Source of the DNA: Candidatus Latescibacterota bacterium
Lineage (GTDB): Bacteria; Latescibacterota; UBA2968; UBA8231
Assembly (NCBI GenBank): GCA_965243025.1
Contig: CBDETY010000003.1
Coordinates: 1,376,001 to 1,440,000 of the forward strand
Length of the DNA stretch: 64,000 bases
Reading direction: 5' to 3'
Numbering within the stretch: the stretch's first letter is position 1; each line of letters starts with the position of its first letter. The notes under the pieces are model-generated. The model was given only the letters and a program-made list of their open reading frames with translations, was not told the origin of the DNA and did not search any database. The translations under genes and the position numbers were made by a program. This document shows, one piece after another, positions 1-64,000 of this stretch.

Positions 1-567
1 CCAGCACTTGTGGGTTCCTCCACTTCCGGGATGAATGGCGACCACCGGTCCGCTTTCCGGGCGGCCGAACAATTCCGTCAGGTCCTTGCCCAGGTCCCGC
101 TCCAGTTGCATGCGCTGTTCGAGGCCCAGGGCGATGCACGGCACCCACTCTCCAACCGGCATCCCCATTTCCCTGAGCGGTTGGCTCAGGTAGCGGGTGA
201 TGTGCTGTGAAAACCCTTCCGGGGGACGTGGATCCCAAACGACCACTTCTCCCGGGACGAATTGTTGAAGGCGTTTCCGGAGCTCGGCCCCGCGCGAGGA
301 ATAGGCGAGCAGGAAGCAACTGCCGGCCAGCGTTGCGCGCGTGGGGGGAGGGACATCCGCAGCGGGGTCGAAAAGGGATGCGACTGCAGTCCCACCGGCA
401 TCAGTGAAGGAATCGGAACGGGCGACACCGGCCATCATTCGGGGAAAGACGAGATGGATCGGCAGGTCGACGAACTCGCGGCGGAGAGCTGTCGCCGCCG
501 GCATTGTCAGGACGGAATCGCCGAGCGCCCCGGAGCGCATGACCGTCAGGTGGCCTGGTGTGGTCAT
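1..567 (-). CDS. Glycosyltransferase family 9 (heptosyltransferase-like), 3' end beyond the window edge
   Basis: Manual translation from ATG at 567: MTTPGHLTVMRSGALGDSVLTMPAATALRREF...VVAIHPGSGGTHKCW. Contains the GT9 motifs R-x-GALGD and IHPGS-x-x-x-x-K-x-W. Absent from the ORF track because no stop lies in the window. Confidence 0.8.
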   Translation of the reverse strand, partial: MTTPGHLTVMRSGALGDSVLTMPAATALRREFVDLPIHLVFPRMMAGVARSDSFTDAGGTAVASLFDPAADVPPPTRATLAGSCFLLAYSSRGAELRKRLQQFVPGEVVVWDPRPPEGFSQHITRYLSQPLREMGMPVGEWVPCIALGLEQRMQLERDLGKDLTELFGRPESGPVVAIHPGSGGTHKCW

Positions 568-725
568 CTTGCCAAATCGAAAACCGGCCTCTATCTTCGA
601 AAGTTCGTTTCCTGCAAGGAACTTAGATGCATCTCGCGGGGTGGCGCGAGGTGCAGTTTTTCCAACTTGGAAAGCCGGCTGACCTCGTTGGGCGGGGCGG
701 AAAACAGCAGGCCATACTCGCGAGC

Positions 726-1346
726 ATGGTTGGACTGATCGGAAAAAAACTGGGAATGACCCAGGTCTACAACGACAGGGAGGAGCTCGTTCCCGTCACG
801 GTCGTTGCGGCCGGTCCCTGCCCCGTTGTAGATGTCCGCACGACCGAACGCAACGGCTACACCGCCGTGCAGCTCGGCTTCGAAGAGATCGACCCGCGCA
901 AGGTGAACAAACCCGAGACGGGTCATTTGGCAAGGGCCAATCTTTCCCCCCAGCGCATTCTGCGGGAATTCAGGTCTGCGGGTGTCATCGAGGTCGAGGT
1001 CGGACAAGTGCTCGATGTCAGTCAGTTCGAAGTCGGGGACAAGGTGAAGGTCAGCGGCACCACCAAGGGCAAGGGGTTTGCAGGCGTCGTCAAGAGATAT
1101 GGTTTCGCCGGAAAAAACACCTCGCACGGAACCCCTGACAGGGTTCGCCATCCCGGGTCAATCGGTCAGGGAACAACCCCGGGGAAGGTGTGGAAGGGCA
1201 AGAAAATGCCAGGCCACATGGGCGCCCGCGCCGTTACGACTCGGGGGTTAATCGTGGTAGGGATCGATCCCGACCGGAATCTCCTGTTCGTCAAGGGAGC
1301 CGTTCCGGGCGCTGCCGAAGGGTACGTGACGATCCGCAAACAGTGA
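726..1346 (+). CDS. rplC: 50S ribosomal protein L3 (uL3), outside the S10 operon
   Basis: MVGLIGKKLGMTQ, GYTAVQLG, TKGKGFAGVVKR, PGSIG, KGKKMPGHMG, VKGAVPG. Start set at ATG 726 by homology. Confidence 0.97.
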   Translation: MVGLIGKKLGMTQVYNDREELVPVTVVAAGPCPVVDVRTTERNGYTAVQLGFEEIDPRKVNKPETGHLARANLSPQRILREFRSAGVIEVEVGQVLDVSQFEVGDKVKVSGTTKGKGFAGVVKRYGFAGKNTSHGTPDRVRHPGSIGQGTTPGKVWKGKKMPGHMGARAVTTRGLIVVGIDPDRNLLFVKGAVPGAAEGYVTIRKQ

Positions 1347-1402
1347 AGATCCCCGAAGCGTTCGCGTTTCCGATTCGCAAAACAGCAGAGAAAATGGAGA
1401 GA

Positions 1403-1425
1403 GGCGGCTTCAAAGCCGCTTTTTT

Positions 1426-1427
<2 letters not shown>
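1403..1427 (+). terminator. Rho-independent terminator after rplC
   Basis: GCGGCT-TCAA-AGCCGC hairpin followed by T8. Confidence 0.85.
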
Positions 1428-2864
<1,437 letters not shown>

Positions 2865-2903
2865 CGAGTCTTTAACGGCGTAGGGAGGGGTGACGAACGC
2901 GGC

Positions 2904-2931
2904 AATATACCGGGCCAGCGGTAGTTGTCAA
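2904..2931 (-). promoter_or_regulatory. sigma70-type promoter for the Ldh_2/hinT genes
   Basis: TTGACA-N16-TATATT on the minus strand. Confidence 0.65.
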
Positions 2932-2958
2932 AGCGCCAACGGCAGCCATCGAACCATT

Positions 2959-2987
2959 TTGACCCTGAACCTCGCCAACCCTACATT
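2959..2987 (+). promoter_or_regulatory. sigma70-type promoter for the GT2 gene
   Basis: TTGACC-N17-TACATT, 11 nt before ATG 2999. Confidence 0.6.
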
Positions 2988-2998
2988 GCGCGAAGTTC

Positions 2999-3730
2999 AT
3001 GGATCTCTCCATCGTCGTTCCAGCGTACAACGAATCCCGCAAAATTTTCGAAACCCTGCTGGCGATCACCTCCTTTCTCGATGATCGTCCATGGCGGTGT
3101 GAGATCATCGTTGTGGATGACGGCAGCGAGGATGGCACCGCGGGGATCGTCGGTGAAGCCTCGAGCAACGACCAGCGCATCCGCTGCCTTCGCAACGAGA
3201 GCAACCGCGGCAAGGGGTACTCCATCCGCAAAGGAATGTCCCATTCACGCGGAACAGCTGCAGGGTTCATCGACGCCGACAACAAGACTGAAATCAGCGC
3301 TCTCGATCAGGTAATGGAGCAACTCGGCGCCCCGGGGGTCGACGGGGTTCTGGGGGACCGCACGCTGCCCGGCACCGACATCGCCCAACCTCGAAGGGCG
3401 TACCGCCAGTGGGGCTCGGAGCTTTTTCGATACCTGCTTCGGACTTGTGTGGGTCTTTCCGGGTTCCCGGACACGCAGTGTGGCTTCAAGTTCTTCACAC
3501 AGCCGGTCGCCAGGGATCTTTTCCAGCGCCAATCCGTGGACGGCTACATGTTCGACGTCGAGGTCCTGCTGCTCGCCGTTCGGTCCGGATACAACCTCGT
3601 GCGGATTCCCGTAGTATGGCGGGACGATCCCGACAGCCGCTTCAATCCGGTTGTGGGAATGCTGAAAAACATCGGTGAGCTGCACCGAATCCGACGGCGC
3701 ACCGGTCGTCCAGGTAAGGGGGATGCCTGA
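2999..3730 (+). CDS. Glycosyltransferase family 2 (dolichyl-phosphate beta-glucosyltransferase-like)
   Basis: LSIVVPAYNE, IIVVDDGSEDGT, NRGKG, FIDAD, DTQCGFKFF, FDVEVL. Confidence 0.92.
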   Translation: MDLSIVVPAYNESRKIFETLLAITSFLDDRPWRCEIIVVDDGSEDGTAGIVGEASSNDQRIRCLRNESNRGKGYSIRKGMSHSRGTAAGFIDADNKTEISALDQVMEQLGAPGVDGVLGDRTLPGTDIAQPRRAYRQWGSELFRYLLRTCVGLSGFPDTQCGFKFFTQPVARDLFQRQSVDGYMFDVEVLLLAVRSGYNLVRIPVVWRDDPDSRFNPVVGMLKNIGELHRIRRRTGRPGKGDA

Positions 3731-4511
3731 AATCCTGTTTCTCGTCGCACTGGGGGCGCTTGTCGGTACCGTGGGAAGTCTCGTCGGCGCCGGGGGTGGG
3801 GTCATCCTGGTTCCCGTACTCGTCCTGCTCTACAAGGGGGAGGTGGCCAGCGAGATTACTTCGCTGTCCCTTGTGGTGATCTTCTTCACCGCCTTTTCCG
3901 GCTCGGTTACCTACGGTTGGATGCGCCGCATCGACTACGTTGCCGGGATTGCCTTCGCGCTGGCGGGAATCCCCACCGCGATGGCGGGTGCTTACCTTTC
4001 GCAGCATGTGCCCAGGCTCTACTTCGATCCGCTTATGGCGGGGATTCTCATCCTCTTCGGTAGCTACACCTTCATCAACCCGCGCTCGCGGAACAGGAAA
4101 GCAGAGGGGGAAGGAGATGTCGAGGCGAACACCAGGCGGCAATTGCGGCTGGGGTGCATTCTCAGCGCCTACATAGGTACCATTTCCGGCATCCTGGGAA
4201 TCGGTGGGGGGATTATCCGCGTCCCGGTCATGGTCAAAGTCCTTCGGTTCACCCCGCACGTCGCTACCGCAACGTCCCTGTTCGCTCTCACCATCGTCTC
4301 CTTTGCCGCCACCATGGTTCACGCCGCAGAAGGGCGCTTCGAGGGGGAAAGCGACAAGGCGTTGTTTCTGGCGATTGGCGTGATGGTCGGAGCCCAGGTT
4401 GGCGCCAGACTTTCCACCTGGGTCCGGGGCACCCTGCTGCTGCGGCTGCTGTCGGCGATTCTTGTCTGTGTAGGCGCCCAGCTATTCTACACTTCGGCAC
4501 ATCGCTGGTAA
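3723..4511 (+). CDS. Sulfite exporter TauE/SafE family membrane protein
   Basis: Duplicated GxGGG motifs (GAGGGVILVP, GIGGGIIRVP), ATATSL, many hydrophobic helices. Confidence 0.88.
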   Translation: MPEILFLVALGALVGTVGSLVGAGGGVILVPVLVLLYKGEVASEITSLSLVVIFFTAFSGSVTYGWMRRIDYVAGIAFALAGIPTAMAGAYLSQHVPRLYFDPLMAGILILFGSYTFINPRSRNRKAEGEGDVEANTRRQLRLGCILSAYIGTISGILGIGGGIIRVPVMVKVLRFTPHVATATSLFALTIVSFAATMVHAAEGRFEGESDKALFLAIGVMVGAQVGARLSTWVRGTLLLRLLSAILVCVGAQLFYTSAHRW

Positions 4512-4545
4512 CTGCCGGCCGGGGAACGTAACGAGGAGAGAGCAA

Positions 4546-5352
4546 ATGCCTTTCAACATGGGTTACAGCACGCTGCGCTGGCAGTTTCCGGATCTCGGGC
4601 CTTCACTGGTCGCCCTGAGGGAAGCCGGGTGGGACAGCTGGGAAGGGCGCTTCCCCCTCGACTGGCTCGGCCCCCCCAGCCGCCTCAAACAGGTGTGCAC
4701 TGACGCCGGCATGCCGATGACGGTCTTTACCGCCCTCGGGTCGCCGGACGACAGGGATTTCAGGCACGTAGAGGGGAATCGCCGGCGCATGGAATTCGCT
4801 GCCGAGATGGGGGTCGAATGCTTCATGTTCATGAGCGGTGGGAAACCCGAGGGAAGGGAAGCCGGCGAGGACGAGATCCGCCGTGCTGCAGAAGGGGCCG
4901 AGGAGTGGGCGGATTACGCCTCCACAATGGACCTGGAGTTAAGCTATCACATTCACACCAACACGCTGGTCGACTCGATCGCCCAGTGGCAGTTGTACAT
5001 GAGCTGCCTGAAAAAAGCCAGGCTTTGTATCGATGTCTCCCACGCCCAGCTCTGGGGATACGACCCGGTCGCCTCCGTCCGGGATTTCTGGACCCAGCTC
5101 AACTACGTCCATCTTCAGGACTACAGCTCCTGCACGCGCGCTGAAGACGGACGTTATAATCCGGTCTGGTGCGACGTCGGCGTCGCGGAGAACGTCGACT
5201 TCCCGGCGGTGCTCAAGGCCCTGGATGACCTGGGGTACGATGGGGTGATCACCAGTTGCCCGGGTGAGCCGGTGGCCGGAGCGGACGATCCGATAAGCGA
5301 GGCCCGGCGCAGCGCCGGCACTCGTGCTTACTTGCGGGGATTGGGCTATTGA
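4546..5352 (+). CDS. Sugar phosphate isomerase/epimerase (xylose isomerase-like TIM barrel)
   Basis: LSYHIH, LCIDVSH, YVHLQD, VDFPAVLKAL..GYDG. GAGGAG SD. Confidence 0.8.
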   Translation: MPFNMGYSTLRWQFPDLGPSLVALREAGWDSWEGRFPLDWLGPPSRLKQVCTDAGMPMTVFTALGSPDDRDFRHVEGNRRRMEFAAEMGVECFMFMSGGKPEGREAGEDEIRRAAEGAEEWADYASTMDLELSYHIHTNTLVDSIAQWQLYMSCLKKARLCIDVSHAQLWGYDPVASVRDFWTQLNYVHLQDYSSCTRAEDGRYNPVWCDVGVAENVDFPAVLKALDDLGYDGVITSCPGEPVAGADDPISEARRSAGTRAYLRGLGY

Positions 5353-5360
5353 CGCCCGGT

Positions 5361-6317
5361 TCAGAATCCCAGCCGTTTGTCGACTACGTTCAGAACCGGC
5401 TCCCCTTTGAGGTAGCGTTCGAGCTGTTCCGAGAAGAACTCGTAGACCTTGCGGGGGCGGTGCTGAGAGGCGCCGGCCCGATGCGGAGTGAGAACCAGGT
5501 TGGGAGCGTTCCAGAGTGGATCGTCGGCGGGCAGGGGTTCGACTTCGGTGACGTCGAGTCCCGCGCCGGCGATGGAACCGGATTCAAGGGCTTCCAGTAA
5601 AGCCCCCTCGTCGATAATCCCGCCGCGGCTGGTGCATACCAGATAGGCGGTTTCCTTCATGCACGCCAATGCCTCGCGGCCGATCATGTGATAGGTCTCC
5701 TTCGTTCTCGGGCAGGCGACCACTACCGCATCGGAACGGGAGAGCATGGAATGCAGGTTGTCTTCGGTAGGGGGGGCGACCTCGGCGACTCCATCCGGGG
5801 CCTCAGTGCGAACCGGGTCCAGCGCAAGCACCGTCATGTCGTATCCGGCGGCCCGTTTAACGGTTTCCAGGCCGAAACCGCCCAGACCGACTATTCCGAG
5901 CACTCCGCCTGTCAGCTCCACGGCGGCTCCTCCCTTCCATTCCCGGCGTATCTGGCTCTGCACGGCGGGAAGGATTCCGCGCGCCAGGGCCAGGAGCAGG
6001 GCCCAGGCATGTTCACCTCCCTGCGGGGCGTAAAGCCCCGCCATGTTGGTTATGGCGACTTCGTCCCGCTCCACGATTTCCGGATACAGGAGCTTGTCCA
6101 TACCGGCGCTGAACGACTGGATCCACCTGAGGCGTTTGCCGGCGCTGGTAACGCCGGCGGGGAATTGACCCATGAGGACCTCGGCGTCAGCAATGTCGGC
6201 CAAAGCCTCCTCGTCGGTACTGACGTGCACCAGTTGATGGTCTCCAAGGCGCGAGACCATCTCCTTCATTTCATCCAGCTCTTCCTCGGTAAACCCGTAG
6301 TAAACGATGACCTTCAC
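5361..6317 (-). CDS. D-2-hydroxyacid dehydrogenase family protein
   Basis: GIVGLGGFG Rossmann motif, SRGGIIDE, AGLDVTEVEPLP, LTPHRAG. Confidence 0.92.
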   Translation of the reverse strand: MKVIVYYGFTEEELDEMKEMVSRLGDHQLVHVSTDEEALADIADAEVLMGQFPAGVTSAGKRLRWIQSFSAGMDKLLYPEIVERDEVAITNMAGLYAPQGGEHAWALLLALARGILPAVQSQIRREWKGGAAVELTGGVLGIVGLGGFGLETVKRAAGYDMTVLALDPVRTEAPDGVAEVAPPTEDNLHSMLSRSDAVVVACPRTKETYHMIGREALACMKETAYLVCTSRGGIIDEGALLEALESGSIAGAGLDVTEVEPLPADDPLWNAPNLVLTPHRAGASQHRPRKVYEFFSEQLERYLKGEPVLNVVDKRLGF

Positions 6318-6334
6318 TTTCCCTTTCTCCGTGA

Positions 6335-7336
6335 TCAGATTGTCGTAGTTCCCGCCAGAATGGATTCAATCTCATTGCCCAGGGTCCGCTCCAGGCGCGG
6401 TCCCAGCCCCGAAACCACCTCGGCGGCGGCAAAACATCCGAGGCGTGCGGCGTCGGCGATACCGTAGCCCCGGCAGATACCGAAAAGGAAGCCGCCTGCA
6501 AAACTGTCCCCGGCTCCGGTTGTATCGACGGCTTGCACGGGTACGGCGTCGACCTGTTCCTGGGTTGTGCCGGCGGCGACCAGGGCACCGCCTGCCCCCC
6601 GCGTAACCGCAGCGATCGGAACGCGGTGCGCCAGCTCTGAAACTGCCTGGTGGAGTTCCCCCGACCCGGTAAAGACCATAGCCTCTTCTTCGTTGCAGAA
6701 CAGGAGGTCGACACCGCTGTCGACCAGTTGGCGGAAGCGCTCGCCGAATGCCTGTACGATCGCCGGATCGGATAGCGTCATCGACACTCCGACCCCCTCG
6801 CTACGGGCCCATCGCCGGGCGAGATCGCAGGCCTCCATTCCCGATTCCGAGGTCAGCAGGTATCCCTCCAGATAAACATAGCGGCTGCGGCGGATTGCCT
6901 GCCGCTCAACCTGGCGGGGTCCCATTCCGGCGCTCGCCCCGAGGAACGTATTCATGGTCCGGTCAGCGTCCGGAGTAACAAAGACCATGCACTGGCCAGT
7001 TTTCCCGCTGCCCCGGGACGCGGCTCCGCTGTCCACCCCTGCCTCGCTCAAGTCGCGGCAGTAAAAGTCTCCCCACCGGTCGTCACCGACTCGAAAGGCG
7101 TAGTGGGCGTGCCCGCCGCAGCGGGCAAGGGCAATCATCGTGTTGGCCGCCGATCCGCCGGAGGCGGAATTGGCAGGAGACACAGCCAGTGCCGCCTGCA
7201 GTTCAACCTGGCGGTCTTCATCCACGAGGGTCATCAACCCCTTGGCAATACCGTGGTCCTCGAGGAAGGCGGGATCGACGGAGTATTGCAGGTCGACGAG
7301 GGCGTGACCGATTCCATATACGTCGTTGACGTCCAT
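6335..7336 (-). CDS. PfkB family carbohydrate/adenosine kinase
   Basis: YGIGHALVD, GGSAANT, DRTMNTFLG, FCNEEEA, VDTTGAGDSFAGGFL. Confidence 0.9.
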   Translation of the reverse strand: MDVNDVYGIGHALVDLQYSVDPAFLEDHGIAKGLMTLVDEDRQVELQAALAVSPANSASGGSAANTMIALARCGGHAHYAFRVGDDRWGDFYCRDLSEAGVDSGAASRGSGKTGQCMVFVTPDADRTMNTFLGASAGMGPRQVERQAIRRSRYVYLEGYLLTSESGMEACDLARRWARSEGVGVSMTLSDPAIVQAFGERFRQLVDSGVDLLFCNEEEAMVFTGSGELHQAVSELAHRVPIAAVTRGAGGALVAAGTTQEQVDAVPVQAVDTTGAGDSFAGGFLFGICRGYGIADAARLGCFAAAEVVSGLGPRLERTLGNEIESILAGTTTI

Positions 7337-7562
7337 TACCGATTTCGCAGGCAGCAGTTCGCGGGTTTTTTGAGAATCCTGACATACGAGAATTAAGAAC
7401 CGCGAACAGCGGGCCCGACACAATGCCGTTGCTGTTGGAAAGCGGCTGCGGTTGCCTTTTCACCGGGAGAACCGGCGGTTATATTTCCCCCGTACATTCG
7501 CACTTGGATGCGAGCGGTCATGAATTCCCGAACGTCAAAACCCAAACCCCAGGAGGTACCTT

Positions 7563-8084
7563 ATCGCCAAACAGCAACTGTCATTTACGAGGATCAACGA
7601 CGCCATTCGCGTCCCGGAGATTCGACTGATCAATGCCGACGGGACTCAGGTTGGCATCGTAGGAACATCACAGGCGATGGCGATGGCCGAGGAAGCAGAT
7701 CTGGATCTCGTGGAGGTCGCGCCGGAAGCCAGACCCCCGGTTTGCCGTATCATGGACTACGGCAAATACCGCTTCGACAAAGAGAAGAAAGCCAAGGAGG
7801 CGCGCAAAAAGGGGCAGGCCGTGCAGATGAAGACGGTGCGAATCAAAAGCGCCAACATCAGCGAGCACGACATGGAGTACCGCCTCGGACACATTCGCGA
7901 GTTTATCGGTCAGGGAAATCTGGTGAAAATCAGCATGCGCTTCATGGGCCGTCAGGTGGCTTACCGCGACCGCGGCAGGCAGGTCATGCAGGAAGTCGCA
8001 GAAAAGCTCCTCGACGTCGCCATCGTACACCAACATCCTCAAATGGAAGGCCGCGAGATGTCCATGATCTTGCGGCCTTTGTGA
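7563..8084 (+). CDS. infC: Translation initiation factor IF-3 with non-canonical AUC start
   Basis: DLDLVEVAP, PPVCRIMDYGKY. The IF3 N-terminal motif RINDAIRVPEIRLI lies in frame upstream of ATG 7677. AGGAGGT SD at 7551-7557 is 5 nt before ATC 7563. Confidence 0.93.
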   Translation: MAKQQLSFTRINDAIRVPEIRLINADGTQVGIVGTSQAMAMAEEADLDLVEVAPEARPPVCRIMDYGKYRFDKEKKAKEARKKGQAVQMKTVRIKSANISEHDMEYRLGHIREFIGQGNLVKISMRFMGRQVAYRDRGRQVMQEVAEKLLDVAIVHQHPQMEGREMSMILRPL

Positions 8085-8140
8085 CGTCGCGCTCGACTTC
8101 GCTTGCGACGATAATCCCCTGGTAAAACCTGTGTAAAAAC

Positions 8141-8460
8141 CTCAGTCCGGTGAACCTTCCCCCGTTGTCCGGGGCGACTGGGGAGGATACAGGAACGGCT
8201 TCCGTCCCCAATTCGAGGACAGGAGGGAGGGTTCCCGTGCGGTAACCCCTCCCAAGCTTCCGGTTTCATTTTCCGATAACCGATGTGCGAAGCTCGCTTG
8301 GGCCACTGCACGCATGGGAGCGGCGATTGGATTAAAGGGGGTTTCCGTCACCCTCGTACTGCTCATCCCCACCAAAAAACAGTTAGAGATCCTGATGCCG
8401 GGGGGTTCCCGGCGAGCCCGTCTCGAGCGCAGGATTGTTCCGCAATACACACCTTCTGAT
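8141..8460 (+). ncRNA. Candidate structured non-coding RNA (family not recognised)
   Basis: Intergenic stretch between convergent genes with no credible ORF and about 8 consecutive stems; G-U pairs mostly favour the + strand. Confidence 0.35.
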
Positions 8461-8501
8461 CGCGGGTTGTATGCCCGCTGTCAGAAAAATTCCCGCCTTC
8501 C

Positions 8502-9311
8502 TCAGGCCGACGCGAACAGGGTGTGCTCCTCGCATCCGCCCATACCTGAGACGACTGGAAAGGAGCGTTCAGCCGGTCCAGTTTTTCCGCGATAGCGGAC
8601 ATGCGGCGAAAAATAGGCGTATAGTGCCGTATTGCGAGGGTCTGGGGATCTGTTCGGCCCGGAACCATGCACGAGCAGGCTGTGAAAGAAAAGGGCAGAC
8701 CCTGCCCCTAAAGGAACGTCGATCTGGGTGCTGAGGTCGATGTCATCGCGCTCGGTGAGGGATTCGTCCTGCTTGAGGACTATTCTTCCCCAATTCTGCA
8801 AACCCCATTCGTGGCTGCGCGGGATTACCTTGAAACAGCCGTTACCAGTCGTGGCCTCGGTCAACGCAATGCTCACGGTAACGAGAGAAGGGGGATCGAT
8901 GGGCCAATATGCCGAATCCTGATGAAGTGCATGCGGTGAACCGTGGAATGCAGGCTTGAGCATGAGGGTGCTGCGGAATAGCAAGAGATCGTGTGAATTC
9001 AGCAGTGCTTGGGCGGTTTCGACAACCCTCGGGTGACGGGCGAGGCGTTTGAAAAGGTCCGAGTGGCTCCCCGTGTCTTCGATTTTGCGAAGCACTGGGA
9101 CCTCCGAGGCGGGGTTGGCTGCGCTCCGACCATGAGGTTCCGGTTGAAAACTGCTCTCCGCCAATTCACCCCGCGCGCGAAGTTCCGCAGCCACCTGATG
9201 CAGCCTGTCTACCTCCGCACAACAGTCCTCGACTTCGGAAGGCGAAAGAAGATCGGAGATGACCAGGTACCCCTCCTTCGAGAAAAAATCGACCTGTTCG
9301 GCGGTGACCAT
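8502..9311 (-). CDS. Phytanoyl-CoA dioxygenase (PhyH) family Fe(II)/2-oxoglutarate dioxygenase
   Basis: FFSKEGYLVI, HQD iron ligands, NGCFKVIPRSH, FFHSLLVHGSGPNRS..R. Confidence 0.9.
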   Translation of the reverse strand: MVTAEQVDFFSKEGYLVISDLLSPSEVEDCCAEVDRLHQVAAELRARGELAESSFQPEPHGRSAANPASEVPVLRKIEDTGSHSDLFKRLARHPRVVETAQALLNSHDLLLFRSTLMLKPAFHGSPHALHQDSAYWPIDPPSLVTVSIALTEATTGNGCFKVIPRSHEWGLQNWGRIVLKQDESLTERDDIDLSTQIDVPLGAGSALFFHSLLVHGSGPNRSPDPRNTALYAYFSPHVRYRGKTGPAERSFPVVSGMGGCEEHTLFASA

Positions 9312-9411
9312 GGTCCGAATCTCCGAACCAGAGCGAATGATTGAAGTTCCCGGTGTGGAGAAATCGGTGGGGGTACCGCGCTCGGTGTCGGAAGGGTCTG
9401 GAAATCAAGCC

Positions 9412-9795
9412 TTAAAAGCGTGGTTTCCATTCACCGGAGAGGTTTTCCCTGGTGATGGGGCGGGATCCGGCGTTGGGTTCATCCGGCTCGACCAATTCCT
9501 GCGTCGATCCCCCATGGCTCTCCAGACGCTCGGTGAATGAGCTGAGGCGTTCATCAGCCTGATTGAGCATGAGCTCGGTTTTTCCCCGCTCCTCAAGCAC
9601 CTCTTCGGCGATCTCCATGGCCGCCAGGATCGCTATCTCAAAGGGGGATCTTTTTCCTGCTTCCTCGGCAGCCAGGCGCATTTTCTCGTCGAGATAAGCG
9701 GCGGCTTTCTCGATGTATTCGGGCTCTCTGGAATCGCTGCCGAGACGGTACTCGTAGTCGAAAATCTGGACTAAGACACCGTCCTTTTTTGACAT
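9412..9795 (-). CDS. zapA: Cell division protein ZapA
   Basis: VQIFDYEYRL, YIEKAAAYLDEKM, IAILAAMEIAEE followed by a coiled coil. Confidence 0.85.
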   Translation of the reverse strand: MSKKDGVLVQIFDYEYRLGSDSREPEYIEKAAAYLDEKMRLAAEEAGKRSPFEIAILAAMEIAEEVLEERGKTELMLNQADERLSSFTERLESHGGSTQELVEPDEPNAGSRPITRENLSGEWKPRF

Positions 9796-9846
9796 GGTGT
9801 TTCGACCGCAGTTGACGGATTGAAGGGTGACAACAGATGGGATTAC

Positions 9847-9894
9847 AAAAAAATGGGGGACTTCCGCGATCTCCCCTTACTCCCGGAAGCCCCC
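9847..9894 (-). terminator. Intrinsic terminator/attenuator upstream of zapA
   Basis: Minus strand GGGGGCTTCCG...CGGAAGTCCCCC (11-bp stem) followed by A-T7. Confidence 0.7.
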
Positions 9895-9922
9895 TCTGTT
9901 GCGCGCACTACCACGTGGTAGA

Positions 9923-9968
9923 TCACAATATATAGTGTGTCAGAAAAATTGTCAACCACATATTGCGT
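9923..9968 (-). promoter_or_regulatory. sigma70 promoter overlapped by tandem NrdR-like boxes
   Basis: Minus strand TTGACA(9955-9950)-N17-TATATT(9932-9927). Boxes tcaCaAtATaTaGtgt (9923-9938) and caaCcAcATaTtGcgt (9953-9968) resemble the NrdR consensus acaCwAtATaTwGtgt. Confidence 0.7.
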
Positions 9969-10341
9969 TTTTTTTGACTGTTTCATCTTTTTTTCTTGGT
10001 TCCCGGACCCAATTGTTGTGCCGCATGGGCACAATTCGGCAATTGAAAATCACCGTAATCCATTCTGCCTCCTGTAGTTAGAGCTCGACAAGAGGTGACC
10101 GCCCGATTCGAAAGAGCCTTGCCCGACCTTCGCAGAAGAGCCACCGTTGGGCAGCTTGTCAAGGTGCGCAATTATCTGATTTTTCATACCCTTACATCAA
10201 TTATTTCCCGCTTGGGGTAGATTGGGAGGCACCGGGGGGCGCATACTCTACTGACCCTCCCTTCCCTCCGGAGCCTGCTCTCTCACGCCGTTCGATCTGG
10301 TCGTCCGTCAAATTTTCTGATATTCGGATCTTTTTTTCAAG

Positions 10342-11541
10342 GTGCGCATTTCAAAAAACAGCCAGATTCTAATTGTCGGGGGGGGAATTGTCGGCCTGGC
10401 AATTGCTTTCCGGATGCTCGTCCGGTTTCCGGGCATCCGGATCACTGTTCTGGAAAAAGAGAAAGAGCTCGCCTTCCACCAGACCGGGCGCAACAGCGGG
10501 GTGCTGCACGCGGCTCCATATTACAAACCGAAGTCCTCAAAGGCCCTCCTCTGCCGGGCAGGATTGAAGTCGATGACCGATTTTGCCCGCGAACATGGGA
10601 TTCCCTACGAAATCTGCGGCAAGGTCATCGTAGCCAAGGAAGCATCGGAAGAGGAGAGGCTTCGAAAACTGTTTCTGACAGCGAGACAGAACGGAGTGAA
10701 CTGTGAACTGATTGGACGCGAAGCCCTTCTCGACCGCGAGCCGCACGTCCGGGGAACCCAGGCGATTCTCGTTCACGACACCGGCATCATCGATTATCGC
10801 GCCGTGGCCTATCGGCTGGCGGAGTTGATATCCGACGCGGATGGAGAGATTCACCTCGCTACCAGGGTTACCGGTTTCCATCGGGACGGGATGCAGCAGA
10901 TCGCGCTGACCGATGCAGGGGATTTCCGCGGGGATCTCGTCGTCAACGCCGCCGGTTTGTTCAGCGACCGCCTCTGCAAGAAAGCCGGTAGCCGGCCCGC
11001 AGCCAGGATCCTTCCGTTCAGGGGTGAGTATTTCGCGTTAAAACCGGAAGCCCACCACCTGTGCAACCATCTTATTTATCCCGTCCCGGACCCCAACCTT
11101 CCTTTTCTGGGTGTCCACTTCACGCGCATGATTGAGGGAGGTCGCGAGTGCGGGCCGAATGCCGTGCTCGCCTTTGCGCGCGAGGGGTACGAGTTCTGGG
11201 ATTTCAACGCCCGGGACTTCCTCGAAACCGTGACCTACCGGGGGTTTGTAAGGATGGCTTGGCATTGGCGCAAAGTGGGATTGGCCGAATTGTACCGTTC
11301 GCTGAGCAAGACAGCGTTCGTTCGCGAACTGCAGCAGTTCATTCCCGCAGTGTCGGCGGAAATGCTGGTTCCGGCTCCTGCCGGAATCCGGGCGCAGGTT
11401 GTGTTCCCCGACGGGGATCTCGCCAAGGACTTCGAGATTCTCAGGGAGGGCCCATTTGTGCACGTTCTCAACGCCCCCTCTCCGGCGGCGACCAGTTCCT
11501 TGGCCATCGCCGACCGGGTGATCGACGGAATGGAGGTCTGA
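10342..11541 (+). CDS. lhgO: L-2-hydroxyglutarate oxidase
   Basis: IVGGGIVGLA, HQTGRNSGVLH, PFRGEY, LIYPVPDP..PFLGVHFT, GPNAV, AGIRAQ, HVLNAPSPAATSSLAIA. Confidence 0.92.
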   Translation: MRISKNSQILIVGGGIVGLAIAFRMLVRFPGIRITVLEKEKELAFHQTGRNSGVLHAAPYYKPKSSKALLCRAGLKSMTDFAREHGIPYEICGKVIVAKEASEEERLRKLFLTARQNGVNCELIGREALLDREPHVRGTQAILVHDTGIIDYRAVAYRLAELISDADGEIHLATRVTGFHRDGMQQIALTDAGDFRGDLVVNAAGLFSDRLCKKAGSRPAARILPFRGEYFALKPEAHHLCNHLIYPVPDPNLPFLGVHFTRMIEGGRECGPNAVLAFAREGYEFWDFNARDFLETVTYRGFVRMAWHWRKVGLAELYRSLSKTAFVRELQQFIPAVSAEMLVPAPAGIRAQVVFPDGDLAKDFEILREGPFVHVLNAPSPAATSSLAIADRVIDGMEV

Positions 11542-11547
11542 CTTCCG

Positions 11548-12078
11548 ATGGCATTTCGAGTCAAACGGCGCGGCAGGCTCACCTACTACTACAGTGGAGA
11601 AAAACCGGTCCTTTCGGCCCTTGTAACCGAAGATCTGGGGGACGGCGATCTCCGGATTCATTTTGCCGGCCTGACCGGTGGCCACTCGGCGACAGGGATC
11701 CTCGACCTGGACCGGGTTCATACCATGAATCCCGCCGTCGAGGTGGACCTTGTGTTCAGGTGCTGGGAGAAATGGCTGCGCGATGCGGGGATATGCGATT
11801 CGATTTCCAAAATCGATTTCGTCGAGGTGCACGCCTTTGCCGCGCAGCCGAAGACACCCAACCCGATGCTGGAGCCGCAACGGTTCGCCGACGAACAGCA
11901 GCGTATATATAATGAATACGCGGAGGCGTACGGGAGTTTTTTCCAGGAACAGATGCCGGAGTGCGGCCTGCCCGCCCGCTTCACTGTTCACGTCGTCGAT
12001 TTCCCCGACAAGGCCGCCTCGTATGAGTTCTACAGCGTCGGCCTCTACCAGAAGAGCCTCCACGAGGATGAGGGATGA
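11548..12078 (+). CDS. Hypothetical protein, probable divergent RidA/YjgF (Rid)-fold protein
   Basis: Translationally coupled to its neighbours. Segments WLRDAG, YAEAYGSFF, LPARFTVHVVDFP..ASYEF parallel the Rid pattern LxxAG / NxxYxxFF / PARxxVxVxxLP...VEIE. Confidence 0.55.
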   Translation: MAFRVKRRGRLTYYYSGEKPVLSALVTEDLGDGDLRIHFAGLTGGHSATGILDLDRVHTMNPAVEVDLVFRCWEKWLRDAGICDSISKIDFVEVHAFAAQPKTPNPMLEPQRFADEQQRIYNEYAEAYGSFFQEQMPECGLPARFTVHVVDFPDKAASYEFYSVGLYQKSLHEDEG

Positions 12079-13346
12079 GCCGGACTTTCGACCTTCCTTT
12101 TGGACAGCGGGCGCTGCGGCTTTCTCTCCCTGAAACCGCAGAGGTCGACGTGCTCGTCCCATCGGCGGCTGAAGCGGAGGAAGACGAAGCGGGTATTGTC
12201 AGCCGAGCCCTCCAGAACCCGATCGGGAGTCCGCCCTTGCGGGAGGTGGTCAACCAGGGGCAGACGGCGGTGGTGATAACCAGCGACAACACGAGACCCT
12301 GTCCGTCTCCACAGCTGCTGCCTCCGATTCTCGGTGAACTCAAGGCGGGTGGCATCTCCCCGGACGACACCAAGGTCGTGGTTGCCCTCGGTCTTCATCG
12401 ACCTCTCTCGAGCAAAGAGCTGCGCGAGCTGGTAGGACCCGAGGTCTACGGTTCGGTGGAGGTGGTCAACCACAACCCGGCCAACGTGGTTCGGGTCGGG
12501 TGGACCAGGGCAGGCACTCCGGTCGACCTGTTCCGACCCGTGGTGGATGCCGATGTTCGGGTCGGGTTGGGGAACATCGAGTTTCATTATTTCGCCGGGT
12601 ACTCAGGGGGCGGGAAGTCCATACTACCGGGATGCGCCGGCGAGCAGACTGTCAGCGCCAACCACGCCCTCATGGTCGAGCCGGGAGCACGAGTGGGGAT
12701 CCTCGAAAACAACCCCGTTCGAGCCGACCTTGAAGAAGGGGTTGCCCTGGTCGGCCTCGAATTCATCCTCAATGCCGTCGTCGACCGCAACCACCGTCTG
12801 GTTGCCGCGGTGGCCGGCGACGCGACCCAGGCACATCGGCAGGGATGCAGGATACTCGCCCGGCGGGATGCCGTGAAGATTGACCGCAAGGCCGACATCG
12901 TAGCCGTCAGCTCGGGCGGCGCGCCGTTCGACCTGAATCTCTACCAGGCCCAGAAAGCGCTCGAAAACGCCGGCGCCGTCGTCAGAGACGGGGGTGTCGT
13001 CATCTGGGTGGCGGAGTGCCCGGAAGGCTACGGGAATTCCACCTTCGAACAGTGGATGCGGCAGGCGGAGGCACCTGAGCAGGTTATGGACCGCATCGCC
13101 CGCAGGTTCATTCTGGGGGGGCACAAGGCGGCCGCCATTGCATCGGTTCAGCTGCGAGCCGAAGTCTACCTGGTGTCGGCCATGGGAGTCCTGCTGCAGG
13201 ATGCCTGCGGAGTTGTCGGTTTCTCCGATCTCGACACGGCCCTCCAGGCCGCCATGGAGAAGGTCGGTGTTCACCCCTCGGTCGCCGTGCTCCCGCACGG
13301 GAGTTCCACCTTCCCGGTTCCGGACGGGGTAGCAGAAGCTGTATGA
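12075..13346 (+). CDS. Nickel-pincer-dependent LarA family 2-hydroxyacid racemase/epimerase
   Basis: SDNTRP, ALGLHR, HYFAGYSGGGKSILPG, NH, NLYQAQKAL. Confidence 0.9.
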   Translation: MSRTFDLPFGQRALRLSLPETAEVDVLVPSAAEAEEDEAGIVSRALQNPIGSPPLREVVNQGQTAVVITSDNTRPCPSPQLLPPILGELKAGGISPDDTKVVVALGLHRPLSSKELRELVGPEVYGSVEVVNHNPANVVRVGWTRAGTPVDLFRPVVDADVRVGLGNIEFHYFAGYSGGGKSILPGCAGEQTVSANHALMVEPGARVGILENNPVRADLEEGVALVGLEFILNAVVDRNHRLVAAVAGDATQAHRQGCRILARRDAVKIDRKADIVAVSSGGAPFDLNLYQAQKALENAGAVVRDGGVVIWVAECPEGYGNSTFEQWMRQAEAPEQVMDRIARRFILGGHKAAAIASVQLRAEVYLVSAMGVLLQDACGVVGFSDLDTALQAAMEKVGVHPSVAVLPHGSSTFPVPDGVAEAV

Positions 13347-13542
13347 CGGTCAGGGGAATGGCGTTACTGCTTTCGCAACGCTGACGAGAAACCTGGGGCG
13401 ATACGGGCTGTTCGTGCCTTCCCTGGTTTTGGGGGGAGGCCGTTGGAGGACTTGAGGGGCGGTTCAAGAGGTTGCGGGAACCTCCGCCTGTTTCAGAGTC
13501 GAATTCGCCCGGGGCCTCAAAACCCCTCGATCCCTTTTTCCT

Positions 13543-14667
13543 TCAGTGCGATTCCTGAGCTGGTGTCCCGAACAGGTCCAGTTGTGAGCTTGCCGGCTTG
13601 GGGACGGTGAACCCGGAAACACCGACACCAAGCAGCCGCACCCCGCGCTGGAAGGCTTGGGAACGGTGCAGTAACTGAACCGCGAGGTCCGCCACTACCT
13701 TGCCGTCACACAACCCTGTTGCATGTGTCCGTGACCGGGTAACAGTTTCGAAGTCCGGATAGCGAATCTTCACGGTTACAATCCGCCCCCGTAACCCGCG
13801 GCGCTGGAGGCGCGCGCTTACCCCCTCGCTCAGGCGTTCCAGGGTGGCTCGCATTTCTTCTGCGCTGAAAACATCCTCGGGAAAGGTTGTCTCACTGCTG
13901 AGTTGCTTTGGCTCCCGCCGGGGGCTGACCGGGTCATCGTCTCGACCCAGGGACCGGTGGTGGAAATAGAGACCCCTTTTGCCAAAATGATCCGTCAGTT
14001 TTTCCAGCCCGACTTTCGCGAGCTGACCGATCGTTCCGACTCCCATCTCCATGAATTTCGCTTCGGTGACTTTCCCGACTCCGGGGATCTTGCCAACAGG
14101 CAGATCCCCGAGAAAATCCGCAACCTGGCCCGGCATGACGACAACCAGGCCGTCAGGTTTGCGCAGGTCAGATGCCACCTTGGCAAGGAACTTGTTGGGC
14201 GCCAGTCCGGCCGAGGCTGTCAGTCCCAGACAGTTCCGGATGTCGGATTTGAGCATCTTCGCGAGCCGATGTCCAAGGGGCACTCCGAGCTTGTTGGTTG
14301 TGACGTCGAGATAAGCTTCGTCGAGAGCGACCGGTTCAATGAGATCGGTGTACTGGCTGAAGATCTCTTGCAGAGCATCCGATACCTTGCGGTATTTCCC
14401 GAAATCGCCGGGTATGCGAATGGCGTGGGGGCAGCGGGCAAGGGCCGTCTTCATCGGCATGGCGGAATGGATCCCGAATACCCGAGCCTCGTAGGAGGCT
14501 GCGGCAACCACCCCCCGGCCTCCCGGGTCTCCGCCGACGAGCACCGGTTTTCCCGCGAGGGAAGGGTCGTCCCGTTGCTCGACGGAGGCGTAGAAAGCGT
14601 CCATGTCGACATGTATGACTTTGCGGTTTCCAGTAACCGTCGACGAATGGTCCATCTCGTCAAGCAA
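13543..14667 (-). CDS. dinB: DNA polymerase IV
   Basis: IHVDMDAFYASVEQRD, AASYEAR, LDEAYLDVT, NKFLAKVASD..KPDG, VRLLGV, and the C-terminal clamp-binding motif QLDLF. Confidence 0.95.
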   Translation of the reverse strand: MLDEMDHSSTVTGNRKVIHVDMDAFYASVEQRDDPSLAGKPVLVGGDPGGRGVVAAASYEARVFGIHSAMPMKTALARCPHAIRIPGDFGKYRKVSDALQEIFSQYTDLIEPVALDEAYLDVTTNKLGVPLGHRLAKMLKSDIRNCLGLTASAGLAPNKFLAKVASDLRKPDGLVVVMPGQVADFLGDLPVGKIPGVGKVTEAKFMEMGVGTIGQLAKVGLEKLTDHFGKRGLYFHHRSLGRDDDPVSPRREPKQLSSETTFPEDVFSAEEMRATLERLSEGVSARLQRRGLRGRIVTVKIRYPDFETVTRSRTHATGLCDGKVVADLAVQLLHRSQAFQRGVRLLGVGVSGFTVPKPASSQLDLFGTPAQESH

Positions 14668-14689
14668 GGATGCAACCAGCCAAACGAGG

Positions 14690-15733
14690 CTACACCGGAA
14701 ACGGCAGTTCGCTGACGGTTACGAGGGAGGAAGTACCGTTCTCGTCCTCGAACGCCAGCTCCGTGCCGGGAGCGCAGAACTGGTTGCGGACGTAGGCGAG
14801 AGCAATCCTTGAACCCAGAATCGGGGAGAATGCTGTAGATGTTGTTTTGCCCGCCTTGCGTCCATCCCGGGAGACCAGCCTGGAGGATCCCTCGATTCGA
14901 CAGGCAGCGGGAATTCGCAGGCCGACCAGCCGCTGTTTCACCTTGTCGTATGAGTTGAGCCTGGCGATGACTTCCTGGCCGAGATAACACCCCTTGTCGA
15001 GGTTGATGGCACCATCCAATCCGGCTTCCCAGGGATTGTGATCCTCCGTCAGCTCGGTCCCCAATGCGGGCAAACCTTCCTCGATCCTGATGGTTTCGAA
15101 CCCGCCGTCGCTGAGTTGCTCCGCTCCCGCATCGCGCATTTCCAGAATCAAGGTCCCGATGTGGGAAGGATCTCCGATCAGTCGGATGCCTGGCAGGCGG
15201 CCGTAGCGGAGGCCGAGAAGCCACGGCTTCGGACTACCGGTTGAGATCAGGCGGTGTGGCGGGATCGGTTGACCTGCACCTCTCAGCCCCGGGAAGATCC
15301 CGGAAAGAATGGGGACTGACCCAGGACCGATTACCTCCATTGCCCCCGTCCTGGAAGTCAGGTCTTGAATCGAAATCTCCTCGTTGAAGATGAAGCGGTC
15401 GAGCCAGCCGACCAGCCGCCCCCCGCGCGAGGAGGGTATCACAAGGAGGGTGTTGTCATCGTCGAGGCGGGTGAATCCGCCCCAGGAAACGATGCGCCCC
15501 CGATTGTCGGTGAAAACCGCATCAACCCCTTCTCCACGTTGGAGATCGAGAAAATCGTTGGTTGTAAGGCGGTGCAGGATGCCGAGGTGATCGGACCCGG
15601 AGAGAAGAAGACGGGTGAAGGGCGTGATTTCCCTGAAAACCGCCCGATTTCTCGCCGCCGCAGTTTCCACCGTAATTCCGGGGGAGGGGGAGTCCCCCAG
15701 GCTCCATGCCCCGCGTCGGTTGTTTTCAGCCAT
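14690..15733 (-). CDS. ygfZ: YgfZ/GcvT-like folate-binding protein
   Basis: KGCYLGQE signature, RIEEGLP, GcvT-like C-terminus (IALAYV). Confidence 0.85.
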   Translation of the reverse strand: MAENNRRGAWSLGDSPSPGITVETAAARNRAVFREITPFTRLLLSGSDHLGILHRLTTNDFLDLQRGEGVDAVFTDNRGRIVSWGGFTRLDDDNTLLVIPSSRGGRLVGWLDRFIFNEEISIQDLTSRTGAMEVIGPGSVPILSGIFPGLRGAGQPIPPHRLISTGSPKPWLLGLRYGRLPGIRLIGDPSHIGTLILEMRDAGAEQLSDGGFETIRIEEGLPALGTELTEDHNPWEAGLDGAINLDKGCYLGQEVIARLNSYDKVKQRLVGLRIPAACRIEGSSRLVSRDGRKAGKTTSTAFSPILGSRIALAYVRNQFCAPGTELAFEDENGTSSLVTVSELPFPV

Positions 15734-15962
15734 GGTCCAGTCCCGAATTCAAGGGTCGGAATGACCCTTGGGTGCCAGGAGAGAGCCTTGTCCTGCTCCT
15801 CCAAATACAGGAGACCATGGGCAAATGCAAATCCGTTCCCATGGTTTCTCCATCGGTATGGAGTCAAGATATACGTCAAGCATACCCGGGCAATCGATTT
15901 TCCTCCGGAATCCGGGAATCCCTCCGGTCTGGACTGAAATCCCTCGGAAGAGGACCAGTCAG

Positions 15963-15991
15963 TTGCGTGGAAAGACCCATTTGTCTATATT
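15963..15991 (+). promoter_or_regulatory. sigma70-type promoter of greA
   Basis: TTGCGT-N17-TATATT. Confidence 0.65.
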
Positions 15992-16017
15992 GGCGACATC
16001 CCATACGAAAAACCATG

Positions 16018-16056
16018 AGCGGAAGCGACGGGCTGTTTCAAACGCTTCCGCTTTTT
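16018..16056 (+). terminator. Terminator-like hairpin in the greA leader
   Basis: AGCGGAAGCG/CGCTTCCGCT 10-bp stem followed by TTTTGTAT. Confidence 0.55.
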
Positions 16057-16133
16057 GTATGCACCCCTCGCAAGGCATCCTGGGGGGGAATTCTGTATGG
16101 GGTTCGAAGTGTTGGAGGTGGGATCCCCCCGCC

Positions 16134-16165
16134 GCAGCTTGCTCGAGTAGCAGCTTGCTCGAGTA
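16134..16165. repeat. Perfect 16-bp tandem duplication (GCAGCTTGCTCGAGTA x2)
   Basis: Read directly from the sequence, immediately before the greA SD. Confidence 0.9.
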
Positions 16166-16182
16166 CAGGAGAGTGTCATCCA

Positions 16183-16653
16183 ATGAGCGAAGTGTACCTG
16201 TCGAGAGAAGGCTACCAGAAGCTCCAAGAGGAACTGCGTGAACTGAAGGGAACCGAACGTCCGACGGTTCGAGCCGCCCTCCAGCACGCGCGGGAGTTTG
16301 GAGACCTGTCCGAGAACGCAGAATACTCGGCCGCCAAAGAGCGTCTGATGTTTCTCGAGCAGCGAATCAACAAGCTTGAGGAAACCCTCAGCAGGGCGCG
16401 TCTCATCGAAAACGAGAACATCCCGGGGGACAAGGTGTACATCGGGGCTACTGTCGAGCTGCTCGACCTCGAGAAGAACCGGGAGCTTACCTACACCCTG
16501 GTGTCCCCGGAGGAGGCGGACTTCGAGGAGGGGAAGATCTCCACCGTGTCACCGATCGGGAAGGGCCTTCTCGGTCACCAGGAGGGGGAGGAGGTCGAAA
16601 TCCTGGTCCCGGCAGGACGTCTTCACTACAAGATCGTCAGCATTTCCCGTTGA
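16183..16653 (+). CDS. greA: Transcription elongation factor GreA
   Basis: AREFGDLSENAEY, KISTVSPIGKGLLG. AGGAG SD upstream. Confidence 0.96.
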   Translation: MSEVYLSREGYQKLQEELRELKGTERPTVRAALQHAREFGDLSENAEYSAAKERLMFLEQRINKLEETLSRARLIENENIPGDKVYIGATVELLDLEKNRELTYTLVSPEEADFEEGKISTVSPIGKGLLGHQEGEEVEILVPAGRLHYKIVSISR

Positions 16654-16704
16654 AAAACCGACCGGTCCGGTGCAACGCCATCTCTCGCAAGCAGTTGGAC
16701 TCTA

Positions 16705-16733
16705 TTGACATTCCATTTCCGGGTACGTATCTT
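16705..16733 (+). promoter_or_regulatory. sigma70 promoter of the tRNA-rpmG-secE operon
   Basis: TTGACA-N17-TATCTT. Confidence 0.75.
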
Positions 16734-16802
16734 TTAAAGTCTGTAACTTTTTCGGACATGCGGCCTGATTAGAGTGTCCTCAGGGCCCGGGTAGCGGACG
16801 TT

Positions 16803-16879
16803 GCGGGAGTAGCTCAGTTGGCTAGAGCGCGAGCCTTCCAAGCTCGATGTCGCGGGTTCGAGTCCCGTTTCCCGCTCCA
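16803..16879 (+). tRNA. tRNA-Gly(TCC)
   Basis: Cloverleaf; anticodon arm CGAGC-CTTCCAA-GCTCG; GGTTCGAGTCC; encoded CCA. Confidence 0.97.
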
Positions 16880-16893
16880 TTTCGGGTTACGCG

Positions 16894-16969
<76 letters not shown>

Positions 16970-17079
16970 GATTCTCTTGCAGTTTTAAACTCCATAGCTG
17001 GAAACAGGTTAGGGACTTTTCGGCTCTAGCATTCGGGCCGCCGGCCCCTGACCGTCAGCTGAAATTGGGACAGGGCGGC

Positions 17080-17232
17080 ATGCCACGCGACCAGATTCAC
17101 CTTGCATGCGACAGTTGCAGCAGGCAAAACTACTCGGCTACCAAGAACAGGCGCACACATCCCGGCCGCGTGGAGTACAGGAAATACTGCCGGTTCTGCC
17201 GCAAACACACGTCACACCGAGAAACCCGCTGA
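17080..17232 (+). CDS. rpmG: 50S ribosomal protein L33 (Zn-ribbon form)
   Basis: MPRDQIHLACDSCSRQNYSATKNRRTHPGRVEYRKYCRFCRKHTSHRETR (manual translation, below the ORF track cutoff). Confidence 0.95.
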   Translation: MPRDQIHLACDSCSRQNYSATKNRRTHPGRVEYRKYCRFCRKHTSHRETR

Positions 17233-17266
17233 ATTTTCTGCGAGTAGATCGACACACGAATCTGTT

Positions 17267-17339
17267 AGGTCTGTAGCTCAATTGGTAGAGCACTGGTCTC
17301 CAAAACCAGCGGTTGCAGGTTCGAGTCCTGCCAGGCCTG
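17267..17339 (+). tRNA. tRNA-Trp(CCA)
   Basis: AGGTCTG/CAGGCCT acceptor; CTGGT-CTCCAAA-ACCAG anticodon arm; 3' CCA not encoded. Confidence 0.96.
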
Positions 17340-17379
17340 GTTTTTTCCAGAGCAGGTAGCGGAATCCGGGCTACGGGGG

Positions 17380-17568
17380 ATGTGGGAAAAAGTCACCACC
17401 TTTTTGGTCGAGGTCCGCACGGAGTTTACGAGGGTCATATGGCCAACGCGAACCGAACTGGTCAATTCGACCACCATTGTGATCGTGTTTTCCATAGCCT
17501 TCGCCATCTTCATCGGGTTGTTCGACCTGGTCCTGTCCTACGTCCGCTCGATCCTGCTGGTTCTTTGA
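17380..17568 (+). CDS. secE: Preprotein translocase subunit SecE
   Basis: FLVEVRTEFTRVIWPTRTEL plus one TM helix; lies between tRNA-Trp and nusG. Confidence 0.93.
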   Translation: MWEKVTTFLVEVRTEFTRVIWPTRTELVNSTTIVIVFSIAFAIFIGLFDLVLSYVRSILLVL

Positions 17569-17583
17569 GGCCCCGTCGATAAC

Positions 17584-18180
17584 GTGACTTCCCCCTCTCC
17601 GCCATCCCAATCCACAGCAAGCGAGGCAGTTCTCAAGCAGTGGTATGCTCTGCACACCTACTCGGGGCACGAAAACAAAGTCAAGGCCTACCTGGAATCG
17701 CTGATTCAATCCGGTGATGCAGGAGGAGCCATCTACCAGGCTGTCGTCCCGACCGAAGAGGTTGTGGAGATGAGGGGTGGCAAGAAAACCGTTACGAAGA
17801 AGCGCTTCTTGCCCAGCTACGTCCTTGTCGAAATGGAGATGAACAAGGACGCTTGGCACATTGTCACCAACATTCCCGGAGTAACGAATTTCGTTGGGCC
17901 TGGTCGCAAGCCTCAGGCACTCACCCAGGAAGAGGTTTCCCACATTCTCGGCCACATAGATCGCCGAAAGTCCCATGAGGTTGAAGAGATCCCGTTCCTG
18001 GTCGGGGATCAGGTCAAGGTAAACGACGGTGCGTTCAAGGACTTTGTCGGTACGGTTCAGGAGGTGATTCCCGAAAAACGCAGGTTGAAGATCGTGGTAA
18101 GCATTTTCGGGCGCGGAACTCCAGTCGAACTCGATGTCCTTCAGGTTGAGCCGGTGGAGGAACGTTCAGCCAGCCGTTGA
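17584..18180 (+). CDS. nusG: Transcription termination/antitermination factor NusG
   Basis: WYALHTYSGHENKV, PSYVLVEM, PGVTNFVG, VSIFGRGTPVEL. Confidence 0.96.
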   Translation: MTSPSPPSQSTASEAVLKQWYALHTYSGHENKVKAYLESLIQSGDAGGAIYQAVVPTEEVVEMRGGKKTVTKKRFLPSYVLVEMEMNKDAWHIVTNIPGVTNFVGPGRKPQALTQEEVSHILGHIDRRKSHEVEEIPFLVGDQVKVNDGAFKDFVGTVQEVIPEKRRLKIVVSIFGRGTPVELDVLQVEPVEERSASR

Positions 18181-18213
18181 GCCCGGGTATTTGGCGAGGG
18201 GAACGAATTACAA

Positions 18214-18678
18214 ATGGCGAAAAAAGAACTCGCGGTGATCAAGCTGCAGATACCGGCCGGGGGGGCGAGCCCCACTCCTCCCGTGGGGCCGGCGCTCGGC
18301 CAACACGGCGTCAACATCATGGAATTCTGCAAAGCGTTTAACGCCGGCACTCAGGACAGGCAGGGCCTGATCATACCAGTGGTAATTACGGTATTTGCCG
18401 ACCGTAGCTTCACTTTCATAACCAAGACCCCTCCGGCCTCGGTTTTACTGAAAAAAGCCGCAGGCATCGAGAAGGGGTCGGGAGTCCCGAACCGCGACAA
18501 GGTCGGCACCGTGACTCGTGAGCAATTGGTTGAGATTGCCGAGACCAAGATGGAAGACCTGAATGCCGATTCGGTTGCCGCCGCCGTCGAGATGATCGCT
18601 GGAACGGCCCGGAGCATGGGCTTGATCGTCGGCTCCCCTGGAGCAGAAGCCACAACGAGCGAGGACGTCGAAAACTGA
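18214..18678 (+). CDS. rplK: 50S ribosomal protein L11
   Basis: [30 protein letters not shown]. Confidence 0.98.
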
Positions 18679-18717
18679 ACCGGGAAAACGCCTGCCGCTG
18701 AACTAGAGGAGAGAGCC

Positions 18718-19419
18718 GTGCCCAAGCGAAGCAAGAGGTACAAGCAGGCTGCCGCCGCCTACGACAAGCGCGATATGGTGGCACTCGACGCAGCAATCAG
18801 GATGATCCAGTCCTTTCCCAAACGCGGATTCGACGAGTCGGTCGAGTTGTCCTTCAATCTCGGAATCGACGGTCGGCAGGCCGATCAATCGATTCGCGGT
18901 ACGGTGATGTTACCCCACGGGACCGGCAAGGAAATCAGAGTCGTGGTCATCACCCAAGGGGAACTTGTGAAGGAAGCATCTGACGCCGGGGCGGACTTCG
19001 TTGGCGGTTCGGATATCGTCGAAAAGATTCAAAACGGATGGCTTGACTTCGATCTCGCAATTGCATCCCCCGACATGATGGGGCAAGTTGGAAAACTCGG
19101 CAGGATCCTAGGTCCGAGAGGGATGATGCCGAACCCCAAGACCGGGACGGTGACCCGTACAATTGCTCAGGCAGTCAGGGAGTCCAAGGCAGGTCGAATA
19201 GAGTATCGCGCCGACAGCAAATCGGGCAACAACGCGCAGGCTCCGATCGGCAAACTTTCTTTTTCGGAATCGGATTTGTTCGCCAATGCCAAGGCTTTCT
19301 CGGAGGCCATCCTGCGAAGCAGACCGGCTTCGGCAAAGGGGCAGTTTATCAAAAAGGCGGTCATTTCCTCAACCATGGGTCCCGGAATACGGGTCGACCC
19401 TTCATCCATCTCTCTGTAA
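18718..19419 (+). CDS. rplA: 50S ribosomal protein L1
   Basis: [40 protein letters not shown]. Confidence 0.98.
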
Positions 19420-19467
19420 GCAGGGAGGCCCTTTAGACAGGGCCCGAGAGGATTCAGCAGGGAACCG

Positions 19468-20007
19468 ATGCCGACAGAAGCAAAGAGGGAGTCAGTCGCC
19501 AGCCTGTCGCGGAAGATGTCGGAGGCCAAATCCATCTTCCTCGCCGATTTCACCGGTGTCGACGTCGAATCCGTGACGCGACTGCGGCGTTCTCTCCGAG
19601 GCGCTTCGGTGGAATATCAGGTCGTCAAAAACCGGCTTGCCAAACTGGCCGTGGAGGATGCCGGGCTGGAGGGCTTGGGTGACTTCCTGAAGGGTCCCAC
19701 GGCTTTGGCTTTCGCCCTTGAGGATCCTGTTGCGCCGGCAAAAATATTGCAGCAGTTCATCGACGACGGCGGCAGCCTGGCCATCAAGAGTGGTTACCTG
19801 GATGGACAGGTGCTGACTGCCGACCGGGTTGTGGAGCTGTCCAAACTGCCCTCGCGCGAGGAATTGCTCGGTAAGGTGGTTGGCTCGGTACAGAGTCCGA
19901 TTCACGGCCTCGGCTTCACCCTGACCGGTTTGCTGCGCAGCGTAATCGGAGCGTTGTCGGCCATTGAAGAACAGAAGCGCAACGATCAATCGACAGACAA
20001 CCCATGA
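19468..20007 (+). CDS. rplJ: 50S ribosomal protein L10
   Basis: [29 protein letters not shown]. Confidence 0.96.
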
Positions 20008-20023
20008 TGGAGGATCATCGACA

Positions 20024-20425
20024 ATGAGCGAAGAGGCAACTCTGAGCCCGAAGATTGAAGAAATCATCGAGACCGTTGGCAGTCTCACGGTGTTGGAGCT
20101 CGCAGAACTGGTGAAGGCCCTGGAGGAGAAGTTCGGCGTATCTGCCGCTGCCCCGGTGATGGTGGCAGGTGCTCCCGCCGACGGCGCTGATGTCCCAGAC
20201 GCTGTCGAAGAGAAAGACTCCTTCGATGTCGTGCTGACCAGTGCCGGAGACAAGAAAATCCAGGTAATCAAGGTAGTTCGGGAGATTACCAGTCTTGGAC
20301 TGAAGGAGGCCAAGGCCCTTGTCGACGAAGCGCCGAAGGCGGTGAAGGAGGGCGTCACCAAGCAGGAGGCCGAGGAGATTCAGACCAAACTCTCTGAAGT
20401 GGGCGGTACAGTGGAAATCCAGTAA
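20024..20425 (+). CDS. rplL: 50S ribosomal protein L7/L12
   Basis: [39 protein letters not shown]. Confidence 0.97.
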
Positions 20426-20656
20426 GGCAGGTGTCCCAGCGGTTGCCCCCTTTAAAGTGATTCCCCACGGTTGCCGGAGTTGCACGCCCATAATCGGCCC
20501 TGCGACCCGGCATCGTTCAAGCGACATTACCCGGCATTGCATTCCTTTCCTTTGGAGGTGCGGACGGCTGACTGCGCCTGTGAGCACCAATCTGCGAGCT
20601 GCCCGAATGTTGGGTAACCTGTATCCGGCCATCTACCTCTAAGAGGAGGTCCAGCC

Positions 20657-23600
20657 TTGAGTGGAAATAACAACGGCGGTATCGACAGACAGTCCTTTGG
20701 AAAGATCCAGGAAGTCGTCGCCATGCCGAATCTGCTCGAAGTGCAGATCGAGTCCTATCGGTCCTTTCTGCAACTCGAAACACATCCCAACAAGCGACAG
20801 CGGCGAGGACTGCATCTTGTCTTCGAAAGCATTTTTCCCATTTCGGACGCGCAAAACATTTTCACCCTTGAATACGTCGATTACTCGATCGGAAATCCCC
20901 GCTACAGCGTCGAGGAGTGCCGGGAAAGAGGAATGACGTTTGCAGCGCCGTTGAGAGCCACCTTGCGGCTTGTGACCCGGGACAAGGACAGTCCGGAAAA
21001 ACCGGTCAAGGACATTGTGGAGCAGTCGGTGTTTCTCGGAGAGCTTCCACTGATGACGGAACAGGGCACTTTCGTTATCAACGGCGCGGAACGCGTCGTG
21101 GTCAGCCAGCTGCACCGTTCACCAGGAGTGTTTTTCGACGAGACGATGCATCCTAACGGCAAGCGACTGTTCTCCGCCCGCATTCTGCCTTCCAAGGGGC
21201 CATGGCTCGAGTTCAGTATGGACATAAACGACATCATGTATGTTCACATTGATCGCCGCCGCAAGCTGCCGGTAACTCTACTTCTGCGGGCGCTCGGATT
21301 TTCCAGGAACGGGGAGGTGCTTTCCCTTTTCCGCGAAGAGGCGCAAGAGGAGGTTGGAGAAGAAATCATCGGTCGCTGCCTGGGCGGTGAAGACCTTGTG
21401 AACAGGGACACCGGCGAGGTGATCGCGGAGGCATACGGGGAGGTTACTGAAGAAATCCTCGAGGCGCTGAAGGAAAACGGCTTCAGTGCCGTCAGCTTGC
21501 TGGCCGGACCGGACCCGAACGATCCCGGAGTTCTGGAAAACACCCTGAGGAAAGATCCCAGCGAAAGCGAAGAAGATGCTCTTACCCGCATCTACAATCT
21601 GTTACGCCCCGGTGATCCCCCGAACATAGAGACTGCCCGCGGTTTGCTGGATCGTCTGTTTTTTCACGCCAAGCGATACAACCTGGGCGATGTCGGCCGC
21701 CACCGAATAAACAGCCGGTTGGAGCTCGAAGTACCGGTCGAAAGTACTATCCTTCACTTGGAAGACTTCATGTGCATTATCAACTACCTGTTGGAGTTGC
21801 GCATTGGCCAGGGATTTACCGACGACATCGACCATCTGGGCAATCGCCGTGTTCGACTTGTCGGGGAACTCCTGGCAAACCAGTTCAGCATCGGCTTGAC
21901 GCGGATGTCGCGTACGATCCGGGAGCGGATGAACCTCAAAGATGAAGAACAGATAACCCCGCACGATCTCGTCAACGCGCGCACCGTGTCTACTGTAGTG
22001 CAGGCTTTTTTCGGAAGCAGCCAGCTTTCCCAGTTCATGCAACAGAACAACCCTCTGGACGAACTGACCCATAAGCGACGCCTGAGCGCTCTGGGGCCGG
22101 GCGGTTTGAGTCGTGATCGCGCAGGTTTCGAGGTGCGCGACGTTCACTATACCCACTACGGCCGCATCTGTCCGATCGAGACTCCGGAAGGCCCGAACAT
22201 TGGCTTGATTTCTTCTCTGAGCACGTTCGCCCGCGTAAACTCCTTCGGTTTCCTGGAGACACCCTACCGCAAGGTCGTGAACGGCAGAGCGACCCAGGAG
22301 ATCGAGTTTCTTTCCGCGGATCAGGAAGACCGCTTCACGATTGCCCAAGCGAACGAAATCGTGGACGAAAACGGACAGTTTGCGAACTCCCTGGTCAAGG
22401 CTCGCCAACGCGACGACTATCCGATGGTACCTCCCGAAGAAACCCAGTATATGGATGTTTCTCCAAAGCAATTGGTCAGTGCCGCCGCGGCCTTGATCCC
22501 GTTTCTTGAGCACGACGATGCAAACAGGGCACTCATGGGCTCCAACATGCAGCGCCAGGCGGTGCCCTTGTTGTTTACCGAGGCCCCCCTCGTCGGCACC
22601 GGAATGGAAGAAAAGGTCGCTCGCGATTCCGGCGCCGTAATCCTGGCACGCAACCCGGGGAAAGTCCTGTCGGTCAATTCCGACCGTATGGTCGTAGAGC
22701 GTGACAAGAGCAGCAGTACACCGCTTTCGCCCCTCGACACCGCGGACGCGGACGAGTACAAGCTCATCAAGTTCAGCCGCAGCAACCAGGACTGCTGTAT
22801 CAACCAGCGGCCGGTCGTGAACGTCGGAGACAATGTCTCCAAGGGGCAGGTGATTGCCGATGGCCCCGCTACGGACTCAGGCGACCTCGCTTTGGGTATG
22901 AACGTTCTGGTCGCTTTCATGCCCTGGAACGGCTACAACTTCGAGGATGCAATCGTCATCAGCGAGCGGCTGTTGAAAAAAGATGTGTTCACCTCGGTTC
23001 ATATCGAGGAATTCGAACTTCAGGTGCGCGACACCAAGCGGGGGCAGGAGGAGATTACACGCGAGATTCCGAACGTCAGTGAGCAGGCTGTGCGCAACCT
23101 CGACGAGGAAGGTATCGTGCGGATCGGAGCCGAGGTCGGCCCTGGGGACATTCTCGTGGGCAAGGTGACGCCCAAGGGGGAGACGGAACTGTCGCCGGAA
23201 GAGCGGCTTCTGCGAGCCATTTTCGGGGAGAAGGCCGGAGACGTTCGCGATGCCTCTCTCAAGGCCCCTCCGGGCATGGAAGGGGTCGTCATCGGCCGCA
23301 AGGTTTTTTCGCGCAAGGACCGCGGGGATGCGTCACGCAAGAAAGAGAAGGCGGAGATTGCCGAAATGCGTGCAGAAGCGGTAGCGAAAGGCAAGAGTCT
23401 GGGCGATGAACGGGACCGTCAGCTCGTCGAGCTGCTGCGCCATCACAAACTCAATACTCTGCTCAGCAAGGATGATAACAGCGTCGTCGTCCGCGAGGGC
23501 ACTCAGATCAGCGCACGACTGCTGGAGCAGGTTGATTTTTCAACCCTGACCGCCGGTCAGGGATGGACCGAAAACCAGTCGGTAAGCGACAGCGTTGACA

Positions 23601-24448
23601 CTCTGCTGCGCTATACTGCCGAACAGATCCAGCTGGTCGAGGAGCAGACAGAGAGGGCCATCGAGCGGTTGACTCGAGGGGACGAACTGCCCCCCGGCAT
23701 TATCCAGCTGGTCAAGGTGCACGTCGCCAAGAAGCGGAAGCTGTCCGTGGGCGACAAGATGGCGGGGCGTCATGGTAACAAAGGTGTCGTCGCCGCCATC
23801 GTTCCCGAAGAGGACATGCCCTATCTCGAGGACGGCACCCCCGTGGACATCGTTCTCAATCCTCTCGGAGTACCATCCCGTATGAATCTGGGGCAGATTT
23901 TCGAAACGCACCTCGGGTGGGCGGCCGAGGCCCTTGGCCTGCATGTGGCCACTCCCGTGTTCGATGGCGCCTCGCTCGAGGAAGTCAAGGTGATGCTTAA
24001 CGAAGCCGGGTTGCCGGAAGACGGCAAGGCAAACCTGTTCGATGGCCGTACGGGAAAATTGCTGGATAAACGCGTGACCGTGGGGTTCATCTACATGCTC
24101 AAGCTCACCCACCTGGTTGCAGACAAGATCCATGCCCGTTCGATCGGACCTTATTCCCTGGTCACCCAGCAGCCGCTGGGCGGCAAGGCACAGTTCGGCG
24201 GACAGCGCTTCGGAGAAATGGAAGTATGGGCCCTTGAGGCATATGGGTCGGCATATACACTGCAGGAAATGCTCACTGTAAAGTCTGACGATGTTGCGGG
24301 CAGGTCGCGCATCTACGAGGCGATCGTCAAGGGCGAGAATCCGCCGGAGCCGGGCATTCCGGAGTCGTTCAACGTGTTGGTCAAGGAGCTTCAGAGTCTT
24401 TGTCTCGACGTGATTCTGGAGGACAGCATGGTATCCGAAACTTACTGA
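20657..24448 (+). CDS. rpoB: RNA polymerase beta subunit
   Basis: [38 protein letters not shown] start with GAGGAGG SD. Confidence 0.99.
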
Positions 24449-24533
24449 TTGGCTCGCTGATTTCGCGAGACTGCAAAAACTCGAAATCGTGACAGTCCGG
24501 TAGCACTCGACCTTTCTCAAAAGGGAGCCCAAC

Positions 24534-27500
24534 GTGATCAAGATGACCAACTCTCGCAAGCCGACGGACTTCGACTCGATCCGCATTCAGCTCGCGTCGC
24601 CCGACACCATCAGGTCCTGGTCGCACGGGGAGGTTACGAAACCGGAAACGATCAACTACAGGTCCTTCAAGCCGGAGCGGGACGGCCTTTTTTGCGAGCG
24701 CATCTTCGGACCTGTCAAGGATTGGACCTGCCACTGCGGGAAATACAAGGGAATTCGCTACCGCGGGGTTGTTTGCGATCGTTGTGGCGTCGAAGTCACC
24801 CAGGCCAAGGTCCGTCGTGAACGGCTCGGACACATCGAGCTCGCTGTTCCCGTTTCCCATATATGGTATTTCAAGTCGCTTCCGTCGCGTATCGGGGCGC
24901 TGTTGGACGTGTCGATGCGCAACCTCGAGCGCATCCTCTACTACGAGTCCTACGTGGTGATCGATCCCGGAGATTCTGACCTCGAGAGGATGGCTCTGCT
25001 GACTGAAGAGGAATTGATGGAAGTGCGGGAGCAGGGGAGCAACCCGATCGTTGGAATGGGAGCTCCGGTCGTTCAGGATTTGCTCGCCGACATAGATATC
25101 GAAGAACTCTCAGCGGAGCTGCGCGCCCGTGTGCGCATGGAAACATCGATCCAGCGGAAGCAGGAGGCGCTCAAGCGCCTGAAGGTAGTCGAGGCTTTCC
25201 GCCAGTCCGAGAACAGACCCCAGTGGATGATTCTCGACGTAATTCCGGTTATTCCGCCCGACCTGCGCCCTTTGGTTCCCCTCGAAGGGGGACGCTTTGC
25301 GACGTCCGATCTCAACGATTTGTACCGCCGGGTAATCAATCGCAACAACCGCCTCAAGAAGCTCATTGGCATAAAGGCTCCCGAGGTGATTTTGCGCAAT
25401 GAGAAGCGAATGCTTCAGGAAGCGGTTGACGCCCTGTTCGACAACGGTCGCCGTTCCCGCGCGGTCCGTGGTGACGGCAACCGCTCACTCAAGTCCCTGA
25501 GCGATCTGTTAAAGGGGAAACAGGGGCGTTTTCGGCAGAACCTGCTTGGGAAACGCGTCGATTACTCAGGCCGTTCCGTGATCGTTGTGGGACCGGAGCT
25601 CAAGCTGCACCAGTGCGGACTTCCCAAGGGGATGGCCTTGGAGCTTTTCAAGCCATTCGTGATTCGAAAGCTCGAGGAGAAAGGTCTGGTCCAGACAGTC
25701 AAAAGCGCAAAGAAGCTGGTGGAGAGGGAACGGCCTGAAGTCTGGGACATTCTCGAGGAGATCATCCAGGATCACTGCGTCCTCCTGAATCGTGCCCCGA
25801 CGCTTCACCGTCTCGGCATCCAGGCATTCCAGCCGATTCTCGTCGAAGGCAAAGCCGTCCAGTTGCATCCATTGGTTTGCGCTGCCTTCAACGCCGATTT
25901 CGATGGCGACCAGATGGCGGTCCACGTTCCGCTTTCGTTCGAGTCCCAGATCGAGGCGCGGCTGTTGATGTTGTCTTCGCAGAATCTGCTCAAGCCGGCA
26001 GACGGCGAACCGGTAATTATGATGGACCCGAAGGACATCGTTCTTGGCAGCTACTACCTCACCAAGGTCCGTTTCAGCGCCGCCGACAAAGTAGAGCGCC
26101 GTTTCTCCAGCCCGACCGAGGCGATCGCGGCCTTCGACAGCGAGCGCATCGGCATGCACCAGCCGATCAAGGTTCGCGTCAAAGGGAATCTTGTCGATAC
26201 CACCGTTGGAAGACTGATCTTCAACGAAGCGATACCCCCGGAAATGGAATTCGTCAATCAGAACATCGAGAAAGGCGACATCAAGAAGATCACCGGAGAG
26301 GTTTACCGGGTGATGGGCAATCGCCGTACCGCCGAGTTCGTCGATGATTTGAAACACCTTGGCTACAGCCACGCAACACTTGCCGGGGTTACCGTCTCCG
26401 TTGACGATGTCGTCGTCCCGGCGGAAAAGGACGAAATCATCAACGACGCCCTGAGCGAGGTCGAAAAGGTGCGCGAGCAGTACGCCAACGGCATTATTAC
26501 CGATGGTGAGCGCTACAACAAGATCATCGACATCTGGACGCACGCCACTTCCTCGGTATCCCGCGCGGTTCAGGGAGCACTTGAAGATGCCGAGGAGGGG
26601 TTCAATTCGGTCTTCATCATGAAGGATTCCGGCGCCCGGGGGAGCGAGGACCAGATCAAGCAACTGGGCGGCATGCGCGGTCTGATGAACAAACCCCAGA
26701 AGAAACTTACGGGAGCAGTCGGTGAGATCATCGAGACGCCGATAATCGCCTCGCTCAAAGAGGGTCTCTCCGTTCTCGAGTATTTCATCTCGACACACGG
26801 AGCTCGAAAGGGGCTGGCCGACACTGCGCTGAAGACGGCCGAGGCTGGATACCTGACCCGCCGCATGGTCGATGTGGCCCAGGATGTGGTGGTGAGCGAA
26901 GAAGACTGTGGAACCGGGCAAGGCCTGTGGATCGGCGCCCTGAAGGACGGCGAGGAGATCGTCGAACCTCTGGCCGACCGCATCCTCGGCCGCGTCCTTC
27001 TGGAGGACGTCGTTGAAGCCGATGACAGCGTCGTTGTGGAAGCCGGCAGCCTGCTCGAAGAAGAAGACGCCAATCGAATCGCCCAGACCGGGACCGACCG
27101 GGTGCGCATCCGTTCGGTCCTGACCTGCGAGTCGGAACGCGGTGTTTGCGCAAAGTGCTACGGCCGCAACCTGGCTACCGGAAAGATCGTGAATGTGGGG
27201 GAAGCGGTTGGCGTAATCGCAGCGCAGAGTATCGGGGAGCCGGGCACGCAGCTGACCTTGCGCACCTTCCACATCGGAGGCACGGCCAGCCGTATCGCGG
27301 AACAATCCCAGATCAACGCCCGCCGCAACGGCACCGTGCAATTCACCAACATCGTTACTGTCGACCACCCCGACCTCGGGCCTGTGGTGGTCGGCCGCAA
27401 CGGAGTGATCGAGTTGCGCGACCAGCAGAATCGTGGACGCGGTACCGTGAGTGTTCCCTACGGGGCAAGTCTGAAAGTGGCTGACGGCGAGTTCGTCGAC

Positions 27501-28637
27501 GCCTCGCAGGTGCTGTACGAATGGGACCCTTACAATCACGGAATCGTTGCCGACCGGGCCGGACGGATCCGGTTCACCGACATTGTCGAAGAGGTCACCT
27601 TGCGGGATGAATTCGACGAAACCACTGGTATGACCGCCCGTGTCATCGTCGAACAGCGCGACCGTTCGTTGAGTCCCCAGCTGGAGGTGGTGTCTCCCGA
27701 GGAGGGAACCAGGTCATTCATCATCCCGGTCGGCGCCCGCCTCCTGGTCGGTGACGGTGACGAGGTTCCGGCCGGGACGGTCCTGGTCAAGATTCCCCGC
27801 GAGCGCACCAAGACGCGGGATATCACCGGCGGTCTTCCCCGGGTCGCCGAGCTGTTCGAAGCCAGGCGCCCCAAGGAGCCGGCGGTGATTTCGGAGATCG
27901 ATGGTGGTGTTTCGTTCGGCGGCATGGTACGCGGAAATCGCGAGGTGCTCGTGGCTTCCCCCGAGGGCGAGGAACGCAAGTATCTGGTGCCCTACGGCAA
28001 ACATCTGCGGGTGCAGGAGGGAGATCAGATCGAGGCCGGAGAGCGGCTGTCTGAAGGTGCGGTCAATCCCCACGACATCCTCCAGGTCCAGGGTGTTCAC
28101 ATGGTTCAGGAGTATCTTGTGAACGAGATCCAGGACGTATATCGCTTGCAGGCGGTTGAAATTAACGACAAACATATCGAAGTCATTGTCCGCCAGATGC
28201 TGCAAAAAGTGCGGGTTCTCGATCCTGGGGATACCAACTTTCTCGAGGGAGAGGAAGTCGACAAGATCAGGTTCAACAGGGAAAACGACAAAGTCATTTC
28301 AGACGGTGGCGACCCGGCAACCTGTCAGCCGATCCTGCTCGGTATCACACGTGCCTCGTTGCGCACGGACAGCTTCATTTCCGCCGCCTCGTTTCAGGAA
28401 ACGACGCGGGTGCTTACCGAGGCCGCGGTTCAGGGCAAGGTCGACCACCTCCGGGGACTCAAGGAAAACGTGATTATCGGACGGTTGATCCCCGCAGGAA
28501 CAGGCACCTCCATGTATCGAACGATATCCTACACGGACCTCGAACCAGAATTCGATGAGATTTCCGAAACTGGCGGAAACGGCGAGGCGCTTGACAGCGA
28601 TTTCCGAGCCGAAGAGGTGACAGTTCTCAGCGAATGA
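24534..28637 (+). CDS. rpoC: RNA polymerase beta' subunit
   Basis: NADFDGD catalytic motif, [18 protein letters not shown]. Confidence 0.99.
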
Positions 28638-28669
28638 ATGCAAGGCTCAGCCGGAAACAAGAGAAGCTG

Positions 28670-28698
28670 TTGACTCATACAATTATTGTGATTAGCTT
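28670..28698 (+). promoter_or_regulatory. sigma70-type promoter of the str operon
   Basis: TTGACT-N17-TAGCTT. Confidence 0.6.
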
Positions 28699-28866
28699 TT
28701 GAGTTTATCAAAAAAACCGGCTTTTTGCATCAACAGGAAGCCGCCTGTTCCGGTTCCCTTCCCTGAATTGCGGTGGAGGGGGAAGGGGACAGACGGCTTT
28801 CCATTGCAGGCTGAACGCCATCGCTTTCTTCAAATCGCTCGATAAGACACGAACGACCTAAAAAGA

Positions 28867-29238
28867 TTGCCAACCATCAATCAACTGGTCCGCAAGGGCC
28901 GCAAGAAACTGTCAAAACGCCGGGATGCTCCAGCCCTGCAGGGCTGCCCACAGCGGCGCGGGGTGTGCACGCGTGTATACACTACGACTCCAAAAAAACC
29001 TAACTCCGCCTTGAGAAAAATGGCGCGCGTTCGGCTTACCACAGGCCAGGAAGTTGCCGCTTACATCCCCGGTGAGGGAAATAATCTCCAGGAGCACTCG
29101 ATCGTCCTGGTGCGTGGAGGCAGGGTCAAGGATGTTCCCGGTGTCCGCTATCACATAATTCGGGGCGTCCTGGACACGAGCGGAGTTTCGGAGCGCAAGC
29201 AGAGCCGCTCGAAATACGGAGCGAGAAGGGAATCCTGA
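28867..29238 (+). CDS. rpsL: 30S ribosomal protein S12
   Basis: [25 protein letters not shown]. Confidence 0.98.
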
Positions 29239-29708
29239 TGTCGCGCAGGCGCCGGGCCGTCAAGCGTCAGATCCTTCCGGACCCGAAATACAACAGCGTA
29301 CTTGCGACCCGTTTCATCAACTGCCTGATGACAAGGGGAAAGAAGAGCGTTGCGGAGCGTATCTTTTACAACGCCGTGGAGATGGTTACCCGGAGATCTG
29401 ACCAGCAGGGAATCGACGTGTTCCTGAAGGCAGTGGAAAACTGCAAGCCGATTGTCATCACCAAATCCCGGCGGGTGGGATCGCAGACCTACCAGGTGCC
29501 CCTTGAAGTCCGTCCAGAGGAACGCACAACGCGTGCCATCAAGTGGCTCATCCGGTATGCCCGGGAACGCACCGAAAGGACAATGGCCGACCGGCTCGCC
29601 AACGAGCTTCTGGCGGCATCCAAAGGAGAAGGAGGGGCGGTGCGGGCGCGCGATGACGTTCACCGAATGGCCGAAGCCAACAAGGCGTTCGCCCATTACC
29701 GCTTCTAG
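29238..29708 (+). CDS. rpsG: 30S ribosomal protein S7
   Basis: [23 protein letters not shown]. Confidence 0.98.
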
Positions 29709-29728
29709 GTCGGTTCAAACCAGCAACC

Positions 29729-31807
29729 ATGGCACGGAATTTCAGCATAGAGGCGACCCGAAACATCGGAATCGCCGCCCATATCGATGCGGGAAAGACG
29801 ACCACGACCGAGCGGATTCTGTACTATGCCGGGCGGCTGCACCGCATGGGAGAAGTCCATGACGGCACCACCGCCATGGACTGGATGGACCAGGAGCGCG
29901 AGCGTGGCATAACGATCACCTCCGCCGCTACCGCGTGCGCGTGGAAGGGCCACCAGATCAACATCATCGACACCCCGGGGCATGTCGATTTTACCGCCGA
30001 AGTCGAGCGTTCACTGAGAGTACTCGACGGTTCGATCGGCGTCTTTTGCGCCGTCGGCGGAGTCGAGCCCCAGTCCGAGACGGTCTGGCGACAGGCCGAC
30101 CGCTACCAGGTGCCCCGTATCGCATTTGTCAACAAGATGGATCGAAACGGGGCCGATTTTTTGCGTGTCCTCGAGATGCTGCACGAACGGCTCGGCAGCA
30201 ACTTTGTCCCGATTCAGCTCCCGATCGGTTCGGGTGAAACCTTCACCGGGCTGATCGACCTTATCGATATGAAGGCGACTACCTACGAAGAGATGTCGCT
30301 GGGGGCGAAGTTTCACGAAGGGGAGATCCCCGACGACCTGCTGCCTCAGGCCCTCAAGTACCGCGAAAAACTGCTCGAATCCGTTGCCGAGTTCGACGAC
30401 CACCTGCTCGAGAAATTTCTCGAAGGCCAGGAGGTCGCGCGCAGCGAGCTCCTCCCGGCGCTGCGGAAAGCGACGATTTCGTTGAAGGCCGTGCCCGTGG
30501 TTTGTGGAAGTGCCTTCCGCTACAAGGGAGTGCAGAAGCTCATCGACGCCGTCGTGGACCTGCTGCCGTCACCGGTCGACGTGCCGCCGGTTTCCGGAAC
30601 CGTGCCCCACGGGGAAGAGGTGGTGGAGCGGGTCGCCGGCGATGGCGAACCTTTCGCCGGCCTTGCGTTCAAAATAATGACCGATCCATTCGTCGGCAGG
30701 TTGTCCTTTGTCCGGGTCTATTCGGGCACCTTGGAAGCCGGGTCGTACATATACAACCCGGGAACCGGGAAACGGGAGCGGGTCTCGCGGCTTCTCGAGA
30801 TGCACGCAAACGACCGCACCGAGCGCAAGGCTGTTCACGCCGGCGATATCGTCGCCATTGTGGGATTGAAGGACACTACCACCGGCGATACGCTTTGCGA
30901 TGAAATGAACCCTCTTCTCCTCGAGAAGATCGAATTTGCGAAACCGGTCCTGCACGTAGCGGTCGAACCGAAAACCCGTGCTGATCAGGAGCAGCTGTTC
31001 GCCGCCCTCACCAAGCTCAGCGATGAAGACCCGACCTTTGTCGTGCGCATCGATGAGGAGACCGGGCAAACGGTCATTTCAGGAATGGGCGAATTGCACC
31101 TGGAGATCCTGATCGACCGTCTTTTCAGGGAGTTCAAAGTAGCGGCGAAAGTGGGCAAACCTCAGGTGGCATACAAAGAAGGCCTGGGACAGGCGGTGCA
31201 GGCTACCGGCCGATTCGTACGCCAAACCGGTGGCCGCGGGCAGTACGGTCACGTGGAAATCGAAATCGAGCCGGGCGAGCCTGGCAGCGGCATGGTCTTC
31301 GATTCGAAGATCAGCGGAGGCTCGATTCCGCGCGAATACATCTCCTCGGTTCAGCAAGGTATCCAGGAGGCGATGACGAGCGGGCCGATGGCGGGTTATC
31401 CCGTGGAGGACGCCAGGGTCTTTCTGGTCGATGGCTCCTACCACGAGGTCGACTCATCCGAAATGGCCTTCAAGGTGGCGGGGTCGATGGCCTTCAGGGA
31501 CGGGGCAAAGAAGGCGAAGCCGTTTCTGATGGAGCCTGTCATGGACCTCGAGGTGGTCGTCCCGGAGCAGTATCTCGGCGACGTGATCGGCGATCTGACT
31601 TCTCATCGCGGTGATATTCAGGGTGTCAACACGCGATCCGATGCCCAGGTAATCGCTTCGCAGATTCCCCTGTCGGAGGCTTTCGGTTACGCGACGCGCC
31701 TGAGGTCCCTTACGCAGGGCCGCGCCGTTTTCACCATGCAGTTTGCAAAGTACGAGAGGGTTCCGGCCCAGATCAGCGAGGAAATCGTAGATTCTGCGGG
31801 TCGATGA
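29729..31807 (+). CDS. fusA: Elongation factor G
   Basis: [31 protein letters not shown]. Confidence 0.98.
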
Positions 31808-31865
31808 TCCGGCTCGCTCCGCACACCGATTCGAATGAGACAGAAAAAGGAGAGTTGAAAACGAC

Positions 31866-33059
31866 ATGGCGAAGGAACAATTCGAACGAACAAAGCCCCA
31901 CGTGAACATCGGCACTATCGGGCATGTCGATCACGGAAAAACCACGCTGACGGCGGCGATTACCCTGAACCTGGCCACCAAGGGCTTCGCCGAGGCCAAG
32001 TCGGTCGACGACATCGACAACGCCCCGGAAGAGAAGCAGCGAGGGGTTACGATCAACGTTTCCCATCAGGAGTACGAGACCGAATCGCGTCATTACGCCC
32101 ACGTAGACTGTCCCGGCCACGCGGACTACATAAAGAACATGATCACCGGCGCCGCCCAGATGGATGGCGCGATTCTCGTGGTCAGCGCCGCCGATGGACC
32201 CATGATTCAGACCCGGGAACACATACTCCTGGCCCGGCAGGTAAACGTTCCGCGGATCGTCGTCTATATGAACAAGGTCGACATGGTCGATGACCCCGAG
32301 CTTCTGGATCTCGTCGAACTGGAAACCCGGGAACTGCTGTCGGAATACGATTTTCCGGGTGATGACATTCCCGTCGTGCGTGGATCCGCCCTGAAAGCCG
32401 TGGAAGGGGAGGACAGCGAGATCGGCACCGGGTCGATCGAGGAGTTGATGCAGCACGTCGACGATTACATCCCGATGCCGGAGAGACCTGTCGACCAGCC
32501 CTTCCTGATGCCGATCGAGGATGTATTCAGCATCACCGGCCGCGGAACCGTAGGTACCGGCCGCATCGAGCGCGGCCGCGTCAAGACCGGAGAGGATGTC
32601 GAAATCGTCGGCATCAAGGAAACCCGGAAGACGGTGTGCACCGGGGTGGAGATGTTCCGCAAGATTCTGGATGAGGGAGAGGCGGGCGACAACGTCGGAC
32701 TGCTTCTCCGCGGCGTTGAAAAAGAGGAGCTTTTGCGCGGCATGGTGCTCTGCCAGCCCGCTAGTATTACTCCCCACACCAAATTCAAGGCGGAGGTGTA
32801 CGTGCTGACGGCCAAGGAAGGCGGCCGCGAGAAGCCGTTCTTCACCGGGTACCGGCCGCAGTTCTATTTCCGCACGACCGACGTTACTGGAGCGATCACC
32901 CTGCCGGAAGGAACGGAGATGGTAATGCCAGGCGACAACGTAACTATGGATGTCGACCTGACTCCCGTTCCCATCGCGATCGAAGAGCAGTTGCGCTTCG
33001 CGATCCGCGAAGGCGGCCGCACGATCGGTTCGGGAGTCGTGGTCAGCATCGCCGAATAG
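31866..33059 (+). CDS. tuf: Elongation factor Tu
   Basis: [30 protein letters not shown]. Confidence 0.99.
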
Positions 33060-33087
33060 GGCGGACAAGGGACGGACGGGACTCCCC

Positions 33088-33396
33088 GTGGCAATAGATC
33101 GAATACGCATACGCTTGAAGGCCTACGACCATGCCGCTTTGGACAGGTCTGTCGACGAAATCGTTCAGACAGTCAGGCGAAGCGGTGCGCGAATTGCCGG
33201 CCCGGTTCCCCTGCCTACCGACAGGACGGTTTACACCGTGCTGCGCGGTCCGCACGTCGACAAGAAGTCCCGTGAGCAGTTCGAGACGCGTATTCACAAA
33301 CGCCTGATCGACATCTACGATTCGACCCCGCAAACCGTCGATTCCCTGATGAAGCTCGATCTGCCCGCCGGAATCGGCATCGATATCAAGGTCTGA
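33088..33396 (+). CDS. rpsJ: 30S ribosomal protein S10
   Basis: [29 protein letters not shown]. Confidence 0.98.
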
Positions 33397-33403
33397 GGAC
33401 AGG

Positions 33404-34045
33404 TTGGCGGTGAAAACAAGTGTCGAGGTGGTAAATATCGATGGCGGGAAAGCCGGCACTGTCGAACTTCCGGAACACTTGTTTGGTGCCGAGGTCAACG
33501 AGAACGCCGTCTACAGCGCAGTGGTTGCGTACGAAACCCACCAACGACAAGGTACCGCCTCCACGAAAACCCGTTCGGAGGTCAATCGTACCGGGCGAAA
33601 GCACCACCGCCAAAAGGGAACCGGCCAGGCTCGACGGGGGACGGCGGCCACCAATCTGCTTCGCGGGGGCGGCGTGGCTTTCGGCCCCAAGCCGCGGTCC
33701 TATTCTCATAAGCTGACCAAGCAGCTGAAGAGGAAAGCGTTTTCTTCGGCGTTGACGCGGAAAAGTCGAGATGGACGGCTTGTCGTTGTCCAGGATTTCG
33801 AGTTTTCCGAGCCAAGTACCAAGTCTTTTGTCCGGGTGCTCGGCGCGGTCGGCCTCGAGGGAGAAAAAGTGCTTTTTGTGACCCCCCAAAGCCGGGAGAC
33901 ACTGGTCAAATCCTGCCGCAATATTCCAGGCATTGAAATAAGGCCTGCGAATAACGTTTCGACCTATGACGTGGTTTCGGCCAGTACCGTGTTGATGACG
34001 GAGAAGGCGGTTGCCGCACTTGCGGGAATTCACTCGGGCAAATGA
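33404..34045 (+). CDS. rplD: 50S ribosomal protein L4
   Basis: [31 protein letters not shown]. The start may be GTG 33410. Confidence 0.96.
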
Positions 34046-34329
34046 CAAATCCACGCACTGTATTACATGCCCCGGTGGTCACCGAAAAGGCGACGAATCT
34101 GCGCGATCGCAACACCTATACCTTCAAGGTCGATCGCCGGGCCAACAAGATCCAGATTCGGAACGCGATCGAATCGATCTTCGATGTCAGAGTCCAATCG
34201 GTCAGGGTCGTGAACGTTCGTCGCAAGCCGAAGCGGCAAGGGATGTTTGCAGGTTCCACCAGTGCGTGGAAAAAAGCCTACATAACCTTGCGGGCGGGCG
34301 ACACCATCGAATTCCTCGAGGCCGTATAA
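34042..34329 (+). CDS. rplW: 50S ribosomal protein L23
   Basis: [21 protein letters not shown]. Confidence 0.96.
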
Positions 34330-35159
34330 TGGCTGTCAAGAGATTCAGACCGACTACGCCGACGCAGCGCTACAAGACGGTCAATTCCTTTGAGGATGTG
34401 ACTGCGTCTTCCCCCGAGAAGAGCCTGACATCAGCCCTGTCGAAAAGCGGGGGGCGCAATAACCGTGGCCGCATAACGATGCGCCGCCGCGGAGGCGGCC
34501 ACAAACGACGCTACCGGATTGTCGACTTCAAGCGCGACAAGGATGGGGTGGAAGGGAAGGTGGCGACGATAGAATACGATCCGAATCGCTCGGCATTCAT
34601 TGCGTTGATCTTCTACCGTGACGGGGAAAAGCGATACATCCTCGCTCCGCAGGGGCTGAAGGTTGGCAGCCCGGTTAATTCGGGCCCGGAGGCTCCCATC
34701 GCTGTCGGGAATGCATTGCCCTTGTCGAGGATCCCAGTCGGGTCGACAGTTCACAATATCGAGCTGAATCCCGGGCAGGGCGCACGTCTGGCCCGTAGCG
34801 CAGGGGTCGGGGTTCAGCTCATGACCAGGGACGAACGCCGGGCGCAGCTGAGGATGCCGTCAGGCGAAATTCGCGAGGTCCCGGTCCAGTGTCGGGCTAC
34901 CCTGGGCCAAGTCGGGAATACCGACCACGGCAACGTGGTTCTCGGGAAGGCGGGCAGGTCGCGCTGGCTTGGAAGGCGGCCCAAGGTTCGCGGGGTGGTT
35001 ATGAATCCAGTCGATCATCCCCACGGGGGGGGCGAAGGCAAGTCGTCGGGAGGGAGACACCCCGTGACTCCGTGGGGCAAGCCTACCAAGGGATGCAAGA
35101 CTCGTCGCAGGGGCAAGAAGTCGGATCCCTGGATAGTCCGGCGGCGTGGAGTCAAGTAG
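34329..35159 (+). CDS. rplB: 50S ribosomal protein L2
   Basis: [31 protein letters not shown]. Confidence 0.98.
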
Positions 35160-35183
35160 CCTCAGTCAGGCAGAAAGACAGAA

Positions 35184-35471
35184 ATGGCCAGATCGGTAAA
35201 AAAGGGCCCGTTTGTAGACGACAAGCTGGCTGCCAGAATCGAAGACCTGAACCGGACCGGCGAAAAGAAGGTTCTGCAGACCTGGTCCAGGCGGTCTACG
35301 ATCACTCCTGATTTTCTAGGGCATACGCTGGCGGTTCACAACGGCAACAAGTTCATTCCGGTCTATATCACCGAGAATATGGTGGGGCACAAGCTCGGGG
35401 AGTTTGCACCGACCAGGACTTTTCGAGGTCACGGCGGCCGGACAACCGAGCGCACCACCGGAGTCCGTTGA
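35184..35471 (+). CDS. rpsS: 30S ribosomal protein S19
   Basis: [25 protein letters not shown]. Confidence 0.98.
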
Positions 35472-35479
35472 GAATCCCG

Positions 35480-35869
35480 ATGCAAGCGAGAGCTGTTGCC
35501 AGGCAGGTGGGCGTGCCGGCCACCAAGGTACGCCAGGTGATCGACCTGATCCGCAACCGGCCTGTTGAAGAGGCGCTTACAATTCTCAGGTTTTCAAACA
35601 GAGCGGTAGCGGGAACCATCGAAAAGACCCTGCGCTCGGCCATTTCCAACGCCGTTAACCAGGACGAAGAGAACCCGGTCGACGCCGGCGACCTGATCGT
35701 CCAATCGGTTTTCGCCGACGAAGGGCGAGACCTGAAACGGATCAGGCCTCGCGCCCGCGGCGCTGCTCATCGAATCCGCAAGCGCCACAGCCACATTACC
35801 GTCGTCGTCACGGACGAGACTGATCCCGGGAGCAGCCGGGCAAACGAAATCGAAAAGGGGCAGGAATAG
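35480..35869 (+). CDS. rplV: 50S ribosomal protein L22
   Basis: KVRQVIDLIR, SAISNA, RPRARG, SHITVVV. Confidence 0.96.
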   Translation: MQARAVARQVGVPATKVRQVIDLIRNRPVEEALTILRFSNRAVAGTIEKTLRSAISNAVNQDEENPVDAGDLIVQSVFADEGRDLKRIRPRARGAAHRIRKRHSHITVVVTDETDPGSSRANEIEKGQE

Positions 35870-36541
35870 TTGGGGCAGAAAACACATCCATACGGATTCA
35901 GGCTGGGCATCATCAAGGGATGGCGATCCAACTGGTTTACCGACAGGGAATACCCGGAACTCCTCAAGGAGGACCTGATGCTTCGTCGGTACATCCATCA
36001 ACGCCTGCAAAGAGCCGGTGTCTCTCGTATCAACATCGAACGCCGTCCCAAGAGAGTTACAATCGAGGTGTTCACGGCGCGTCCGGGAATTGCCATCGGT
36101 CGTCGGGGCGCGGAGGTGGACAAGCTGAGGGACGAATTGAAGCAGCTGACCGCAAAGGATGTGTCGCTGAATATCCAGGAAGTGAAGAAGCCGGAACTCG
36201 ATGCCCAGCTTGTCGCGGACAACCTCGCCCGCCAACTCGAACAGAGAGTCGCATTTCGCCGCGCTCTCAAGAAGTCGGTGGCTTCGTCGATGCGCATGGG
36301 TGCGGAGGGAATCCGGATTGTTTGCTCAGGCCGCATCGGTGGAGCCGAGATGTCCCGGCGCGAGCGTTCCGAGCCCGCGGGGAGGGTTCCACTGCACACC
36401 CTCCGGGCCGACATCGATTACGCCACCGCCACCGCATTCACGATATCGGGTACGGTTGGGGTGAAGGTCTGGATCTGTCATGGAGAAGTCGTCGAGGAAG
36501 ACGAAATGGCCAGCGACGCCATAGGCCAGAGACAGGGATAG
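35870..36541 (+). CDS. rpsC: 30S ribosomal protein S3
   Basis: [32 protein letters not shown]. Confidence 0.98.
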
Positions 36542-36551
36542 GGTCAGACCC

Positions 36552-36968
36552 GTGTTGATGCCGAAAAAAACGGAATGGCGCAAGCAGAACCGTGGCCGCA
36601 TGAGAGGACAGAGCAAGGGTGGGGCCATGGTTTCGTTCGGGGAGTTCGGCCTCAAGGCGCTCGAACCGGGATGGATCAGCAACCGACAGATCGAGGCTGC
36701 CCGAATCGCGATCAGCCGGGCCATGAGTCGAACCGGAAAGATGTGGATTCGCGTTTTTCCCGATAAGCCGATTACCAAGAAACCAGCCGAAACCAGGATG
36801 GGAAAAGGAAAGGGAGCTCCCGAAGGTTGGGTCGCGGTGGTAAAACCTGGCCGCATCATGTTTGAGCTGTCGGGTGTTCCTCTGGAAATGGCCAAGGAAG
36901 CCTTGCGGAAGGCTGGAAACAAACTGCCGATCAGGACAAAATTCGTCGAGAGGACTGGCGGGGTTTGA
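36552..36968 (+). CDS. rplP: 50S ribosomal protein L16
   Basis: [24 protein letters not shown]. Confidence 0.98.
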
Positions 36969-37201
36969 AAGCGGGTGAACTGAGAGAGCAGAATGTCGGG
37001 GAATTGACCCGGCGCCTGGATGAGCTGACCGAGGAGCGTTTCAATCTCAGGTTCCAGCATGCCCTGGGTCAGTTGAGCAGTCCGATCAGGTTGCGGGAGG
37101 TGAGGCGTGAACTCGCAATTGTGCGCACTGTATTGCGCGAGCATTTCCTGGGAATCCGCGTGCTTCCCTCGGGCTCGGAAGAAAAAGCGGGCAACGGATA
37201 A
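36965..37201 (+). CDS. rpmC: 50S ribosomal protein L29
   Basis: [18 protein letters not shown]; position in the operon. Confidence 0.94.
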
Positions 37202-37245
37202 GAACCCATGCAAAGTAGAACTACCAGCCTCTTTGTGAGAGACAA

Positions 37246-37518
37246 ATGAGAAAAGCAGGGGACAGAGGCGGTCGGATATTCGAAGGCACTATCGTGCGCG
37301 CGCGGAATGACAAGACTCGCGTCGTTCAGATCGATCAACGTTTGACGAACACTCTGTATGGACGTCGCATAAAGCGGATTGCAAAATTCGTTGCCCACGA
37401 TGAAAAGAACCAATCCGAAGTCGGCGACGTAGTGCGCATTCGTGAAACCCGACCCTTGAGCCGCACGAAGCGATGGAGACTGGTCGAGATAATTAAAAAA
37501 GCCCAGGCTGGAAAGTGA
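37246..37518 (+). CDS. rpsQ: 30S ribosomal protein S17
   Basis: AHDEKN, GDVVRIRETRPLSRTKRWRL. Confidence 0.94.
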   Translation: MRKAGDRGGRIFEGTIVRARNDKTRVVQIDQRLTNTLYGRRIKRIAKFVAHDEKNQSEVGDVVRIRETRPLSRTKRWRLVEIIKKAQAGK

Positions 37519-37541
37519 ATGGTTGAAGAGGTCATTACACA

Positions 37542-37910
37542 ATGGTAAGGGAATATTCGGTCCTCAGGATGGCGGACAACGCCGGCGCGCGACGGGCCAG
37601 GTGTATCCGCGTTTTGGGCGGTTCGCGGAAACGCTACGCCGGAGTCGGCGACATGGTTGTCGTGGCAGTGCACGACGTGACTCCCAACGGACCTCTGAAA
37701 GAAGGGGATGTCTGCCGGGCTGTAGTCGTGCGCACAAAGAAGGAGTTCCGTCGGCCGGACGGTTCCTACATCCGCTTCGACGACAATGCCGCTGTCCTTC
37801 TCGACACCAACAATGAACCGCGCGGGACTCGCATTTTCGGTCCCGTGGCTCGCGAGCTGAGAGACCGCCAATTCATGCGCATCGTCTCCTTGGCCCCGGA
37901 AGTGGTATAG
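37542..37910 (+). CDS. rplN: 50S ribosomal protein L14
   Basis: [33 protein letters not shown]. Confidence 0.97.
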
Positions 37911-38060
37911 GCATGTCGGTCTCGGCCAATCACCCGTTTCCCTGGCTCCTGGGTATCGCGGATTTTTCCTCTCTCGACCCCTACTTGGGTTTTGCGCTCC
38001 GGGACCCTGGGTTCGGGAGTGCCCACCGGGTATTCCCTGGAACTGAACGAGGGCTTTGAC

Positions 38061-38378
38061 ATGCACTTCCGAGAGGGGGATACGGTTGAGGTCATTAGCG
38101 GCAACGAGAAGGGAAGGAGGGGCAGGGTGCTGAAGGTCTTCCGCGAGACGGATCGCCTGATCGTTGAAGGCATACGCATGATGAAAAAACACACCAAACC
38201 GACTCAACGGGATCCGCAAGGCGGAATCGTGGAGCGCGAAGCATCGATCCATGCTTCGAGCGTCATGATTGTTTGTCCCCAAACGGACCGGCCGACGCGA
38301 GTACGAAAGCAGCGTCTTGAAGATGGCCGAAGCATGCGGGTATCGGCTCGCAGTGGCGAAATGATTGACTCGGAGTGA
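38061..38378 (+). CDS. rplX: 50S ribosomal protein L24
   Basis: [16 protein letters not shown] motif, [11 protein letters not shown]. Confidence 0.95.
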
Positions 38379-38382
38379 CGGG

Positions 38383-38922
38383 ATGTCCAGGCTGAAGGAA
38401 GAATATCGGAAGCGCATCATCCCGGCCATGCGCGAAAAGTTCGATTACAAGAACGTCAACCAGGTGCCGGAACTGGAGAAGATTGTCGTCAACGCCGGCG
38501 TTGGTGAAGCGGCCCAGGAATCGAAGCTTCTCGACAACGTCGTTGCCGAACTGACCGCAATCACCGGCCAACGGGCGACGGTTCGCAGGGCGAGAAAAGC
38601 TATCTCCAACTTCAAGCTGCGGCAGGGTATGCCCGTCGGTGCAATGGTCACTTTGCGCCGCGAAATCATGTACGAATTTCTCGATCGCCTCGTGAACTTC
38701 GCGCTTCCCCAGGTGAGGGATTTTCGCGGTTTGTCGAACCGCAGTTTCGACGGTCGTGGAAACTACACGCTCGGCATCAGAGAGCAGATCATTTTTCCGG
38801 AGATCGATTACGACGCGATTGATCGCATTCGGGGAATGGATATAACAATCGTCACCTCCGCATCAACCGACGAAGAAGCCCTCGAACTTCTGCGGCAGTT
38901 CGGGGCCCCGTTCAGCAACTGA
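38383..38922 (+). CDS. rplE: 50S ribosomal protein L5
   Basis: [33 protein letters not shown]. Confidence 0.98.
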
Positions 38923-38948
38923 TCGAAACGAGAGGAAACGATTAGCGA

Positions 38949-39134
38949 ATGCCGAAAAAGTGCCTCCTGATAAAGGCCGCCCGCGAACCGAAATTCAAGG
39001 TGAGAAAATATACTCGCTGCCAGCGCTGTGGCCGCCCCCGCGGCGTTTATCGCAAGTTCGGATTATGCCGGATCTGTTTCCGAGAGCTTGCCTTGCAGGG
39101 CGAGATTCCCGGTGTGACCAAGGCGAGCTGGTAG
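38949..39134 (+). CDS. rpsN: 30S ribosomal protein S14, short Zn-binding type
   Basis: RCQRCGRPR...LCRICFR...PGVTKASW. Confidence 0.96.
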
Positions 39135-39143
39135 GGAATTGCG

Positions 39144-39542
39144 ATGAGTATGACCGATCCGATAGCGGACCTTCTGACGCGGATCCGCAATGCGTGCGGA
39201 GCGAAACACTCGCGAGTCGACGTTCCGGCCTCGAAGCTCAAGAGGGAAATCGCCCGCGTCCTTGCTGAAGAAAGGTTTATCGACAACTTCGCGTTTTTCG
39301 AAGACGGCAAACAAGGGCAGCTACGCCTGTACCTTCGCTACGGCGAGGACTCGGTAAGCGTGATCCAGGGGTTGCGCAGAGTCAGCAAGCCGGGACTGAG
39401 ACAATACTCGACCAAGGGGAAAATCCCGCGCGTTCGCAACGGATTGGGTATATCGATCCTCTCAACCTCGCGTGGCGTAATGACTGACAGGGATGCGCGC
39501 AAGACGGGTGTCGGTGGTGAGATCCTCTGCAGCGTCTGGTAG
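39144..39542 (+). CDS. rpsH: 30S ribosomal protein S8
   Basis: DPIADLLTRIRNA, SKPGLR, STSRGVMT, GGEIL. Confidence 0.98.
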   Translation: MSMTDPIADLLTRIRNACGAKHSRVDVPASKLKREIARVLAEERFIDNFAFFEDGKQGQLRLYLRYGEDSVSVIQGLRRVSKPGLRQYSTKGKIPRVRNGLGISILSTSRGVMTDRDARKTGVGGEILCSVW

Positions 39543-39584
39543 CATGGGAATGGACGGGCAAGAAGAAATCCGGAGGGCAGGAAG

Positions 39585-40142
39585 ATGTCTCGGGTAGGCA
39601 AACAACCGATCGAGCTCCCGCACGGGGTCGAGGTAGCGGTAACCCCGCCGGAGGTCAGAGTAAAAGGCCCAAAAGGAGAGCTTAACGTAGGCTATCGAGC
39701 AGAAAGAATAACCGTCGAGGCCCGCGAGTCCAAAGTCGTTGTCACCAGAGACTCGGACGAGAAGGAGTCGAAGGCTTTGCACGGGCTCACCCGATCCCTT
39801 ATCGCCAATGCCGTTGTCGGTGTGACCGCCGGGTATCAAAAGTTCCTCGATGTACATGGTGTAGGATTTCGCGCCGAACAGCGGGGAAGGAAGCTGACTC
39901 TTCATATCGGCTACTCCCACACCGTGGAATACGAGGCCCCCGAAGGTGTCGAGGTCAACGTCGTCGATCCAACTGGCGGCGCCCAGGCGAGGATCTCCAT
40001 CTCGGGTATAGACAAACAGAAGGTGGGGCAGGTAACGTCCGAGATTCGCAAAAAGCGCCTTCCCGATCCCTACAAGGGCAAAGGCATTCGCTACGAAGGC
40101 GAGGTCATCCACTGGAAGGCCGGAAAAGCCGCTGTCGCCTAG
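39585..40142 (+). CDS. rplF: 50S ribosomal protein L6
   Basis: SRVGKQPI, VKGPKGEL, PYKGKGIRY. Confidence 0.98.
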   Translation: MSRVGKQPIELPHGVEVAVTPPEVRVKGPKGELNVGYRAERITVEARESKVVVTRDSDEKESKALHGLTRSLIANAVVGVTAGYQKFLDVHGVGFRAEQRGRKLTLHIGYSHTVEYEAPEGVEVNVVDPTGGAQARISISGIDKQKVGQVTSEIRKKRLPDPYKGKGIRYEGEVIHWKAGKAAVA

Positions 40143-40157
40143 GAGGGACTACCGTAG

Positions 40158-40526
40158 ATGGACACGGGAAAGATTGCCAGGAAAAGAGCCGCACGGGCGC
40201 GCCGGCGCAACCGGGGGCGAAAGAAAGTCGTCGGAACTTCCCAGCGTCCGCGTCTTGTGGTTCACCGGAGCCTGCGCAACATAGAGGCGCAGATCATCGA
40301 CGATCATTCCGGGCATTCCCTCGTGGGAATCTCGACGCTTTCGAAAGGGTTTGAAAAGGACGGAGCCAAGCCGGTGGAAAAAGGTCGCGAACTTGGCAGG
40401 ATGATTGCGGAAAAGGCAAAAGAGCAGGGGATCAACCGCGTGGTTTTCGACCGTGCGGGGTTCCTTTACCACGGCATTGTCAAGGCCGTCGCCGATGGTG
40501 CCCGTGAAGGCGGTTTGAGTTTTTGA
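40158..40526 (+). CDS. rplR: 50S ribosomal protein L18
   Basis: [27 protein letters not shown]. Confidence 0.97.
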
Positions 40527-40568
40527 GAAACGACAGGCTGGACAAAGAAAGCGACTGGGGGAATAGAG

Positions 40569-41075
40569 TTGGCGAAGCGAATTGACGCAGGCAATATGGA
40601 ACTTGCGGAAGTGGTCGTACAGAACAGCGTCAGGCGCGTTTCCCACGTAAGGAAGGGAGGCCGGAATTTCAGCTTTTCCGCCATGGTTGTCGTTGGCGAC
40701 CGCAACGGCCATGTCGGTGTGGGCTCGGGGAAAGCCGGGGAGGTGGCGGAAGCGATACGCAAGGGAACGGAAAACGCCAAGAAGAACGTCGTCGAGGTTC
40801 CGGTTGTCGACGGAACCATTCCCCACGAGGTCGTCGGCAAGTTCAGCGCCGCCAAAGTGCTTCTGAAACCAGCATCTCCGGGAACGGGAGTAATTGCCAG
40901 CGGCGGCATTCGAATCGTGCTCGACCTCGCCGGAGTTCACGACATCCTTACCAAATCCCTGGGTTCCTCCAACTCCCAGAATACGATCAAGGCGACGATG
41001 GAGGGCCTTCGCGAACTTCAGGATGTCGAGGCGGTGGCGCGGATGCGGGGGGTCGCGGTCAAAGGCTTGCGATGA
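40569..41075 (+). CDS. rpsE: 30S ribosomal protein S5
   Basis: [30 protein letters not shown]. Confidence 0.97.
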
Positions 41076-41257
41076 AGCTCTCGATCAGGCAAAGAAAAAG
41101 CACCATTGGCAGACCGGGTAAGCAGCATCGGACGCTGCGCGCCCTCGGTATCCGCCGGATGCACCAAGAGGTGTTGCATGAGGACACCCCGCAGATCCGG
41201 GGCATGATTCGGTCGATATCCCATCTCCTGGAAGTCGAGGAGATCGTCAATGGCTGA
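41072..41257 (+). CDS. rpmD: 50S ribosomal protein L30
   Basis: [17 protein letters not shown]; position in the operon. Confidence 0.93.
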
Positions 41258-41290
41258 ACGTTGAACAGGGAATTGCGAGGTCCTCAGGAA

Positions 41291-41746
41291 ATGGATTTGG
41301 GAAAACTGCATCCGCCGCAAGGGGCGCGTCGTGCGGGAAAGCGCCGCGGCCAGGGAGTGGGGAGTGGCACGGGCAAGACCGCCGGCCGCGGTCACAAAGG
41401 GCAGCGGTCGCGTTCCGGGGCACGGCGCGGGAGCCGCGTCGGGTTCGAGGGCGGACAGATGCCCCTCTACCGCAGGCTTCCCAAAATCGGGTTTTCCAAC
41501 CAGCGATTCCGACGCGTATACCAAGTTGTCAACCTGGCCGGGATCGAGTCCCGTGGTCTCGAGGGAGAGGTGGGTCCTCCGGAGTTGAAAGCGGCCGGTC
41601 TCATTCGCAAAGCGACCCTGCCCGTCAAGATTCTGGGAACGGGAACAGTGGCTCGTCCCTTGACGGTCAGGGCACATGCGTTTTCGAATTCGGCCAGGGA
41701 AAAAATCGCCGCCGCCGGGGGCAGCGCCGAAACCCTGGAAAAATAA
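41291..41746 (+). CDS. rplO: 50S ribosomal protein L15
   Basis: GSGTGKTAGRGHKGQ, FEGGQMPLYRRLPK.GF. Confidence 0.97.
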   Translation: MDLGKLHPPQGARRAGKRRGQGVGSGTGKTAGRGHKGQRSRSGARRGSRVGFEGGQMPLYRRLPKIGFSNQRFRRVYQVVNLAGIESRGLEGEVGPPELKAAGLIRKATLPVKILGTGTVARPLTVRAHAFSNSAREKIAAAGGSAETLEK

Positions 41747-41767
41747 GCCCCACCTGACCTGAGCAAC

Positions 41768-43117
41768 ATGCCCGTTCTTCTCGAAAGCTTTCAAAACTGC
41801 TTCAAGATTCCCGACCTGCGGCGGAAGATCCTGTTCACCTGCGGGATTCTCGTCATTTACAGGGTCGGCGGACAGATCACGGTGCCGGGAGTAAACTCCG
41901 CCGTACTGCAGGAGTTCTTCGCTGGCGGGGGCAACACGTTGTTCGGGCTTTACGACATGTTCGTCGGTGGTGCCTTCACGAGGGCGACGGTTTTCGCCCT
42001 TGGTATCATGCCCTATATCAGTGCTTCGATTATCCTGCAGCTGATGGGAGCAGTTGTTCCCTTTTTCCAGAAGCTGCAACGGGAAGGGGAAGAAGGACGC
42101 CGCAAGATAAATCAGTACACCCGCTACGGTACCGTTTTTCTCGCCGCCGCCCAGTCGTTGGGGGTCAGTTACTTCCTCGAGAGCATTCGCGGCCCCGGCT
42201 CGGGGATCGATGCCGTAATAGATCCCGGGATCGGCTTCCGGCTGATGACGATGCTGACGATAACGGCAGGAACCATTTTCATCATGTGGCTCGGTGAACA
42301 GATAACCGAGCGCGGCATCGGTAACGGCATTTCCCTGATCATTTTCGTCGGTATCGTAGCAGAATTGCCCTTCGCAATCAAGAGTGAGTGGCAGAACTAC
42401 CTCCTCAATCGCGGCTTCAGCAAGAGCCTCATCGAAGAATTGTTCCTCGTCGCCCTGATGGTCGTCATTGTCGCCTTCGTGGTGTTGTTGACACAGGGGC
42501 AACGGAAGATACCGGTTCAGTACGCCAAGCGGGTTGTCGGACGGCGGGTTTACGGCGGACAGACGACCCACATTCCGCTACGAATCAACTCCGCCGGGGT
42601 CATCCCGATCATCTTCGCGCAGTCGATCATGTTCCTGCCCGGAACGGTTACCCAGTTTTTTCCGGAAAACGACATGATGCAGTGGCTCGGGGCCTTCTTC
42701 ACCATGGATTCCCTGTTTTACTGGGGCGTTTACGCAACCATGATCGTGTTCTTCTGCTATTTCTATACCGCGATAGTAATGGACCCGAACCAGCTCGCAG
42801 ACAACATGAAACGGCACGGAGGCTTCATACCGGGGGTTCGTCCGGGCAAACGCACGGCGATGTACATCGACCGTATCATGACGCGTATCACGCTTCCAGG
42901 CGCCATCGCTCTCGCGGCGGTTGCAATCTTCCCCTTCTTCGTTACACGCCAGTTTCAGGTTACCCAGTCCTTCTCGCAGTTCTTCGGCGGAACCGGGCTG
43001 CTCATCATTGTCGGGGTCGCTCTCGACACCCTGCAACAACTGGAATCGCAGCTGATGACCCGCCACTACGAGGGCTTCATGAAGGGCGGCGGGAAGATTC
43101 GCGGAAGGCGTCAGTGA
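41768..43117 (+). CDS. secY: Preprotein translocase subunit SecY
   Basis: FALGIMPYISASII, GIGNGISLIIF, AGVIPIIFA, GGFIPGVRPG, FGGTGLLI. Confidence 0.98.
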   Translation: MPVLLESFQNCFKIPDLRRKILFTCGILVIYRVGGQITVPGVNSAVLQEFFAGGGNTLFGLYDMFVGGAFTRATVFALGIMPYISASIILQLMGAVVPFFQKLQREGEEGRRKINQYTRYGTVFLAAAQSLGVSYFLESIRGPGSGIDAVIDPGIGFRLMTMLTITAGTIFIMWLGEQITERGIGNGISLIIFVGIVAELPFAIKSEWQNYLLNRGFSKSLIEELFLVALMVVIVAFVVLLTQGQRKIPVQYAKRVVGRRVYGGQTTHIPLRINSAGVIPIIFAQSIMFLPGTVTQFFPENDMMQWLGAFFTMDSLFYWGVYATMIVFFCYFYTAIVMDPNQLADNMKRHGGFIPGVRPGKRTAMYIDRIMTRITLPGAIALAAVAIFPFFVTRQFQVTQSFSQFFGGTGLLIIVGVALDTLQQLESQLMTRHYEGFMKGGGKIRGRRQ

Positions 43118-43149
43118 GGGGATAACCAGGTTAACTTCAAGGTAGGGAA

Positions 43150-43266
43150 ATGAAAGTCAGGGCATCAGTAGGAAAGCGCTGCTCCGAGTGCAGGATCATC
43201 CGCCGCAACGGGACCGTCAGAGTGATTTGCAAGCGCAACCCGCGGCACAAGCAGCGTCAGGGCTGA
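43150..43266 (+). CDS. rpmJ: 50S ribosomal protein L36 (Zn-binding form)
   Basis: [38 protein letters not shown] (manual translation). Confidence 0.96.
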
Positions 43267-43294
43267 TGGCAGGGACCTTGCAAGGAGAAAGAAC

Positions 43295-43675
43295 ATGGCA
43301 CGCATAGCAGGTGTCGACCTGCCTCGAGAAAAACGCGTACAGGTGGGATTGACTTATATCTACGGGATCGGGAGAACGTCGTCCGACAAAATCCTCTCCG
43401 AGTCGAACGTCGACCCGGATACCCGGATCAACGCCCTCACCGACGAAGAGTTGACGCGGCTGCGGAACATTATCGAGAGCAAGTTCAAGGTCGAAGGAAG
43501 CCTGCGCGGAGAGGTCAACATGAACATCAAGCGCCTGATGGACATCGGGTGCTACCGCGGACTGCGCCATCGGCGCGGTCTGCCTGCCAACGGCCAGCGA
43601 ACGCGCACCAACGCCCGCACCCGCAAGGGGCCGAGACGGGCGATCGCGGGCAAAAAGAAGGCGCCCAGGAAGTAG
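43295..43675 (+). CDS. rpsM: 30S ribosomal protein S13
   Basis: [34 protein letters not shown]. Confidence 0.98.
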
Positions 43676-43722
43676 GGGGTGCCGTTTGCGGCGACCTCAT
43701 TGTCTCCAATCGGGAATTTCGA

Positions 43723-44115
43723 ATGCCACCTGAAAAAGCCAGACGACGACGCAAGAAGTCGAAAAAGGTCGAAGCCCTGGGCATAGCCCACATTTTTTCA
43801 ACCTTCAACAACACCATCGTCACGCTTACCGATGTCGAGGGCAACGTCATTTCCTGGGCGACCCCCGGGAAAGTGGGAATCCGCGGCAGCCGGAAGTCGA
43901 CTCCCTTCGCCGGCCAGCTGGCCGCGGAGCGGGCAGCCCAGGAGGCGATCAACATGGGCCTGCGCCGGGTCGAGGCCTGGGTAAAGGGCCCGGGAGTCGG
44001 CCGCGATTCGGCGATCCGGGCATTACAGAACGCAGGGTTGGAGGTTTCTGCGATCCGGGACGTCACTCCGATTCCCCACAACGGTTGCCGGCCGCCGAAA
44101 CGGCGCCGGGTGTAA
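43723..44115 (+). CDS. rpsK: 30S ribosomal protein S11
   Basis: [34 protein letters not shown]. Confidence 0.98.
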
Positions 44116-44141
44116 GCACCGAGCGAAAGGCTGAACCCAAC

Positions 44142-44768
44142 GTGAGCAGATACACAGGGCCCAATTGCAGATTCTGTCGCCGGGAAGGCACCAAGCTCTT
44201 TCTGAAGGGAGAGCGGTGCACCCTGGAAAAGTGCGCATTCGAACGACGCAGCTACGCGCCGGGGCAGCATGGGCAGGGGATGCGGAGGAAGCAGTCAGAG
44301 TACAGCGTCCAGCTGCGCGCCAAGCAGAAGCTGGCGCGCATGTACGGCGTTCGCGAAGGACAGTTCCGCAGCTACTACCGGGAAGCTACCCGGGTGCCGG
44401 GAGTAAGCGGTGAAAACCTCTTGAGGCTGCTTGAGAGCCGTCTCGACAGCGTGGTCTTCCGCCTCGGATTCGCCCCGTCGCGCAAGGCTGCCAGGCAGCT
44501 GGTCAGGCACAATCACTTCATGGTCAACGGCCGGCGGGTAAACATCCCTTCCTACCTGACCAGGCCGGGTGACGTGATCGATGTCTCGGAGAAAAGCCGG
44601 CAGCTGGAGGTGTTCCACGAATCCCTGCGACGTGCTCGGGAGACGGTTCCATGGCTGTCCGTGGACAAGGCGAACCTGAGCGGGTCAGTGCTAGAACGTC
44701 CGGCGAGAGAGGACATACCCACGCTGGCGGAAGAGCAGCTGGTTATCGAATTCTACTCACGGGTGTAA
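44142..44768 (+). CDS. rpsD: 30S ribosomal protein S4 (Cys-containing form)
   Basis: [41 protein letters not shown] start. Confidence 0.97.
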
Positions 44769-44856
44769 GGGGCCAGCGACTTCGGAGCGAACCGCCCGGG
44801 TCGCCGAACAACCCCCATCTCTTTCCAAACCAAACCAAACCGGGGGCAGTAGCCAT

Positions 44857-45870
44857 ATGGCGTTAGATGGTCTTCAGATGCCGCGACTCGTCGAAGTCGA
44901 CAAGGACACGCTTACCGACACCTACGGCTCCTTCACGATGCAGCCGTTGGAGCGCGGATTCGGCGTGACCGTTGGAAACGCGATCAGACGCGTCCTCATT
45001 TCCTCGATTCAGGGAGCCGCCATCAAGTCGGTAAGCGTCGAGGGGGTGCAGCATGAGTTCTCCGTGGTCAAGGGAGTGCGCGAAGACCTTCCGGAAATCG
45101 TGCTGAATCTCAAGGAAGTCGCCATCCGCTATTACGGGGAAGAGGACCGCGTTCTGCAAATCGAAGCTCAGGGGCCGAAGGAATTGGTGGCCGCGGATCT
45201 GATGGTCGATTCCGCGGTCGAGGTATTGAATCCCGATCTCCATATAGCAACCCTCGGCAAGGAGGCCCTCCTGAAACTGGAGCTCGCGGTCGGGCGAGGG
45301 TGCGGTTACGTGTTCGCGGAAGAGAACAAGCTTCCGGAACAGCCGATCGGGACCATTCCGATGGACGCCAACTTCTCACCCGTCCTCAAGGTCAATTACG
45401 ACATCGAGCACGCTCGCGTCGGCCGTCGCACCGATTACGACAAGCTCAATCTGCAGGTATGGACGGATGGTTCCCTGCGGCCGGAAGACGCAATGGCGCA
45501 GGCCGCGAGAATCCTGATCGAGCACCTGAATCTCATCGCCAATTTCCAGACGGAACCCGTGCCCGATCCGGAGCGGGAAGTCGATGACCAGGTCAAGCAT
45601 ATTGCGAAACTTCTCGCCATGCCTGTCGATGACCTCGAACTGTCGGTGCGATCGGCGAACTGTCTCCGGGCGGCGGGGATCACGAATCTTCGAGAACTCG
45701 TTTCCCGCAGCGAAGCTGAAATGCTCAAGTTTCGCAATTTCGGGCGCAAGTCGCTGAACGAACTGGGTGAAATCCTCGACGAAATGAACCTCGGGTGGGG
45801 CATGGACATCTCCCGTTTCGAGGATGTCGAGCTGGAAGAGGAACCGGAAAGAGCCCTTGCGGATGAGTGA
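44857..45870 (+). CDS. rpoA: RNA polymerase alpha subunit
   Basis: PLERGFGVTVGNAIRR, LSVRSANCL, NFGRKSL. Confidence 0.98.
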   Translation: MALDGLQMPRLVEVDKDTLTDTYGSFTMQPLERGFGVTVGNAIRRVLISSIQGAAIKSVSVEGVQHEFSVVKGVREDLPEIVLNLKEVAIRYYGEEDRVLQIEAQGPKELVAADLMVDSAVEVLNPDLHIATLGKEALLKLELAVGRGCGYVFAEENKLPEQPIGTIPMDANFSPVLKVNYDIEHARVGRRTDYDKLNLQVWTDGSLRPEDAMAQAARILIEHLNLIANFQTEPVPDPEREVDDQVKHIAKLLAMPVDDLELSVRSANCLRAAGITNLRELVSRSEAEMLKFRNFGRKSLNELGEILDEMNLGWGMDISRFEDVELEEEPERALADE

Positions 45871-45937
45871 CACAATGAATCCCGAGCCCGATGGTCGAGG
45901 ACCAGCGAAGGGGACTCCGGACCTGAGAGAGTGGTAA

Positions 45938-46357
45938 ATGGTACACAGGAACAAAAAGGCAAAGCTGAACCGCGACCGCAGTCATCTCAAGGCGATGCTC
46001 GGAAACATGGTAACCTCCTTGATCGAACACGAGGCTATCCACACAACCCCGGCGAAAGCGAAGGAACTCAGGCGAACTGCGGAGAGTCTGATCACCTTTG
46101 CCAAAAGGGGTGACCTGCATGCCCGCCGCCAGGTTTTGCGAACCATCGCCAACAAACGCATTGTGGCCAAGCTTTTTGACGAGATCGGTCCCCGGTACTC
46201 CAACCGCAACGGCGGCTACACGCGGATCGTCAAGGGTGGGCCGAGGCGCGGCGATGGTGCGGAGATGTGCATGATCGAACTGGTCGACAGGCCAGGCAGC
46301 GGAGATACGGCTTCCGTTCCAGCCTCGAGTCAGGAAACGGAAAATAAAGAAGAATAG
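45938..46357 (+). CDS. rplQ: 50S ribosomal protein L17
   Basis: [22 protein letters not shown]. Confidence 0.97.
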
Positions 46358-46512
46358 GGGGGCGGCCCCGGGTCGGAACACCGGCCGGGAGTGGCCGCTC
46401 CAGAAACCGGAACGCGAGGCGCGCTTCTGATGGTGAAACCGGCATCATCTTGTGCGCCTCGCTTTTCGTTGTACCACCGCCTCACCATTCATCCAGCTAC
46501 CAGAACCCGCAA

Positions 46513-47877
46513 GTGCCAAGACCAAAGCCCGGCGATCGGATCGAGCTCGATATTCGCGACTTGACGGCCCAGGGGGACGGCAGGGCATGGAGCGGCGATT
46601 CGGAGTTCATCGTCCGCCGAACCTTTCCCGGAGACCGGGTGGAAGCCACTGTGCGCCGGAGGAAGGGGAGAACCTGCGAGGCGGACCCGAACCGGATAAC
46701 CGACGCCGGAATCCCCCGGGTAGCTCCTGAATGCCCTCACTTCGGAGTGTGCGGCGGGTGCCGCTGGCAGGATCTCGGTTACGTTGACCAGTTGCGACTG
46801 AAGGAACGGATGGTGGCAAAGGCACTGGAGCAACAGGGTCTTTTCTGCGACCGACAAAGACCGATTATTGGAAGCGGCGCCCCGTTTTTCTACCGCAACA
46901 AGATGGAGTTCTCATTCGGCAGGGATTGCGGAGGCGGCACGCTGTTGGGATTGCATCACCGCGGCCGCTACAACCGGGTTTTCGATGTGCGCGACTGCCG
47001 TTTACAGTCGCAGCTGTCGAACCGGATCGTCGATACCGTGCGCAGCTGCGCCTCCGCCGGGGAGCTTCCCCCGTACGACCTCAAGACCCACGAAGGAATA
47101 CTGCGCTTCCTGGCGGTGCGGGAAGGCAGGAATACCGGTGAAGTGATGGCGAACCTCGTGGTCTCCGAGTACCCCCACAAGGGAGTCGAAGATCTGGTTC
47201 GCTGCGTACTCGAAAGGATTCCGGAGATAACGACTTTCGTCGTAACTCTGCACCGGGGAAAAGCCCAGGCCGCCATCGGTGAGCGGGAGTTCGTCCTCAA
47301 GGGAAGCGGCATGATCTCGGAGATCTGCGGAGGTATCGAATTCGACATTTCCGCAGCTTCCTTCTTCCAGACAAACACCGATCAGGCCGAGGTTCTCAAC
47401 GAGCAGATCGCCGCGCTGGCGGGTAATCTGACGGGCGCCTCCGTTCTCGATCTCTACTGTGGAACAGGGGGAATCAGCCTCCACCTGGCGAAACGTGCCG
47501 ACAGGGTGATTGGAGTCGAGCAGGTCGAGGAGGCCGTTGCCGACGCCCGCAGAAACGCGGAAAAGAACGGAACCGGGAACTGCACTTTCGTGACCGGCCG
47601 GGTCGAGGAGGAAATTGAGGCGCTGATAGAGGAGAACAGGCAGTTCGATCTTGTGATCGCCGATCCGCCCCGCGCGGGAATCCACAAGTCGGTGCTGAAG
47701 GCCCTGATCGGACTTGGAGCACCCTCTCTCATCTACGTCTCCTGCAACCCCACGTCCATGGCCGCGGACGCAGGGGTTCTCTGCGAAGGCGGATTCCGGC
47801 TGCGATCCCTGCAGCCGATCGACCTTTTTCCCCAGACCCCTCATTGCGAGGCAATCGCTCACCTGACCGTCTCCTGA
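46513..47877 (+). CDS. rlmD: 23S rRNA (uracil-C5)-methyltransferase RlmD/TrmA family
   Basis: TRAM domain, CPHFGVCGGC Fe-S motif, YRNKMEF, FFQTN, DLYCGTG, DPPRAG, YVSCNP, DLFPQTPH. Start approximate. Confidence 0.9.
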   Translation: MPRPKPGDRIELDIRDLTAQGDGRAWSGDSEFIVRRTFPGDRVEATVRRRKGRTCEADPNRITDAGIPRVAPECPHFGVCGGCRWQDLGYVDQLRLKERMVAKALEQQGLFCDRQRPIIGSGAPFFYRNKMEFSFGRDCGGGTLLGLHHRGRYNRVFDVRDCRLQSQLSNRIVDTVRSCASAGELPPYDLKTHEGILRFLAVREGRNTGEVMANLVVSEYPHKGVEDLVRCVLERIPEITTFVVTLHRGKAQAAIGEREFVLKGSGMISEICGGIEFDISAASFFQTNTDQAEVLNEQIAALAGNLTGASVLDLYCGTGGISLHLAKRADRVIGVEQVEEAVADARRNAEKNGTGNCTFVTGRVEEEIEALIEENRQFDLVIADPPRAGIHKSVLKALIGLGAPSLIYVSCNPTSMAADAGVLCEGGFRLRSLQPIDLFPQTPHCEAIAHLTVS

Positions 47878-48014
47878 TCGGGAAACCGTGGTGGGAGGGA
47901 ACGTTTTCTCCCGGGGGTTTGCCTGTCATACCGTCAGACGCAGGCGATCGGGTCGAGGCACCGAAAAGGAGAGAAGGAGCATGCCGGGAAGAAGCTCAGG
48001 CACCCCTTCTTGAA

Positions 48015-49502
48015 ATGGGAATCGATCATAACATCCCCCATCCTCACGGGTCGGCGGGGACGGCGCGTGTCCTCGTCGTCCTGGCGGAAACCGATGAAAC
48101 CAGGCATCTGGTCGCTTTTCTGAACGAGGAGGGGTACGAGGTGCTTTGGGCTCGCGAGAGTCAGTCGGCCTACGACATCCTCGACAGGGAGCGGGTCGAC
48201 GGACTGATCTGCGATCTCCAGGCGGAGCGGGTCGATGGCCTGCGGCTTGTTAAAGTATCCCTGCAGCGCAACGCCGAGATCTGTTCGATTGCGGTCGCCA
48301 GCACGACACTCGAGGGGATCGAACTCGGAACAGAAGCCATGCGGCAGGGAGCCTATGATTTCCAGGTGCGCCCCCTCATACTCGCCAAGATCAACGCTGT
48401 TCTGCGGCGGGGTCTCTCGCACCAGCGCCTGGTCGACGAGGTTTACGACCTCCATCGCCGTCTCGACAGGCGCTACCGGTTCGGGGGGGTGATGCGCCGC
48501 TCTTCGGCCTGGCAGCGGATATACAGCCAGATCGAGCAGGTCGCCCCGTCGAAAGCCACCGTGCTTCTGCTCGGAGAGACTGGAACCGGCAAGGGGGAGC
48601 TGGCGAAAGCCATCCATCAGCACAGCAATCGCCGCGACAACCCCTTCGTCGAAACCAACTGCGGCGCCCTTCCCGAAGCGATTGTCGAGAGCGAGCTGTT
48701 CGGCCACGAGAGGGGAGCATTCACTGGCGCTTCCGCCTCCCGCAAGGGTCGTTTCGAGCTTGCCGACGGGGGCACCCTCTTTCTCGACGAAGTCGGGGAC
48801 TTGACGATGCCGACCCAGGTCAAGCTTCTCCGTGTCGTTCAGGGTTCGGAGTTCGAGCGGGTCGGAGGCGTGGAGACCCGAAAGGTGGACGTTCGCCTCG
48901 TTGCCGCAACCAACCGCGACCTGGAAGCGATGGTTTCCGAAGGAGAGTACCGGGCGGATCTGTTCTACAGACTGAACGTTGTCAGCATCGAGGTGCCGCC
49001 GATACGACAGAGCCGCGAGGACATTCCCATCCTCATCGACCAGTTCATCCGCGAATTCGCGGAGGAGAACCGGCAAAAGACGGTGGGTATGACTCCGGCG
49101 GCCGTCGACTGCCTGGCGCAGTACGACTGGCCAGGCAACGTAAGGGAGCTGAAAAACTGCATTGAGGGGATGCTCGTCATGCGAACATCCGACAACAGGC
49201 TCGACGTCAAGGACGTCCCCGACCACATAAGGAACCCGGGGGGACGGCCGGCTGTATTCATCAAAGCCGGGATGACGATGAGGGAAATCGAAAAGCAGGC
49301 GATCGCCGACACCCTGGAAGCAGTCGGCTACGATCGGCGCCAGGCCGCCGCAGTGCTCGGGATCGGCCTCAGTACGCTGTACAGGAAAGAGAAGGAATAC
49401 GGACTGAAAGGCAGTGGGAAGTCAGGCCGTGGAACCCATGAGAAGGGCTCCGGAACACCTCCCGGCAAGTCCGTCAGACTGCTGACCCGGAAGCGGTCGT
49501 AG
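48015..49502 (+). CDS. Sigma-54-dependent transcriptional activator (receiver-AAA+-Fis HTH, NtrC family)
   Basis: GETGTGK, ELFGHERGAFTGA, LFLDEV, DLFYRL, WPGNVREL, HTH LGIGLSTLYRK. Start approximate. Confidence 0.92.
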   Translation: MGIDHNIPHPHGSAGTARVLVVLAETDETRHLVAFLNEEGYEVLWARESQSAYDILDRERVDGLICDLQAERVDGLRLVKVSLQRNAEICSIAVASTTLEGIELGTEAMRQGAYDFQVRPLILAKINAVLRRGLSHQRLVDEVYDLHRRLDRRYRFGGVMRRSSAWQRIYSQIEQVAPSKATVLLLGETGTGKGELAKAIHQHSNRRDNPFVETNCGALPEAIVESELFGHERGAFTGASASRKGRFELADGGTLFLDEVGDLTMPTQVKLLRVVQGSEFERVGGVETRKVDVRLVAATNRDLEAMVSEGEYRADLFYRLNVVSIEVPPIRQSREDIPILIDQFIREFAEENRQKTVGMTPAAVDCLAQYDWPGNVRELKNCIEGMLVMRTSDNRLDVKDVPDHIRNPGGRPAVFIKAGMTMREIEKQAIADTLEAVGYDRRQAAAVLGIGLSTLYRKEKEYGLKGSGKSGRGTHEKGSGTPPGKSVRLLTRKRS

Positions 49503-49526
49503 CCGAAAGAACTACCGTTTTCGGTT

Positions 49527-51056
49527 TCAGGGGTTTTCGGTTTCCCCGGGATTGTACAGATCCTTGATAAGCTGGTTCAGGACCTCCTGGGGACGCGTGA
49601 GAACCTCCGGGGTGATTTCGAACTGCTCCAATTCGAGAAGCTTGAGGCCGTGTCCGTAATCCGAAAGGATTCCGGCGCAAACCTCCCCCGGCAACCGGCC
49701 CTGGGCTCTCGCCATTTCCTTAACCGCCTCGACGGCCTTCCCGGAGAAGCTCAGGCGAATTCCATATTCGCGCGAGAATTTCGCCGAGAAGCTGTGCAGG
49801 CTGGTATCGACGAGCATGGACTTCAATTCACCCTCCGGATCGAGGACCGTGCGCTCGGTCACGGTGAACGACTCGGTGTCCGTCGACGGCAGCCGGGTTT
49901 CGAAGCGAAGCAGGGTTTTCTCGACCACGCTGACCAGCCCGCGGGCTCCGATCTGCTCTTGGAATGCCATTTCCGCAAGTTTCTGCAAGGCCTCGTCGGA
50001 GAAATCCAGAGCGATCCCGTAGGCCCTGAAATCCCGCTTCTTCGACAGGACGACGCTGCTGTTCTCCCCTCTGAGGATTTCGAGCAGGTCCTCGCGGCCC
50101 AGGGAATGGAGCACCGCGACCACCGGAAGGCGTCCGATGAACTCCGATTCGAACCCGAAATCGATCAGGTCTTCCGCCCGGACCTCGTTCAACAGTTCAC
50201 CGTCGGCAACAGCGTCCTCTGGCGGCGCCCGCGGATCGCGGAGTCGGAAGCCCATAGCGCCGCGATTCAGGCGTCGCGCAATGATTTCCTGGAGTTCACC
50301 GAAAGCTCCGCTGACGACGAAAAGGATGTTTCGGGTGTTGATTTTCTTGCGCTCCGCCTTTCCGGTTTTCTGGATCTGAATCACCGATTCCATCTGCGAG
50401 GAGATGTCGTGCGGAGCCTTGAGATCGACCTCCGTCTCCTCCATCAGCTTCAGGAGGTTGCGCTGAACTCCGGAACCGGAAACATCGGGCCCGGCGGTCG
50501 TCCTGGTCGAGGCGATCTTGTCGATTTCGTCGATGTAGATGATTCCGTGTTCAGCGAGCTCGATGTCCCCCTCGGCTTCGGAAACGAGCTCTCGCACCAG
50601 GTCTTCGACGTCGCCTCCCACGTACCCGGTTTCGGAAAACTTCGTGGCATCCGCCTTGACGAAGGGGACGCCCAGACGGCGGGCGATCAGCTTGACGAGA
50701 AAGGTCTTGCCCACACCGGTCGGGCCGATCATCAGGACGTTGTTCTTTATCGATCCCACGAACAGGTCTTCGTCATCGGCGGGGAGATTCAGACGGTTGA
50801 AGTGGGTGCAGATCTTGGTGGCGAGGATCGCCTTGGCTTCCTCCTGCCGGACTACGTATTCGTCGAGGTGGGAAATCAGTTCCTCCGGCTTCAGGCTGAA
50901 GTTCAGTTTTTCCCCCGGTGGGGCAGCAGGTTCTCCATCCCCGGTGCCAGCGGTCTCCGAATGGGGAGCTGCCTCCGCCTCCGTATGGTATTGCTGGGAC
51001 AGGAATTCCCGCAGCTTTTCCGGGTCCATGCCCGGCTTTTCCATGCTGACATCCAT
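49527..51056 (-). CDS. ClpX-like AAA+ ATPase lacking the N-terminal zinc-binding domain
   Basis: GPTGVGKT, DATKFSETGYVG, YIDEIDKI, DVSGSGVQ, EFIGRLP, GARGL. Confidence 0.85.
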   Translation of the reverse strand: MDVSMEKPGMDPEKLREFLSQQYHTEAEAAPHSETAGTGDGEPAAPPGEKLNFSLKPEELISHLDEYVVRQEEAKAILATKICTHFNRLNLPADDEDLFVGSIKNNVLMIGPTGVGKTFLVKLIARRLGVPFVKADATKFSETGYVGGDVEDLVRELVSEAEGDIELAEHGIIYIDEIDKIASTRTTAGPDVSGSGVQRNLLKLMEETEVDLKAPHDISSQMESVIQIQKTGKAERKKINTRNILFVVSGAFGELQEIIARRLNRGAMGFRLRDPRAPPEDAVADGELLNEVRAEDLIDFGFESEFIGRLPVVAVLHSLGREDLLEILRGENSSVVLSKKRDFRAYGIALDFSDEALQKLAEMAFQEQIGARGLVSVVEKTLLRFETRLPSTDTESFTVTERTVLDPEGELKSMLVDTSLHSFSAKFSREYGIRLSFSGKAVEAVKEMARAQGRLPGEVCAGILSDYGHGLKLLELEQFEITPEVLTRPQEVLNQLIKDLYNPGETENP

Positions 51057-51125
51057 GACTGACCCCCTGAAATCGGCAACCTGACAGGAATGGAATATAC
51101 CGGAGCCGGACGGGGGCGACAACGA

Positions 51126-51154
51126 TTGACAGTGGGGGTGTCCGCCCATAAATT
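51126..51154 (+). promoter_or_regulatory. sigma70-type promoter
   Basis: TTGACA-N17-TAAATT upstream of ATG 51171. Confidence 0.65.
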
Positions 51155-51170
51155 ACGCTCTCACATACAC

Positions 51171-53276
51171 ATGTGGCGTTTCTTTTCCAGGTGGAACAGG
51201 CCCTTCCGGGGGGCGCGGGTTCTCGGGGAGGGCCTTTTTACGACGGCTCTACTGTCCATTGGGGCACTCCCTTCCGTTTCGAGCCCCGCCCCGGCGCAAC
51301 CGCTTCCGCAACAGTCATACTCCCCCGAGGCCGACAGTAAGTTCGCGCGCGGCGTATCGGCCTACGCCGAAGGGAACTACGGTGAAGCGCTGCGCGCGCT
51401 CGAGGAGGTCAGCGCCCTGCCGTCGAATCAGCGCACCTCCGCGGCGTTGCTGCTGGCCAGCTGGGCTCTGGTGCGCCTGGACCGGTTCAGGGAAGCCCTG
51501 GAAGCCGCCCGCCGGATAGAAATCGACTATCCCGGCAGTCGCTACACTGCGGATGCCCGCCTCGTGGCGGGGGACTGTTATTTCCAACTGGAGCGTTACC
51601 GGGAAGCCGCTGCGGAGTACGCCGGTCTTCTTGCAGCTCCCGGGCCGTTGTCCCTCCAGGCGAGCGCCGCTGAAAGGCTTGCGGGTATCGTTCGAAACCG
51701 GGCGGTATCCACAGAGGAGCGGGAGCGAATCCGCCGGCAGCTCGGCGCCGGGCGTTTCCGCGACGCCTTGCTGTTCGGCGAAGCCCGGTGGTATTCCCGC
51801 CTGGGGTGGAAGGAACGCAGCCACGCGGCTCTGGCAACCTACCTCGACAGCGTCGAGAACGGTCTGTTCGCCGCCCTCGCTCGCAGGACGCTGGGCGGCG
51901 ACCAGGAAGTCCGCGAGGGGAACGGGGAATTCGGGACCGGCGGATTCCCTTCCACATCGGGGGTCGCAACCGGGTCGGGGGCGGGCCCGGACGGACGTCC
52001 GGCGATAGGCATCCCCATGCCTTTGAGCGGGTCGCGAAGCTACGCGGGTGAAGAGCTCCTCGCTGGAATTCAGATGGCGAACGACCGGATGGGAAAGCCC
52101 TTCGAGCTCCGGGTCGTCGACACCGGCCAGCGCCGGCTTGTGGGAGGACGCGGCTCCTCCGCTTCAATTCCACAAGGGGATGGAAGCAGCCTGCTGCGGA
52201 CGGTGTCGGCTGTGGAGTCGTTGGCCGGGGACCGGAATGTCGTCGCCATTATCGGCCCGGTTTTCAGTCCCGCCTGCGTAGCGGCTTCTGTCGTGGCGGA
52301 AGCGGCTGGCATCCCCCTGATCGCCCCGCTGGCCCAGCAGAGCGGTCTCGACACGCTCGGGCGCCACATTTTCCAGCTGAACGTGGTTCCCGAAGTCCAG
52401 GGACGCGCCCTGGCGGAGTACGCCACCCTCGTCCTCGGGCTTGGCAATCTCGCGGTTCTCGCCCCGCTGACCGAATATGGATGGAATTTCCACCGCGCCT
52501 TTGTCAAACTGGCGGAAAGCAATGGTGGAGATGTCGTACACAGCGACTGGTACGTCCCGGAGGAGACCACCGACTTCAAGGACCAGTTCGAGTCCCTCAG
52601 ACAGGCCGGGTTCCGGCTGATGCCGTCCCCGGATCCGGTCGATACCATGGCCGTGCTCGACTCGCTGTCGCTGGCCCTTCTCGATACCACCGATACCGGG
52701 GAGGGGACCTTCTACGAGCTCCTGGAAGCCCCCGTCGAGACGATCGAAGAACCCCCGGATTCGACGGAGATATTCATCGATACCATCGACGGCATCGCGG
52801 TAGTGGTGGAGAGCTTCGACGACGCCCGCACCATCGCAGCGCAGCTGCGCTTCTTTCGGTTGGAGGGCAAAGTGCTGGGGAACGATATCTGGTATCGCCC
52901 GGAGGAAATCCGTCAGATGGGCCGGATCGAGAGGAAATACGTCGAAGGGGGGGTTCTCGTTTCCGGACGATTCGGAGCGGCTTCGACCCGGGCCTTTACG
53001 GATGAATTCCGCACCCGGTTCCGCCGTGACCCCGGGCTCGCGGTCCATGGGTACGACGCCGCCGCGATGCTGATCAGAGGATGGGAGGAAGGGCACCAGA
53101 CGCGGGCGGATCTTCGGGAATGGTTGGCGCAGATGAGGGGCTACGAGGGGGCGGCCGGCCGCGTCAGTTTCCCGGATGGGCGGCGTGTCAATACCGAGCT
53201 GACCTTGCTGATGATCGATCCCCGCGGGCGGGTGAGGGCATTCGGCGACCGGGACCTTCCGGGATTTTCTCCATGA
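51171..53276 (+). CDS. Exported TPR plus periplasmic-binding type-1 protein (LpoA/penicillin-binding-protein-activator-like)
   Basis: Signal-like N-terminus; TPR/BamD-like helices (YPGSRY); PBP1 fold motifs IGIPMPLSG, AIIGPV, HGYDAA, GAAGRVSF. Confidence 0.7.
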   Translation: MWRFFSRWNRPFRGARVLGEGLFTTALLSIGALPSVSSPAPAQPLPQQSYSPEADSKFARGVSAYAEGNYGEALRALEEVSALPSNQRTSAALLLASWALVRLDRFREALEAARRIEIDYPGSRYTADARLVAGDCYFQLERYREAAAEYAGLLAAPGPLSLQASAAERLAGIVRNRAVSTEERERIRRQLGAGRFRDALLFGEARWYSRLGWKERSHAALATYLDSVENGLFAALARRTLGGDQEVREGNGEFGTGGFPSTSGVATGSGAGPDGRPAIGIPMPLSGSRSYAGEELLAGIQMANDRMGKPFELRVVDTGQRRLVGGRGSSASIPQGDGSSLLRTVSAVESLAGDRNVVAIIGPVFSPACVAASVVAEAAGIPLIAPLAQQSGLDTLGRHIFQLNVVPEVQGRALAEYATLVLGLGNLAVLAPLTEYGWNFHRAFVKLAESNGGDVVHSDWYVPEETTDFKDQFESLRQAGFRLMPSPDPVDTMAVLDSLSLALLDTTDTGEGTFYELLEAPVETIEEPPDSTEIFIDTIDGIAVVVESFDDARTIAAQLRFFRLEGKVLGNDIWYRPEEIRQMGRIERKYVEGGVLVSGRFGAASTRAFTDEFRTRFRRDPGLAVHGYDAAAMLIRGWEEGHQTRADLREWLAQMRGYEGAAGRVSFPDGRRVNTELTLLMIDPRGRVRAFGDRDLPGFSP

Positions 53277-53469
53277 AGCATTCCCGCATCAGGCCGATTC
53301 CCGCTCCAGCCCGGCCTCCTTCAGGTGCAGAGAACCTAAGGGCATATCCAGCCTGATCTTGCGCGCTTTCGCACCGGGGCTATATTTGGAAATTTTTGAA
53401 AAATCACCCCTCCAAACCCCCGGACTGACCGAACCGACTGTTTTGCCCGGCCCGTTCCGCCAATAAGCG

Positions 53470-53796
53470 ATGCCGACATACGAGTACGAATGTCCCAGAT
53501 GCGGTACGACCTTTGAAGAGTTTCAAAGTATAACGGCCGACCCTCTGACCGAATGCCCGCAGAAGGACTGTGGGGGCAAGGTCAAGCGCCTGATCGGGGC
53601 CGGCGGGGGACTCCTGTTCAAGGGGTCCGGATTTTACATAACCGACTACAGAAGCGACGGGTACAAACAGGCGGAGAAAGCGGCGAAGGAGTCGGCTCCG
53701 TCCTCCGGCAAGTCCGATAAATCCGACAACAAAGCGGCAAGTTCCGGAAACGGCGACGGCGGGGGCGGAAAGAAAAAGGCCTCCAGTAAAGATTGA
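53470..53796 (+). CDS. FmdB family zinc-ribbon protein
   Basis: MPTYEYECPRCG..FE..Q, CP..C, FKGSGFYITDY, low-complexity tail. Confidence 0.9.
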   Translation: MPTYEYECPRCGTTFEEFQSITADPLTECPQKDCGGKVKRLIGAGGGLLFKGSGFYITDYRSDGYKQAEKAAKESAPSSGKSDKSDNKAASSGNGDGGGGKKKASSKD

Positions 53797-54398
53797 AGCG
53801 CTACCCAGCAGAAAACACCGTATGCGGGTCCCGGTCGGGGAACCGCATACAGATCCCCGCGTCCAATGCGGAGCCCCGCTGGCTCCCCGGCCGGGTCGGC
53901 CCGGGGATCCTGGCGATGGCCGCGGCGGCCTGGATGTTCTCCATCGCGTGTTCCCGGGAAACCCCCGAACAGGCGATGGCCGCCGCCGAAGCCGCGGCGC
54001 AGGCGGCGGCGACGGACAGCACCTCGCTGAACCTCGCTGCCGAACGGTTCGGCGATTTCCTCGAACGCTATCCCCGGCATGAGTCCGCTCCGAAAGCACT
54101 GCGGATGCTGGCCATGATCACCCAGCAGGAGGGGGACATGCGCGGTGCGATCGGGCACTACGAACGGCTGCTCGAGAAGTACGGCAGCAGCGAGTACGCC
54201 GACGACGCCCAGTTCATGGTCGGGTTCATCTCCGAGGAGTACCTCGACGACTACGCGCGCGCCCGCGAGTCCTATCGCCTGGTTATCGACCGCTATCCCG
54301 ATTCGGAACTCGCCGCCAGCGCCCGGCGGCTGTTGCCCAACGTCGGCAAGGCTCCCGAGGAATGGGTCAAGTTCCAGGAAGGGGCCAGCTCCCCGTAA
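53793..54398 (+). CDS. Tetratricopeptide-repeat (BamD/CpoB-like) probable lipoprotein
   Basis: SIAC lipobox-like motif; three TPR-like units ending YP.H / YG.S / YP.S. The true start may be downstream. Confidence 0.7.
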   Translation: MKRYPAENTVCGSRSGNRIQIPASNAEPRWLPGRVGPGILAMAAAAWMFSIACSRETPEQAMAAAEAAAQAAATDSTSLNLAAERFGDFLERYPRHESAPKALRMLAMITQQEGDMRGAIGHYERLLEKYGSSEYADDAQFMVGFISEEYLDDYARARESYRLVIDRYPDSELAASARRLLPNVGKAPEEWVKFQEGASSP

Positions 54399-54560
54399 GG
54401 CCGACCCCCGTTCCACCGGTTACTCAGCGATGATCGAGGCAGGTTCTCTCACCCATCGGATCGGAGTTCTCCCGAACGACGCAATTATCCGGCAACCTGC
54501 AGGGCTGGAAAAACCAGGGGTGGCTTCCTGGCGGCAGTCACCGGGTTCAGACAGGATTCC

Positions 54561-55556
54561 GTGACGACCGATATCGACATCAACGCCATAACCGAACGCG
54601 TCCACCGCGACTCCCAGGCGGTGGATCTCATCCTGCAGCAGATGGACCGCGTGGTCGTCGGCCAGCGCCACATGGTCGAACGCCTCGTCATCGGCCTGCT
54701 GTGCAACGGCCACGTCCTGCTGGAAGGCGTTCCGGGGCTTGCCAAGACCCTGACGGTGAGCACCCTTTCCAGGATAATCGGGGGCGATTTCAAGCGGCTT
54801 CAGTTCACCCCCGACCTGCTTCCCGCCGATCTGACGGGTACGCTCATCTTCGATCAGGTCTCGGGTACATTCCGGCCGAAGAAGGGCCCGATATTCGCCA
54901 ACCTCGTGCTTGCCGACGAGGTCAACCGGGCTCCGGCAAAGGTGCAGAGCGCCCTCCTCGAGTCGATGCAGGAACGCCAGGTGACGATCGGCGAAGAGAC
55001 TTACCCCCTGGACGATCCGTTTCTGGTGATGGCGACGCAGAACCCCATCGAGCAGGAGGGCACCTATCCTCTCCCCGAGGCGCAGATAGACCGTTTCATG
55101 CTGAAGGTCAAGGTCGGGTATCCGTCACGGGAGGAAGAGCGCTCCATTCTCGACCGCATGGCCGAGGACGGGGAAATCGAGGTCGAGCCAGTGGTGTCCC
55201 TCGACGACATACGTGCGCTTCGCAACTCGGTGCGCCTGGTGTATGTCGACGACAAGATCAAGGACTACGCCGTCGACCTGGTGCAGGCTACCCGCAACCC
55301 CGCTGGGGCGGGAATGTCAGAGCTCGCCGCTCTCATCGAATACGGGTCCTCTCCCAGGGCGACGATTTTCCTGGTACGGGCGGCACGGGCGCACGCCTTC
55401 ATCCGCAGGCGGGGATACGTTACCCCGGAAGACGTCAAGTCGGTGGGAGCCGACGTTCTGCGCCACCGCATCGTGGTCAGCTACGAAGGCGAGGCCGAGG
55501 AGATCGACTCGGAGGAGGTCGTCAGGCGGCTGTTCGACGGCGTCGAGGTTCCGTGA
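54561..55556 (+). CDS. MoxR family AAA+ ATPase
   Basis: HVLLEGVPGLAKT, RLQFTPDLLPAD, LADEVNRA, ATQNPIEQEGTYPLPEAQ.DRF, LRHRI. Confidence 0.95.
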   Translation: MTTDIDINAITERVHRDSQAVDLILQQMDRVVVGQRHMVERLVIGLLCNGHVLLEGVPGLAKTLTVSTLSRIIGGDFKRLQFTPDLLPADLTGTLIFDQVSGTFRPKKGPIFANLVLADEVNRAPAKVQSALLESMQERQVTIGEETYPLDDPFLVMATQNPIEQEGTYPLPEAQIDRFMLKVKVGYPSREEERSILDRMAEDGEIEVEPVVSLDDIRALRNSVRLVYVDDKIKDYAVDLVQATRNPAGAGMSELAALIEYGSSPRATIFLVRAARAHAFIRRRGYVTPEDVKSVGADVLRHRIVVSYEGEAEEIDSEEVVRRLFDGVEVP

Positions 55557-55563
55557 GGTCCAC

Positions 55564-56439
55564 TTGATACCCAGGGAAATTTTCGACCGGGTGCGGCTGA
55601 TCGAGATTCACACCCGCAGCGTCGTCAACAGCCTTTTCGCGGGGGAATACCACTCGGTGTTCAAGGGGCGCGGAATGGAGTTCGCCGAGGTCCGGGAGTA
55701 CCAGCAGGGGGACGACGTTCGCAGCATCGACTGGAACGTGACCGCCCGCGCCGGGCGGCCGTTCGTCAAGCTTTTCGACGAGGAGCGGGAACTGACGGTG
55801 CTGTTGGTCGTCGACGCCAGCGGTTCGGGGGCCTTCGGAAGCACCGACAAGATGAAGGGGGAGATCGGCGTCGAGATTTCCGCGCTGCTCGCTTTTTCCG
55901 CCATAAAGAACAACGACCGCGTCGGGCTGCTCATCTTCACGGACGAGGTCGAGGTCTTTCTGCCGCCGAAGAAGGGGCGCCGCCACGTTCTCCGCGTGAT
56001 CCGCGAACTGCTGTACTTCGAACCGCGGGGGCGCGGGACCTCGCTCGCCACGGCGCTGGAATACCTCGACCGGGTGGTTCACCGCCGCGGAGTTGTTTTC
56101 ATCATTTCCGACTTCCGCGACAGCGGCTACGATATGGCGCTGCGGCGTTTGAGCCGAAGCCACGACACCATAGCCGTCAACCTGGTCGATCCCCGCGAGG
56201 AGGCGCTGCCCGACGCCGGCATGCTTGCCCTGCACGACGCCGAAACGGGCGGCCGGTTGCTCGTCGACAGCGGAGACCCCCGCGTGCGCGAATTGTTTCA
56301 GACCGGGGAGGCCAACGCCGACGCAGCGCGACGACGGCTGTTCCGAAGTCTCGGTGTCGACGAGGTTCGCGTCGACACTTCCGCTTCCTGCATAGAGCCG
56401 CTAATACACTTTTTCAGGGCGCGAACGAGCCGCAATTAG
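55564..56439 (+). CDS. DUF58 (VWA-like) domain protein
   Basis: SVFKGRGMEFAEVREY..GDDVRSIDWNVTAR, VDASGS, IISDF. TTG start. Confidence 0.92.
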   Translation: MIPREIFDRVRLIEIHTRSVVNSLFAGEYHSVFKGRGMEFAEVREYQQGDDVRSIDWNVTARAGRPFVKLFDEERELTVLLVVDASGSGAFGSTDKMKGEIGVEISALLAFSAIKNNDRVGLLIFTDEVEVFLPPKKGRRHVLRVIRELLYFEPRGRGTSLATALEYLDRVVHRRGVVFIISDFRDSGYDMALRRLSRSHDTIAVNLVDPREEALPDAGMLALHDAETGGRLLVDSGDPRVRELFQTGEANADAARRRLFRSLGVDEVRVDTSASCIEPLIHFFRARTSRN

Positions 56440-56474
56440 CAGACCTGCCGAACACTGAACAGGAGGTGTAAAGG

Positions 56475-57422
56475 GTGATAGAGGTAAACGACCTGTCGAA
56501 GTACTACGGCGACGTGCCGGCCATCGACGGCGTGTCGTTCAGGGTAGAGAAGGGACAGATTCTCGGTTTTCTCGGTCCCAACGGAGCGGGAAAAACCACG
56601 ACGATGCGGGTCCTGACCTGCTACCTGCCGCCATCGAGCGGCAGCGCCTCGGTCGACGGCCACGACGTGGTCGAGGAATCGCTCGAGGTCCGCAAGCGCA
56701 TCGGCTACCTCCCGGAGCTGCCGCCCCTCTACAGCGACATGACAGTCGATTCATACCTGGGTTTCGTCGCCAGGATAAAGGGGGTGCCCGGTCCGGAGAT
56801 CAGCGCGCGAATGGACGAGACCATGGAACGGACCGGAATCGCCCATGTCCGCAGCCAGGTAATCGGCCACCTGTCCAAGGGTTACCGCCAGCGGGTAGGG
56901 CTCGCCCAGGCGCTGGTTCACAACCCGAGCGTTCTCATTCTCGACGAGCCGACGGTCGGACTCGACCCGAAGCAGATCATCGAGATCCGCGAGACCATCA
57001 GGGGATTGGGGGGAGACCACACCATCATCCTCAGCACCCACATCCTGCCCGAGGTCAGCATGACCTGCGAGAAGGTGGTTATCATCAACGCAGGCCGCAT
57101 AGTCGGGGAGGGTACGCCCGAAAGCCTGATCGCCGAGTTGAAGGAAGGGGAGATGCTGCGCGCCCAGGTCGCCGGGCCCCCGGAGGAGATCCGCTCGGCC
57201 ATAGAGGGTGTGGAAGGGGTCATCGAGGTGCGCGAGGACACCGCCGGCGGCAGCGGCGGCGCCGATACGGTCTTCATCGTCACCGCGGCTCCGGGAAGGG
57301 AGATCAGGGACCAGGTCGCCAAGCGGCTCGTCGACGGAGGTTACGGACTGCGCGAGCTGCGCGGCCTCGAGATGACCCTTGAAGATATTTTCCTGCGCCT
57401 GACCACCGAGGAGGAGGCTTGA
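56475..57422 (+). CDS. ABC transporter ATP-binding protein (GldA-like)
   Basis: GPNGAGKTT, LSKGYRQRVGLAQA, ILDEPT, STHIL. Confidence 0.93.
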   Translation: MIEVNDLSKYYGDVPAIDGVSFRVEKGQILGFLGPNGAGKTTTMRVLTCYLPPSSGSASVDGHDVVEESLEVRKRIGYLPELPPLYSDMTVDSYLGFVARIKGVPGPEISARMDETMERTGIAHVRSQVIGHLSKGYRQRVGLAQALVHNPSVLILDEPTVGLDPKQIIEIRETIRGLGGDHTIILSTHILPEVSMTCEKVVIINAGRIVGEGTPESLIAELKEGEMLRAQVAGPPEEIRSAIEGVEGVIEVREDTAGGSGGADTVFIVTAAPGREIRDQVAKRLVDGGYGLRELRGLEMTLEDIFLRLTTEEEA

Positions 57423-58210
57423 AGATGCGCAACCTGCTCGCCGTTTACTCCAAGGAGATGCGGTCGTACTTCGTGTCACCGGTAGCCTACGTGATCGCCG
57501 GGGTGTTCCTGTTCCTGTCGGGTTACCTGTTCCGCAACATCCTGATGCAGTTCAACTGGTGGTGCCTTCAGTACAGCCAGCGGGCCCAGTACATGGACGC
57601 CAGCGGCATGCCGCCCCTCAACCTGAACGAGATGGTGGTGACCCAGTTCTTCGCGGTCATGGACTTCATCTGGCTGCTCGTGGTGCCGATGCTGACGATG
57701 CGGCTGTTCGCCGAGGAGAAGAAAACGGGGACGATCGAGCTGCTGATGACGTCGCCGATCTCGACGACCCAGATCCTGCTCGGAAAGTTCTTCGCCTGCT
57801 TCACGCTCTACACCGCCATCGTCGCCCTGACCCTCGTGTACTGCGGCATCCTCGAAGTTTACGGCGATCCGGACTGGGGACCGATCTGGTCCGCCTATCT
57901 CGGGTACCTGCTGCTCGGGGGCACCTTCATCGGCGTCGGCATTCTCGCATCCGCCGTCACCGAAAACCAGATCGTCGCCGTGCTTCTCGCCTTCGGCGCC
58001 CTCCTGCTGCTCTGGCTGATCGACTGGTCGGCGAGCTTCGCCGGTCCGACTCTGGCCAAGATCCTCCAGTACCTGTCGATCATCCAGCACCTCCAGGACT
58101 TCCAGCGCGGCGTCATCGACACCAAGGACGTCGTCTTCTACCTGAGCTTCGTTTTCTTCACCCTGTTCGCCACCGGCCGCGTCATCGAGTCGAGACGCTG
58201 GCGGCGGTAA
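57419..58210 (+). CDS. ABC-2 type permease (GldF-like)
   Basis: KEMRSYFVSPVAY, MRLFAEEKKTGTIELLMTSP, ENQIVA, RGVID. Confidence 0.9.
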   Translation: MKMRNLLAVYSKEMRSYFVSPVAYVIAGVFLFLSGYLFRNILMQFNWWCLQYSQRAQYMDASGMPPLNLNEMVVTQFFAVMDFIWLLVVPMLTMRLFAEEKKTGTIELLMTSPISTTQILLGKFFACFTLYTAIVALTLVYCGILEVYGDPDWGPIWSAYLGYLLLGGTFIGVGILASAVTENQIVAVLLAFGALLLLWLIDWSASFAGPTLAKILQYLSIIQHLQDFQRGVIDTKDVVFYLSFVFFTLFATGRVIESRRWRR

Positions 58211-58231
58211 GGGGACGGCAATCGAATCGCG

Positions 58232-61200
58232 ATGAAAGCGTATACCACCCACATCAGCCTGGCCGGCGCCGCCCTCGCACTCATGGGGGCGCTGGCGCTG
58301 GCTCTCGATCCCGAGGAAACGGGCGTACAGCTCGCCTGCCTCGGGGCCGGGGTGCTGGTGATCGCGGTCTGCGCCGCGATCAACCCCGCCCTGTTCAAAC
58401 AGTACTCGAGCTGGCTCAACGCCCTGTGGGGGAGCATCCTGGTGCTGTTGATCGTCGTCATGGTCAACTTCGTCACCAGTTCCCACCCGCAGCGGTACGA
58501 TCTCACCGCGGGAAAGCTCCACAGCCTCTCCCCCCTCACGGTGGAGTCGCTGCAGGGGCTCGACAGCGAAGTGCGCGTCCTCGCCTTCATGGAGAAGGGG
58601 GAAAACGAGAAGCTCGAGAGCCTGCTCGAGCAGTACTCGACGTACAGCGGCTCCTTCGATTTCGAGCTCGTCGATCCCGACCGCGATCCCCGGAGAACGA
58701 GCGACTACGGCATCCGCCGCTACAACACCGTCGTTGTCGAGTCGGGCGAGAAGCAGCAGAAGGTGACCGAGCTGACCGAGAAGGAACTCACCAACGCGAT
58801 GCTCAAGGTGACCCGGGACCGCCAGTCCTTCGTCTATCTCACCGTCGGCCACGGCGAGAAGGGGGTTTCCCAGACCGAACTCGGGCTCAGCAGACTGCGG
58901 GACCGCCTGCAGGAGATCGACTACGTGGTCGAGGACTCGCTTTTCCTCGCCAGGGCCGGCGAAGTCCCGGGCGACTGCGCGGTGCTGGTCATCGCCGGGC
59001 CGCAGTCTCCGTTCTTCAGCACCGAAGCGGAGGCAATCGCGCGCTACCTCGACGCCGGAGGCTCGGTCATCGCCCTCCTCGACCCGGCCAACGAGAGCGG
59101 ACTGGAGGCGCTGTTCGCTTCATGGGGGGTCGAGTTGGGGGACGACTTCGTCATCGACACGAGCGGAATCGGGAGCCTGTTCGGTCTCGATTTCACCATT
59201 CCCGTCGCCGTCAGCTACGACCAGGAGCATCCGCTGGTCAGCAAGCACCGTTCGGGCACCATGACCTTCTTCGAGCTGGCGCGCTCGGTCCGCTTCGTCG
59301 GGACCGAATCCGTCGAAGGTGTGGAGCTGGTAACGACGAGCAGCCAGAGCTGGGCCGAGCGGGATCTCAGCGCCCTCCAGCCCGGACAGGGGAAGCGCAC
59401 GGTATCGCTGGACGAGGGCGTCGACCGGGCCGGCCCGGTAGCCCTGGGGGTCGCCGCGAAGCGGCAGGAGGGCGGCAGGCTCGTCCTCTTCGGCGATTCT
59501 GACTTTGCCAGCAACCGCTATTTCGACCTCCAGGGAAACGGCGATCTCATCCTCAACGCGATCAGCTGGCTGGCCGCGGACGAGGGCCTGATCTCCATCA
59601 GGCCGCGCGAGGCCGGCTTCAACCCGATCGCGCTGACCGACAGCCAGTCGGAATGGATCTTCTGGGTCGGCGTCATCCTGTATCCTCTGGCGGTTGCCCT
59701 CGCCGGCTTCTTCGTCGTCTCGAGCAAGGGCCGCTGGAGCGTGCGCGATCTCCTGGCCGCCGGGCTCGGACTGGCGCTGTCCCTCGGCATCGTCACCCTG
59801 GTGAACTTCATCGGCGACCGCTATCACAGCCGTCTCGATCTGACCGCGGACGGCCTGTTCACCCTGTCCCCGAAAACGCGGGATCTGCTCGAGCGGGCCG
59901 AACGGCAGGACCGCCTCATTACCGTCAAGGCGTTCACTTCCGAGATCGAGTCGATGCGCTTTCGCGAATTGATGGACGAGTACAGTTACGAGACGCGCAA
60001 CTTCGATTACGAGATAGTCGATCCGCAGCAGCGCTCCCTGGAATGGAAGCAGCACGGGGTAACCGTCCGGGGAACCTCCCTCGTCGAGGTGTCGGGGGAC
60101 GGCAAGGTGCACAGCGAACGCATCGAGGAACAGACCGAAGAGGCGCTGAGCAACGCGATCAAGAGCGCCCTCGATGCCCGCGAGCGCCGCATAGCGTTCA
60201 TCGGCGGGCACGGCGAGGGAATGCTGACGGAAGTCGGCGGGGAGGGGTTCAGCATACTCAACGGGCGCCTGAAGGAGTTGAATCTGCAGATCGACGAGGG
60301 CGTCCGGCTCGACGGCGCCCCGATAGCGGCGCAGACGCTGGTCCTCCTCGGCCCGAAGCAGCCGTTGTCGGCGGTCGAGGCGGTGGCATTCGAAGCCCTC
60401 CTCCGCAAGGGCAAGGACGCTCTTGTCCTCACGGATCCAGGTGTCGACACCGGGCTCGAATCCGTGCTGGAGGGGTACGGTATCGAACTGGGGAACGACT
60501 TCGTCGTCGACCTGAGCGGTATCGGGCAGCTCCTCGGCGCCGACGTTTCGGTTCCCGTCGTGATCCAGTACGGCAACCACCCGGCCACCGGAAAGATCGG
60601 CTCCGGCACGATGAGCTTCTTCCCGTTTGCGCGCTCGGTTACTCCGGCTGCGGACGAGGTCGCCGGCTCGGAAATCACCGCCCTGGCCTTCACCCACCGC
60701 AGCAGCTGGGGGGAGACCGATCTGTCGCCGCTGGCAGGAGAGGGAGGGCAGGTCGAGTTCGATCCGGAGAAGGACCGCCAGGGCCCCCTGTCGCTGGCGG
60801 TAGCGGTCAAGGCCGATCCCGACAGCGCCGCCAGCGGCGACAAGACCCGTCTCGCGGTCTTCGGGGACTCCGACTTCGCCCGCAACCAGTACTTCGGCCA
60901 GCAGGCCAACGGCGAGCTGTTGATCGGGGCCCTGAAATGGGTGACCGAGAGCGAGGATCGTCTGGCGATTCCCGTGAAACGCCCCGCCTTCAACCCCATC
61001 AACCTCGTCGGCAACCAGGGGGACGTGGTGCTGTGGGTCTCGGTGTTCGTGCTGCCTTTCGCCGTCGCCCTGTCGGGATTCGTCATCATGCTGCGCCGCG
61101 GCTACGCGGCCTACTCTTCCGGGTTTGTCCGCTGGCTGATGTACTCCCACTTCTCGGCGGCAACCGGTCTCTTCGGCCTGGCGACGGTGGCGGTCGCCGA

Positions 61201-61456
61201 CGGCAACATCCTCGCCGGGCTCGGTTACTTCATCCTGTCGGTCGGACTGGCGATGACCGGCTACGGCCTGCACCGCAGGGAGCCCTGGTCATGGCCCGCG
61301 GCCCTGGCCTTCAGCGCAATCGTCGTCGGGGTCGGGTTCGCCGCGATTCCCCACGAGACCCTGCAGCTGGTATCCGCCGGCTGGTGGATTGCAAATGCCT
61401 GTATCCTCGTCTGGATAAAGAGCGACTTCACCCCGAAAACCGGGACGGAGAAGTAG
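58232..61456 (+). CDS. GldG-like ABC-associated membrane protein with two tandem periplasmic domains
   Basis: Two copies of DLT..LS, GHGE, GP, HP, FGDSDF..N, each followed by a TM helix, plus a C-terminal multi-TM extension. Confidence 0.85.
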   Translation: MKAYTTHISLAGAALALMGALALALDPEETGVQLACLGAGVLVIAVCAAINPALFKQYSSWLNALWGSILVLLIVVMVNFVTSSHPQRYDLTAGKLHSLSPLTVESLQGLDSEVRVLAFMEKGENEKLESLLEQYSTYSGSFDFELVDPDRDPRRTSDYGIRRYNTVVVESGEKQQKVTELTEKELTNAMLKVTRDRQSFVYLTVGHGEKGVSQTELGLSRLRDRLQEIDYVVEDSLFLARAGEVPGDCAVLVIAGPQSPFFSTEAEAIARYLDAGGSVIALLDPANESGLEALFASWGVELGDDFVIDTSGIGSLFGLDFTIPVAVSYDQEHPLVSKHRSGTMTFFELARSVRFVGTESVEGVELVTTSSQSWAERDLSALQPGQGKRTVSLDEGVDRAGPVALGVAAKRQEGGRLVLFGDSDFASNRYFDLQGNGDLILNAISWLAADEGLISIRPREAGFNPIALTDSQSEWIFWVGVILYPLAVALAGFFVVSSKGRWSVRDLLAAGLGLALSLGIVTLVNFIGDRYHSRLDLTADGLFTLSPKTRDLLERAERQDRLITVKAFTSEIESMRFRELMDEYSYETRNFDYEIVDPQQRSLEWKQHGVTVRGTSLVEVSGDGKVHSERIEEQTEEALSNAIKSALDARERRIAFIGGHGEGMLTEVGGEGFSILNGRLKELNLQIDEGVRLDGAPIAAQTLVLLGPKQPLSAVEAVAFEALLRKGKDALVLTDPGVDTGLESVLEGYGIELGNDFVVDLSGIGQLLGADVSVPVVIQYGNHPATGKIGSGTMSFFPFARSVTPAADEVAGSEITALAFTHRSSWGETDLSPLAGEGGQVEFDPEKDRQGPLSLAVAVKADPDSAASGDKTRLAVFGDSDFARNQYFGQQANGELLIGALKWVTESEDRLAIPVKRPAFNPINLVGNQGDVVLWVSVFVLPFAVALSGFVIMLRRGYAAYSSGFVRWLMYSHFSAATGLFGLATVAVADGNILAGLGYFILSVGLAMTGYGLHRREPWSWPAALAFSAIVVGVGFAAIPHETLQLVSAGWWIANACILVWIKSDFTPKTGTEK

Positions 61457-61459
61457 GAG

Positions 61460-62884
61460 ATGCGGTTCAAGACCAACCTCGTCATCAGCGCCGTTTTCGC
61501 AGCCCTGCTGGCATTCGTCTATTTCTACGAGATAAAGGGAGGGGAGGAGCGCGAAGAAGCGGCGAAGAAAGCCAGGCAGCTGCTCGACTTCAGCGATCAC
61601 GAAGCGGCGCGGATCTTCATCGAGCGCGCCGACACCCCAATCTCGGTGGCCAGGACCCCGGACGGCTGGCGCCTGCAGTCCCCGGTGACGGCCGACGCCG
61701 ACGAGAAGGCGATCGAGAGGTATCTTCGCAACCTGCGCGAAACCGAGATCGAGCGCGTCGTCGAAGACAGCGCCGCGGCCGCCGGCAACCCCGGGCTGGC
61801 GGCGAAGTACGGCCTCGTCAACCCCAGGCTGCGGGTCCTGATCGAGCTTTCCGAGGCGGTTCTCGACACCGTCGTTCTGGGGGCGGACAGTCCGACCGAA
61901 CGCTACGCGTACGCCCGGCGCAGCGGTGAGAATCCGGAGATATTCACCGTGCGCGCCTGGCGCTTCGACAACCTCGACAAGGGGATCTTCGACCTGAGAG
62001 ATCGCAGGGTTCTGGTTTTCGACAGCGAAGAAGTGCGCGAGATCGGCCTGGCCGGTTTCGCCCTCGAGGAGGAGCTCGCCGTTGTCCGGGAGGAAGAGGA
62101 CAGCTGGAGGCTGATGCCGGCCGACCGGCGCGCGGATGCCTCCGCAGTCGAGGAGCTGTTGCGTGAGCTTTCGAGCTCCGAGGTGCAGTCCTTCGTGAGC
62201 GAAACACCCGGAGATGAGGAGAAAGCGAATCGGGGTCTTTCCGAGCCGATATTCGAAGTCTCCCTTCTCCTGGGCGAGGAGCGGGCGGAGAAGCGGCTGT
62301 CCATCGGCCTCGAGGAGGAAGACGGGAAGCACTTCGCCTTCGATCCCAGCCGCGCGCCGATTTTCCTGGTCGATTCCACCCTCGTCAACGCCGCCGGCAG
62401 GAGCGCGCATGACCTGCGGGACAAACAGCCGGCAGCGGTCGAGGACCGCGACGCCATCGGCAGGATCGAGCTCTGGCAGGGGGAAGAGCCGGCGTTCACG
62501 GCCGAGCGCGACACGACCGGCGGCTGGCACATCTCCGCGCCTGAGGACCGCGAGGCAAAGTCGTGGAAACTCAACAGCCTGCTGGGCGACATCGACGGCA
62601 TCGAGGTCGAGGAATTCACTGTCGATGCCGCCGGGGATGCGGCCATAGACCTCGCTTCGTACGGCCTCGACGTTCCCGCGGTGCGCATTCAGCTCACCGA
62701 CGACCTCGAAGAGAAATTGGAAATCCGGGTCGGCGAGGTGGACGGCAGCGCCTATCTCATGCGCACGGGGGTGGCCTCGGTATACCGGGTCGGCACCGAC
62801 CTGCTCGAGGATCTGAAGCTCGGCCTCGACGACGTTTCGAAAGCCCCGGTCGCCAGGGCAGCGGACGACACCACCGCCGATTAG
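61460..62884 (+). CDS. DUF4340 domain-containing protein
   Basis: N-terminal anchor; repeated W.L..P...AD / YGL..P / DLRD units; usual position after GldG-like genes. Confidence 0.8.
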   Translation: MRFKTNLVISAVFAALLAFVYFYEIKGGEEREEAAKKARQLLDFSDHEAARIFIERADTPISVARTPDGWRLQSPVTADADEKAIERYLRNLRETEIERVVEDSAAAAGNPGLAAKYGLVNPRLRVLIELSEAVLDTVVLGADSPTERYAYARRSGENPEIFTVRAWRFDNLDKGIFDLRDRRVLVFDSEEVREIGLAGFALEEELAVVREEEDSWRLMPADRRADASAVEELLRELSSSEVQSFVSETPGDEEKANRGLSEPIFEVSLLLGEERAEKRLSIGLEEEDGKHFAFDPSRAPIFLVDSTLVNAAGRSAHDLRDKQPAAVEDRDAIGRIELWQGEEPAFTAERDTTGGWHISAPEDREAKSWKLNSLLGDIDGIEVEEFTVDAAGDAAIDLASYGLDVPAVRIQLTDDLEEKLEIRVGEVDGSAYLMRTGVASVYRVGTDLLEDLKLGLDDVSKAPVARAADDTTAD

Positions 62885-62894
62885 AGGGGGGAGG

Positions 62895-63968
62895 ATGTCG
62901 CGGCACCGCGGTCCGTCGTTGCGGCTCAGGGCATGCGGATTCGCCACTTTCCTCTTCCCGGTCGTCGCCGCCCTCGCCCAGGGAGCCCCTGGCCCGGCAA
63001 CGGCCGTCGAAGTCTCCGCCCGGCTCGATACCGCCGCGGCCAGCATCGGGGCGCCGCTTACCCTGACCTTGCGCCTGCGCTACCCGGCCGAATACTCGCC
63101 GCTGTTTCCCCGCATGGAAGAGATACTTCCGCGGCAGCTGGCGGTCGAAGCTTTTTCTCCCGCAGTCAACCCCCGGCCCCTCTCTGCCGGAGAGGTCGAA
63201 GCGGACGCCACCTGCCGTGTGCGGGCGTTCGACCTCGGGGAGCTGACGATCCCCCCCATCCCGATCCGATTCGCCGCCGCGGGGAAGGACACCCTGCTGC
63301 GCAGCACCGCCCCGCTGATTCTCGAAATCCTGCCGGTCCGGGATCCGGAGGACGACGAGCTGCGGGACATCGTCCCTCCGCTGGTTATCGCCGGCGGGAT
63401 TCCGGTCTGGCTCCTCGCCCTGCTCGCGACGCTGGCGGCAGTGGCAGCGGCCTGGATTCTGAAGGTGTTCTATCTCGATCGCCGGGCTCGCGGCATCGCC
63501 TCCCAACCCCCTCCTCCACCTGTCGACTACGTCGCCGAATTCAGGAAAATCGCAGGCATGGGACTGGTGGCACGCCGCGCTTACAAGAGGCACTACACCT
63601 TGCTGTCGGAAACCCTGCGGCGGTTTTTCGAGGACAGGGCAGGGGTGGAGGCGCTGGAGCGGACGACCGCTGAAATCGAAGGGGCGCTCGTCCGCATCCC
63701 CGGGTTTCCCGGGGAGATCGAGCGCCAGGCGGCCGTTTTCCTCAGGGTCGCCGATCTCGTCAAGTTCGCCCGTCACGTCCCGGAGGCCGCCGAAGCGGAA
63801 GCGGGCCCGGAAAGGGGAATCGAGATCGTCCAGGGTCTGGAGGACTGGCTGCGGGAACGGGCGAAAGCCCGGGAAGAAGGCCCCGCGGGAGGACTGAGGG
63901 AAACGGAGGAGTCCGGGACCGGTTCAGGCGGAACCGTGGTCCCTTCCGGGGCCCCGGGGGAGGCATAG
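62895..63968 (+). CDS. BatD-like membrane protein of MoxR/DUF58/VWA clusters
   Basis: Signal peptide, Ig-like N-terminus (IGAPLTLTL), LRDIVPP, one TM helix, ALERTT.E, ADLVKFA. Confidence 0.72.
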   Translation: MSRHRGPSLRLRACGFATFLFPVVAALAQGAPGPATAVEVSARLDTAAASIGAPLTLTLRLRYPAEYSPLFPRMEEILPRQLAVEAFSPAVNPRPLSAGEVEADATCRVRAFDLGELTIPPIPIRFAAAGKDTLLRSTAPLILEILPVRDPEDDELRDIVPPLVIAGGIPVWLLALLATLAAVAAAWILKVFYLDRRARGIASQPPPPPVDYVAEFRKIAGMGLVARRAYKRHYTLLSETLRRFFEDRAGVEALERTTAEIEGALVRIPGFPGEIERQAAVFLRVADLVKFARHVPEAAEAEAGPERGIEIVQGLEDWLRERAKAREEGPAGGLRETEESGTGSGGTVVPSGAPGEA

Positions 63969-63974
63969 GAGCCA

Positions 63975-64000
63975 GTGGAGGAGCATCTCCGTTTCGAAAA
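63975..64000 (+). CDS. Start of the next gene, possibly a BatA-like VWA protein (truncated by the window)
   Basis: AGGAG SD then GTG GAG GAG CAT CTC CGT TTC GAA (MEEHLRFE...). Identity inferred from context only. Confidence 0.35.

Follow-up and report, generated by a model that had tools for sequence, protein, structure and literature searches.

A stand-alone rplC gene about 32 kb from the S10 cluster and its occurrence in related uncultured bacteria

How has the gene for ribosomal protein uL3 come to stand outside the S10 cluster at this locus, and is the gene in its new place the genome's own? The original prediction for the stretch of DNA analysed here (64 kb in full length, hereafter the window) had read the arrangement as an uncoupling of uL3 expression from the operon, brought about either by translocation of rplC or by its replacement with a xenolog. 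We consider it highly probable that the rplC seen here is the genome's own, that it left the S10 cluster in some distant ancestor, and that it was fixed about 32 kb before rpsJ as a monocistronic unit. The features concerned are collected in Table 1.

The rplC gene, its neighbours and the S10 cluster

For comparison, species-representative genomes were scanned with uL3, which gave 80 loci, and homologues of the window's genes were placed around them by tblastn; the 25 closest loci retrieved (L001–L025), in which uL3 is 65–75% identical to that of the window, are called the relatives in the following. An intact rplC at some 32 kb from the S10 cluster, as had been claimed, was confirmed: the product matched TIGR03625 over the full profile (positions 1–202 of 202) with 272.2 bits (cut-off 142.9), and PF00297 with 45.3 bits (cut-off 22). 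The frame is of normal length, namely 206 aa compared with 203–207 aa in the relatives except for L021 and L025, the former with a uL3 of 183 aa due to an early stop and the latter with a uL3 cut by the contig end. In L021 (10001–10552), the uL3 ORF ends after 183 codons while the tblastn similarity reaches residue 204; a frameshift or an error of sequencing in the metagenome-assembled genome (MAG) is the probable cause of the early stop. The closest uL3 relatives in the database are 92, 92, 84 and 81% identical to the window protein. When the entire window was searched with uL3 by tblastn, neither a second copy nor a remnant was found, the next match having only E = 0.07. The composition at uL3 is also ordinary, with a GC content of 0.60 compared with 0.6025 for the window, and the idea of a compositional island there was rejected in the absence of any anomaly.

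The start of rplC had originally been placed near 688; instead, the coding sequence begins at ATG 726, which is the predicted true start given that uL3 of all 25 relatives begins at the aligned M[VAG][GA]LIGKKLG and thus at that Met. An N-terminally extended uL3, from ATG 627 or from a start around 688, was also considered and rejected; longer ORFs (239–255 aa) are indeed called for uL3 in the database, but their N-terminal extensions have no similarity to one another.

Both neighbours of rplC lie on the opposite strand, the GT9-like gene being divergent from and hinT convergent with rplC. The placement of rplC between a GT9 gene and hinT is borne out by the ORFs, by the PF01230 match of hinT and by the context in the relatives; hinT also matched NF007965 with 118 bits, which is under the cut-off of that model. 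The GT9 label itself holds by homology and comes from the relatives: the window fragment (1–567) has no Pfam match, but in 22 of the 25 relatives the corresponding position is taken by an ORF with 25–36% identity to it, and three full-length relatives of this ORF match PF01075 (GT9).

The S10 genes are found 32 kb beyond rplC in a supercluster, secE-nusG-rplKAJL-rpoBC-rpsLG-fusA-tufA-rpsJ-rplDWB-rpsS-rplV-rpsC-rplP-rpmC, extending as far as rplQ, whose str-S10-spc-alpha order is canonical in the Pfam map apart from the missing rplC. Indeed, all genes from rplD through rpmC follow directly behind rpsJ in the canonical order (Pfam, 33404–37201), where the order check spanned 33404–37201 and the expected slot of rpsQ (37201–37542) lies outside the scan. 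In place of the canonical rpsJ-rplC-rplD, rplC is absent between rpsJ and rplD. Of what had been claimed for this junction, the end of rpsJ at 33396 and the absence of any rplC remnant hold, whereas the gap of 7 nt is probably to be revised. The start of rplD could be TTG 33404 (7-nt gap) or GTG 33410 (13-nt gap), and the latter appears more likely from the N-termini of related uL4 proteins; of six such sequences, four start at the residue matching 33410, the three closest among them. With 7–13 nt between rpsJ and rplD, there is no room for rplC.

A leader RNA of the S10 operon was looked for as well. The gap between tufA and rpsJ, at 28 nt, is too small for an S10 leader, and no Rfam family at the gathering score corresponded to an E. 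coli-type L4-responsive leader RNA before rpsJ, the only matches at that score being three tRNAs. At E ≤ 1, no leader RNA family was found in 28600–33500, and the uL3 leader and 28600–33500 gave only sub-threshold chance matches (sraL with 18 bits vs 39, miRNA and snoRNA).

Table 1. Positions of the rplC unit, its neighbours and the rpsJ–rplD region in the window
Feature	Position	Strand	Remarks
GT9-like (heptosyltransferase family) gene, N-terminal 189 codons	1..567	-	ORF cut by window edge; homology to relatives
Sigma-70-type promoter-like element, TTGCCA-17 nt-TATCTT	569..597	+	Abuts GT9 start codon
uL3 5' leader, about 121 nt	604..725	+	Transcription start inferred
rplC (uL3)	726..1346	+	206 aa, intact; TIGR03625 and PF00297
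Predicted intrinsic terminator common to rplC and hinT	1394..1429	.	Hairpin 1403-1419, T8 1420-1427 (sequence and fold)
hinT (HIT-family nucleotide hydrolase)	1426..1800 (start approximate)	-	PF01230, 96.6 bits
tufA	31866-33059	+	28 nt ahead of rpsJ
rpsJ (uS10)	33088..33396	+	NF001861, 155 bits; PF00338
rpsJ-rplD junction	33397..33409	+	Usual rplC site; GAGGA overlaps rpsJ stop
rplD (uL4)	33410..34045	+	TIGR03953, 218 bits; Pfam map

Distribution among relatives and origin of the gene

The stand-alone rplC had been implied to be singular to this genome, but the same uL3 context was encountered in all of the 25 relatives retrieved. Neither S10 nor L4 was found in the fetched flanks of any of them (0 of 25), and for 12 of them these flanks extend over the full 10 kb to either side. 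Upstream of uL3, 22 of the 25 relatives have a GT9-like gene on the opposite strand, as has a 23rd at a looser threshold, and in two loci the upstream sequence is shorter than 130 nt. Downstream, a convergent hinT is present in 23 relatives, the other two loci ending at uL3. Also, the synteny with the window extends for about 10 kb downstream and covers the genes for a GT2 protein, an AP-endonuclease-2 family protein, a 2-hydroxyacid dehydrogenase, PfkB, infC and zapA. The uL3 proteins of the stand-alone group share as little as 63% identity, which means that the clade is deep. The adjacency of rpsJ and rplD was read directly in the window alone, and the evidence from the relatives concerns the uL3 side, within the fetched flanks. 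Among the 55 loci from other phyla, where uL3 is at most 57% identical, uL3 directly follows S10 in 52 and is directly followed by L4 in 53; two Saccharibacteria loci depart from this, as do one locus starting 39 nt before uL3, one contig ending after uL3, and L038. Taken together, these gene contexts indicate that the stand-alone uL3 is typical of the lineage, old and inherited.

In terms of taxonomy, the 25 relatives are labelled in NCBI as Latescibacterota (12 loci), as Gemmatimonad* (12 loci) and as “uncultured bacterium” (one locus), and on the uL3 tree the Latescibacterota and Gemmatimonad* labels are fully intermingled. For example, uL3 of L017 (Gemmatimonadetes) and that of L018 (Latescibacterota) differ at one residue. 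The MAG of L022 is listed in Table 1 of PMC9874027 as Latescibacterota;UBA2968;UBA8231 of GTDB, and the clade, as far as this table goes, includes the Latescibacterota class UBA2968. According to the available part of the same source, eight of nine Latescibacterota MAGs had first been labelled Gemmatimonadetes (PMC9874027). We propose from these comparisons that the arrangement would be a shared derived character of a deep uncultured clade in the FCB group.

Whether the relocated gene is native was approached with trees. In the uL3 tree (81 rows, IQ-TREE, LG+C20), all 26 stand-alone uL3 sequences fall into a single clade (100/99), the sister of which is Tariuqbacter plus Cloacimonadota (93/77). 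Another tree was built from seven proteins (uS10, uL4, uL23, uL2, uS19, uL22 and uS3) of the window and the outgroup loci (41 rows), with the omission of thirteen near-duplicate alphaproteobacterial (Hoeflea-like) rows and of L038 and L074, both of which have fewer than four of the genes. In this tree, the window is joined with Tariuqbacter (95/46), then with Chitinispirillales (92/85) and then with Cloacimonadota (90/55); both the window and L028 have long branches in this concatenated analysis, and their join was flagged by the tool. Support is weak for the deep nodes to the FCB outgroups (93/77 and 90/55). In an AU test on uL3, the union of the clade with four FCB-group outgroups was not rejected (p = 0.404), where the group tested was named after the trees had been seen and the outgroups had been picked by uL3 similarity. 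The comparison of a uL3 tree with a concatenated ribosomal-protein tree, which the original prediction had proposed, accordingly places uL3 and the seven-protein set in the same FCB neighbourhood.

Furthermore, uL3 and uL4 divergence track each other across shared contigs. When the matches of the two proteins were paired by identical nucleotide totals of their contigs (up to 7.05 Mb), the uL3/uL4 identities on five contigs were 92/81, 81/71, 75/64, 70/60 and 69/57%; among the pairs is the 113,171-nt contig of L013, which has uL3 but no uL4 in its first 13 kb. In a search of 5.8 billion proteins with uL3, all of the best 120 matches listed are at least 65% identical; 21 of these 120 have a source name and 11 name an organism, which are ten of Gemmatimonad*/Latescibacter* and one “Verrucomicrobia bacterium” MAG. 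The match with this Verrucomicrobia label is 71% identical.

Several other explanations need to be weighed against the loss of the native rplC from the S10 cluster in a distant ancestor. Given that both halves of the arrangement, the detached rplC and the closed rpsJ–rplD junction, are directly visible in the window only, the rearrangement could be thought of as recent and private to this genome or its genus; nonetheless, the same context recurs where uL3 is 65–75% identical to that of the window and 63% identical among the relatives, and about 10 kb of downstream synteny is kept with it, so that this explanation is almost certainly wrong. We give just as little credence to an artefact of assembly or binning, by which rplC would have been dropped from the S10 cluster or misjoined in the source assembly: the same uL3 context occurs in the assemblies of 25 relatives with many different isolate names, the junction is a clean 7–13-nt spacer with a Shine-Dalgarno sequence, and uL3 and uL4 are found on contigs of equal size, up to 7.05 Mb. 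A xenolog, namely a foreign uL3 that settled between the GT9 gene and hinT and was followed by loss of the native operon copy, would account for a gene that lies outside the operon with its own signals, like an acquired gene, and the weak deep nodes in both trees leave room for a donor within or near the FCB group or one that is unsampled. The conflict between gene trees expected for a xenologous replacement is, however, absent, since uL3 and the seven-protein set have the same outgroup neighbours (AU p 0.404); no foreign donor lineage appears among the best 120 uL3 matches listed, the uL3 and uL4 identities fall in parallel on the five contigs, and the composition at uL3 is ordinary. We hence regard a xenolog as unlikely. 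The FCB neighbourhood shared by both trees, the outcome of the AU test and the parallel identities of uL3 and uL4 point to a native gene that has moved, and of the two routes originally suggested, it is translocation, with a native gene in a lineage-wide context, that fits the data.

As for the course of such a translocation, rplC would have been duplicated to its new site before the copy in the operon was cleanly lost, which is the likeliest order of events for an essential gene. The S10 cluster would then have been resealed, with rplD placed 7–13 nt behind rpsJ and provided with its own Shine-Dalgarno sequence.

Transcription signals of the rplC unit

The promoter-like element in front of rplC is the sole one that a consensus scan found within 400–1900. 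Its generalized form, TTGCnn-N17-TAnnnT, occurs exactly once ahead of uL3 in each of the 25 examinable loci, namely the window and 24 relatives (L010, with 65 nt upstream, was left out). The spacer is 17 nt in every locus even though 16–18 were allowed, and the motif lies 44–152 nt ahead of the uL3 ATG. In the entire 64-kb window, on both strands, the motif has two matches, while 1.9 are expected by chance; with the motif at chance level across the window (about 2 per 64 kb), chance does not account for its occurrence ahead of uL3 in every examinable locus. The other match in the window (15963–15991, plus strand) is found some 200 nt ahead of the GreA domains encoded by the ORF at 15706–16653 and is possibly the promoter of greA.

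At the other end of the gene, a GC hairpin followed by T8, with comparable elements in 16 of 24 relatives, agrees with the earlier claim that rplC has its own terminator. The element (1403–1427) was seen in sequence and fold and was not listed by the consensus scanner; as in terminators that work in both directions, the purine-rich tract before the hairpin lengthens the stem, and the whole overlaps the hinT stop codon (1426–1428). The 24 relatives counted are those with downstream sequence, and eight of them have no obvious hairpin and T-run behind uL3.

The promoter, the start and the terminator of the rplC unit are consensus-based predictions, and transcription would start from the sigma-70-type promoter, proceed through the leader and the 206 codons, and end at the hairpin and T8 shared with the convergent hinT. 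From the orientation of the genes together with the predicted promoter and terminator, we argue for a monocistronic transcript and hence for rplC as a monocistronic transcription unit by anatomy. The uncoupling of uL3 expression that had been suggested therefore stands in so far as the gene is physically apart and has the anatomy of a unit of its own (promoter motif, terminator and opposite-strand neighbours), but not in the xenologous route to it. With rplC apart from the S10 operon, the amount of uL3 would be matched through promoter strength and translation and not through co-transcription.

The leader of the window has an 11-bp hairpin with 7 GC pairs at 628–655 that is followed by GTTTTT, and no Shine-Dalgarno-like sequence is present in 700–725 before the ATG. 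Its folding is no better than that of shuffled sequences (z = −0.53), and the scanner found three terminator-like sites against 1.5 expected, which is not an enrichment over shuffles. Across the loci, the inferred leader is 37–145 nt long; in 17 of the 24 relatives it is 37–67 nt long with low predicted folding energy. Also in 17 of the 24, an SD-like motif is present in the leader, mostly AAGGA or AGGAG, and six of the 24 are, like the window, without such a sequence (L001, L007–L009, L011 and others). L001, the closest relative retrieved, has an inferred leader of 145 nt without an SD-like motif, and from promoter to ATG this leader (in 9850–10000) is taken up by a unit of about 17 nt in several tandem repeats. 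A conserved structure of the uL3 leader was rejected, as the lengths vary and the sequences do not align, and a hairpin followed by a U-run was not found in the leaders of the 24 relatives. In a database relative from the same 90%-identity cluster, furthermore, the F-F of the window is replaced by F-I in a spurious upstream ORF, which would mean, as deduced from the protein, that the U-run is interrupted there.

These observations bear on whether the leader in the sub-lineage of the window could be a transcription attenuator that regulates uL3, comparable to the action of L4 at the E. coli S10 leader. The hairpin at 628–655 and GTTTTT within a leader of about 121 nt that has no Shine-Dalgarno sequence would suit such a device; against it, three terminator-like sites vs 1.5 expected and a fold z of −0.53 are what shuffled sequence also gives, the leaders of 17 of the 24 relatives are short (37–67 nt) with low predicted folding energy, the U-run is apparently interrupted in the relative from the same 90% cluster, and the leader has no Rfam match. 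We therefore consider an attenuator very unlikely. The more ambitious proposal, in which the move of rplC marks a class- to phylum-level lineage (Latescibacterota UBA2968, perhaps with further groups), deliberately decouples uL3 from more than 30 ribosomal genes and, in addition, goes together with a leader acting as a uL3- or growth-rate-responsive attenuator, would be quite unlikely when taken as a whole. The preferred reading remains that of a native rplC that moved in a distant ancestor and would be served by a conserved promoter.

Comparison with other arrangements and significance

Ribosomal genes that are ordinarily stand-alone units include, for example, rpsA and rpsT in E. coli and rpsD in B. 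subtilis, and the window rplC is like them in being one gene with its own predicted promoter and its own predicted terminator; unlike these genes, uL3 is not normally stand-alone, and no autoregulatory element is evident for the window rplC. A break between S10 and L3 is also familiar from cyanobacteria, plastids and archaea, in which S10 is found with str/EF-Tu and L3 heads an L3-L4-L23-L2 block. The window shares with them the broken rpsJ–rplC link and the position of rpsJ directly behind tufA, but while L3 is still joined to L4 in those organisms, it is detached on both sides in the window, where rpsJ has been rejoined to rplD.

In the E. coli S10 operon, as described in the available parts of two sources, rplC is the second gene and L4 exerts its control at the leader (PMC3616713, PMC13001810), and the L4-responsive S10 leader RNA is, in the available part of the former, narrowly distributed (PMC3616713). 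Like the canonical S10 operon, the window keeps the order from rplD to rpmC behind rpsJ within the str-S10-spc-alpha supercluster; unlike it, rplC is missing from position 2 and stands 32 kb off as a unit of its own, and rpsJ, in contrast to the E. coli operon, lies 28 nt behind tufA with no leader.

Single breaks next to rplC were also noticed among the outgroup loci. In L038 (8376–13896), a MAG labelled “uncultured bacterium”, the opposite strand behind tufA-rpsJ-rplC carries genes for a hypothetical protein, an Orn/DAP decarboxylase and a phosphofructokinase; such unrelated genes behind rplC mean that the cluster is broken between rplC and rplD or that the contig is chimeric. In Saccharibacteria L060 (3000–5900) and L075, rplC-rplD is present with no recognisable rpsJ upstream, and the ORFs just upstream of rplC in L060 have no Pfam match. 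These three cases, which are single MAG contigs, have one break each, whereas rplC of the window is isolated on both sides and the operon is resealed. What is particular here is hence the combination of rplC detached on both sides, a resealed operon, and a new site fixed across a deep clade.

A literature search, outside of which subscription journals and supplements lay, found, among the papers listed, no published description of this arrangement; an apparent match of Gemmatimonadetes with rplC was the chromatography term RPLC and was discarded. The stand-alone rplC belongs to a kind of change that is known, namely the rearrangement of ribosomal gene order, as an instance that has gone undocumented, and it opens no long-standing question. 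Rare and clean changes of the supercluster are nonetheless useful characters for deep bacterial relationships, and the one described here is common to genomes that stand under two different phylum names in public records. Also, uL3 is usually among the syntenic ribosomal-protein marker sets, and sets of such markers taken from a single contig will miss uL3 in this lineage unless the contigs exceed 30 kb. Given that uL3 is an initiator of 50S assembly, the lineage furthermore provides a natural case in which an early-assembly ribosomal protein would be produced from a separate promoter, and it is usable for the study of stoichiometry without co-transcription.

Some features elsewhere in the window may be mentioned. 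In infC (IF3; 7527–8084, plus strand), the ATG ORF at 7677 begins at position 29 of the Pfam N-domain profile, and the frame is open upstream with IF3-like sequence, which means that the real start codon is probably none of ATG, GTG and TTG; such a start codon is usual for infC. This infC is not followed by rpmI-rplT, and the next gene is of the PhyH family and lies on the opposite strand. Toward the end of the window (56475–63968, plus strand), GC3 is 0.79–0.92 in the last genes compared with 0.64–0.78 elsewhere, and the genes in question are those for an ABC ATPase, for an ABC-2 permease, for a 1074-aa ABC_transp_aux/DUF7088 protein and for a DUF4340 protein, besides one ORF that has no Pfam match.
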